From Haliotis rufescens (taxonomy: Eukaryota), in assembly GCF_023055435.1 (NCBI RefSeq), contig NW_025963779.1:47802001-47866000 (forward strand): a stretch of DNA of 64,000 nucleotides, written 5' to 3'. The position numbers were made by a program, and so were the translations under genes. The first letter of the stretch is position 1. The number at the start of each line of letters is the position of its first letter. This document shows, piece by piece, positions 1-64,000 of this stretch. The notes under the pieces were generated by a model. The model searched no databases, was not told where the DNA came from, and saw only the letters and a list, made by a program, of their open reading frames with translations.

Positions 1-407
1 TACAACGTACTACACACTACAGGCACACAACAAACTACAACATACCACACACTACAGGCACACAACAAACTACAACATACCACACACTACAGGCACACAT
101 CAAACATAACGTACTACATACTACGGGCACACAACAAACTACAACGTACTTCATACTATAGGCACACAACAAACTACAACATACTACAGACTACAGGCAC
201 ACAACAAACCACAACGTACTACGCACTATAGCACACAACAAACTACAACATACTGCACACTACAGGCACACAACAAACTACAATGTACTACATACTACAG
301 GTACACAACAAACTACAACGTACTACATACTACAGGTACACAACAAACTACAACGTACTACGCACTACAGGCACACAACAAAATTAACGTACTACATACT
401 ACGGGCG
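1..407. repeat. 35-bp minisatellite (TACAACGTACTACACACTACAGGCACACAACAAAC)n, about 11 units, runs off the window start
   Basis: 35-bp period read directly; degenerates after ~400. Confidence 0.95.
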
Positions 408-912
408 TACTTCAGGACTACCATCCCCACATGTACGAGTACGACCCACGACAACGTACTACAGACGTAGTACAAATACATGTCTACTACCGACGTACTA
501 CAAACCACAGGCCTACTACAAACTACAGAACTGCTACAAGCGTACTACAAACTATGTCAACGTCTAAGACGGGATACCAATGTCCAACAGACTTTCATGA
601 CGTTAACGTCTGACGCGGGTTACTGACGGTCAACAGACATACATGACGCCGACGTCTCACATGGAGTGCTGACATTACTGTTAACCTATCAGAACAGGAA
701 CTGTGGCAAACAAGTTATGTAGAAAATTTAGCGAGTTTTGTTTTCGAATCAATTTGAATCAATATTACATATTGTCATTTTCCTTGTGCTTTGTCTTTCA
801 CGATCATTAAGCAAACTGCATTTATTGTTGCTGCCTCCTTTCTGCCATTTGTGTTCAGCCATCCCCGCAGTCAGCGCTTCAATGATCGGATCATTCTAAA
901 ACTCGGATCGGT

Positions 913-934
913 GGGGGGGGGGGGGGGGGGGGGG
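913..934 (+). repeat. poly-G tract (22 nt)
   Basis: G22 homopolymer seen directly. Confidence 0.95.
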
Positions 935-1261
935 CACGGACTGAAATGCGTGTGTTTGGTATGGCAACTCTTCCCGGCATGCGTGTCTGGCATTGATGCC
1001 GAGAGATAAGGCAGTGCCAGTTAAATATGGTTACGTTAATTTCATGCTCGAGTAGCGCGGGAAATGCTCCTAGCACGTCAGATAAAAGGAGTTACAACAA
1101 TAAAAGCAATCATCCAATGAGGCGGAAAACCTGAGAATTGTAATGTAATGATGTTGCATGTCACTGAGTTTAAAGGGGTATACTCATGATGTAAAATAGC
1201 GCATTGTTCTATCAGAAACCACTATGACAGCACGCCCGATCACATCCCTAAACTCTACGAA

Positions 1262-2270
1262 CCCACTGCAGGGCGACCTCTCACACTATGTCCTATATCA
1301 TCTATGGGTTCCACGAGGTCACTGCAAGGGGTGTATGGCACCACGCCCTACATCATCTACAGGTTCCACGTGAACACTGCAAGGGGTGTATGACACCACG
1401 TCCTATATCATCTACAGGTTCCACGCGAACACTGCAAGGGGTGTATGACACTACGTCCTACATCATCTACAGGTTCCACGCGGCCACTGCAAGGGGTGTC
1501 TTTGACACTACGTCCTGTATCATCTATGGGTTCCACGAGGTTACTGCAAGGGGTGTATGACATTACGTCCTACATCATCTACAGGTTCCAAGCGGCCACT
1601 GCAAGGGGTGTCTATGACACTACGTCCTGTATCATCTATAGGCTCCACGCGGCCACTGCAAGGGGTGTCCATGACATTACGTCCTATATCATCTAAAGGC
1701 TCCACGCTGCCAGTGCAAGGGGTGTCTATGACATTACGTCCTATATCATCTAAAGGCTCCACGCGGCCACTGCAAGGGGTGTCTATGACACTACGTCCTG
1801 TATCATCTGTAGGCTCCACGCGGCCACTGCAAGGGCTGTCTATGACACTACGTCCTATATCATCTGTAGGCTCCACGCGGCCACTGCAAGGGGTGTCCAT
1901 GACACTACGCCCTATATCATCTATAGGCTTCACGCTGCCACTGCAAGGGGTCTATGAAACTACGTCCTATATCATCTACAGACTCCACGAGGCCACTGCA
2001 AGGGGTATCTATGACACTACGTCCTATATCATCTATAGGATACACGCGGCCACTGCAAGGGGTCTATGATACTACGTCCTATATCATCTACAGACTCCAC
2101 GCGGCCACTGCAAGGGGTGTCCATGACACTACGTCCTATATCATCTGTAGGCTCCACGCGGCCACTGCAAGGGGTGTCTATGACACCACGTCTTACATCA
2201 TCTATAGGCTCCACGCGGACACTGCAAGGGGTCTATGACACTACGTCCTGTATCATCTATAGGCTTCACG
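1262..2270. repeat. 57/55-bp satellite array, left part (GGCTCCACGCGGCCACTGCAAGGGGTGTCTATGACACTACGTCCTATATCATCTATA)
   Basis: 57-bp period (19-aa repeat in the ORF track) with 55-bp variants lacking one GT; degenerate left edge. Confidence 0.95.
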
Positions 2271-4752
2271 GATAGGTACGGATTTAGGTATAGGTGATTA
2301 TACTTACATCGGTCACTCAGGCTCCAGTGTAATAGACTACATTATTGTATCCAACAGTCTATTCTTCCACTGTTATACATTTGATATTGTGTCCAGGGCA
2401 GAATCCTCACACCTTCCACTATCGTGTTCATTTCAAGCACGTGACCTGGAGATTCCCGTTGTGACAGCAGGGGCCGCACGTGCGCCTCGTGAAAACTACC
2501 ACTATGTGTGGGACATGGCGAAACTACAACAGTTCAGGGATAATCTTGTACTGCCACATGTGGTTCATTGTTTTGAACAATGTACTCTGTTACTACCAGA
2601 TAATATAGATGGTGCTATTAACTCATTCACGGACGCCATTTGTACAGCTGCTCAGTGCATGAAAAGGACTTGTAAGTCTCGCGACAGTCACACACAACCC
2701 TGGTTTGATAGCGTGTGTCGGTACTACAGGTGGGAGAGAGAGAGGGGTCTCAGAATATATAGACATCTTAAAAGTGATAGCACCTTAGTTAGTTATTTAA
2801 AATCAAGAAATACTTATACAAGTTTATTACGTGATAAAAAGAAAAGTTATAATGAATATATGCGTAATAAGGTTTTATCTAGTCTTCCAAATAGTAAATG
2901 TTTCTGGTCTACCATAAGAGGATTATCTCAGAGTACGGTAACTCGTGTACCTAACATATCACTAGAACAATGGGTCGATCATTTTAAAGATGTGTTTGAC
3001 AATCCGAGAGCTGAAGATATGGTTAACACCGACACGACTATTAATGATAGTCATGATGATATGAGTTGCTATATTCTGGACTCCCCCATTTCACAAGAGG
3101 AGGTGCTTTGTGCTATCAACTCTTTGAAAATTGATAAATCCGGAGGAAATGACCACCTCATTTCAGAATTTTTTAAATATGGGAATGTTATTTTTGTCCC
3201 GTATCTTACAGTGTTGTTTAATAATTTGTTTGATAATGCATACTTTCCTGAATCTTGGTCTTTGGGAATTATTGTTCCGATACATAAGCGAGGAGACATC
3301 CATTCCCCATCCAACTATAGGGGTATATCAGTCCTTAGTGCACTGAGTAAGTTGTATGTTTCTATTTTGAACAGAAGGGTCACGTCTTGGTGTGAGGTCT
3401 ATGGTAAAATTGCAGAGTCCCAAGCTGGTTTTCGTCATGATTACTCCACCATAGATAATATCTTTATACTACAGTGTATTATCCAGAGATATATTAGTAA
3501 GCGTAAGGGTAGGGTATATGGTTTGTTTTGCAAAAGCTTTCGACAGTGTAAACCGGATGAAATTATGGTCAGTACTAGCTAATAAAGGTGTCGCTGGCAA
3601 AATGATAAAAGCTATACGGTCTATTTATACAGCTGTTAAGGCCAGTGTTAAATTTAAACATACATTTTCTGAAATGTTTCAGTGTCCAAGAGGAGTACGT
3701 CAGGTCAAGTCATTTTTCTAATGCTGGTCTACAGGGGAAAAAAGCAATGTTTGGAATTTTAAAGTCATTGATAAAAATACATCCTCTTCGATATGACTTA
3801 TATTTTAAAATATTTGATATGAAAATAGTCCCAATTTTGCTCTATGGTTCCGAAGTCTGGGGTCTACACCAGAATGATGAAATGGAAACTATACATACAT
3901 TGGCATGCAAGCGCTTTCTAGGTGTCAAATCGTCAACACCCAACAACATGGCTCGAGGTGAATGTGGGCGGTATCCATTATATATTTATGCATACAAAAG
4001 AGTTATTGGTTATTGGATAAGGTTATTGAGTATGTCCGATTGTCGCTTTCCAAAGAAATGTTATTATATGATGCTTCAGGCAGAATGTAATGGTAAAATT
4101 AATTGGGTATCAAAATGTAAATCTTTATTGTTCCGTTTGGGTTTTGGCTCTGTATGGGAAAACCAGTGTATAAGTCATCCTCATTCGTTTTTGACAGAAT
4201 TTATGTCACGTCTGAAATGTAGTTATGAACAGGATTGGCATAGTCTTCTGGTAAAGGGTAGTAAATCTTTCTCGTATTCTCTATTCAAGGTATCGTTTGG
4301 TACAGAGTTGTATCTTAGCTGTATGACCGTCAGTAAATTGAGAGTGGCGCTAGCTCGGTTTAGATGTTTTTCGCATCAGCTGTGTGTTGAAACTGGGAGA
4401 TATGCTGATATCCCACGTAACAGAAGACTATGTTGTGTTTGTAATGCTGGGTATGTGGAGGACGAGTTTCATTTTTTGTTAGTTTGCTCCGGTTATAACA
4501 AGATACGCATGGATCACTTACCACAGACATTTTATGAATATCCGACCATACACAAATTTAATATCATTATGTCTACAACTGATTGTAAATTAATTGAACG
4601 TCTAGCTATCTATATCTATCAAGCGATGTCACTTCGTAGTACATTATTGTCACAACAATAACAGCTGTGTACATCACGTTCATTGTAATACAAATGTAAC
4701 TATGGGCCGATGGCCTACACTTACGAAATAAACCGAATTGAATTGAATTGAA
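2271..4752 (+). mobile_element. 5'-truncated non-LTR retrotransposon (LINE, RTE-X-like) inserted in the 57-bp satellite
   Basis: 13-bp TSD TATAGGCTTCACG at 2258-2270 and 4753-4765; AATAAA at 4727; (GAATT)n tail 4735-4752; ORF2 remnants. The clade is inferred from the C-terminal CxxC...EDEFHFLLVC motif. Confidence 0.92.
2272..4661 (+). pseudogene. LINE ORF2 remnant: C-terminus of APE endonuclease, RT N-terminal half, C-terminal CCHC domain
   Basis: TYIGHSGSSVIDYI..SSHLPL (EN end), PWFD, KSGGND, NYRGISVLS, QAGFR, (D)FAKAFDSV, GVRQ; frameshift at ~3525; RT core including YADD deleted at ~3704; RLCCVC..EDEFHFLLVC. Confidence 0.9.
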
Positions 4753-7700
4753 TATAGGCTTCACGCGGCCACTGCAAGGGGTCTATGATACTACGTCCTA
4801 TATCATCTATAAGCTCCACGCGGCCACTGCAAGGGGTGTCTGTCTATGACACTACGTCCTATATCATCTATAGGCTCCACGCGGCCACTGCAAGGGGTCT
4901 ATGACACTACGTCCTGTATTATCTACATACTCCACGAGGCCACTGTAAGGGCTGTCCATAAAACTACGTCCAATATCATCTATAGACTTCACCGGGCACT
5001 GCAAGGGGTGTCTGTGACACTACGACCTATATCATCTATAGGCTCCACGCGGCCACTGCAAGGGGTCTATGACACTACGTCCTATATTATCAATAGGTTC
5101 CACGCGGCCACTGCAAGGGGTGTCTATGACACTATGTCCTATATTATGTATAAGCTCTACGCTGCCACTGAAAAGGGGTCTATGACACTACGTCCTATAT
5201 TATCTATAGGCTCCACGCTGCCACTGAAAAGGGGTCTATGACATTATGTCCTTTATCATCTATAGGCTTCAAACTGCCACTGCAAGGGGTCTCTTTAGGC
5301 TCCACGCGGCCACTGCATGGGGTCTATGACACTACGTCCTATATTATCTACATACTCCACGAGGCAACTGCAGGGGGTGTCTATGACATTAGGACCTGTA
5401 TCATCAACACACTCCATGACATTAGGACCTGTATCATCAACACACTCCATGGTCTATGACATACCTCCTGTATCATATACAGACTCCACGAGGCCACTGC
5501 AAGGGGTGTCTATGACACTATGTCCTAATCATCTATAGGCTCCACGCGGCCACTGCAAGGGGTCTATGACACAACGTCCTATATTATCTATAGGCTACAC
5601 GCTGCCACTGCAAGGCGTGTCTATGACACTACGTCCTATATTATCCATAGGCTCCACGCTGCCACTGCAAGGGGTCTATTATACTACGTCCTGTATCATC
5701 TATAGGCTCCACGCTGTCACTACAAGGGTTGTCTATGACACTACATCCTAAAACATCCATAGGCTCCACGCTGCCACTGTAAGGTGTGTCTATGACACTA
5801 CGTCCTATATCATCTATAGGCTCCACGCGGCCAGTGCAAGGGGTGTCTATGATACTACGTCCTGTATCATCTACAGACTCCACGAGGCCACTGCAAGGGG
5901 TGTCTATGACACTACGTCCTATATCATCTATAGGCTCCACGAGGCCACTGCAAGGGGTGTCTATGACACTACGTCCTATATCATCTATAGGCTCCACGCT
6001 GCCACTACAAGGGGTGTCTATGACACTACGTCCTATGTCATCTATAGGCTCCACGAGGCCACTGCAAGGGGTGTCTATGACACTACGTCCTATATCATCT
6101 ATAGGCTCCACGAGGCCACTGCAAGGGGTGTCTCTGACACTACGTCCTATATCATCTATAGGCTCCACGCTGCCACTACAAGGGGTGTCTATGACACTAC
6201 GTCCTATGTCATCTATAGGCTCCACGCGACCTGTGCAAGGGGTGTCTATGACACAACGTCCTATATTATCTATAAGCTCCACGCGGCCACTGCAAGGGGT
6301 GTCCTTGACGCTATGTCCTATATCATCTACAGGCTCCATGCGGCCAGTGCAAGGGGTGTCTATGACACTACGTTCTATATCATCTATAGGCTTCACGCGG
6401 CCACTGCAAGGAGTGTCTATGACACTACGTCCTGTATCATCTGTAGGCTCCACGAGGCAACTGCAAGGGGTGTCCTTGACGCTATGTCCTATATCATCTA
6501 CAGACTCCACGCGGCCACTGTAAGGGGTGTCTATGACACGACGTCCTATATCATCTGTAGGCTCCACGAGGCAACTGCAAGGGGTCTATTATACTACGTC
6601 CTGTATCATCTATAGGCTCCACGCGGGCACTGCAAGGGGTGTCTATGACACAACATCCTGTATCATCTATAGGCTCCACGCGGCAACTGCAAGGGGTGTC
6701 TATGACACGACGTCCTATATCATCTGTAGGCTCCACGAGGCAACTGGAAGGGGTCTATTATACTACGTCCTGTATCATCTATAGGCTCCACGCTGTCACT
6801 ACAAGGGGTGTCTATGACACTACATCCTAAAACATCCATAGGCTCCACGCGGCCACTGTAAGGTGTGTCTATGACACTACGTCCTATATTATCTATAGGC
6901 TGCACGCGGCCAGTGCAAGGGGTCTATGACACTACGTCTTATATCATCTACAGGCTCCACGCGGCCACTGCTAGGGGTCTATGACAATACGTCCTATAAC
7001 ATCTACAGGCTCCACGCGGCCACTGGAAGGTGTGTCTATGACACTATGTCCTATATAATCAATAGGTTCCACGCGGCCACTGCACGGGGTCTATGACAAT
7101 ACGTCCTATATCATCTACAGGCTCCATGCGGCCAGTGCAAGGGGTGCCTATGACACTACGACCTATGTCATCTATGGGCTCCACGCGGCCAGCGCAAGGG
7201 GTGTCTATGATATTACGTCCTGTATCATCTACAGACTCCACGCGGCCACTGTAAGGTGTGTCTATGACACTACGTCCTATATCATCTATAGTCCACGCGG
7301 CCAGTGCAAGGGGTGTCTATGATACTACGTCCTATATCATCTACAGACTCCACGAGGCCACTGCAAGGGGTGTCTATGACACTACGTTCTATATCATCTA
7401 TAGGCTTCACGCGGCCACTGCAAGGAGTGTCTATGACACTACGTCCTGTATCATCTATATGCTCCACGCGGGCACTGCAAGGGGTGTCTATGACACAACA
7501 TCCTGTATCATCTATAGGCTCCACGCGGCAACTGCAAGGGGTGTCTATGACACGACGTCCTATATCATCTGTAGGCTCCACGAGGCAACTGGAAGGGGTC
7601 TATTATACTACGTCCTGTATCATCTATAGGCTCCACGCTGTCACTACAAGGGGTGTCTATGACACTACATCCTAAAACATCCATAGGCTCCACGCGGCCA

Positions 7701-9570
7701 CTGTAAGGTGTGTCTATGACACTACGTCCTATATTATCTATAGGCTGCACGCGGCCAGTGCAAGGGGTCTATGACACTACGTCTTATATCATCTACAGGC
7801 TCCACGCGGCCACTGCTAGGGGTCTATGACAATACGTCCTATAACATCTACAGGCTCCACGCGGCCACTGGAAGGTGTGTCTATGACACTATGTCCTATA
7901 TAATCAATAGGTTCCACGCGGCCACTGCACGGGGTCTATGACAATACGTCCTATATCATCTACAGGCTCCATGCGGCCAGTGCAAGGGGTGCCTATGACA
8001 CTACGACCTATGTCATCTATGGGCTCCACGCGGCCAGCGCAAGGGGTGTCTATGATATTACGTCCTATATCATCTACAGACTACACGCGGCCACTGTAAG
8101 GTGTGTCTATGACACTACGTCCTATATCATCTATAGGCTCCACGCGGCCAGTGCAAGGGGTGTCTATGATACTACGTCCTATATCATCTACAGACTCCAC
8201 GAGGCCACTGCAAGGGGTGTCTATGACACAACGTCCTATATTATCTATAAGCTCCACGCGGCCACTGCAAGGGGTGTCCTTCACGCTACGTCCTATATCA
8301 TCTACAGGCTCCATGCGGCCAGTGCAAGGGGTGTCTATGACACTACGTCCTGTATCATCTATATGCTCCACGCGGGCACTGCAAGGGGTGTCTATGACAC
8401 AACATCCTGTATCATCTATAGGCTCCACGCGGCCACTGCAAGGGGTGTCTATGACACGACGTCCTATATCATCTGTAGGCTCCACGAGGCAACTGCAAGG
8501 GGTCTATTATACTACGTCCTGTATCATCTATAGGCTCCACGCTGTCACTACAAGGGGTGTCTATGACACTACATCCTAAAACATCCATAGGCTCCACGCG
8601 GCCACTGTAAGGTGTGTCTATGACACTACGTCCTATATTATCTATAGGCTGCACGCGGCCAGTGCAAGGGGTCTATGACACTACGTCTTATATCATCTAC
8701 ACGCTCCACGCGGCCACTGCTAGGGGTCTATGACAATACGTCCTATAACATCTACAGGCTCCACGCGGCCACTGGAAGGTGTGTCTATGACACTATGTCT
8801 TATATAATCAATAGGTTCCACGCGGCCACTGCACGGGGTCTATGATATTACGTCCTATATCATCTACAGACTCCACGCGGCCACTGTAAGGTGTGTCTAT
8901 GACACTACGTCCTATATCATCTATAGGCTCCACGCGGCCAGTGCAAGGGGTGTCTATGATACTACGTCCTATATCATCTACAGACTCCACGAGGCCACTG
9001 CAAGGGGTGTCCATGACACTACGTCCTATATCATCTATAGGCTCCACGAGGCCACTGCAAGGGGTGTCTATGACACAACGTCCTATGTCATCTATAGGCT
9101 ACACGCGACCTGTACAAGGGGTGTCTACGACACAACGTCCTATATTATCTATAAGCTCCACGCGGCCACTGCAAGGGGTGTCCTTAACGCTACGTCCTGT
9201 ATCATCTACAGACTCCACGCGGCCACTGCAAGGGGTGTCTATGACACTACGTCCTATATCATCTATAGGCTCCACGAGGCCACTGCAAGGGGATTCCATG
9301 ACACTACGTCCTATATCATCTACAGACTCCACGCGGCCCCTGCAAGGGGTGTCTATGACACTTAACCCCTATCTCATCTACAGACTCCACGTGGCCTCTG
9401 CAGGGCACATCACATCTCCAGGGTCAATATGCACATAGATTGAGTCTTTGACATCACTCCCCAATCACATCGCCTGGCTCCATGCGCCCGTGAAAGGGGA
9501 GTCTTTAACACCACACTTCTATCACATCTACAGACTCCACGCTGTCACTGCAGGGGAGTCTCTGACACCA
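4753..9570. repeat. 57/55-bp satellite array, right part, with ~0.85-1.1-kb higher-order repeats
   Basis: same unit resumes after the TSD; variant CCTAAAACATCCATAGG recurs at ~5746, 6826, 7671 and 8575. Confidence 0.95.
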
Positions 9571-9706
9571 CCGAAATTAGGCTTTTGAAGTTATCAGATT
9601 TCATATCTTCAAGTTAATATTTTTGTCCTTGATGGTCAGCCTTCAATGCTTGAAAAAAGTAAGAAAACTTTGAACTGAAATGGAATTATTGAAATTTCAA
9701 ACAGAA

Positions 9707-9726
9707 CGAGAGCAGAGAGAGAATTT

Positions 9727-9801
<75 letters not shown>
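9707..9801 (+). repeat. (GA)n microsatellite
   Basis: pure (GA)n ~9731-9801 with an imperfect lead-in. Confidence 0.95.
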
Positions 9802-9802
<1 letters not shown>

Positions 9803-10019
9803 CTAGAAAGAATTCAGATTGAGGGAATAGTATAACAAAACAAAATTCCTCTCAAAATTTTAACGTGGCTAATGTTGGATTAGTCCCTCCTTTTCAAGAA
9901 AAGAAGTTGAAAATTGTTTCTCGCATTTGCAAAGGTGGCCACAAATTTGAAATGGCAAAAAGAGCATTGGACAATAACAGTGCAAGGTGTTTTAAAAGGC
10001 AAAGCTCAAGAAATGTGGA

Positions 10020-10235
10020 TAGATATGATCTGGTGGATAGAGCGTCTGTCTGGAGAGTGGAAGGTCCATGGTTCCGATCCCCTGGCCGCATCATACCATA
10101 GGATGTTAAAAAATGACGCTCGGCATTAATGGGATAAAACAAGAAATGGAAGTCAGTGTCCTGTGTCTGAGTGGGGTAGCCATGTTCAACTGCTTCATGG
10201 CATGGGCTATTACAATAAACCTGACTTTAGTAAGA
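10020..10235 (+). mobile_element. tRNA-derived SINE (V-SINE-like body) nested in the relic gag
   Basis: A-box-like TGGTGGATAGAGCG, B-box-like GGTTCCGATCC, then CGCATCATACCATAGGATGTTAAAAAATG...GCTCGGCATTAA resembling the V-domain; interrupts gag between GKAQE and DEVK. Confidence 0.6.
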
Positions 10236-10297
10236 ACTTTAAACCCCAGTTCAAATCATGATGAAGTGAAAAGGGTTATTTTGAAGGCTTATGTGTT

Positions 10298-11037
10298 TTT
10301 TGTTGCTTTTTTTAAAACTTTATTTATTTATGTCAATGAGTACAATTGTATTATTGGTGTCTAGATCAGTGGATATTGTGTGGTACTCTACAGGAGATTT
10401 TTCTAAAACATTTCTGAAATGTTTCCCGTTTCCTCGTAAAGGCAGCATTAGGATGATTTCTTATGGCAATTAATTTTCCACTTGATATAGGTTTTTAAGA
10501 ATTTTTGAACATTCGCTATTGTCGACAAAATGCATGGCAAGTAATTCCTTCTTGATTTCCACAATTCTGTATAGAAACTTATACTGGAAATCTAAGTTTG
10601 GTATCTTAAGTGCATTTCCTCTATTGTAGAAATAGCTCGTTCCATGAAATGTCGTCCGTCACATGGCGTCACCATTTTGAACAAACAATCGGAAAGTTTT
10701 CCGTTGCAGTAAATTTATCATTAAAAAACCCTGAAACCTTTTGAAGGTTTTAAAATAAAATATGTGTGAATTTTCGCTGAATTTATTACGGTTTCTCTCC
10801 ATCCTTACGCTATGTTATATAACATCCTATTATAGTGGGAAAAGGTGCCTTTTATCAGAAATCATAAAATAAGAATATGTCTTATTTTTTTATGTTCTAT
10901 ATTATTTTCAGAGAATTAAAGTTCTCGAGGCCTCGGTCTGTGCATATGTATTTTATGGTATGACTGCCTTTTGACATGTCAATGTGACATGGGCTTCTAA
11001 ATTGATGATTTAACCAGAGTGATTCCCTGTTAACCAG
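10298..11037 (-). mobile_element. ~740-bp retroposed insertion (probable LINE/SINE 3' fragment, minus strand) in the relic gag
   Basis: 13-bp direct repeat AGGCTTATGTGTT at 10285-10297 and 11038-11050; T-rich start is an A-rich tail on the minus strand; removing it restores gag ILKAY-VLVP. Confidence 0.75.
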
Positions 11038-12191
11038 AGGCTTATGTGTTGGTCCCTAATACATGTAGGCAAACATATAAGCATTCAATGAAAAGGACTG
11101 ATGATACGTATTCGGAGTCTGCTTGGAAAAAGGAGGCTTTGTTTGATAGGTGGAGTTTATCGAAGGATGTTGGCCAGGATTTTGACAAGTTGAGGCAGCT
11201 TATTTTGTTCGAAGATTTCAAGCATTGTGTGCGTGCTGATATAATGACGTACTTGGATGGACAGAAGGTAGATCAGTTACACCAGGCTGCACGATTACCC
11301 GGCTATTTATAATGGGAATTTCAGACAGTATAGTCACTCCCCCGGGAATGATCAGGGTAATTTCAGATCAGGAAAGGTCAGTTTCTCCTGTTCATACAGA
11401 TTCGAACCCTAGCAAGTTGGATAGTTCATCCCCTAACAAATCAGACACCCAAGTTGTTTCGAAACAGGATTGAGGTTTGTTTTCAGGTATTATATGTAGA
11501 TATGTTCACAAGTCAGGTCATTTGAGTGTCGATTGTCGTATACGCAGGTCAGCAATCGGTCACAGATCTTTTTCCATGTTTTTATCCTGTCGCAGCCTAT
11601 TTTTGATGTCATTAACACCGAAAAGGAGTATGTTTGTGTTTTCAGCTCCCAAACGCTGCTGTTGTTAGGAAGGAACATTGGGACCCAGTCTTTGCTGTTG
11701 GAGGGCGTCCTGCCATTTTCGGAAGTGTCTAATGCGGATGTTTTGTTATAGGGTATTGGTGCGGGGTATGTCAAGGCCAAGGTCGTCTATGGCGGACGGG
11801 GCACGGCAAAGGGATTATTGAAAAGTATTAATGTACGTAAACTCATTATACCATCAGGTTTATGCGACGCGGAAAGAATAACGATGGGCGGGCTGACAGG
11901 TCCCATCGCGTGGAATTTGTGTGCACGTTCCAATAAACAAGTAAATCGGTAAGTTAGATGTACAAATCCTGAGCTGGTATTTTGGATCGGAATAGAAAAA
12001 TCACGATAATTTGAGCTTCTTAAGACGCTAGCTAAAAAAAATACAGCTTTGATTTGGCCTCGTTACACCCCTTTCCTGGTATATGGTATACTGACACTGG
12101 GAGTGGCCATGTATCTTGTAGCTGCTATGTTTTGTTTCACAGTTTTGTAAGAATTGTTTTGCAAGTCAGGAGGTAGGAAAACCTAATCAGA

Positions 12192-12252
12192 ACACACACC
12201 CCACACACCCACACACACACACGGACACACACACACGGACACACACCCACAC
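12192..12252. repeat. (CA)n-type microsatellite running into an assembly gap
   Basis: imperfect (CA)n seen directly. Confidence 0.9.
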
Positions 12253-12418
12253 NNNNNNNNNNNNNNNNNNNNNNNNNNNNNNNNNNNNNNNNNNNNNNNN
12301 NNNNNNNNNNNNNNNNNNNNNNNNNNNNNNNNNNNNNNNNNNNNNNNNNNNNNNNNNNNNNNNNNNNNNNNNNNNNNNNNNNNNNNNNNNNNNNNNNNNN
12401 NNNNNNNNNNNNNNNNNN
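12253..12418. other. assembly gap (N run)
   Basis: Ns. Confidence 1.
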
Positions 12419-14257
12419 TGAAGATCCATTCACTCTGGTCATTATTGATTGTGTTCGTCCCTTGCTTGAAGTTATCGCTGGACAAAATGACAGCTAACCT
12501 CACTGTCCAAGCCGTAAAATGCCGAAAATAAAATGATATAGCCACATCATGATAGGTCTGAAACAGTGCCACCAAGTCGGCCAATTGAATCTGTATCAGA
12601 TGAGTGCAATTCGGAATTTACCAGTGAGCACGTGAGCTAGTTTGATGATTTTGGGGAGAAGGTTTAGCCTCGTCCTATACACACTGAGGTGTTAAGCAAT
12701 CTTGATATTAAACAAGCTCACCTTACTTCAGAACAACAGAGACAGATGTCAGATATTATTCACGAGTTTGTTCATCTATTTACGGTGAAAGTGATGCATT
12801 GTTTGTGAAACCGGGTCCTACTGACTCAGCGTGCAGGCCGATGCACCAGATGTACTTTATCAGTGCAAAGTATGTCAGTTGAATTAAAAAAAATGCACTG
12901 GCTACCTTTCAAAGCCTCATCAATGACATTTCAGGCCTGTATAGCGACTTACAACGTATATCAGAGGCAAAGTGGATTGTAATTTTGTTCAAAATATAAA
13001 ATTTGCTCAGGCTCATGCTATCTTTTTAGGTCATGTAGTCGGTCAAGGTCATGCACAATCGATTGAGGTAAAAGTAGAGTGTATTACAAATTGTCTAGTT
13101 CCAACAAGCAAAACGAACGTTATAGGATTTCTGGGTATTACTGGTTACAACATTAACGCCTGTCAAACTGTCTCTGGTGTAGCGTCCCCTCTCTCGAATT
13201 TGTTGAACAAAGTTACAAAATGTCTTTGGGATAACCACTGCCAGGGCACACTCACTAACTCTCTAGTCTAGTTGATGCAAATGGCATTGGTGCAGGTGTA
13301 GTGTTATAAGAAGATGCAAACCGCATCTTTCACCTGCTTCTTACCTTTGTAAGACATTTGACAAGCACCAGATAATTTGTCCATTTTAAAGAAAGCTTTT
13401 CCTGCATGCAAACTTTCTACCCCTGGATGATATATTGATTGTTCATTGAACTCCTGTGGTTATTTACTAGTTTCACAATTTAGTTCTGTGAGAACCGATT
13501 TATGTGTTAACCTCGTCGTTTCAATTTGGAATCACCTCATCACACATGCTTGTTTCAGATTTCTTATGTGTTCCATGGCTAATGCTAGCACAGAAAGTTT
13601 ATATTTCGCTTTCTACGCAAACACAACTGAACACGTGTTTCTCTTCATGATGTCAACTGCCGCAGCATTTCTACTTTTAACAATAACCCGATTGTTTCAA
13701 CTACTTCTGTTACCCAGATCATTAAAATCAACCACAAACGACTTCCTGTTCAGTTGATAGCTGAAATGTGACATTTATAAAGATGTTACTACTGCCACAT
13801 AACTGACGGGACGATTTGCAGGTGAATCTGGCGCAAGTATTACCAGGTTGAGTGATGAAAGGGCATCGAAAGCACGACTTCTGACGTCACAGAACCAAAC
13901 ATGTTAGTGATTGAGCCTTGGGGTACTACTCTGGTACACATTTTCTAAAAGGTTAATTCATTTCCTCATAACTAGTGTCAAGCAGGCGCCTAAGAAATAC
14001 ACACGGACATTGAAGCAAATTACCAATCATTCAGCTTCAACTTCCGCTCTATATCCGGGAGGTCGGTTTAAATGATGAACTGCTGGCTGTCAGTAAACCA
14101 ATTACATACTGCCCACATATAGTGTGCTTATTTGTTCATTGCTTGCCTTTAGAATAAAGTTAAAGGGATTATGCTTCGTTTCTCTAAATAATTTCCCGAC
14201 TATTTTCAGAAGAAACATAGTTTTGAAGAGGAAAACATTTGTACTCTAAGACTAAAA

Positions 14258-14480
14258 TTTGTTTGTTTGTTGTTTATCCCCGCACAATACTCAAGCCTTA
14301 TGATGACGTGAATATGTTCAAATAATCGAGTCCGGACATGACAATCTCGTGACTGACATCATGAGCATCGATCCACGCAACTAGGACACGATGACATGCA
14401 GTCAACCAAGTCACCGAGGTAGATCCTCCGATTCATTTACTCGCCCCTTACGACAAGCATATCCACATTGGGTTAAGAAC
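14258..14480 (-). mobile_element. Degenerate gastropod (Haliotis-type) SINE-like interspersed repeat
   Basis: (AAAC)n tail on the minus strand; body AATAATCGAGTCCGGAC..ATGAGCATCGATC..GATGACATG..CAACCAAGTCA..CTTACGACAAGCAT matches, from memory, an abundant abalone repeat; not database-verified. Confidence 0.55.
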
Positions 14481-14591
14481 ACCATACGGGATGATCATAC
14501 GCGATGATCAACTGAAAATAGGTTTGTTTAGGCTTTAATGAGTATTCAAACTTAGATCAATTATACAACATGAATGCTTATTTTCTAAACT

Positions 14592-15190
14592 CTTCAACAA
14601 AATTAGGGGTTGCATGTACCAGCGCTGCAATACTGTGTGTCAGGCTACCTATGCACGTGTCAGTGCAGCAATACTGTGTGTCAGGCTATCTATGCACGTG
14701 TCAGTGCAGCAATACTGTGTGTCAGGCTATCTATGCATGTGTCAGTGCAGCAATACTGTGTGTCAGGCTACCGATGCAAGTGTCAGTGCAGCAATACTGT
14801 GTGTCAGGCTACCTATTCAAGTGTCAGCGCTGCAATACTGTGTGTCAGGCTACCTATTCAAGTGTCAGCGCTGCAATACTGTGTGTCAGGTTATCTATGC
14901 ACATGTCAGCGCTGCAATACTCTGTGTCAGGCTAACGATACACGTGTCAGCGCTGCAATACTGTGTGTCAGGTTATCTATGCATGTTTTAGCGCTGCAAT
15001 ACTGTGTGTCAGGCTACCTATGCACGTGTCAGCGCTGCAATACTGTGTGTCAGGCTACCTATGCAAGTGTCAGCGCTGCAATACTGTGTGTCAGGTTATC
15101 TATGCACATGTCAGCGCTGCAATACTCTGTGTCAGGCTAACGATACACGTGTCAGCGCTGCAATACTGGGTGTCAGGTTATCTATGCATG
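14592..15190. repeat. 41-bp minisatellite, left part (GTGTCAGCGCTGCAATACTGTGTGTCAGGCTACCTATGCAC)
   Basis: 41-bp period seen directly; cut by Gypsy A at 15191. Confidence 0.95.
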
Positions 15191-15777
15191 TGTTACAGTA
15201 CATATATTTCATTACACTTTTTATATTTTTAACAAATTAAACTTAAACTAGGAAATTCTAAAATTCGAAAGTCGCTAGACCAGTATTTCTCGTTTTTATC
15301 GCCACTGGTCGACCATGACGGCTGCTCCTTGGCAAGCTCATTCACGCGAACAGTAAATTACATAATCATAGATGAAGTCGGCGCGTACGTCCGCCCCGGC
15401 CCTTGTTCTCTTGATAAATGTTTTGTTACCAGCTGGCGCAGGTTTTGACCACCATCTTAAACTGTAATTAAAATAAACTCTCCTCTGGCAATACTGATAC
15501 CATTCTATTACCACCTGCTTTTGTGTAGTCAACTTTGACAGCCCAGGGCAGATAACAGAGACCGAAATTACAACTTCAAAGTAATTGTTAATGTGATAAG
15601 AGTAGAGCTGTGGGGGTATATAACTCCTTGGGTGTTGGTCCTCAGCACACTTGCTTGAATAAACCCTAAGGACCTCACAGCTCTCTTCTCTCCTGTTTCA
15701 AGGCTAGCTCCCAATAGCTAATTCCCCAAACCGAGGCCTGACAGTTATTGGGATCACCCCAAAAAGGCTGTCTTAAT
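15191..15777 (+). repeat. Gypsy A 5' LTR (short form, 587 bp)
   Basis: TG start; TATATAA at ~15617; AATAAA at ~15658; followed by TGGTGGAGA; ~99% identical to the 3' copy apart from indels; ends ...TCTTAAT, not CA. Confidence 0.85.
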
Positions 15778-15786
15778 TGGTGGAGA
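15778..15786 (+). promoter_or_regulatory. Truncated primer-binding site (tRNA-Ala-like, only 9 nt)
   Basis: TGGTGGAGA is complementary to the ...UCUCCACCA end of tRNA-Ala; diverges from the fuller copy at 25331. Confidence 0.7.
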
Positions 15787-15976
15787 CGTTCGATCCTCGG
15801 TGCCTGGAGCCAGCCTTGAGAAATACAAGTTGAGACTGTGACGTTACCTGTACCTGACTCCACACTACCACCACCCCCTCCACGGCTTGACACCACACTA
15901 TGCCCGCTGACACCATCGTCTCCTACAGAAGCAACAACACAGTCAGTCTCATCTTACCCAGCAACAACCCCCAATA

Positions 15977-17392
15977 ATGGCACAGATACATCTCCCCAAA
16001 TACACAGGTCAGCAGGATGCTGAAAGTTGGTGGGCAGATTTCTACAATTTCAACTTCCTCCATCGTCACACAGACACCCAATCCTGTAGAATTCTGCCCT
16101 TCTACCTGGACGGAGCTGCTAAAGTATGGTTCAGGGACCTGCCTGCGCACACACAGCTGGACATCCACTTGCTGAAAGCAGCCTTTCAGCAACGATTCCG
16201 AAGTTCGCCAGCTTTCAATTTGAGTCTTCTTGACATGACACAGAAGAAACAGGAGGACGTTGGAGACTTCATCACCAGGGTCCAAGCATCCGCGTTACAC
16301 TCCTGCTTACCACAATCTGTGATAGTAGCCATTGCAATCAATGGGCTACTCCCACAGATTAAGCAGTGGGTGTATATGAAGGAGCCACTGACCCTGGATG
16401 AGGTTCGTCACCATGACCAACTGGCTGTACAATCGCAGGCCCCAAGCAAGGAAGAGGTCAGCTTGGTCCAACAAGTTGAGCAATTAACGAACTTGGTGAC
16501 CATGCTGATCACTACAAACAAAGTCTGTGCTGTACAATCAGCAACTCCCTCATCCCACCATCAGCAGCACGAGCCCCAGGTCCAGCAACAGCCACCCTCC
16601 CCATCACCAAGATACCACCAGCAACCACAACAGGAACCATACCAACCACCACAGGATCCATACCAGTCACCACAGGAACAATACCAACCACCACAGGATC
16701 CATACCAGTCACCACAGGAACCATACCAGTCACCATAAGAATCATACCAACCACCACAGGAACCATACCAGCCACCAAAGGAACCATACCAGTCACCACA
16801 GGAACCATACCAGTCACCACAGGAACAATACCAACCACCACAGGATCCATACCAGTCACCACAGGAACCATACCAGTCGCCACAAGAATCATACCAACCA
16901 CCACAGGAACCATACCAGTCACCACAGGAACAATACCAACCACCACCACAGCAGTACCAACCACTACAACATCAATACCAGATACGGCAGGAACAATATC
17001 AACCACTACAGGAACAATACCAACCATCACCACAGCACTATCAGCCACCACAGAAGGAGTATGCAGTCCCACCACCTCAGCCCCACCACACAGCACAGCA
17101 ACAACAACAGACGCCATCCTTCTACCCGTACAGCTCCAGCAACAGTCAACGTCTGCCAATTCCACAGCACCTTCGAGGCAGATGTTGCGGATGTGGTGAG
17201 TTTTTTCGGTTCCCTCACAATTGCCCTCATAGAAATACAGTCTGTAATTATTGCTCACGCATAGGTCACCATGCAAAAGTATGCATGCGCGCATACTTTA
17301 CACAATATCGACAGCCACAGGGACTCATACCTGATACTCATCGTTCTGGGGTCAGGCAAGAGTCAGCCTTTGTATCACTTGTGGCTCCCTAG
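15977..17392 (+). pseudogene. gag: Gypsy A gag with Pro/Gln repeat and two zinc knuckles; premature TAA at 16736; TAG at 17390 before the in-frame protease
   Basis: LPKYTG..DAESWW..LPFYLDGAAKVWF..LKAAFQQRF..QKKQEDVGDF (retrotransposon gag); the same frame continues to CCGCGE..HNC and CNYCSRIGHHAKVC. Confidence 0.88.
16610..17070 (+). repeat. 21-bp coding minisatellite in gag, (P/S)PQ(E/D)(P/Q)YQ
   Basis: CCACCACAGGAACCATACCAA-type units, in frame. Confidence 0.9.
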
Positions 17393-20300
17393 ACAAAGAA
17401 CACTGTTCATGTCAAGGTGAAACAAGTGAGAACTACAGCTCTTGTTGACACAGGTGCATCAGTTAGCTGTGTCAGCATGGGCTACTTAAACAAGGTTGGC
17501 ATCAAACCCTCTCATTTACGCCCATCTCACCTAACCGAAATCATAGGTGTAGGTGGTGAAAAACATTCTGTGCTAGGCTCTGTCTCTCTTGACATTAACA
17601 TAGGGCATATCTACCTCTCCCAAATCTTTCATGTCTTTCACAACTTACATCACTCTCTCATCTTAGGAATTGACTTCCTTGAATTAAACAAAGTCACTAT
17701 AGACCTGCCCTCAAAATGCCTTCACATACACGAAGGTCTTGTTTCAGTCTCTCTGGCATCAATCAATGGAGGCTAATTATTCCTCCACACTCTCAAGCAG
17801 ACATTCCCATCAAAATTTCTCATTGTCAACAAGGTCAAGTTTTTCTTCTTGAACCAGTTCCGGCATTAAATGACATGCAGCTCCAAGGTGCTAAGTGCCT
17901 TATAACCAACAATCCAAAATCAGCTTGCATGAGATTGCTTAATGCGAGTGACAGCCATGTCACTTTATATTCAAAAACAGTGGTTGCTGTAGCCTCAGAG
18001 ATTGACCCCACATCTGTCCTTGACCTTCCTGACACTTCTGATTCTGATCCCCCTACTTCTACAACTGCTAACACAACACATTCACAGGACATTGACTTTG
18101 ATCTTAGTGATGCTGACCTCACACATGAACAACAAACACATTTACGTGCATTTCTCCAATCACAAAGGTCAGTTTTTGCCTCAGATTGGTCAGAATTAGG
18201 ACACACCCACTTACATCAACACAGAATAGAAACAGGTGATGCCAGACCGATGAGACTCCCTTTTTACAGGCAAAACGCAGCCATTAGAAAAGAATGTTCA
18301 ATACAGGTAAAAGAAATGTTAGATGCCAATATCATTCAACCTAGTTCTTCTGAGTGGCACTCACCTGTTGTCATGGTTAAGAAACGTGACAGCTCTTACC
18401 GCTTTGCCGTAGATTATAGACGCCTCAATGCAGTTACTAAGCCTATTTTTTTTCCTCTGCCACGTTTTGAAGATGTCGTTGATGCCGTAGGTGACAGCCA
18501 TGCCAAAATCTTTAGTGTCCTAGATTGTGCTAGTGGCTTTTGGCAAATACCACTCCACCCAGATACAAAACACAAGTCCGCCTTCATTACGCCTGATGGT
18601 GTTTTTGAATGGAATCGCCTTCCTTTCGGCCTCAAAAATGCTCCTATGGCATTTCAGCAAACCATTTCAGAGGCACTAAAAGAGATGAATTGGCGTTACA
18701 TATTGATATATGTCGATGACATAATAATATTTTCTAAAACCTTTTCGGAACATCTGAATCACCTCAAGGCAGTATTCCAAAAGATCAGAGAAGCAGGCCT
18801 CACTCTAAAACCCAGCAAATGTAAATTCGCAACCAAACAAGTTACCTACTTAGGGCATATCTTCAGCAAAGATGGCATCCATGTTGATCCTTCCAAAATA
18901 GATTCAGTCACACAGATTCCACCTCCTAAAAATGTCCATGATGTGCGTCATTTCCTAGGTTTGGCATCATATTATCGGAAATTTGTAGCAAACTTTTCTG
19001 GCATTGCCTCCCCTCTTTACAATCTTCTGAAAAAAGATGCATTTTTCGAATGGTCATACAATTGTCAACAGGCATTTGAAAAGCTAAAACATGCCCTTAC
19101 ATCTGCTCCTATCCTCGCATACCCTGACCAAAACCAACCCTTCATCCTCACAACTGATGCATCTCAAACTGCAATAGGGTACATTTTAGGCCAACTTGAT
19201 TCTCAAGGTAGAGAACATGTAATATGTTATGGTGGTCGCTCTCTCCATACTGCTGAAAAGAATTGGGGTATCACACATCTAGAATGCCTGGCCGTCCTAG
19301 AAGGTATTAAAAACTTCAGGGTGTACCTTGCAAATGGATCATTTTCTGTTTACACAGACCACAAAGCTCTGACTTGGCTTAAGAAAACCAAACATGACTC
19401 TGGTCGCCTTAGTAGATGGTCCCTAATGCTGCAAGAGTATGATTTTGAGATCATACACAGGCCAGGCAAAGCCAACACAAATGCAGATGCCTTATCTCGC
19501 ATTCCTCATGCAGAGCAAGTACATCAACCTAACACTGATGATATACCCTCCCCACCCATTTCAACAGAACCCATCTCATCAACCCGCACATATGCACAAG
19601 TAGCTGCCACTGCTTCATCTCCACTCTTATCCACTCCAATTTCACATTCGATGTCACCATCAAGCAGCCCCAAAGTGTCATTCCCTCATCACCAAGGCAA
19701 CATGAGGTTTACACCCTCGACTGCCACTTCTCCCCATTATGCCAATCCCAATACAGGCAACAAGAGGTCTACACCCTCGACTGCCACTTCTCCCCATTAT
19801 GCCGATCCCAATGCAGGCAACAAGAGGTCTACACCCTCGACTGCCTCTTCTCTCCATTATGCCAATCCCAATACAGGCAACAAGAGGTCTACACCCTCGA
19901 CTGCCACTTCTCACCATTATGCCAATGCCAATACAGGCAACAAGAGGTCTACACCCTCGACTGCCCATTCTTCCCATTATGCCAATCCCAATGCAGACAA
20001 CAAGAGGTCTACACCCTCGACTGCTCATTCTTGCCATTACGCCAATCCCAATGCAGGCAACATGAGGCCTACACCCTCGACTGCCTCTTCTCTCCAACAT
20101 GCTAATTCTCACTCCGACAACAAGAGGTCTACACCTTCAACTTCCTTCACTCGCCAATATGCTTATTCAAAAGCAGGCAATATGAGGTCTACACCCTCAA
20201 CAGCCTTATCTCACAAACCAGCCAGCCATGCTCATCCAAGTCCCATGCCACCTACTGACAAGAAGACAAACAAGTCGTTCACCACTGCTACAAAATCCTC

Positions 20301-22344
20301 CAACAACAGTGTCCACACCAAACTACCATTCATGTCTCGTCCCTCCAGCCAACTGAGGTCTTCTTCCTCTTCAACCAAATCATGTTCATCTCCACAAAAC
20401 AACTTTCCAAAGCATACAAACATTGACAATGACACTCTTGACTCACACAGTGTCTCATCAGAAGATATCAGTAGAGATGACATAACATCCTCTATATCTG
20501 TAGACTTTGTCTACAAGTCGGGTCCTCACGATCCTCCTTCAGGCCCTATGGTCTTTGTTATAGGAACTGATCTTGATGATAAAGACTTGGCAGAAAAGCA
20601 ACGTAAATCCCCTGACCTTCGTCCAATCATGGACTACATTGAAAAAGGTGAAATACAGATACACCTATACAGATGTTCAAGTCAAGGGTCTAACTGGCCT
20701 TGCTCAAGAGTATGACATACGTGATGGTATTCTGTACCACTTCTATCATGCAAAACATAGAGGTCAGAAAAACAATCGCCCTCCTATGGTAACACAGCTA
20801 GCTGTCCCTGTCTGCCGTCGCAAAGAGCTTATTTTTGCCTACCATGATTCCAAAGCTGGTGGTTGCCACTTGGGACGAGATGCCACTCGTCAGACAATAC
20901 TCACAAAGTATTACTGGCCAGGCTTATACCAGGATATTGAGAATTATGTCAAGTCCTGTGATGACTGCCAACGCTCCAAAAGAAGGACAAATGCCAAGCC
21001 AGCACCAATGGTGCCCATGCCTATTGAGGACACATTCTCTCGTCTCCATGTTGACATCCTCGGGCCATTGCCTGAGACTAAGGAAGGTTATAAGTATGTT
21101 CTCCTTGCAGTTGATTCCTTCTCACGCTGGACTGAAGGTTTCCCTATGCGCACCCAAGAAGCCTCCGAGGTTGCATCAATCCTGTTCACTGAGGTTTTCT
21201 CACAGTTTGGTGCTCCCCATACACTTCTTACTGACAGAGGTAGGCAGTTCACTTCCAAGCTAGTAAATGCTCTCTGTGAACTCCTCGATATCAAGCACTA
21301 CTACACTTCGTCCTACCACCCCCAGACTAATGGGATGTGTGAAAGGAGGAACAGTGTCATAGAGCAGGCTCTCCGAACATATGCTGACCCTGATCAGACC
21401 AATTGGGCCAAACTCATTCCATGTGTTATGATGGCCATGTGCAATGTACCTTGTCAATCTACAGGGTATTCACCACACTACCTTCTGTTTGGAAAGGAAA
21501 TGAATCTTCCTTTTGACACAACCTTGCTGCCTAAATCTACCCTCGGCAAAGATGCACAGGGTCATCTTCAAGATCTCTTGAAAAATCTGAATGTGGCAAA
21601 ATCCCTTGCAAAGGACAACGTGTCTGCTGCTCAGGATAAAAGCAAGAATCTTCAGGATATCAGAGCCAAGAAACCTTCATTTGCAGTTGTTGATCAGGTT
21701 CTCATGACTGATCCAACTGTCTCAAAACTGGCCTTTCCCCCAAACTGTCAAAGAAATGGATAGGACCTTACAGAATCATTCGCATCAGTCTAAACCATAC
21801 ATTCAAACTACTGAACACTAACACAAACAAAGAACATAAATCCTTCATTCATGCCAACAGACTTAAAACTTATACACCTCCAACCCCTCGAAGACAACCT
21901 GCACAACCAGCTCAGCATCTAGCAACACCCACTCAGTCGCCAGCCTCCCAGCCCGACAATCCTCGTAGAGAAGCCTCACAAACAGCCGGGCATCAATCAA
22001 CTCCAACTCAGTCAACATCCTCCCATCCTGACAACCCTACCACAACACAGCACACTTCCGTAGAGCATCCCATTATGCTACCTCACTCGTCTGATAACTC
22101 TGACACTATTCCACAGAGTCCCACATCATCTGCCCAACCAGATGATCAACTTTATGCTGTAAAACGCAAAGCTAAAAAGAAGTCAGGAGTAACTCATTAC
22201 CTAATTGAATGGGAAGGTTACCCCCAACGCACCTGGGAACCTGCCTCCAACCTTAGTGCGGAAATGGTAAGTGATTACCATACATTTAGAACAGGATCTG
22301 GTCACAGACGGAAACGGAAACACAGATATTTTGCAAAATCATAG
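17393..22344 (+). pseudogene. pol: Gypsy A pol: protease, RT, RNase H, long repeat linker, integrase (HHCC, DDE, GPY/F), chromodomain; frameshifts near 17770, 20650 and 21725
   Basis: ALVDTGAS; DYRRLN, LPFGLKNAP, YVDD; TDAS, VYTDHKAL, NADALSR; YH..GCHLG..CDDCQ, HVDILG, LTDRG, NGMCERRN; WIGPYRI..HANRLK; YLIEWEGYPQRTWEPASNL. Confidence 0.92.
19695..20210 (+). repeat. 60-bp in-frame tandem repeat (~9 units, GNKRSTPSTATSPHYANPNT) between RNase H and integrase
   Basis: exact 60-bp period; reading frame open throughout. Confidence 0.95.
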
Positions 22345-23306
22345 GTCGTGACCTTCCATGCTATTCCTCCTGGCAACAAGTCATCATTTGTCAAGGTAGA
22401 TGAGCTCTGACCACCCCCTACAGGTAATCAAATTGCCTTGTGTTCTATAAGTGCTACGCAGTGAAATGTTGTGGCCACAACTTTCCTGCATCAATGGTCA
22501 TCCCATCTGACTTGTACTTTGGTTTCTTTTTGTCTTTGGTCAATCATGGGGAGCCACTATCCTTGAGTTCGGCTGATATTCATGCCTCCTGTCCTGAGTA
22601 ACCTTGCTTTGCCTCCAATCCCTAACTATGATACGTACACGTCAACTACCGTTAATCTCTCGTTGTCATCACCACCTTAACAGACTACAATGTTACCATT
22701 CTGTTAGGAATCTTGGCTGTTCCTTGGGCAGCATTTCTCATCCTTGTCTCAAAATCTCAACTTACTTGAGTGTGCCTCAATTCCAATTCTTCCACTCACT
22801 ATGTGTCCTTCCTATTGGCACATCCAACCGCCTTCTGGTGCCTCACTTCCCGCACATTCACAAACTCTTTAAGCACCCCTTTGCCACCTATATCCTAATA
22901 TTTCACAACGGATACTTTCAAATCGTAGACCTAGCGTGATGTGAAATGTTTGACAGTGTAAGGGCAAATTGTTGGGGAACGCTAAAAACTCCCTCATCAC
23001 ACAACAACCTTTCCTCATATTATGTATATTCTTGTTAACCGGTTTCCTTTTCACAGAAATGCTTGTTCATTACTTCAAATTGTCATTTTTCTTGTAGTTT
23101 AATATGTAGGTATGTTTCAGAATCTTTGTAATGGAAATCGTGTGCCTTATGTTTTCAACTGATCAAACTATCTTCATGCAAACATTTGTTCATGTCCAAC
23201 GTAATCTATTGTATCATTGTATTCTGATTATCTATGTATATTCGCTTCATTTTAATCCTTTTCTTTTGGCTTTTGAGGACAAAAGCTCCACGACGCACAG
23301 GGGTAT

Positions 23307-25330
23307 TGTTACAGTGCATATATTTCATTACACTTTTTATATTTTTAACAAATTAAACTTAAACTAGGAAATTCTAAAATTCGAAAGTCGCTAGACCAGT
23401 ATTACACTTTTTATATTTTTAACAAATTAAACTTAAACTAGGAAATTCTAAAATTCGAAAGTCGCTAGACCAGTATTTCTCGTTTTTATCGCCACTGGTC
23501 GACCATGACGGCTGCTCCTTGGCAAGCTCATTCACGCGAACAGTAAATTACATAATCATAGATAAAGTCGGCGCGTACGTCCGCCCCGGCCCTTGTTCTC
23601 TTGATAAATGTTTTGTTACCAGCTGGCGCAGGTTTTGACCACCATCTTAAACTGTAATTAAAATAAACTCTTCTCAGGCAATACTGATACCATTCTATTA
23701 CCACCTGCTTTTGTGTAGTCTTTTGTGTAGTCAACTTTGACAGATAACAGAGACCGAAATTACAACTTCAAAGTAATTGTTAATGTGATAAGAGTAGAGC
23801 TGTGGGGTATATAACTCCTTGGGTGTTGGTCCTCAGCACACTTGCTTGAATAAACCCTAAGGACCTCACAGCTCTCTTCTCTCTTGTTTCAAGGTAAGAA
23901 ACATTTAAATATTCCTATTTTATGACTAAACTTCTTATTTCATTGTTATTATTGTCTAGAAAATGTTATAGTTAAGTTGAATCAGTGCTGCCATATTGTA
24001 ACTCTCAATCTACTCTGTACAAGTTCTAAATGACTGCTCATTATATATATTATTTACTGTTTAATACACAGTAATTTCCCAGTGTTATTCGAAGTGTAAT
24101 GCGTCGTGGGCTCCTCCAGTTTATGTGTCATTAATATGCGGCACCAATAGTTCTCTCCTATATTTCGACATCCATGATTATTTTCTCCTTCTATGTCTAA
24201 CATCATCTGTTCAAAATACCAGATGCATATACAGTTTATATTTCCGTGCAGTAGCATAGCGTACATGTAGCTTAGTCACAAAACGGTTCCTAGAGTTAAC
24301 ACAACTGTTTCAAGCAAGATTTATTCTATACGTAGGTCGGTTAGTCCATATTTTCCGACAGTCCACCGATCAAAGGTTATATGAGCAGCTTTACCTTCCG
24401 TGTGCGCTTACAGAATAGGCTATAACAACGCATTCCATATTTCTTAGGTTTTATCCTCATTAAGTAAGTATTTGAATATACTTGTAAAGAGTCCCTTTCC
24501 TCATATAGTTGCATACGGTACAACACAACCTATACTACAATTTTATTACCGTAGTCATTTAAACAGTGTTATAGTCATCTTTTATACTTCATAACAACGT
24601 ACATTTAAATGCGCATCGTTTAAGTATACAATTGCCGTATTCACTCCATTAGCTGTTATCGTCTAGCTCCGTATATATATAGGAAATGTGCGTAGTCAAT
24701 AGCAACATAGCCGCCGTGATTCATTACCATAGTCACCAAAGTAATCACCACTAAAACTAATAATTACACTAACTAAAACCGAGCTATGTCTTCTACCGCG
24801 TACATTCGTATCTTTATTTAGATCAAGTATTTACTTTCCGTATTAGCCGAAATTATTATGTTGTGATAATTATTACTGAAACCACAAATATTAATGTTTA
24901 CCGTCTTTTCAAGTAAATGTCATGTTCCTCATCTAAGCAGTTTGTGCAGTCTACCGTACATGCTCTATTAAAATGTTACGACTACTCAATTTAGCTGTTA
25001 AGAAATGTTATTTAGCATTACGGTTATTATTCTAGTAAATACTGCATCTGTTGTATAATGTTACCATACATACTCCAATTTAAATACATTGCCTTTATTA
25101 TTATGCCTTTATTAGATGGACAATGTGTTAGCATATTATTATCATTATTATGATTGTACGTCACTATTATATATTAATTGATGTAACTTGAATGATAGCA
25201 CACTTGCTTGAATAAACCCTAAGGACCTCACAGCTCTCTTCTCTCCTGTTTCAAGGCTAGCTCCCAATAGCTAATTCCCCAAACCGAGGCCTGACAGTTA
25301 TTGGGATCACCCCAAAAAGGCTGTCTTAAT
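23307..25330 (+). repeat. Gypsy A 3' LTR (long form, 2024 bp) including a 1362-bp segment absent from the 5' LTR
   Basis: 23307-23893 matches 15191-15702 (plus 74-bp and 12-bp tandem duplications, 10-bp and 1-bp deletions); 25197-25330 matches 15644-15777; short purine run AGGGG upstream. Confidence 0.8.
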
Positions 25331-25348
25331 TGGTGGAGAATCCGGGTA
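25331..25348 (+). promoter_or_regulatory. Full-length primer-binding site, tRNA-Ala-like
   Basis: TGGTGGAGAATCCGGGTA immediately after the LTR end. Confidence 0.8.
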
Positions 25349-25476
25349 GCGTGAGTTTGCTGTGACTCACGCACGATCCCCCTACCCTAACTCGCAGCAA
25401 AGCAAATGGTAGTTCAGAGGTGATGGGAGACAAAAGCAGCGTCAAGCCGCCATCTTGACGGGAAAACGAAGAAACG

Positions 25477-25580
25477 ACAGACAGCAGCACAGCCAACCCA
25501 ATCGTCAGCAACAGACAGCAGCCCAGCCAACCCGATCGTCAGCAGCAGACAGCAGCCCAGCCTAACCGAACGTCAGCAAC
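25477..25580 (+). repeat. 35-bp tandem repeat x3 in the putative leader
   Basis: CAGACAGCAGC(A/C)CAGCCAACCC(A/G)ATCGTCAGCAA units. Confidence 0.8.
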
Positions 25581-27035
25581 AACGACATCCAGACAATATT
25601 CATGTAACCATGCTACCAACACTCAAGATCAAGTCGACCATCGTCAAGATTCTTTAGCAAGTGCCTACCGATATATGTGTGTGTGACAATATATTTGAAC
25701 TTTCGTTCCAAATCTCAATGTGTACTGTGCCTATACGTATTCCTACGGACATTCTTTTTCATATAAGGTATGTTATGTAATCGGGTATTATTGTTTCGTT
25801 GTCTTAAAATTTTGTCATGTTTTTCTTTAATGAGTATGTATTGCAATCTATGTATTGTTATCAGAGGTACATCCTTATCAGATTAAGTTTTTGAAATTGG
25901 CTAAGCTCCTACTCTATTCATGTCCTACACCCTACGCTTATACGCATTTAGTGCAGATCCACGATATCTGCGGGTTCCGAGTCATCCCATACAAATCAGA
26001 CTCCCGGTTTCAAGGATTTTACTTTTAATTTGTGGCCCTATAACCATTACTATAGACAATAGCTTTCACAAAGTTATCCAATACCCTACAATTTCCTGCT
26101 TATATCTTCATTTATTCCTTTTTGAGTATGTAAGCACTGAAATTATTTGTACTCTTTGTGAAAACTGATAAAATCGATGTAGTAGCAGCGATTGTAGAAG
26201 TATAATAAGTTAGGGAGCCTCGTTGCTTACCAAGCTTATTCAGTGGAGATTGTGTATACAGTCTATATCCTACTTCTTCGTTTTGCCGACGTGATTTTGT
26301 GCTTAATTATGATACCGGCGAAAATTATGTATATTCGTGCGATCAACCGTAAATGGTCTCTGGCACACAAAATACGATTCGTTCAAATATCTTCAAGACA
26401 ATTTCACATGATTGAATTTTTCATTACATTCCAGTTTAGACTTTTGAAGTTGGTTAGGTTTTGCATACACATTCTACTTTTTAGCGCAGATCACACTTCA
26501 CATCTGCTAGCCTTGTCGAGTCTAGGCTCACAATATAAGACTCCCAATTTCAAAGATCTTACTGTTATCATGAAAATATTACTTTCATATGCAAACGACA
26601 ACGCTTTACGCACATTATGTTTTTGTCCTTACGTCATCAGTGTACTTTACTTCAACAATGTTTATTGTCTGTTTCAATGTGATACCTGTGATCTAGCAGT
26701 CTGGTATTCCGACTGCAAGGGCGACCGCGGGCAGGATGTGCCGCTCGGTGGAAACTCTTCCCGTGTTCCTTGTGTATGAGCCGGAATCTCCGCTCACCTT
26801 TATTTTGTGTGTACGAGCCGGCACCTCCGCTCAACTTGTTAATGTTATGTATAGTTGTTTCATCGGTATTGACAATGCTGTTATTCACTTATTTACTTTT
26901 ACGCGCCTGTACATCTTATCTATTGTCATTTCATTCATCTCAGTCAAGTGTAGTGCATGAAGCAACAGCTTGTCAACCTGTCGATGTCACTTGCATTGTA
27001 CTGTACTTGTACTTCTACTCAATATTGTCACTGTT

Positions 27036-27802
27036 TGTGTCAGGTTATCTATGCATGTTTTAGCGCTGCAATACTGTGTGTCAGGCTACCTATTCAAGTG
27101 TCAGCGCTGCAATACTGTGTGTCAGGCTACCTATTCAAGTGTCAGCGCTGCAATACTGTGTGTCAGGTTATCTATGCATGTTTTAGCGCTGCAACACTGT
27201 GTGTCAGACTGCCTATGCACGTGTCAGTGCAGCAATACTGTGTGTCAGGCTACCGATGCACGTGTCAGTGCAGCAATACTGTGTGTCAGGTAATCAATGC
27301 ATGTTTTAGCGATGCAACACTGTGTGTCAGGCTACCTATGCACTGCACGTGTCAGTGCAGCAATACTGTGTGTCAGGCTACCTATTCAAGTGTCAGCGCT
27401 GCAATACTGTGTGTCAGGTTATCTATGCATGTTTTAGCGCTGCAATACTGTGTGTCAGGCTACCTATTCAAGTGTCAGCGCTGCAACACTGTGTGTCAGG
27501 CTATCTATGCACATGTCAGTGCAGCAATACTGTGTGTCAGGCTACCTATGCACGTGTCAGCGCTGCAATACTGTGTGTCAGGTTATCTATGCACATGTCA
27601 GTGCAGCAATACTGTGTGTCAGACTACCTATGTAAGTGTCAGCGCTGCAACACTGTGTGTCAGGCTATCTGTGCACGTGTCATCGCTGCAATACTGTGTG
27701 TCAGGCTACCTATGCACGTGTCAGCACTGCAACACTGTGTGTCAGGCTACCTAAGCATGTGCCAGCGCTGCAACAGTATGTGTCAGGTTATCTATGCATG
27801 TA
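27036..27802. repeat. 41-bp minisatellite, right part
   Basis: same unit as 14592-15190. Confidence 0.95.
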
Positions 27803-28118
27803 CCATGTAATTTTCTTAATTGAAAATTCTTAAATTAATCAGGCACTTGTTGTCGGCAGAAGCACTGAACCTTCAGCCGTCCGTACACTGATATAGGTCT
27901 CCTGGTCTCAATCATTGGTCCTTGAGAGGGGGTAGTGACTAAATGTTGAATATATTGCGGGTTAAGTCTGAATACTGGTTGTAGGAGTGAAAGCAGGAAT
28001 GAGATGCCTGTGTCTTCTGTGACCCTGTTTTATTTTATGCATAACGATTTTACGACTCGTACTTAACAAATTGATCATATTTTTTGATATATCAATGAAT
28101 GCAAAGCGATCTGCCCAG

Positions 28119-28500
28119 TGCAGTAATTCGATATATACAGTGTAGCAGTTCGATACATACATTGTTAAAGTAGCAGTTCGATATAAACAGTATGATACAG
28201 TTCGATATATACAGTGTGTCGCATTCGCATTTTGATATAAATAGTAAAGTAATTCGATGTATACAGTGTTACAATAGCAGTTCGACACATACAATGTAGC
28301 AGTTCTATANNNNNNNNNNNNNNNNNNNNNNNNNNNNNNNNNNNNNNNNNNNNNNNNNNNNNNNNNNNNNNNNNNNNNNNNNNNNNNNNNNNNNNNNNNN
28401 NNNNNNNNNNNNNNNNNNNNNNNNNNNNNNNNNNNNNNNNNNNNNNNNNNNNNNNNNNNNNNNNNNNNNNGCAATGAAACTGTTCGCTATATACATGGTT
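28119..28500. repeat. Degenerate short tandem repeat (TAGCAGTTCGATATATACAG core) running into the gap at 28310-28470
   Basis: recurring GCAGTTCGATA(C/T)ATACA motif before the gap and a similar motif after it. Confidence 0.7.
28310..28470. other. assembly gap (N run)
   Basis: Ns. Confidence 1.
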
Positions 28501-29679
28501 ATACATTGACTGTCATACAGATTAACACACGCATACCGTATACATTACAAATAGAGAGACATGACCACGATGCACATACCAGCAGAAATGTAGAGTGGCA
28601 ATTGTTGGTTTGACTACTGTATTGAAAAACGGAGTGACAGGTGTCCGGCGAGATCACCCTCAACAATGGGCTTATTGTGGGGTTAATCCCGTCTGCTGGT
28701 GTAGGTAGCATGGGTGTGGGGGCCTTGGAGTCAGTGGGGAAGTGTCTGCATTCAAGTGGCTTTATACCTCTTATCCCTGTCACCAGGTAACTGTCCCACG
28801 GGCATGACTAACTGTTTCCCTGGAGCACAGCACCCCCTGCCATGGCGGAAGAGGTTCAGGAAAGGAGGAGTTAAAAAAATCTAAACGGTATATAGCATGT
28901 TCCAAACCGTATATAGTCATGATATGTTATATGTCATTTGTTGTTGTACCGATCTACGCTTGTAGTTTCCTCGTTTACTGGTATAAGTATAAGGGGCCAC
29001 ACATTTAGGGTTGTTGTTATGGCCTGAAGCTTTTGTTTGACACGGATTATTTTAACAGCACTTCAAGACATACAACGAGAACACATTTTCACAACCTGGG
29101 GACAAATGCATTTTTTAAACAAATCCTAGTCCCCCATAATATCAAACGTGACGGCCCTTGAACTAAATCAAGTGCACTTGCAAATAAAATTAGAAGAAAC
29201 ATACATTCTATCACAAATGAAGATCAAAATACATTGGTAAATGTACACGATTATTCTCTGATCGAATACACAATATTGATTGTATGGATATACTAGGCAT
29301 ATTATTGCCCATTGATTTCGGGAAAGCAATCGGGAGTATAGACTTGAGTTAGAAGAGGACACGTTGGAAATGTTATGATCCAGTGCGCATGTAAATGGGT
29401 TTCCTTCCCATCTAATGCCTCCTCCTCCTCGGAAGAAAGCAAAATCTGTTCAGTGAGTGTGCAAGATGATCGCTTCAGTTTTCCCGGATTTAAATGGAAA
29501 ACTACTGCTCGATATTTCCACCGTATCTCAAACTTGAAGAAATACCTAAACCTAAATGAACCTATAATAATAACTGTGAAGTCTAATCATGACCTGCAAA
29601 CGTCTTACAATTCAGCACTGAAAACATGTCCATAATTAAACGTCACTTATACCTCCTGCACTCATTCTTCTTCGCTACT

Positions 29680-29780
29680 TCGGGCCGTGATAGCGCTTCA
29701 GACCGTGGACCAAGAGGCCCGGAGTTCGATCCCGCCCAGGGGTCTCGGTATCGCGGTGAAGAACAGTTCTACACACAGTG
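29680..29780 (+). mobile_element. Possible tRNA-derived SINE head
   Basis: B-box GAGTTCGATCCC at ~29721 in a GC-rich tRNA-like segment; no complete cloverleaf. Confidence 0.4.
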
Positions 29781-31597
29781 AGGATAGGGTGCAATGCTGC
29801 AGTGAGAGTCTAAGGTCATGTTTCAAATCTGTTTGAACTGTCCCTTTGAACTGAAACTTCGCCTCCACCTGTCACTCAACAACATGCCCACAAACCGTGC
29901 TCTATCTGGGCAAACCTCTAGTATTGGAGGGGAAACTCATTTGTACCATGTCTTTAGGGGGTTTCAGTCTGAGTTCACGTAATAACTGATGATCTACCAT
30001 GATAGTTATACCACTATCATAAGACAGCTTAGTCCTGCTTTTACACATTTCTATAGATTGGTTAGATATGTGTCTCGCTGCTTTCTATTGAAATCTAGCG
30101 ATGAAGGTTGTGGCTAAAACCAGTCAATCACTGACCTGCTTCGACACAGCAGACACACACGTGGTGTAACTAGGATGATACACCACGATAAGCTTGAAGG
30201 GACGGACACACTGACATGGTAAAGTTACACAGTAAAACCTGATTTGCCTTTTTTGTTTTATTGTACATGAATTTTACAGAAAGTCGTGTACTTAAAAGTT
30301 CTGCAGACACGTTAATCATGCTGGGTTTACTGTGCAGTATTCGATCACACCCGCAACATACCGATGGCTCTGTCCAACTGCTCTGCGGCTTGTCGAGGCA
30401 TGTTCGTTGTTTTACACGGTTTCATGTGATGAGAGAGTACAATCCTGCTCATGTTTTAAGCTAGATTTCATACGGGTAACTTTGTGCACATTTTGCATTT
30501 TTTAGTGATTATATTCACTTTTCTCACAAATCACGTGAAGCGCGTACATGTTCACAGGGAATAGGTAAGTTGCATTCCAGCTATGTGTTCCCAACTATTT
30601 TCTTGCTGTTTGGCAAATGTGTTGAAAACAGACGACCATTATTTATTTGGTGGCGTTTCTTTTGCCCACAAGTTTATGTCAGCCAATTTGTAGAACTGTG
30701 CTGTTTGCTATTAAGAATTTCTGAAATGTAAACATATCAAGAGCAGAACTCAAACATCATTTGGTATTTGTCAAGAAACATTTAGACACACAACCCAAGA
30801 AGAAATTGAAATTGGTTTATAACACTTGCAAGCCCAAACATCCAAAATCTTTGACATTACAGTGGAAAAGCGTTGACTGCATCTGCCATTTATGTACAGT
30901 CAAAAGCTCTAGGTTTATAAATTCCATACTTTTCATTCAGTTTGCCCATCATTACGCATTCATACCGAATGCACCAACAACTTAGAACATATTGGTTCTC
31001 AATATATGTATTTGGTTGCTAGCGAAAGCTGCAGGCCGGGTATGTAAGCTTTGCTAACTTTTCCCTTGTTAAATCATTCTGCTTTATTACCCACGAGGGT
31101 AGATTGATTAGGTGATTTGGGATTACCACCCTTTCAACAATAACCTCTACCATGACTGTAGTAGATACTCGATTCTGATTGGTCAGTTGACTGTAATCAG
31201 AGGTATTAAAGTACGTTAAGTTTTGTCTCGGATTTATTGGCGCACGAAAGTATCAATGAACGTCACTACTTTACAGACATCAGTCGGTAGCAATTTTTAA
31301 ACGTTAATAACTTCAAATATAAGCGGAAAATGTTTGTGAAAACACTCTTAAAATATTATATTTTGATGTACCATCAAATTAATTCAGACATGGCCTGCGA
31401 TATAATGCTGAATTTCAATAAGCTGAATCTGTGGAAATGTCACACCAGGTCAGCATTTGACGCAAAGTGTTGCACACTGTGATTTTCATTTAAAACCTCA
31501 GTTACATTCATCTCCTAAACAGTTGCATATGGGCGGCCGGTGTTGGTACGTGCATAGGCTGGAATCGAGGGGAAAAGTTGATACTATGGGTACAATC

Positions 31598-31702
31598 GCC
31601 TCGTTTCACAGACCAGACTGAGTGTTAGGGTAACCTTATCGTCATGTCGTTGAAATAGACTTATGATAACTGTAGTGCTAAGGCTACTTTGTGAAACGTG
31701 GC
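31598..31702. mobile_element. Short MITE with terminal inverted repeats
   Basis: GCCTCGTTTCACA ... TGTGAAACGTGGC (12/13 inverted match). Confidence 0.6.
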
Positions 31703-34245
31703 CCCGACCTTCAGCATTGCATCCAGCCTAAATGCGCGTAGAACTCTTTTCCATTGCTCTGAAGTAAATAAAAGTGGGTTTATTGAAGACTTGGGTAAGA
31801 AATACAATATACACCTACATGACCCCTACCATGTTTAAAGTGCTATTCATTTGTGCCAACAAACGTAAATCAATTCATTTTCACAGATAAGAGGGCCAAT
31901 ATGTCATACAAAGCAGCAGTTTTGATAATAATATTTAAAAAAAAAATTAAATCATACAGTGGTATTCTTTGAGTACTATTCATTTTTTGGGATACTATGT
32001 CTGCAACTGGAGAAACGTGAAATTGAAAAACAAGCACATGATAAAATCAACTGAGATGCGTACTTTCTTTTGTTTGCCCGTCAGTTTAGATATAGACAGG
32101 TAAATAAAGATCGATAGACATGTTGTATAAACTCACCAGCCGTGACCTTTGACAGATTTGACCCCAAACCAAACCACATCGACACTCCTCCTTCTGGATG
32201 AATTGTACCAAGTTTGAAGGTAATCCGATTAATAGTCAGTTATTGTGTCCCCATGCTTTTCTGAGCTATTTCTTGTAAACGATGACAATGACTAATAGAA
32301 GTGGTGCAGTGCAAAGTATGATTTTAATATGTTCTAAGAAAATATGTATTTTTACATGTTTTGAACTTGGAATTGTTTTAACTTCAACCTTTGTGTTACC
32401 TATAATTGATAACTGCTTCATGAAGTATTTTCCAATTGGCGGTACAGTTTCTATACCAGGAAAGGATAGGTGCAGTGCAAAGTTTGATTTCGATAAGTGG
32501 ATTTTCTGAGAAATATTGCTTTCTTCATGTTTGGTATTTAGAAATACGTTGGGAGTCAAGGTCGAGGGTATTAGTGAGCCTGCATTTTGCCTTGTTTATA
32601 TACATGACTGTGTAGACATAAATGGACAACTTTTATAATTCAAAACAAACTTTTTCAAATGTGTATTAATGCACTACCAACTTCCTATATTAAGAAATTA
32701 CCTTTAAACTATCCAAAACAGATATATCCTGTATTCCATTCCACTTGCGTAATTTTATCGGGAGACGGAAGGAGTGTAGAGGTGTTTATTACCCACATGG
32801 TGAAGATGCAGGTGGTAAGATACTAAATCCGTACGTCACACGTGTGTCGTATAAGGTTGACATTGTTTCACTCGTTTTGATTGGAAAACCGTGACCTCTG
32901 TCACACCGGGACTACTTTTTTCATTCATAAGAAATCGCGAGACGTCATTTATTTTGCGACTACAAGGCAGAAATGAAGCAATCTCATGAGAGAGAGAGAC
33001 ATATTTACAAACACCTTATTAAACCAAAAAAGATGTCACACGCATCAAATTCGGTTTGCATTCTATATAAGTTATGCATACAGCTTTTACAGACAATATA
33101 TAATCGAGCTATATTCATTTACAATGTACGACTACCGATCAATAGACGGTCCCCATGAGCGTGACGCACCCAACCACTTTCGCAACTTTCAATTTGATTT
33201 AACGTAAAAGGATAAGCGTGGTGAAATGGAGTCAGTTTAAACTATGTGGAGAGATATCTAGACTTACTTTGGATGATCCGGTTGTACCATCAGTGTCCCC
33301 TTCGAAGCGTATTTTGAGGCACTGTTTCGGGAGTTGTTTGTTCACGACTGCACGATCAGATCACTCAAAGTAACATTTCCGATACAAATCATTCGAAAAC
33401 TCCGTAGAAATGTGCCTGATATCTGATTATGTGGCCGAAAATATCCCAAATGTGAACAATAACATTCCCTATCTCCAGCGTAAAACGGTTGTCTTTTCTT
33501 ATTCCGGTGGTGACCCTGCCCTTCGTTCGAAGCTGTCACTGACATGCAAGCAGACTTGAGTTTGTTGATTTTCATGTCTTCAGTATAGGGTAGATCAGTT
33601 AACACGAATGTCTTTGGCGAACACTCTGATTACCCTCTTCCAAAATGGTACGGACATGATTCAGCTGATACAGTGAGGATCAAGAAAACCGAATCATTTT
33701 GAATGTACAGACGGAATCCCGACAGTGCGAGTGATCGACTGTTGGTCCGATATTCAAAGCGCGGCGCTAATGTGAATTTTTCAATTTTCTTATAGGTTTC
33801 CTTCGTACTAACAAAATGGCGCTTGAATTACCATTACCTGAAGGAATTCTTCCCAAAGGATCTTCAGCGTCGGTGCTGTTATTTGCAAACACACTGCAGG
33901 CGCATGTTGTTAATGCGTATGCATAGAAATGTCAACATTGCCCATATTTCGGCATATATCAATATTCATGCGCAACCATATTTTGCAACCTGTTTCAGTT
34001 TGGTCTGTCAACAAACGAAAGTTGTTACGTATTTACACTTCAATATACATTTAACGTGGGTAATAAAAAAAGTACCACACTCATTCTCGTAAGATACCAT
34101 CTAATGAGAATGAGTGCAGTATTCTCTATTTATTATATACTCCATTTTGTAAACAGAAACCAAATGGAACTTGGTTCTGTAGTGAATGTGGGAGAGAATT
34201 AACTCGATAAGATTATACTCAAAGGCAAACGTTCTTGTGAGAAAC

Positions 34246-34420
34246 AAACAGAAAGATGATCGGTCAAACAGTTGTACTGCTGTAAATGGAGTTAGGTAAC
34301 ATGGAGAGAACAATGTCTGATGGAATGGTAACAAAACAGAAAGATGATCTGTCAAACAGGTGTACTGCTGTGTATGGTATACGGTAACATGGAAAGAACA
34401 ATGTCTGATGGAATGGAACG
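34246..34420. repeat. Two-copy ~88-bp tandem duplication
   Basis: AAACAGAAAGATGATC..CAAACAG..TGTACTGCTGT..GTAACATGGA..GAACAATGTCTGATGGAATGG occurs twice. Confidence 0.85.
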
Positions 34421-34886
34421 TCACAAAAACTTTTGCCATTGAGCATCAATATACACCCTCTAGAGCACAAAGCACAAAGTTCAGATTGTTTCAATGTTCT
34501 TCATAGATTTCTGTCGACTACATATACGACTACGACGTTTTTTTATAAAATGGGATAGGTTGAAAATATCCTGTGTTCATGACGCAAAGGAGAAAGAGAT
34601 ACACTAAAACACCTTCAATGTGAAATGAACTGGAAAACTGGATTGAAGATAAAAGAGGAACCAAAATGAATGTAATAATGTAGATGAATCTGACAAACTT
34701 TAAAAAGACACTCAAAACCTGTCTCTTCAAGGGAGCCTTTGCCTAGATCAATCATGGCTATGGCGCATTTGAGCAGTTGTTAATTGGAAAATATTCAAAT
34801 TCTTAATTTAATTCCATGTAATTTAAACCAACACAATCTTTGAGTTTCTGGTCTTTTATCATTCGAAAACCTAAAACATCGGAAAA

Positions 34887-35586
34887 CTCTCCTACAGCCT
34901 CTATAACCAGGGCACGTTATGTGACTATATCTCCTACAACCTCTATAACCAGGATACGTTATGTCACTACATCTCCTACAACCTCTATAACCAGGGCACG
35001 TTATGTGACTATATCTCCTACAACCTCTATAACCATGGCACGTTATGTGACTATATCTCCTACAACCTCTATAACCAGGACACGTTATGTGACTATATCT
35101 CCCTACAACCTCTATAACCAGGACACGTTATGTGACTATATCTCCTACAACCTCTATAACCAGGACACGTTATGTCACTACATCTCCTACAACCTCTATA
35201 ACCAGGGCACGTTATGTGACTATATCTCCTACAACCTCTATAACCATGGCACGTTATGTGACTATATCTCCGTACAACCTCTATAACCGGGACACGTTAT
35301 GTGACTATATCTCCTACAACCTCTATAACCAGGGAACGTTATGTAACTATATCTCCTACAACCTCTATAACCAGGGCACGTTATGTGACTATATCTCCTA
35401 CAACCTCTATAACCAGGGCACGTTATGTGACTATATCTCCTACAACCTCTATAACCAGGACACGTTATGTGACTATATCTCCTACAGCCTCTATAACCAG
35501 GGCACGTTATGTGACTATATCTCCTGCAACCTCTATAACCAGATCACATTATATCACTACATTTCATACATACTCTATAACCAGGG
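34887..35586. repeat. 42-bp minisatellite (CTCCTACAACCTCTATAACCAGGGCACGTTATGTGACTATAT), about 16 units
   Basis: 42-bp period seen directly. Confidence 0.95.
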
Positions 35587-36563
35587 TTCTCCACATCTCA
35601 GTCTCGTTAACGCTGGCACCATGATATTGCTACATTCCTGATCCTGTTATGAATGTAGCTGTACTCTTGTTCCGCCGTCCATAGCTATCTCCAACAACAC
35701 GACTTGATGTGTGTTGATGACAGCGTGGATGCGCTCAGATTGACTACGTCGGCCTCAAACCGAGACACGTTAACAAGGAGAAGCATATAGACAGATAAAA
35801 CACTATCTGTGCGTCAAGCGGCACTTTCTCCTTGAGCTACAAAAACGGAGATAAATTTTAATCAAGATTAATGGAAACCGTTTTTGAATAGACACAACAG
35901 ATAAAGGTGCCAGTGTATGGATGAACAATATGATAGCGAGCTGCTGTATTTCGGAATTAATCATTTTGAGGAAAACTATAAATGTGCACATCTGCCTCCT
36001 TGCTGAATGTTTACAGCTACATGTACCATATCCTTGAACCCAGTTATTTGTTGCTGGGACCACCGACATGTCTACCTTTACTCAAGGAACAATATGTATG
36101 ATTATTTAAGTCCAAATGAGAGAAATAACATTATTCTAATCTTATCGTGGTTCTGAAAGACAGCATAATTTTAACCGCACTTGATGAACAAGCCAACATG
36201 GATGGCAATAGCTTCTGAAACTCATTTAATAACCTTGCTTGTGTTTTTAACATTTCCTGTATATCTTTGCTTACTTGGGCCAGGCACTTCCCTGAGTGTC
36301 AGGTCTTATCTCCATCAAGGACTTAGAAATGAAATATCAATTACCAAAAAAGCAAACATGCTGAACCTTCGACTAGAATAAATAGAGATGGGTAAGAAGA
36401 AGCTGGGAAGTGAAACCAAAGCAATCGAAAGTGTTTATTATTTTGACTACAAGGACTGTAATTGGGGAGGACTGTAACTGTCAGGAATGAGATGGACAGA
36501 TAAACGCGTACGTGTCTGGGTAACGATCTACCCATGTCGCAGTTAAATGATCAATAGTGTAAG

Positions 36564-37528
36564 TCAATATCTGGTGTAGCCACCCCGTACACGGATCACA
36601 TCCGCAAGACGTTTCCTCATCCTCGAAATCAGACGGCTGATCAACTGAGGGATGTGTTGTCATTCCTGGTACGATCCCTGGGTCAATGTTTGGAGCTTCT
36701 GTACTTGAGGGTCCCTGTCTCTAACCTCTACGTCCAAACAGATCCCATAGATTGGATTCAAATCTGGGCTCCGAGAATACAGAGTCTCAATGGCCTTGTG
36801 TTGGAGATGGTCAGTAACTGTTCGTGCTCGTTAGGGCCAGGCATTGTCGACCATGAGGACAGGGCGTATGGCAAGTGCATGGTGCATCAAAATGAGGCAC
36901 AACAAAACCGTCCAATATCGTATCTTGGTTCCTTTGTCTATTTAATGTCCCCTGAACTGTGACGAAATCAAGTTTATAATCCAAGGTGCAACAACCCAGA
37001 CCATCACTGAGCCGCCACCACATGCCACTGTTTCCTGGGTGTTGCGCTGAAGATAAGATGTTCCTCTTTGCCCCAAGACAGAAGTCCTATCACCAGTGTG
37101 GAGCAATAAACAGCATCAGACAAATGAATCCTCCTCCATGACCCCAAGTTCCAGTGTGCGCGATTCGGACAACAGGCTAAACGGTCCCGTGTGTGTTGGG
37201 GTGAGAGGAGTGGACGTTGTATTGGCCTTCTGGTATTAAATCCCTCTACATTCAGTGGACGTGTGTTGGTGCTAAGGGGCACTCTATTGTGGGTATGCCA
37301 GTAGTGAAGAAGAACTGTGCAAGTTGAACTTGTCAGCTGTTTCGCCTGGCATACCAAAAGCCTGTCCTCTCTTGCACTGGTCTTCCGTGGACGCCCTGAT
37401 CTCAGCATGTCCAGTCAATGTGTGTTTTCCAATGAGACGATGATTGATGTTCAACACGAAGACAATAACCCGACATCACATGCCGGTTTGGTGAATTCCA
37501 ATGATTTGCCATTTTTATGCTTAGGCAT
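36564..37528 (-). pseudogene. Degraded Tc1/mariner transposase
   Basis: minus strand RSGRPRKTSAREDR, RPLLS..RL, W..WRRIHLSD, DNA(W)P, SPDLNPI, C-terminal RGGYTRY*; a TIR-like end TACACCTCGTCAAAAG with TA at ~37801. Confidence 0.8.
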
Positions 37529-38483
37529 TCAGTTGCAATCTTTTCAAAGACAACCTTTCAAATTAGTAGAACTTTCATTCAAAATTAATAGCAGTAAAGA
37601 CACATGAACCTACTGTCATCAAGCATGACTTTCTCTTTATAAACCTCTTAGCTGCGCATACGGCCCGGATAAACGCACCCACAAGATTGGGCAGTTGACG
37701 TTGTTACCATTTTACAGTGTACCATTTGAAAATCACTACTTTGAAAATGTACTTGCAATTACTCTTCACATTTGGTGGTGCGATGCTTTTGACGAGGTGT
37801 ATATATCCCTAGGACACTCGGCGGTTACAACAAAGATCTTTGGAATAAGGGTCGTATCGGAATTACCCAGATGAATCCCTTGAAATAGGCCCAAGTACTA
37901 GTTTTTAGTACGCAGTCACAAAGGTAATACCCTAAGGATTTCAAATGTATGTATTTGTAGCTTGGGGAAACGTTCTGTGCACACGTTAAATGTATGCGCG
38001 TGGACGTTTTTTGTTTTCATTCTGTCTTAACACTTTGTACCATTTTCCCCTCTGGCATTTCTTTGTCTCCATTGAGATTACTGCCCAGGGTCTGCTCTCT
38101 CCGCAAATTATGAGGGCTTTTCGCCATTGGTCTTGAAGTATAAGGGGTTACTAATAGACAGTGAAACAACTCCTAACTTTTTCTTTTTTTTCAAAACTTC
38201 AAATGGCTGAAGTCATTTTTTTGTAGTTTTGATATATCCCAGTGGTGCTGTCGAATGCACATTTTTAAGAGCTTTATATAACACATGGTATTGTTTCCAA
38301 AACGGGTCACGTGACCAGTCCCTACATGCATCATATGAATCGGTCCCTCACCAGAGCATCACAGTTTCACAGAACACAATAATGAGCTGAGTGAAGTGTA
38401 TACTTTCTTTCGCGTGGCATTTTACTTACCAATGTTTTGTAAATGGTAACATTTTCAGAGGAGGTAGTAGCATCTATCGGCCC

Positions 38484-41462
38484 TGGTGATGGTGGTGGTG
38501 GTGATCGTGATGGCACCATGGATCTCACTAGTGGTGGTGGTGATAGTGATGGCACTATGGAACTCACTAGTGGTGGTGGTGGTGGTGATGGTGATAGTGA
38601 TGGCACCATGGAACTCACTAGTGGTGGTGGTGATGGTGATGGCACCATGGAACTCACTAGTGGTGATGGTGATGGTAATGGCACCATGGAACTCACTACT
38701 GGTGGTGGTGATGGTGATGGCACCATGGAACTCACTAGTGGTGGTGGTGATAGTGATGGCAATATGGAACTCACTGGTGGTGGTGGTGATGGTGATGGCA
38801 CCATGGAGCTCACTAGTGGTGGTGGTGATGGGGATGGCACCATGGATCTCACTAGTGGTGGTGGTGATAGTGATGGCAATATGGAACTCACTAGTGGTGG
38901 TGGTGATGGTGATGGCAATATGGAACTCACTAGTGGTGGTGGTGATGGTGATGGCACCATGGAGCTCACTAGTGGTGGTGGTGATGGGGATGGCACCATG
39001 GATCTCACTAGTGGTTGTGGTGATGGTGATGGCATCATGGGACTCACTAGTGGTGATGGTGATGGTGATGGCACCATGGAACTCACTAGTGGTGGTGGTG
39101 ATGGTGATGGCACCATGGAACTCACTAGTGGCGGTGGTGATGGTGATGGCACCATGGATCTCACTAGTGGTGGTGGTGATAGTGATGGCACTATGGAACT
39201 CACTAGTGGTGGTGGTGGTGGTGATGGTGATGGTGATGGCACCATGGAACTCACTAGTGGTGGTGGTGATGGGGATGGCACCATGGATCTCACTAGTGGT
39301 GGTGGTGCTGGTGATGGCACTATGGAACTTACTAGTGGTGGTGGTGGTGGTGGTGGTGATGGTGATGGTGATGGTGATGGCACCATGGAACTCACTAGTG
39401 GTGGTGGTGATGGTGATGGCACCATGGAGCTCACTACTGGTGGTGGTGATGGTGATGGCACCATGGAACTCACTAGTGGTGGTGGTGATGGGGATGACAC
39501 CATGACATTCACTAGTGGTGGTGGTGATGGTGATGGCACCATGGAACTCACTAGTGGTGATGGTGATGGTAATGGCACCATGGAGCTCACTACTGGTGGT
39601 GGTGATGGTGATGGCACCATGGAACTCACTAGTGGTGGTGGTGATAGTGATGGTACCATAGAACTCACTAGTGTGGTGGTGATGGTGATGGCACCATGGA
39701 ACTCACTTCTGGTGATGGTGATGGTGATGGCACCATGGAACTCACGAGTGGTGGTGGTGATGGGGGTGGCACCATGGATCTAACTAGTGGTAGTGGTGAT
39801 GGGGATGGCACCATGGAACTCACTAGTGGTGGTGGTGATGGTGATGGCACCATGGAACTCACTAGTGGTAGTGGTGATGGGGGTGGCACCATGGAACTCA
39901 CTAGTTGTGATGGTGATGGTGATGGCAATATGGAACTCACTAGTGGTGGTGGTGATGGTGATGGCACCGTGGATCTCACTAGTGGTAATGGTGATGGGGA
40001 TGGCACCATGGAACTCACTAGTGGTGATGGTGATGGTGATGGCAATATGGAACTCACTAGTTGTGTTGGTGATGCGGATGGCACCATTGAACTCACTAGT
40101 GGTGGTGGTGATGCGGATGGCACCATGGAACTCACTGGTGGTGATGGTGATGGTGATGGCAATATGGAACTCACTAGTGGTGGTGGTGGTGATGGTGATG
40201 GCACCGTGGATCTCACTAGTGGTGGTGGTGATGCGGATGGCACCATTGAACTCACTAGTGGTGGTGGTAATGGTGATGGCTACAATGGAACTCACTAGTG
40301 GTGGTGGTGATGGGATGGCAGCATGGAACTCAATAGTGGTTATGATGATGGGGATGGCACCATGACATTCACTAGTGGTGATGGTGATGGCACCATGGAG
40401 CTCGCTACTGGTGGTGGTGATGGGGATGGCACCATGACATTCACTAATGGTGGTGGTAATGGTGATGGCACCATGGAACTCACTAGTGGTGGTGGTGATG
40501 GCGATGGCACCATGGAACTCACTAGTGGTGGTGGTTATAGGGATGGAGCCATGGAACTCACTAGTGGTGGTGGTGATGGTGATGGCACCATGGAGCTCAC
40601 TAGTGGTGGTGGTGGTGATGGCGATGGCACCATGGAACTCACTAGTTGTGGTGGTGATGGTGATGGCACCATGGAACTCACTAGTGGTGGTGGTGATGGT
40701 GATGGCACCATGGAACTCACTAGTGGTGGTGGTGATGGCGATGGCACCATGGAACTTACTAGTGGTGGTGGTGCTGGTGATGGGATGACACCATGACATT
40801 CACTAGTGGTGGTGGTGATGGTGATGGCCCCATGGAACTCACTAGTGGTGGTGGTGATGGTGATGGCACCATGGAACTCACTAGTGGTGGTGGTGATGGC
40901 GATGGCACCATGGAACTTACTAGTGGTGGTGGTGCTGGTGAGGGGGTGACACCATGACATTCATTAGTGGTGATGGTGATGGTGATGGCAGCATAGAACT
41001 CACTAGTGGTGGTGATGGTGATGGCACCATGGAACTCACTAGTGGTGGTGGTGATGGTGATGGTGATGGCACCATGGAACTCACTAGTGGTGATGGTGAT
41101 GGGGATGGCACCATGGAACTCACTAGTGGTAGTGGTGATGGGGATGGCACCATGGAACTCACTAGTGGTGATGGTGATGGGGATGGCACCATGGAACTCA
41201 CTAGTGGTAGTGGTGATGGGGATGGCACCATGGAACTCACTAGTGGTGGTGGTGATGGGGATGGCACCATGGAACTGACTTCTGGTGGTGGTGATGGTGA
41301 TGGCACCATGGAACTCACTAGTGGTGATGGTGATGGGGATGGCAGCATGGAACTCACTATAGCTGCCGGTGATGGGGATGGCAGCATGGAGCTCACTAGT
41401 GGTGGTGGTGGTGGTGATGGGGATGGTACCATTTAAATTACTGGTGGTGGTGATGGTGATAG
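38484..41462. repeat. GGT/GAT-based satellite, subfamily 1 (~39 bp, GGCACCATGGAACTCACTAGTGGTGGTGGTGATGGTGAT)
   Basis: unit read directly; length varies mostly in steps of 3 bp. Confidence 0.95.
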
Positions 41463-42410
41463 TGTAGCAGGTGTATATATTTGTATTTTAGTCTTTTTGT
41501 AAATAAATCTATTTCAAGTTTTGTTTCTGTTGAACTTTATTCAACAGAGGTGTGTGTTTGTTTTTATCCCATCATTCTAAGTCAAGGCCTCAGTGATCAA
41601 TCACAACCCAAGCTCAACTACATTCTTTGTCCAGCCCTCTGCTGATCAATCACACCCCAAGCGATCCTGTGATTGGCCACATTCAAACTTTACCTTCTTG
41701 CTCTGACTAACTCCATATTGCCACCTTCACTATGCACTGCACTGGGAGTATTCATAGATCACCACAAAAGGTTAGTTTATAATTTATCGTTATTTCTAAA
41801 TAGTATTAAATAGTAATCAAAGATTAGGCATTATAAATAAGCATCTCAGAAGTAATTATATTTACATTGAATCACATATTTCTATTAATGTTGATGTTTT
41901 GAATGAATGTGGTTTAGAGGCTGAACTTTAAACCTAAGCTTTAGTGTATTTTAATATTATCTTGTATACATGCCAAGTTATATCTACATTAATGGAATTG
42001 CACCAACTATGCATTTTGTTATTCATTTCAATGTATTTAGTCACTCTAAGTATTTATTCCTGCTCTTTCTTCTGCAGGACATATCATGAATGGTGACATT
42101 TCAAGGGTAACACGTTTTACACCCTTGTGCCACACATAGAGTATGTGTAACCATTTTACTTAATATGTACTGTAAGCCATTTCTATCATATCATCTAATA
42201 ATAATTAGTTGTAAGTAATGTAACAGAAATGATTGTATTGCTTTGATGATGATATGATATATATTATGTTTTAATATGCATATACTATATTATCTGTTTC
42301 TTATTACAGGGTGACTATCGTGATTATAATAAACATAAGCCTCACACCCCGTAGCCGTCTTGGTGTCATCTGTTTAAAATAATGGATAAAGCCAAGAAAA
42401 CCCGGTTACA
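41463..42410 (+). repeat. Gypsy B 5' LTR
   Basis: TGTAGC...GTTACA; only 3 substitutions seen versus the 3' LTR; AATAAA at 42328. Confidence 0.97.
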
Positions 42411-42414
42411 TGTT

Positions 42415-42434
42415 TGGAGCCCCCAGTGAGGATT
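42415..42434 (+). promoter_or_regulatory. Primer-binding site, tRNA-Thr-like
   Basis: TGGAGCCCCCAGTGAGGATT is the reverse complement of AATCCTCACTGGGGGCTCCA, a tRNA T-stem/acceptor end; isotype inferred. Confidence 0.75.
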
Positions 42435-43969
42435 CTTATGTGATGTGATGCTTGGATCCCAGCATGGAATGCAAGTGTATGAACGAACTGTAATTATGGT
42501 CTATTTGGCCATCTCGCGAGTGATTGTCAGGTCCATGTGGTTGGGTCTTGTGACCCTAGGACTTACTGATCTTTGACAGCGACCTTGACCCAGAGACTCC
42601 AAGGCAGGTCAAGTTAACAATTTGCTGGACTTGGTTCAGTGATTGTGATTGTGAATTGTGACTCATTTTCCGGACTATTTTGTTTCTCGTATCTAATTGG
42701 ATATATTTATATTGTTCTTCTTGAACTGTAAGTACTGTTTCTACATTTTTTGCAATATTGCTTTGTCTTTGTTTACATTTGACATGTCTGTAAACATTCA
42801 TATTTGAATTTTCTGTTCATTATGAACTTGTAAATATTTGCCTGGCATAACGCCTTGTCGTTTCTTCAAATGCCTTTACGGTTTGTAGCATTGCTATTGT
42901 TTACATATATACCTGCAGGTTATTTACCCTCAATAAGATGTAGTGTCAACTGCACTTATTTTCATTCGGTGTAAACATATCCATATCAATTTGCGTTTGT
43001 TTATACTTAGCTGCAGCTTAATTAGTTAGCATTTAGTTGTGCTTGTACAAGCTTCACCGGTGTTCTCGTTTATTTCCATACTGTAGTATCTTTAATCATT
43101 TACAATTTGTTTTAGGTGTGACGTGTGAGTATGATTGTGTGAATATACTTAAACCAATAAACTTAGCCAAATAAACTTAAGTTTTAAATAAACTTAGCAT
43201 TTAAACTTCAGTTTAATCTTAGATTATACATGTCATAGTTAAGTTAATCATTATTAGCTCTAATCAAGGGGTATATTATTCAACCTGCGCTGCGCTGCAC
43301 TGCACTGCACTACACTTAGTTTAAATATCTAACCAGCTCATACACATCTTTGTCTTCCCCTTTGCTTGTGGTCTTTATTCATTCATTATGTAGGGTCCAT
43401 TTGTAATTATCACCCTTTGCTTTCGTGTCTTGTTGTTTTCTTTTTGGGGGGGAATTGGTATTCCCGTTTGCCGTTCGTGATTATTTTGCGTTTGCGATGT
43501 TTTTGCTCCGTTTGCGTTTGTCGTGAAATGTCTACATCATGATGGCGTTGCCTTGAGCCGCGACCCGTTTTGTACATATTGTCACGCGTTCCGACACACT
43601 GTGGTCTTCATAGTTATTGTAGTCCACACATTTCATTATTCTGCCTCTGCAAACCATGTTATAATCTAATCCTAGGGTCAAATCTTGTTAATCACCCATG
43701 TGTGTAATACTTGCATTTGCCATATAAACCCAACTGATGTCCTTTAATTTGTTTATTTGCCGCTGAAAATACAATTGTTGTTCTCTCACTGTATATGTTT
43801 CTTTTTGTATGGGACTAAAAAACATCGTCTTTGTAGTTATTGACACATTCACAAACCACCATCTACTGCACTTCAAGTCATTGTGTTGTGCCTGTGAAAT
43901 AATTACTGCCAGCCTTGGATCCATGTTTGATTTTGTTTATTCTTTACTTGGAGTCTTGTGCCTTTGAAG

Positions 43970-45226
43970 ATGAATTTCTCTGAAGAAGAATATGCTAGTC
44001 TTGTTGATAGTTTTGCTAAGATGGGTTTGCACCCTAAGGCTGATAACCCCGATGACTTTAAGTCTTGGTTGAAGCAGTATGCCACGCAGGGTGGCCCAGT
44101 TGTGAAGAAGGAAGAAGCTTCCACTTTAGATGGTTCTCAGCCAGAACAGGTACCACTTAGTTCTAAGGTTGCTTATCGTCACTTCCCTAAACTACCTGTG
44201 TTTAGTGGAACGGCCGGCAAGGATGCTGACTATGATGTTTGGCGGTATGAGGTGAACTGTCTCATGGAGTCCAAGACCCATGACAACTCTGTTATCCTTC
44301 AGGCTATTCGTCAGTCACTTAAGGGTGAGGCAGCTCTTATTGTGATGAAGCTTGGTCATCATGCTTCTATTGTGGATATTCTGTTGAAGTTGAAGAGTGC
44401 TTTCGGTACTCTCCGCCGAAGTTCTTCATTATTTTCGGAGTTCTACAGCTCCTACCAGCAAAATGATGAAGACGTGACTGCCTGGAGCTGTCGACTTGAG
44501 AGACTGTTATACCAGTTGTCGGAACAGAAGCAGATTTCTTCAGCAGAGCAGGATGAGATGTTGAGGTCCAGACTTTGGGATGGATTGAAGACTTCACTGA
44601 AGAGTCTTGCTGCTCATAAATATGAGAGTATCTCCGACTTTGATGAGCTAAGACTGTGCCTCCGTGAGATAGAATTTGAACAGAACCGAGCCAAATCAGA
44701 TATCCAGAAGTCCAAGTCAAAGCCCGCATCCGTCAACATGGCCAGTAACCAGCCCGCCTCCAAGCCTGATGACATCGCTGAGCTGAAGGGGATGATCAAG
44801 GATCTGACCACGAGTGTGTTCGACCTACGTGACCAACATCAGCAGCTGTCAGCCCAAGTGTACCAGCAACAACCTTCCTTTGGTTCTACCACCCACGGAC
44901 AGCAGTATGGGAGAAGACCACTGAGATCAAGAGGTCGCGGACAGGGAGGACGAGGATTTCAGCCAGCTATGTATGATCCTCGATCCAGCCAGTATCCTGC
45001 TCCATCTCCCGAGGGAAGGAGTGCCGCTGCCCCTTCCTACTTCTATCAACCTGGGGCTGGAGCTAATGACAACAGATCTCTCACACCTGGACAAGCATCG
45101 GATCACGAGCCTGTGTGTTTCAGGTGTGGCTATCCCGGACATTTGTATTATGGTTGTCGTGTACGTCTTGACCATCTTAAGAGGCCTTTAAACTCGGCCA
45201 CGCCTATGGCCCGGGGGCGCCCGTAG
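43970..45226 (+). CDS. gag: Gypsy B Gag, PNMA/Ma-like capsid with CCHC zinc knuckle
   Basis: open frame (ATG 43970); LPVFSG..DYDVWRYEV..AIRQSLKGEA..LKSAFG; CFRCGYPGHLYYGC. Confidence 0.92.
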   Translation: MNFSEEEYASLVDSFAKMGLHPKADNPDDFKSWLKQYATQGGPVVKKEEASTLDGSQPEQVPLSSKVAYRHFPKLPVFSGTAGKDADYDVWRYEVNCLMESKTHDNSVILQAIRQSLKGEAALIVMKLGHHASIVDILLKLKSAFGTLRRSSSLFSEFYSSYQQNDEDVTAWSCRLERLLYQLSEQKQISSAEQDEMLRSRLWDGLKTSLKSLAAHKYESISDFDELRLCLREIEFEQNRAKSDIQKSKSKPASVNMASNQPASKPDDIAELKGMIKDLTTSVFDLRDQHQQLSAQVYQQQPSFGSTTHGQQYGRRPLRSRGRGQGGRGFQPAMYDPRSSQYPAPSPEGRSAAAPSYFYQPGAGANDNRSLTPGQASDHEPVCFRCGYPGHLYYGCRVRLDHLKRPLNSATPMARGRP

Positions 45227-45227
45227 G
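45187..45227 (+). promoter_or_regulatory. Programmed -1 ribosomal frameshift signal (T TTA AAC plus GC-rich stem/pseudoknot)
   Basis: heptamer is in the correct gag phase; the -1 frame is open from 45190 into ALVDTGA; CCTATGG/CCGTAGG and GGCCA/TGGCC stems follow. Confidence 0.8.
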
Positions 45228-48200
45228 TGTTACATCTAGCCCTCGTGTATTCGCACACACTGACTTAGTTGGGAATTCAAATGAGGTAGATATACTTATT
45301 GAGAATATTCCTGTTAGGGCATTAGTGGACACAGGTGCCACAGTGTCTATTGTGTCTAGCTCTTTTTATGATAGGTATCTCACTCATATTCCCATACATT
45401 CAGTAGATAGCCTTCTTAATATTGAATGTGCAGGTGGTAACTCATTACCTTACTCTGGTTACATTGAGGTTAAGGTCAAGGGCATTGGTGATGGTTGTGA
45501 TGACCAAGATGACATGACTTGTTTGTTACTTGTTGTGCCTGACACTAGCTATAATGCCAAAGTTCCTGCTCTTCTTGGGACTAATGTTCTTGGAGTGCTT
45601 TTGGATGCCTGCAGAAAGGTTAATGGAATCCGATTCCTTCAGACGGCCAACCTCTACACACCTTGGTACCTGGCCTTTAGAAGTATGATGCTTCGAGAGA
45701 AGGAGTTAGAGAGGAATGGTGGGAAGTTGGGCTTTGTTAGATCCATTGAATATAAGCCTGTAATCATACCTGCTAATGGTTCTGCCATTATTCGTGGACA
45801 ACTGTGCAAGGGGATTCCATATCCACAAGTGTGTGCCCTTATACAGCCAACTGTAGACTCTACTATTTCCAAGGACTTAGACATCATACCAGCCGTTGTG
45901 AGATACTGCCATGACAGACCAGATGAGATACAAGTTCATGTGTCTAATGTTACTACCCAGACCATGATTGTTCCCACTAAGGCTCTGCTGTGTGAACTTC
46001 AACCAGTGACAATAGAAGACCTACCAGACATGAGATGTTCAGACTCTGAGAAGTGGATTGACGACATTGAGTTGGAGGAAGATGGACTTACACGTGATGA
46101 AGTTGCACAGGGACTTGAGGTTATAAGGAGGTATGGTGACATTTTCTCTAAACACGATAAAGATCTTGGACATTCCAACATGGTCAAGCATCGGATAGAA
46201 CTCTATGATGACGTGCCCTTCAAGCAGAGACATCGGCGTATACCACCAGCGATGTATGACCAGGTTCGGAGTCATCTTCAAGAACTGTTGTCCTCTGGTG
46301 TGATTAGACACTCTCATAGTCCTTGGGCATCCAACGTTGTGTTAGCCAAGCGCAAAGATGGCCGATTACGTCTATGCATAGATTTTCGCCAGCTGAACAA
46401 CCGGACAATTAAGGACAGTTATGCTCTCCCAAGAATTGAAGAACTTCTAGATTGTCTCGGAGGGAACAAGTTCTACTCAGTGTTGGACATGAAGAGCGGC
46501 TATTACCAAGTCGAGATAGATGATGACCATAAGGAGAGAACGGCTTTTACTGTAGGTCCACTCGGATTTTTCGAGTACAACAGGATGCCGTTCGGCTTGT
46601 CAAACGCCCCAGCGACCTATCAGCGCCTTATGGAGAAGTGTCTAGAGGGACTGAACTTGAAGATTTGCCTTATATACATTGATGATCTCATCATATTTTC
46701 CCGGACATACGAAGAGCATGTGGAGAGGCTGGAGCTCGTCTTTAGAAGATTACAAGAATGTGGACTGAAGCTCGCCCCACAGAAATACAAGTTCTTTAAG
46801 AGGAAGGTGAGGTACGTTGGGTATATTGTGTCTGCTGAGGGGATTGAAGCAGATCCAGAGAAGATAGACAAGATTCAGCACTGGCCAACACCATCTACGC
46901 CAGAAGACATCCGGAAATTCTTGGGATTTGCTGGATACTATCGGAAATTCGTCCAGGACTTCTCTAAGATAGCCAGACCTCTCTCAGAACTTATGCCAAA
47001 GTGTGCCACCAAGAAGTCGAGGTCTAAGACATCCCAAACTGCTTGTAACTGGGGTCCTGCTCAAGAAGAAGCTTTCCAGGAGTTAAAGAACAGACTTTCA
47101 TCACCTCCAGTCCTCGGGTGTGCTGACTTCTCAAGACCTTTCGAGCTGCACACTGATGCTAGTACCCATGGCCTAGGAGCAGTCTTATACCAGGAGCATG
47201 ATGGTCACCTACGAGTTATTGCCTATGCAAGTAGGGGTTTGAATCGATCTGAACGGAACTATTCAGCACATAAACTCGAGTTTTTGTGTCTGAAATGGGC
47301 CGTTTCAGAGAAATTTCACGACTACTTGTATGGCAATGATTTCGTGGTAATGACTGACAATAATCCCCTGACGTATGTACTTACTACAGCATGTCTGGAC
47401 GCCACAGGACATCGGTGGTTAGCTGCTCTAGCAAGTTACAACTTTACCATCAAGTACCGGCCAGGGAAGAGCAACGTTGATGCTGATGTGTTGTCTCGTT
47501 TGCCAAGCAAAGACCCAGTCCAGATGGAAGACCTGTCTAGTGATGTGGTGAGTGCTATCTGTAACAAGATTTGTGCACCTAATCTTGTTGAGAGTTTGTG
47601 CTTGTCTACAGAAGTGGTTCCAGGAAGTGAAGCAGATGTAAGTGACCATGTGTGTGCTGCCAATGCTAAGGATTGGCGTCGTGCTCAGCTGAAGGACACA
47701 TCCCTTGCTGTTATCATGGAGCATCTGGAGAATGCCACGAGACCTGACAGAACTCAGTTCCAAGGAGACCCAGAGATGACTACTTTATTGAAGACATTTG
47801 CACATTTGACTTTGAGGGAAGGTGTGTTATATAGAGTCACCAGCATGGATGGATGTGATCAAGAACAGCTAGTACTACCTTCCAGATGTAGGATTTCAGC
47901 ACTCAGAAGCTTGCATGATCGTGTAGGACATCCAGGCAGAGATCGGACCTTATCCCTACTCAAGGAAGGTTTCTACTGGCCTGGTATGACCAAGGATGTA
48001 GATGACTACCTGAAGATATGCGAGAGGTGTCTGAAGGGAAGGGAAACACATCCATCAGAGCCCCTTTGGTGAGCATCCAGACGTCGCAGCCAATGGAACT
48101 GGTCTGCATGGACTTCTTGACTCTGGAGCCATCCAAGGGTGGTCAACAGTATGTGTTGGTCATTACTGACCATTTTACCCGGTACGCTCAAGCCTATCCG

Positions 48201-49529
48201 TGTCGGAATACATCAGCCAAGACGACAGCAGACTTGTTTTTCAACAACTTTGTCATCCATTATGGTCTACCCAAGAGGATTCATTCCGACAAAGGAGCCA
48301 ATTTTGTTGGTAAGCTGATGACAGAGCTGTGCCTGCTGCTTGGGATCGATAAGTCGTCCACAACACCCTACCATCCCATGGGTAATGGGATGTGTGAACG
48401 ATTCAACCGGACCCTATGTGATATGTTGGGAACTCTGGAACCAGACGCCAAGAGGGACTGGAAGGCTCATGTTGGACCCTTAGTCCATGCATACAATTGC
48501 ATTCGACATGAGTCTACCGGACATTCCCCCTTCTTCCTTATGTTTGGGCGTTGCCCAAGACTTCCAGTGGATCTAGCATTTGGACTTGACATCCAGCCAA
48601 GCAAGCCCAAGTCACTGCAGCAGTACACAAAGTCATTAAGAGAACGACTCCAAGAGGGATACCATCTAGCTTCACAGAACAGCAAGGAAGCACAGCAGGA
48701 TCAGAAGACCTACTTTGATAAGAAGGCAAGAGCAGCAATTATAGAGACTGGTGACCGAGTTCTGGTTAAAACCGTCGCCTTTGAAGGAAGACACAAACTA
48801 GCAGACAGGTGGGAAGGTGACATATACACAGTTCTTCGTCAGCCGAACCCCTCCATCCCTGTCTATGTGGTCGGAAAGGAGAATGGTGAAGGTAGGAAGA
48901 GAGTGTTACACCGGAATCTTCTACTTCCCATTGGTGCACTCCCTGTACCGGATCCACCAGCACCAGAACCACCGAGACCTATCCCGAAACCAAGAATATC
49001 AAAGAGACTTGCTATTCCAGTCAAGGAACCAGAGGATGACGAGTCAGACATATATTTCCCTTCGTCTGAGCCGTCAGTGTCAGCTGCGGATACAGCTGAT
49101 AGGCCAACTGAGGCTAGAGCAGAAGTTGAAGATTCTGCATTGGACGAAGATGATTTAGTTGGAGATGCAGTTGGGAGCCAGCCAGATCAGCCTGAAGATA
49201 TTTCAGCTGAGGTTGATCCTGCTGCAGAGGAGATATCAGATGTGGAGACCACTGACGCAGATCCGGGTGCAGCCCCAGAAGAACCTGCCAATGTGGAAGA
49301 TGATCCTGAGTTAGCTGAAGATGTGCCGGCACAGCAACCCAGAAGATCAGGGAGGACTCGGACACAGCCACGGTGGATGTCTAGCGGTGAGTATGTCATG
49401 TCTGCAGTTCCGCATCCCGACTGGAGGAACAGAGCTGAGTATCTCAGTTCTCTTATCAACGCTGGAGTGCTTGCCAACGACAGTACTGATGTACAGAATG
49501 CATTTCTCTCCCTTGTTTTAGGCAGATGA
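45190..49529 (+). pseudogene. pol: Gypsy B Pol (PR-RT-RH-IN) with a single 1-bp frameshift at ~48040
   Basis: LVDTGA; DFRQLN, MPFGLSNAP, YIDD; HTDAS, TDNNPL, DADVLSR; LHDRVGHPG..CERC; MDF, HSDKG, NGMCERFN; acidic/Pro tail. Adding one base restores CERCLKRKGNTSIRAPL. Confidence 0.93.
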
Positions 49530-49550
49530 TGAGGACATCATTTTCATGCC

Positions 49551-49559
49551 GGGGGGAAG
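49551..49559 (+). promoter_or_regulatory. Polypurine tract of Gypsy B
   Basis: GGGGGGAAG two bases before the 3' LTR. Confidence 0.85.
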
Positions 49560-49561
49560 TG

Positions 49562-50509
49562 TGTAGCAGGTGTATATATTTGTATTTTAGTCTTTTTGTA
49601 AATAAATCTATTTCAAGTTTTGTTTCTGTTGAACTTTATTCAACAGAGGTGTGTGTTTGTTTTTATCCCATCATTCTAAGTCAAGGCCTCAGTGATCAAT
49701 CACAACCCAAGCTCAACTACATTCTTTGTCCAGCCCTCTGCTGATCAATCACACCCCAAGCGATCCTGTGATTGGCCACATTCAAACTTTACCTTCTTGC
49801 TCTGACTAACTCCATATTGCCACCTTCACTATGCACTGCACTGGGAGTATTCATAGATCACCACAAAAGGTTAGTTTATAATTTATCGTTATTTCTAAAT
49901 AGTATTAAATAGTAATCAAAGATTAGGCATTATAAATAAGCATCTCAGAAGTAATTATATTTACATTGAATCACATATTTCTATTAATGTTGATGTTTTG
50001 AATGAATGTGGTTTAGAGGCTGAACTTTAAACCTAAGCTTTAGTGTATTTTAATATTATCTTGTATACATGCCAAGTTATATCTACATTAATGGAATTGC
50101 ACCAACTATGCATTTTGTTATTCATTTCATTGTATTTAGTCACTCTAAGTATTTATTCCTGCTCTTTCTTCTGCAGGACATAGCATGAATGGTGACATTT
50201 CAAGGGTAACACGTTTTACACCCTTGTGCCACACATAGGGTATGTGTAACCATTTTACTTAATATGTACTGTAAGCCATTTCTATCATATCATCTAATAA
50301 TAATTAGTTGTAAGTAATGTAACAGAAATGATTGTATTGCTTTGATGATGATATGATATATATTATGTTTTAATATGCATATACTATATTATCTGTTTCT
50401 TATTACAGGGTGACTATCGTGATTATAATAAACATAAGCCTCACACCCCGTAGCCGTCTTGGTGTCATCTGTTTAAAATAATGGATAAAGCCAAGAAAAC
50501 CCGGTTACA
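49562..50509 (+). repeat. Gypsy B 3' LTR
   Basis: 948 bp, TG...CA, followed by TSD ATAG. Confidence 0.97.
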
Positions 50510-53500
50510 ATAGCACCATGGATTTCACTAGTGGTGATGGTGATGGTGATGGTGGTGGTACCATTGAAATTACTAGTGGTGGTTATTGGGATGGTAGCAT
50601 AGGGCTCAGTAGTGATGGTTGATGGTAGCATGGAACTCAGTAGTGATGGTGATGGTGATGGTAGCATGGAGCTCAGTAGTGATGGTGATGGTGATGGTAG
50701 CAGGGAACTCAGTATTGATGGTGATGGTGATGGTGATGGTAGCATAGAGCTCAGTAGTGATGGTGATGATAGCATGGAGCTCAGTATTGATGCTGATGGT
50801 AGCATGGAACTCAGTAGTGATTTTGAATGTGATGGTAGCATGGAGCTCAGTAGTGATGGTGATGATGATGGTAGTATGGAGCTCAGTAGTGATGGTGATG
50901 GTGATGGTAGCATGGAACTCAGTACTGATGGTGATGGTGATGGTGATGGTGATGCTGATGGTAGCATAGAGCTCAGTAGTGATTGTAATGGTAGAATAGA
51001 GCTCAGTAGTGATGGTGATGCTGATGGTAGCATGGAAGTCAGTAGTGATGGTGATGGTGATGGTAGCATGGAACTCAGTAGTGATTTTGAAGGTGATGGT
51101 AGCATAGAGCTCAGTAGTGATGGTGATGGTAGCATGGAGCTCAGTAGTGATGGTGCTGGTAGCATGGAGCTCAGTAGTGATTTTGAAGGTGATGGTAGCA
51201 TAGAGCTCAATTGTGATGGTGATGGTAGCATGGAGGTCAGTAGTGATTGTGCTGGTAACATGGATCTCAGTAGTGATGGTGATGATGATGGTAGCATGGA
51301 GCTCAGTAGTGATGGTGATGGTGATAGTAGCATGGAGCTCAGTAGTGATGGTGATGCTGATGGTAGCATGGAAGTCAGTAGTGATTGTGATGGCAGCATG
51401 GAGCTCAGTAGTAATGGTGATGCTGATGGTAGCATAGAGCTCAGTAGTGATTGTGATGGTGATAGTAGCATGGAACTCAGTAGTGATTGTGATGGTAGCA
51501 TGGAACTCTGTAGTGATTGTGATGGTAGCATGGAGCCCAGTAGTGATGCTGATGGTAGCATGGAACTCTGTAGTGATGGTGATGGTAGCATGGAGCCCAG
51601 TAGTGATGCTGATGGTAGCATGGAACTCTGTAGTGATTGTAATGGTGATGGTAGCGTGGAACTCAGTAGTGATTGTGATAGTGATGGTAGCATGAAGCTC
51701 ACTAGTGATGGTTATGATGATGGTAGCGTAGAGCTCAGTAGTGATGGTGATGCTGATGGTAGCATGGAAGTCAGTAGTGATGGTGATGGTGATGGTAGCA
51801 TGGAACTCAGTAGTGATTTTGAAGGTGATGGTAGCATAGAGCTTAGTAGTGATGGTGATGTTAGCATGGAGCTCAGTAGTGATGGTTTATGGTAGCATGG
51901 ATCTCAGTAGTGAAGGTGATGATGATGGTAGCATGGAGCTCAGTAGTGATTTTGATGATAACATGAACTCAGTAGTGATAGTGATGATGATGGTAGCATG
52001 GAGCTCAGTAGTGATTGTGATGGTAACATGAACTCAGTAGTAAAAGTGATGGTGATGGTAGCATGGAACTCAGTAGTGATTGTGACGATGATGGTAGAAT
52101 GGAGCTCAGTAGTGATTGTGATGGTGATGGTGATGGTAGCATGGAGCTCAGAAGTGATGCTGATGGTAGCATGGAGCTCAGTAGTGATGGTGATGGTGAT
52201 GGTAGCATGGAGCTCAGAAGTGATGCTGATGGTAGCATGGAGCTCAGTAGTGATGGTGACGATGATGGTAGCATGGAGCTCAGTAGTGATTGTGATGGTA
52301 GAATAGAGCTCAGTAGTGATGGTGATGCTGATGGTAGCATGGAAGTCACTCTAGTGATGGTGATGGTGATGGTAGCATGGAACTCAGTAGTGATTGTGAT
52401 GGTGATGGTAGCATGGAACTCAGTAGTGATGGTGATGGTGATGGTAGCATGGGACTCAGTAGTGATGGTGATGGTGATGGTAGTATGGAGCTCAGTAGTG
52501 ATGGTGATCGTGATGGTGATGGTAGTATGGGGCTCAGTAGTGATGGTGATGCTGATGGTGATGCTGATGGTAGCATAGAGCTCAGTAGTGATTGTAATGG
52601 TAGAATAGAGCTCAGTAGTGATGGTGATGCTGATGGTAGCATGGAAGTCAGTAGTGATGGTGATGGTACCGTAGAGCTCAGTAGTGATTGTGATGCTGAT
52701 GGTAGCATAGAGCTCAGTAGTGATTGTGATGGTAGCATGGAGCTCAGTAGTGATGCTGATGGTAGCATGGAACTGAGTAGTGATGGTGATGGTAGCATGG
52801 AAGTCAGTAGTGATGGTGATGGTGATGGTAGCATGGAACTCAGTAGTGATGGTGATGGTGATGGTAGCATGGAGCTCAGTAGTGATGGTGATGGTAGCAT
52901 GAAACTCAGTAGTGATGGTGATGGTGATGGTAGCATGGAACTCAGTAGTGATGGTGATGGTAGCATGGAGCTCAGTGGTGATTGTGATGGTAGCATGGAG
53001 CTCACTAGTAATGGTGATGGTGATGGTTGCATGGAACTCAGTAGTGATTGTGACGGTGATGGCAGCATGGAAGTCAGTAGTGATGGTGATGATGATGGTA
53101 GCATAGAGCTCAGTAGTGATGGTGATGGTGTTGGTAGCATAGAGCTTAGTAGTGATGGTGATGGTGATGGCAGAATGGAAGTCAGTAGTGATGGTGATGA
53201 TGATGGTAGCATAGAGCTCAGTAGTGATGGTGATGGTGATGGTAGCATGGAGCTCAGTAGTGATGGTGATGGTAGCATGGAACTCAGTAGTGATTTTGAA
53301 TGTGATGGTAGCATGAAGCTCACTAGTGATGGTTATGATGATGGTAGCGTAGAGCTCAGTAGTGATGGTGATGCTGATGGTAGCATGGAAGTCAGTAGTG
53401 ATGGTGATGGTGATGGTAGCATGGAACTCAGTAGTGATTTTGAAGGTGATGGTAGCATAGAGCTTAGTAGTGATGGTGATGTTAGCATGGAGCTCAGTAG

Positions 53501-56500
53501 TGATGGTTTATGGTAGCATGGATCTCAGTAGTGAAGGTGATGATGATGGTAGCATGGAGCTCAGTAGTGATTTTGATGATAACATGAACTCAGTAGTGAT
53601 AGTGATGATGATGGTAGCATGGAGCTCAGTAGTGATTGTGATGGTAACATGAACTCAGTAGTAAAAGTGATGGTGATGGTAGCATGGAACTCAGTAGTGA
53701 TTGTGACGATGATGGTAGAATGGAGCTCAGTAGTGATTGTGATGGTGATGGTGATGGTAGCATGGAGCTCAGAAGTGATGCTGATGGTAGCATGGAGCTC
53801 AGTAGTGATGGTGATGGTGATGGTAGCATGGAGCTCAGAAGTGATGCTGATGGTAGCATGGAGCTCAGTAGTGATGGTGACGATGATGGTAGCATGGAGC
53901 TCAGTAGTGATTGTGATGGTAGAATAGAGCTCAGTAGTGATGGTGATGCTGATGGTAGCATGGAAGTCACTCTAGTGATGGTGATGGTGATGGTAGCATG
54001 GAACTCAGTAGTGATTGTGATGGTGATGGTAGCATGGAACTCAGTAGTGATGGTGATGGTGATGGTAGCATGGAACTCAGTAGTGATGGTGATGGTGATG
54101 GTAGTATGGAGCTCAGTAGTGATGGTGATCGTGATGGTGATGGTAGCATGGAGCTCAGTAGTGATGGTGATGGTGATGCTGATGGTGATGCTGATGGTAG
54201 CATAGAGCTCAGTAGTGATTGTAATGGTAGAATAGAGCTCAGTAGTGATGGTGATGCTGATGGTAGCATGGAAGTCAGTAGTGATGGTGATGGTGATAGT
54301 AGTATGGAGCTCAGAAATGATGGTAGCATGGAGCTCAGTAGTGATGGTGATGGTGATGGTAGTATGGAGCTCAGTAGTGATGGTGATCGTGATGGTGATG
54401 GTGATGGTAGCATGGAGCTCAGTAGTGATGGTGATAGTAGCATGGAGCTCAGTAGTGGTGGTGATGGTACCGTAGAGCTCAGTAGTGATTGTGATGCTGA
54501 TGGTAGCATAGAGCTCAGTAGTGATTGTGATGGTAGCATGGAGCTCAGTAGTGATGCTGATGGTAGCATGGAACTGAGTAGTGATGGTGATGGTAGCATG
54601 GAAGTCAGTAGTGATGGTGATGGTGATGGTAGCATGGAACTCAGTAGTGATGGTGATGGTGATGGTAGCATGGAGCTCAGTAGTGATGGTGATGGTAGCA
54701 TGAAACTCAGTAGTGATGGTGATGGTGATGGTAGCATGGAACTCAGTAGTGATGGTGATGGTAGCATGGAGCTCAGTGGTGATTGTGATGGTAGCATGGA
54801 GCTCACTAGTAATGGTGATGGTGATGGTTGCATGGAACTCAGTAGTGATTGTGACGGTGATGGCAGCATGGAAGTCAGTAGTGATGGTGATGATGATGGT
54901 AGCATAGAGCTCAGTAGTGATGGTGATGGTGATGGTAGCATAGAGCTTAGTAGTGATGGTGATGGTGATGGCAGCATGGAAGTCAGTAGTGATGGTGATG
55001 ATGATGGTAGCATAGAGCTCAGTAGTGATGGTGATGGTGATGGTAGCATGGAGCTCAGTAGTGATGGTGATGGTAGCATGGAACTCAGTAGTGATGGTGA
55101 TGGTAGCATGGAGCTCAGTAGTGATTGTGATGGTGATGGTAGCATGGAAGTCAGTAGTGATGGTGATGGTGATGTTAGCATGGAGCTCAGTAGTGATGGT
55201 TTATGGTAGCATGGATCTCAGTAGTGAAGGTGATGATGATGGTAGCATGGAGCTCAGTAGTGATTTTGATGATAACATGAACTCAGTAGTGATAGTGATG
55301 ATGATGGTAGCATGGAGCTCAGTAGTGATTGTGATGGTAACATGAGCTCAGTAGTAAAAGTGATGGTGATGGTAGCATGGAACTCAGTAGTGATTGTGAC
55401 GATGATGGGAGAATGGAGCTCAGTAGTGATTGTGATGGTGATGGTGATGGTAGCATGGAGCTCAGAAGTGATGCTGATGGTAGCATGGAGCTCAGTAGTG
55501 ATGGTGATGGTGATGGTAGCATGGAGCTCAGAAGTGATGCTGATGGTAGCATGGAGCTCAGTAGTGATGGTGACGATGATGGTAGCATGGAGCTCAGTAG
55601 TGATTGTGATGGTAGAATAGAGCTCAGTAGTGATGGTGATGCTGATGGTAGCATGGAAGTCACTCTAGTGATGGTGATGGTGATGGTAGCATGGAACTCA
55701 GTAGTGATTGTGATGGTGATGGTAGCATGGAACTCAGTAGTGATGGTGATGGTGATGGTAGCATGGAACTCAGTAGTGATGGTGATGGTGATGGTAGTAT
55801 GGAGCTCAGTAGTGATGGTGATCGTGATGGTGATGGTAGTATGGAGCTCAGTAGTGATGGTGATGGTGATGCTGATGGTGATGCTGATGGTAGCATAGAG
55901 CTCAGTAGTGATTGTAATGGTAGAATAGAGCTCAGTAGTGATGGTGATGCTGATGGTAGCATGGAAGTCAGTAGTGATGGTGATGGTGATAGTAGTATGG
56001 AGCTCAGAAATGATGGTAGCGTGGAGCTCAGTAGTGATGGTGATGGTGATGGTAGTATGGAGCTCAGTAGTGATGGTGATCGTGATGGTGATGGTGATGG
56101 TAGCATGGAGCTCAGTAGTGATGGTGATAGTAGCATGGAGCTCAGTAGTGGTGGTGATGGTACCGTAGAGCTCAGTAGTGATTGTGATGCTGATGGTAGC
56201 ATAGAGCTCAGTAGTGATTGTGATGGTAGCATGGAGCTCAGTAGTGATGCTGATGGTAGCATGGAACTGAGTAGTGATGGTGATGGTAGCATGGAAGTCA
56301 GTAGTGATGGTGATGGTGATGGTAGCATGGAACTCAGTAGTGATGGTGATGGTGATGGTAGCATGGAGCTCAGTAGTGATGGTGATGGTAGCATGAAACT
56401 CAGTAGTGATGGTGATGGTGATGGTAGCATGGAACTCAGTAGTGATGGTGATGGTAGCATGGAGCTCAGTGGTGATTGTGATGGTAGCATGGAGCTCACT

Positions 56501-56988
56501 AGTAATGGTGATGGTGATGGTTGCATGGAACTCAGTAGTGATTGTGACGGTGATGGCAGCATGGAAGTCAGTAGTGATGGTGATGATGATGGTAGCATAG
56601 AGCTCAGTAGTGATGGTGATGGTGATGGTAGCATAGAGCTTAGTAGTGATGGTGATGGTGATGGCAGCATGGAAGTCAGTAGTGATGGTGATGATGATGG
56701 TAGCATAGAGCTCAGTAGTGATGGTGATGGTGATGGTAGCATGGAGCTCAGTAGTGATGGTGATGGTAGCATGGAGCTCAGTAGTGATGGTGATGGTAGC
56801 ATGGAGCTCAGTAGTGATTGTGATGGTGATGGTAGCATGGAAGTCAGTAGTGATGGTGATGGTGATAGTAGCATGGAACTCACTAGTGATGGTGATGGTG
56901 ATGGTATCATGGAGCTCAATAGTGATGGTGATGGTAATGGTAGCATGGAACTCAGTAGTGACTGTGATGGTGATGGTAGCATGGAGCT
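50510..56988. repeat. GGT/GAT-based satellite, subfamily 2 (30/36 bp, GGTAGCATGGA(A/G)CTCAGTAGTGATGGTGAT[GGTGAT]) with ~1.6-1.7-kb higher-order repeats
   Basis: unit read directly; near-identical blocks offset by 1621 and 1693 bp. Confidence 0.95.
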
Positions 56989-58468
56989 GCCTTTGTGTGT
57001 GGGGAATCGACTACGGTAGTTGCACTGCATAAGCAATTGTGTTTTAAACCTAAACATTTGGACCATCCAAGTGCATTTGAGAAATACAAATTATCCTGTA
57101 TGCCACACTGCCCTCAATGCAAACACAACTGCACGATGTACAGACATAATATTCAGCATCTAAACAAGTGCCACATGAAAGCCTGTATTGTTTATGGCTA
57201 TTACAGTTCCTTCTCGGCCGTTAACGACATAGTTCTCCACCCTGGTAGACAAAAATCCCCTCCTTCCGACGCCACAATGTACTGAAGGGGAGCCCCACGG
57301 GCACTGCAGAGCTTACAAGCGTCCTGTGGGAGGTTCGGAGATGCCCCCCTAAGAGCTTTTGATCCCCCGCGGGGTCGTTACATCAACGTCTTGACCGGAT
57401 AAAGGGCAGGTGGCATTTACCGACACCACTTTGTTCGAGGTACAGTCTCCAGTGTGTGTGGCCTTTCCTCAGAGGTTGGGACCTATGTAGTCCCAATGCC
57501 AAGCTGTGGATAGATCTTTACTCGGGCTGACCCCACCTGTAGTACACTTGTATATATTAAGGAAATGTTGCACAGCATATGTTGTTTTGAAGCCATGCCA
57601 AGACATGATAATGCGGTGGGAAGTAGAACATATAGAAGTATTTGGCGGGGAGTGATTGACATTTTCAACTATTGGTTTCGTGCAAGGTTGCTGAATAACA
57701 ATGATAGAGGCTTCCTACACAGAATTGTCTGCCGCGTGACGAAGTCTAAATACACTGTACATGCATTATAGGCACTTGGAAATACATCCATTATTAGTGA
57801 TAAAGCTTAACTAATGTAAGAAGGTGCAGAAATAGGATGTCTTTTGCTCTGCACTTATGTATTTTGTTAAGGGGGACGGGTACTTGTGCGTGTGCTTTGA
57901 AATTTAAAGCAAGTTCAGTCCACACAAGCCTTGTATTGAATTAGGGATTCCCAATTCACGTGGAGCTTACTTTACCACCTAGAATTGTAAAAAACAGACA
58001 TCGTACAATAGAATTTCATGCTTCCCAGGCTGCATCAGATGCTATTAATTGTGCAGAATAATACTGTTTAGCGGCATGAACACATAATAGGGTACATATA
58101 TAGACACACTGACACAGAGTTCTCCCTGGGTTATAATGCCATGTTTTTTTCTCCGAACAGATTTCCGCAGTGAAAAACGTCCCAATTCTCTGGTTATAAT
58201 GCCATTTGTTTGTAAATTTTGACGCAATAATTGACAATGTAGTTGATTTTTTGGAGATAATTGCCTTTTCTAAATCAACAAACTAAATGCATTGATCTCA
58301 GATGTTTTACATCTCATCCTTACACAGAGAATGATTCGCTGTCTTAAAATAACAATAATTAGTTTGATGTTATAGATTATATCCTTTTCTATAAGATTAC
58401 ATAAATTCTTCTATATAAATATATATCATGTCAGAAAGGTCTGGTCTTCATCTCCCTGATGATCTCTC

Positions 58469-58667
58469 TATATCATATGAAGGACGACGCACAGTTGAAC
58501 ACCATCTGTGGTGTTAGAATATCAGTATATATACAGTACTCCCTGGTTACAATGCCATCTTTCGTCCAGCGGAAAATGTGGCATTATAACCAGGGAGGAC
58601 TGTATATATACTGATATTCTAACACCACATATGTTGATCTTCTGTGCGTCGTCCTTCATATGATATA
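58469..58667. mobile_element. ~200-bp foldback element with a central 69-bp Tc1/mariner-type MITE (58534-58602)
   Basis: outer arms TATATCATATGAAGGACGACGCACAG and TGTGGTGTTAGAATATCAGTATATA are perfectly inverted; inner TA|CAGTACTCCCTGGTTACAATGCCA...TGGCATTATAACCAGGGAGGACTG|TA; related TIR fragments at ~58115-58205. Confidence 0.8.
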
Positions 58668-59249
58668 CATTTACTACAGTAACTGAAGATGTTCTGGCAT
58701 TTGTCGGCACATCCATAGGTCTTCACGGATTGCAACAGATAGGATGTACTGCCGCCTGAATCGGTCAGCGCGGGACACAATAACATTATGCATGGATCTC
58801 CTTCCTCCTTTCTATTCGCTCACATAGTCCACTTGATGCTCCCATGTCTCCCTGTCAGGACACAAGACAAGGGTTATCCCCAGTTGTGTAGTGTTGTGCC
58901 TTGTGGATGGAGGCAAGAGTGAACGCCCATGGATCTCTGCTTTCATGTTATATCTGCCGCCGTAAAATGCCACTGTGTAAATACCACTGTTGTGATAGCA
59001 GGGAGCAAGTTCACTGCACATATACATATCCTGTCACTTAAATCATAAACAATTATTGCTTGCAGTTCAACCTCTGATATTGATATCGTATGAAAAAGAA
59101 AAGTAAACGGTATCCAATTAAACAATTTTGTTTATAAAATATCCAGTTTTAAACGTGTGATATGTCGTTGTTGAAATATGTCATCTTCCTGCTCATACCG
59201 CGACTGATGTAAGTTTTAATGGATGCTAGCTGTACTATGTGGTACGTAA

Positions 59250-59455
59250 NNNNNNNNNNNNNNNNNNNNNNNNNNNNNNNNNNNNNNNNNNNNNNNNNNN
59301 NNNNNNNNNNNNNNNNNNNNNNNNNNNNNNNNNNNNNNNNNNNNNNNNNNNNNNNNNNNNNNNNNNNNNNNNNNNNNNNNNNNNNNNNNNNNNNNNNNNN
59401 NNNNNNNNNNNNNNNNNNNNNNNNNNNNNNNNNNNNNNNNNNNNNNNNNNNNNNN
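59250..59455. other. assembly gap (N run)
   Basis: Ns. Confidence 1.
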
Positions 59456-61699
59456 ATCAAAATGTAATGTCAGGAACAAAGCACTGTTAGATTTAGATGA
59501 ATCGAAAATGTACCTTCTATAGTTCTATGGTATGTATACGTCAAAGCGCTAAATCAAGACGTATTGTCAAGAATATACACAACATATCTGATTGGTTTAA
59601 ACCTTGAAGCGGGCCTTGGTGTCCGTCATTGAAGGGCATATGTTTTGCAGCTTATGGGAATGAACGAACAAGGGCGAAAGCGGCCGATTACTGTATTTTA
59701 CATTTCATAACTTCTTGTCGCAGCAACGATTTTCATACATTACCGAAATGACAGAACTGAAGTCACTCGTCTTGATGATACTGTGTTATTAAAACCATTG
59801 CCGTGTTTCAGGGAAGTGAGCCATGTTTCAGTGTGTGGGAATATAGCTTTAGTAATATCCCCGTCTATGGATGATTGTAAAAAGTGAGAATGCCGAGATC
59901 TGTACAGGGATGCTGGGTGGGGCGTGGTTGCTGGTAGCAACTATAAACTCAACACTGGTTTTCTGTTGCTGCATTTTACAATTTTAAACATGTAAGCACG
60001 TCTGACTAACTTGTACAACGATGGTATTATCGATTAAGATACAGCTTTGGGGACACATAATCTGTTATTTTGTAATGATTGAAAGGAGAAATCGAGCAGC
60101 CAGCTGATATCTCTCATATGTGACGTTCTCGTGTGAGAACACAATCAAATACCATTATAAAGATTCCTAAACAAGGGTTTCTTTCGCGAGTTCATAGCGA
60201 GTAATGTTTATTGAAAAGAAAGCATCTCCATTAGATACAGAATGGTATTCAGAAGATGAAGAGGGGAAATGTTTCATTCTCATGAATCATTACGGATATG
60301 TAAGCCAAATTAATCCGACTAGCATGGATAAGCCGTTGTTACATACACAGCGTAACAAGAATACTACAAAATACGCATGTGGTATCACGTATATGACCTC
60401 ATCAAATTCGGATTTGTGTAGATTTCATTTGGTTGATACCGTTTTCTTTCTACCTTTTACAAGTGACATTGAAAAGTAATAAGAATAATGTAACTTTTCC
60501 TATATGGTGGCGTTGAAGATTGTACAGAGTATCCGTTGACTACGTCCCGCTATCTCCCAACTTCTATAGGTACTTAATGTTCAATTGAACTAGATATGCC
60601 CGTTTGAGCTATGTTTCACGTGTAAACAGTTCTATTAGTATCTAAGTTGATATTGCAGTCTACATACTCAAACGTGTTATGCGCATGAATCTACAGCTAT
60701 TCGACGATATGAGGCAATATACAGGATTCTGTTCTCATCCTGAACTATATGATACATGAAGGCCATGAAGCAGGCACAAGGAGAGGCAATAAGAAATATG
60801 CTTGTTGAATTGTAATCAAGTTTTGTCGCTGTCATGTTTAAACAAAAATATATTTAGTTTCTTCGGAGATGCCAGTAATACACTGCACATGAAACTGATG
60901 TGTGCTGAGAATATGTTGATATGATAAACACTCTGTTGACAGAATACTCCGATGCCCCGAAATATAAATCATGAAATATAAGCAAACGTGATAAGATATA
61001 AAAAGTAATAATTTTTCTGCTCATAGAATTTGGCATACGTGTTATGTAGTTTATTTTAACAATAGCGTAATGGACTCAATGCCTTAAACAAATAAATTAA
61101 ATTGCTGTTAGGAACCGATAGCACAGCCCGACATCACTGAAGGCTTTTTGTGAGAGTCTCAGTCGCCCATCACGGCGGCGGACTTGTCTCAGCACTGTCA
61201 AGATCGTGTGATTCTAGTCTGCACTCTGACTGGCAGTCGGTACGCCCCCCAGCACGCTCATGTCGGGGTGTTTGTGCATGGGCAGTGGACGCATTCCTGG
61301 AAGGGGAGTTCAGCATATCTGTCAGTACTTGAAACATTACTACACTTTCAGGAATGCAAACTCACTACATCTCATACACTCTATATTATGACCGGGGATG
61401 TCCTGCTATTCAGGATATTTCAGGAGTTTTTAACATCTTTCTCAACAGAAACAAGGCTCCGTTTTGCCAAAATGCAATTCTTTTCTCGTTTTCTCCACAG
61501 GAAATAGCGCATGCTAGCCAATGTGACCCCTGGGTGCTGCACGACAAGTATAATGTGGAAGTCCTCAAATAACTGCTGTGCTGGAACACCATACGTCGTC
61601 TCCCTCACATACCAGTACTATGCTTAAGTGACACTTGGGTTTGGCTATATGCTATATCCAAAACTCACAGACTGTTTCGTATTTCGCACGGTTTATCAA

Positions 61700-64000
61700 G
61701 ATCTGGTCAGTGATGTAAGATCCGGGTAGAGATATAGGATCTGGTCACTGATGTAGGATCTGGTCAGTGATGTAAGATCCGGGTAGAGATATAGGATCTG
61801 GTCAGTGATATAGGATCTGATCAGTGATGTAAGATCCGGGTAGAGATATAGGATCTGGTCAGTGATATAGAATCTGGTCAGTGATGTAGGATCCGGGTAG
61901 AGATATAGGATCTAGTCAGTGATGTAGGATCTGGTCAGTGATGTATGATCCCGGTAGAGATATAGGATCTGGTCAGAGATATAGGATCTGGTCAGTGATA
62001 TAGAATCTGGTCAGTGATGTAGGATCTGGTCAGTGATGTAAGATCCAGGTAGAGATATAGGATCTGGTCAGAGATATAGGATCTGGTCAGTGATGTAAGA
62101 TCCAGGTAGAGATATAGGATCTGGTCAGTGATGTAGGATCTGGTCAGTGATGTATGATCCGGGTAGAGATATAGGATCTGGTCAGTGATGTAGGATCTGG
62201 TCAGTGATGTATGATCCGGGTAGAGATATAGGATCTGGTCAGAGATATAGGATCTGGTCAGTGATGTAAAATCCGGGTAGAGATATAGGATCTGGTCAGT
62301 GATATAGAATCTGGTCAGAGATATAGGATCTGGTCAGTGATGTAGAATCTGGTCAGGGATATAGGATCTGGTCAGTGATGTAGGATCCGGGTAGAGATAT
62401 AGGGTCTGGTCAGTGATGTAAGATCCGGGTAGAGATATGGGATCTGGTCAGTGATGTAGGATGTGGTCAGTGATATAGAATCTGGTCAGAGATATAGGAT
62501 CTAGTCAGTGATGTAGAATCTGGTCAGAGAAATAGGATCTGGTCAGTGATGTAGGATCCGAGTAGAGATATAGGATCTGGTCAGTGATATAGGATCCGGG
62601 TAGAGATATAGGATCTGGTCACTGATGTAGGATCTGGTCACTGATGTAGGATCTGGTCAGTGATGTAGGATCTGGTCAGAGATATAGGATCTAGTCAGTG
62701 ATGTAGAATCTGGTCAGAGAAATAGGATCTGGTCAGTGATGTAGGATCCGAGTAGAGATATAGGATCTGGTCAGTGATATAGGATCCGGGTAGAGATATA
62801 GGATCTGGTCACTGATGTAGGATCTGGTCACTGATGTAGGATCTGGTCAGTGATGTAGGATCTGGTCAGTGATATAGGATCTGGTCAGTGATATAGGGTC
62901 CGGGTAGAGATATAGGATCTGGTCAGTGATGTAGGATCCGGATAGAGATATAGGATCTGGTCACTGATGTAGAATCTGGTCAGTGATATAGGATCTGGTC
63001 AGAGATAAAGGATGTGGTCAGATATGTAGGATCTGGTCAGTGATACAGGATCTGGTCGGTGATGTAGGATCCGGGTAGAGATATATGATCTGGTCAGTGA
63101 CATAGGATCTGGTCACTGATGTAGGATCTGGTCAGTGATATAGGATCTGGTCAGAGATAAAGGATGTGGTCAGATATGTAGGATCTGGTCAGTGATACAG
63201 GATCTGGTCGGTGATGTAGGATCCGGGTAGAGATATATGATCTGGTCAGTGATGTAGGATCCGGGTAGAGATATAGGATCTTGTCAGTGATGTAGGATCT
63301 GGTCAGTGATATAGAATCTGGTCAGTGATGTATGATCCGGGTAGAGATATAGGATCTGGTCAGTGATGTAGGATCTGGTCAGTGATGTAGGATCCGGGTA
63401 GAGATATGGGATCTGGTCGGTGATGTAGGATCCGGATAGAGATATAGGATCTTCAGTGATGTAGAATCTGGTCAGTGATGTATGATCCGGGTAAAGATAA
63501 AGGATCTGGTCAGTGATGTAGGATCTGGTCAGTGATGTAGGATCCGGGTAGAGATATGGGATCTGGTCAGTGATGTAGGATCCGGATAGAGATATAGGAT
63601 CTGGTCAGTGATGTAGGATCCGGATAGAGATATGGGATCTGGTCGGTGATGTAGGATCCGGATAGAGATATAGGATCTGGTCACTGATGTAGAATCTGGT
63701 CAGTGATGTATGATCCGGGTAGAGATATAGGATCTGGTCACTGATGTAGGATCTGGTCTGTGATATAGGATCTGGTCAGTGATGTAGGATCCGGGTAGAG
63801 ATATAGGATCTGGTCAGTGACATAGGATCTGGTCAGTGATGAAGGATCTGGTCAGTGATGTAGGATCTGTTCAGAGTTAAAGGATCTGTTCAGAGATATA
63901 TGATCTGGTCAGTGATGTAGAATCTGGTCAGAGATAGAGGATCTGGTCAGTGATGTAGGATCCGGGTGGGGATATAGGATCTGGTCAGTGATGTAAGATC
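61700..64000. repeat. 19-bp satellite with two monomer types (GATCTGGTCAGTGATGTAG / GATCCGGGTAGAGATATAG), runs off the window end
   Basis: 19-bp period seen directly. Confidence 0.96.

Follow-up and report, generated by a model that had tools for sequence, protein, structure and literature searches.

In a 64,000-nt window of the Haliotis rufescens genome (contig NW_025963779.1, positions 47,802,001 to 47,866,000), a long terminal repeat (LTR) contains a GT-AG intron of 1362 bp with two copies of one short segment around it, a segment that its sequence features lead us to read as the R region and the first exon together. This doubled R around an intron is the design of a whole Ty3/Gypsy family and not an oddity of the window. 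We give a probability of roughly two in three to a replication cycle in which splicing removes the intron at the 5' end of the genomic RNA and a jump of the strong-stop DNA onto the second R copy rebuilds it in both LTRs. It is also rather probable that the RNA of this retrotransposon is spliced inside its 5' LTR, retains the intron at its 3' end and regenerates it in every cycle.

The composite locus and its unequal LTRs

The element (all features on the + strand) begins with a short 5' LTR of 585 bp (15191..15775) formed by U3, a single R copy and U5, with TG...TA ends, and leads to a long LTR of 2022 bp (23307..25328) composed of U3, R copy 1, the intron, R copy 2 and U5. A PBS-like TGG motif (15778..15786) adjoins the short LTR and a polypurine-tract-like run (23296..23306) precedes the long one. 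The coding region of this autonomous element (15977..22344) is distributed over several frames and includes a weak gag/capsid match (15977-16738), a reverse transcriptase-RNase H (17683-20715), an integrase (20564-21763) and a chromodomain (21712-22344). The Gag and Ty3 capsid matches score under curated cut-offs, and a protease domain was not matched in the scanned frames. The Pfam domains follow the order RVT_1, RT_RNaseH, Integrase_H2C2 and rve, and the top PDB match is Ty3 Gag-Pol (E 1.3e-84); judged on its domains, the element is a Ty3/Gypsy LTR retrotransposon with a chromodomain-bearing integrase region. Copies of the family have two LTRs, PBS- and PPT-like motifs and 4-bp target-site duplications (TSDs); the window element has lost its right end and therefore has no TSD pair of its own. 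The LTRs of the window and of the family copies end in TA in place of CA, with TSDs of 4 bp, and the LTRs of older copies start with TAT. Two tandem arrays were observed in the coding region, a Gln/Pro-rich array of 21-bp units after gag (16620-17110) and an array of 60-bp units in pol (19695-20218).

The long LTR had been labelled a 3' LTR in the original prediction, which describes its position at the end of the Gypsy element but only half of its role, since 23307..25328 is also the 5' LTR of a remnant of a different, non-autonomous family (family B), whose PBS and internal region follow it (25331..27035). The locus is thus a composite of both families. Family B has an internal region of ~1.75 kb, an LTR of its own of ~650 bp and at least 40 scored matches, and is covered deeply in contigs presumed to derive from RNA. 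Its first 9-10 PBS nucleotides are common to the PBS of the autonomous element. A second chimera, at C445:55.43 Mb (L128), has a long LTR of the Gypsy family on the 5' side of family B and family B's own LTR on the 3' side. In both chimeras the joint falls at the start of the PBS, which the two families have in common, and this suggests that they arose by plus-strand transfer between co-packaged RNAs. Family B also forms a tandem array at C68:15.38 Mb (L138-L140). In the window a 41-bp satellite truncates it immediately ahead of its PPT, and arrays of this satellite flank the composite on both sides (14611-15190 and 27036-27801) with the same phase at their right ends; the right end of the composite is lost at this satellite. 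Another Gypsy-type element, with 949-bp LTRs differing by 3 mismatches and with a PNMA-like gag and pol in pieces, lies between two satellite arrays at 41462-50509.

The difference between the two LTRs is, as had been predicted, the 1362-bp segment 23894-25255, which starts with GTAAGA and ends with a pyrimidine run and AAG; it is not their only difference, the U3 regions being separated by 4 substitutions and 4 indels, including a 74-bp tandem duplication. This duplication (23327-23400) and another of 12 bp (23708-23719) are private to the long LTR of the window. The direct repeat of 60 bp around the segment (23835-23894 and 25197-25256) is present as described, with 59/60 identity (BLAST E 1.9e-22), but only at the window: in the family it measures ~57 bp (23838-23894 and 25200-25256), the three extra bases being private to this locus. 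The short LTR is identical to the end of the long one over 143/143 positions (15644-15786 and 25197-25339). This stretch includes a private C, located at 25246 in copy 2 and at 15693 in the short LTR. The two LTRs of the window also share a U3 allele at 15362 that was found in none of the others of 46 LTRs compared, and these two private alleles, in U3 and in R, indicate that they are sisters.

The short LTR of the window very probably goes back to a deletion between the two repeat copies, through slippage in plus-strand synthesis or through recombination after insertion, rather than to splicing: at position 47 of the repeat it has the base of copy 2, and splicing would not leave that base. 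Loss at the RNA level is disfavoured because it would shorten both LTRs; template-switch rates are described as similar in RNA- and DNA-dependent synthesis in the available part of PMC3187697. A spliced product joined by template switching to the long LTR of another element is an improbable origin, even though the U3 regions differ by 4 substitutions and 4 indels and the locus is already recombinant with family B at the PBS. Such a product would have the copy-1 base and its partner would be no sister, and four substitutions are within the range of the other LTR pairs (0-7). From the C allele alone, recombination or a fresh insertion with a 60-bp duplication had been mildly favoured over splicing with template switching. 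At the window the allele does point to recombination, and splicing does not account for it; fresh insertion is rejected, the long form being ancestral and old (see below). The allele was also proposed as a marker of copy 2 able to separate splicing from recombination throughout the family, and this use failed, since it occurs at only 3/73 exact acceptor sites, two of them in the window. The idea of a spliced LTR accordingly stands for the intron-like segment, both splice sites of which are used in RNA-type contigs, and not for the short LTR, a likely deletion.

A family-wide layout with usable splice sites

Searching the same genome, together with fetched stretches, gave 137 R ends in 81 merged stretches, these counts being lower bounds. 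The recommended count of long and short LTRs yielded 59 donor-type ends, 60 acceptor ends preceded by the insert and 13 short forms, with the acceptor-type end directly next to U3, among the at least 137 R ends; the remaining 5 were unassigned. The 49 long LTRs with both copies collapse to 36 loci. The short form is not unique to the window, its 13 LTRs being spread over 9 loci. Four of these loci are elements in which both LTRs are short and the 4-bp TSDs match; the long form and the short form are both able to transpose. The window is the only mixed long/short pair among 17 neighbouring LTR pairs compared. On a U3 tree with a midpoint root, built from the 53 LTRs that had a recognisable start and a U3 length of 330-800 bp, the short form requires 7 changes, of which at least 3 fall on branches with good support; the two rows that diverge most are of the long form. 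The doubled layout is also found in subfamilies whose introns share only 78% identity, with 8-13 of the 57 R positions differing between old subfamilies and the young R. The tree suggests that the long form is ancestral and that short LTRs arose repeatedly. Tandem elements with three LTRs were seen at C24:13.83-13.85 Mb and C583:39.57-39.59 Mb. At C112:75847282-75849650 (L076), a third, small non-autonomous element consists of two short LTRs of the family around ~1 kb of other sequence, with a PBS of the family-B type and a 4-bp TSD.

The reading of the repeat as R and exon 1 is based on a predicted start to its left, a splice donor at its right end and a poly(A) signal inside. A predicted TATA box (23808..23814) lies 30 nt upstream of R copy 1 (23838..23894), and a TATA-like motif is found at exactly -30 from copy 1 in 28/36 loci; about 30 nt is the usual distance from a TATA box to the start site. 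The strict motif TATAWAA is present at copy 1 in 29/36 loci and at copy 2 in 2/36. This upstream promoter is sufficient, since the four elements with two short LTRs and matching TSDs have transposed. Copy 1 contains AATAAA (23849-23854) followed by a T-rich run and ends at the donor AAG/GTAAGA, the GT of which, at 23894, is 39 nt after the AATAAA; the predicted exon 1 (23838-23893) corresponds to copy 1 up to this donor. R copy 2 (25200..25256) lies within the 3' end of the intron (23894..25255, 33% GC) and displays AATAAA at 25211, a pyrimidine run and the acceptor AAG/GC, after which exon 2 corresponds to U5 (25256..25328). The predicted doubling of the poly(A) signal is therefore confirmed. 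Two TGTA motifs (~25155 and ~25182) precede the second AATAAA and none precedes the first, which would fit copy 2 being the stronger poly(A) site. At the end of copy 1 (23870-23899), a pyrimidine tract and AG are followed by GTAAG, a shape that we take to be that of a recursive splice site.

The inserted segment could also have been an unrelated transposon, found at other target sites. It has no ORF longer than 73 aa and no match in Rfam, and its best 40 scored matches are in or beside LTRs of the family wherever the context was fetched, so that an independent transposon was rejected; a structured RNA found no support in the Rfam search. The donor AAG/GTAAGA is present in 32/36 loci, GT in 36/36 and the acceptor AG/GC in 36/36, figures inflated by the use of anchors at the splice sites to find the family copies. 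Because of the same bias, no weight is placed on the higher conservation (0.92) that six old copies display over the first 50 bases of the intron. As a branch point, only a weak candidate was seen, CTAA at 25219.

Contigs from several sequencing runs bear on the use of these sites. The runs were treated as RNA by guess, none being on record as RNA, and their contigs carry no information on transcript starts, ends or levels. A 1796-nt contig from one presumed-RNA run (X1) continues from the R end into a sequence with two occurrences in the genome, both preceded by a native pyrimidine-AG acceptor. For one of them, the same strand carries a solo long LTR whose donor lies 11,321 nt upstream, a proximity for which our own arithmetic gives a chance of ~5 in 10,000. 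In this pair, the solo long LTR (C35:26648802-26646869, minus strand) is 11.3 kb upstream of an exon (C35:26636980, minus strand; L149-L150) containing a 435-aa GT10 fucosyltransferase frame, and the contig joins the R end to this exon or to its paralog. It has 2 differences to the window and fits copy 2 of the C35 LTR or a variant copy 1, and its 30-mer is one base closer to the paralog, which has no LTR within 55 kb. The solo long LTR thus appears to be a possible donor of the first exon of a fucosyltransferase-like transcript. In another presumed-RNA run (X5), a 129-nt contig joins the end of a host exon, which reads AG/GTGAGT in the genome, to the first base of U5. The flank of this contig is a repeat with 96 matches, and its locus is not placeable; no LTR corresponding to the joint was found in the assembly within 50 kb. 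Donor and acceptor both work as splice sites, in one presumed-RNA contig each, to host exons.

The product of the element's own donor and acceptor equals copy 2 plus U5, the sequence of a short LTR, and the contigs break in the repeat. One contig (X2) spans the 3' internal region, U3 and copy 1 into the intron, and the reading of X2 and X5 contigs through copy 1 into the intron, together with the depths in X5 (U3 101, intron 115, U5 13-19), hints weakly at read-through in the 3' LTR. The depths in X1 (U5 86, intron end 28) present no drop after copy 2, and no poly(A) end was seen among the loose ends listed. A second donor-type loose end at 23893 (X4, X11) continues into a sequence that was found neither in the assembly at up to 3 mismatches nor in the 60 kb downstream of the best-fitting LTR, and it was set aside. 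A joint of R to family B (X4, X5) was discarded as a splice, both sites having a 9-nt microhomology and the upstream context being another repeat.

A candidate replication cycle and its competitors

The marks expected of strand transfer concentrate on the left edge of copy 2, at a hypervariable junction (25189..25199) that may represent the point of minus-strand transfer. Among the 28 young loci with intact U3 ends, 10-nt windows at this edge count 14-15 haplotypes, the maximum over 1.5 kb, for a median of 4 and a count of 4 at the edge of copy 1. The base at -1 of copy 1 is C in all 30 young loci and never G (0/30), and at -1 of copy 2 it is G in 16/30; copying of the cap by reverse transcriptase would add a G. 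Linkage is lowest across the left edge of copy 2 (mean r2 0.033 vs 0.12-0.26 within the intron), in a scan that is only partly informative, the value across copy 1 being low too (r2 0.058, few sites). For Ty1 and MLV, errors have been reported at the final base of U3 (PMC5399748), and PMC10085805 attributes recombination close to the U3-R junction to minus-strand transfer. The variability, the extra G and the linkage minimum together argue strongly, if indirectly, that the functional 3' R is copy 2 and that strong-stop DNA lands there.

The two copies of an LTR also appear to evolve together. Variants common to both copies of one LTR number 14 (9/36 loci) vs a mean of 1.8 in shuffles, and 5 vs 0.56 in the 30 young loci; the observed count was reached in 0/20,000 shuffles, which ignore the relatedness of the loci. 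The mean identity of the young copies 1 and 2 is 98%. This is directly explained if the spliced 5' end makes exon 1 the new copy 2 in every cycle. The copies are identical in 13/30 young loci and unequal in 17/30, and several young elements have the same difference between copy 1 and copy 2 in both LTRs; frequent intermolecular transfer, which is described as common in HIV-1 in the available text of PMC12789967, would account for both observations. These inequalities speak against a strict form of the explanation, and so does a 7-bp deletion, confined to copy 2, that two old loci have in common.

In the cycle that we propose, transcription would start at copy 1, 30 nt after the TATA box. Splicing of the cap-proximal intron, by sites that are usable although their own joint is deduced, would give an RNA starting with R-U5-PBS and would remove the second poly(A) signal. 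The first AATAAA may be silenced in both LTRs by U1 at the donor 39 nt further on, as an analogy with HIV-1 and foamy virus suggests, so that in the 3' LTR the RNA would read through the intron and be cleaved in copy 2, ahead of the AG, as the weak RNA hint mentioned above suggests. The 3' intron would escape splicing because the 5' intron benefits from its proximity to the cap and because cleavage takes away the acceptor on the 3' side. The strong-stop DNA would then anneal to copy 2, so that junction errors arise at this point and the copy-2 sequence is replaced by that of copy 1, a step for which the indirect evidence is strong, and the subsequent copying of the intron, copy 1 and U3 would make both new LTRs long. 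Short LTRs would represent repeated losses of the intron and one repeat copy. More speculatively, the structure could have originated when spliced strong-stop DNA was transferred once, by mistake, to the end of an RNA that had read through, which would explain why the repeat spans exactly the interval from start site to donor.

In a competing reading, the promoter would be placed before copy 2, with copy 1 and the "intron" forming part of a long U3, the donor serving only to silence the first poly(A) signal and occasional gene conversion keeping the copies alike. Junction errors and the linkage break at copy 2 are explained equally well by this unlikely alternative, the donor contig could come from copy 2, the inequality of the copies in 17 of the 30 young loci is in its favour, and TATATAT lies 31-35 nt upstream of copy 2 in 29/36 loci. 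This motif is, however, not TATAWAA, and its distance shifts over 19-35 nt while the junction base stays fixed. Short-LTR elements transpose without that promoter, at least 5 separate variants found in both copies would each require their own conversion over 57 bp, and the junction of the window copies three bases from upstream of copy 1. Less likely still is a start at copy 1 without splicing, reverse transcriptase skipping from copy 2 to copy 1 by a direct-repeat template switch while it makes strong-stop DNA and then jumping to copy 2 at the 3' end. It predicts the same junction and the same transfer from copy 1 to copy 2, and retroviruses often delete direct repeats, with a figure of 41% for a repeat of 110 bp in PMC3187697. 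But skipping at the 3' end should remove the intron with equal frequency, and long LTRs nevertheless make up ~60/73; rounds without a skip should mark copy 1 with junction errors, and it has none. That the repeat ends exactly at a working donor is left unexplained. The poorest prospects are those of a passive old duplication in which R is one long unspliced block and short LTRs result from DNA recombination alone. The copy-2 allele of the window's short LTR and the scattering of short forms across the tree agree with it, but it predicts transfer marks at copy 1 and diverged copies, both contradicted, and contigs show the two splice sites in use; the place where the hypervariable junction lies largely refutes it.

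Significance and comparison with known systems

Introns are expected to disappear from elements that replicate through spliced RNA. If the proposed cycle is true, the family would provide an intron able to persist although the element replicates through an RNA from which it is spliced, by a route in which R is duplicated across the intron and the first strand transfer restores it. Start site and transfer point would be recorded in the genome as errors at a single R copy, and the same approach could be applied to other families with very long LTRs. The cycle would also give host genes a ready-made cassette of promoter, exon, donor and acceptor, solo long LTRs supplying them with splice sites, and mixed long/short LTR pairs upset dating by LTR identity in annotation. 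It would represent a further solution to the problem of 5' versus 3' polyadenylation, beyond the three poly(A)-control strategies listed for retroviruses in the available part of PMC3694450. In the open text of PMC and bioRxiv, no paper was found on a doubled R around an LTR intron.

The family resembles Ty3/Gypsy elements in its LTRs, PBS- and PPT-like motifs, 4-bp TSDs and order of reverse transcriptase, RNase H and integrase, and differs from them by an R present twice per LTR around a 1.3-kb intron and by LTRs ending TG...TA. A splice donor near the R-region poly(A) signal, the predicted silencer, is shared with HIV-1 and foamy virus in the portions available of PMC3694450 and PMC12789967. 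According to these sources, the foamy virus donor is within both LTRs, as in the window family, whereas that of HIV-1 is outside the LTR, 195 nt downstream; foamy virus switches via RNA structure, and neither virus is described there with a second R copy or with a packaged RNA spliced within the LTR. The HTLV-1 LTR intron of EF1a/HTLV vectors also combines a donor and an acceptor in an LTR segment, and this donor also splices to downstream host exons, but in the accessible text (bioRxiv 10.1101/2023.01.28.526022) it is known from expression vectors, with neither a doubled R nor regeneration by reverse transcription.

A likeness in intron behaviour concerns Penelope-like elements, in which a 5' UTR intron in or at the terminal repeats is kept after retrotransposition; the available part of PMC8557442 terms intron retention highly unusual among retroelements, calls its significance in these elements unknown and ascribes it to their unusual mechanism, not to a strong-stop jump. 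They belong to another subclass, with pseudo-LTRs and a GIY-YIG endonuclease or none, and a Penelope-like identity of the window family was rejected on its DDE integrase core and its true LTRs with PBS and PPT. Lastly, the deletion of direct repeats by reverse transcriptase, as far as PMC3187697 presents it, involves the precise loss of one repeat and the spacer, and fits the short LTRs and the one-sided loss at the window; it accounts for loss, and not for the persistence and co-evolution of the two copies.
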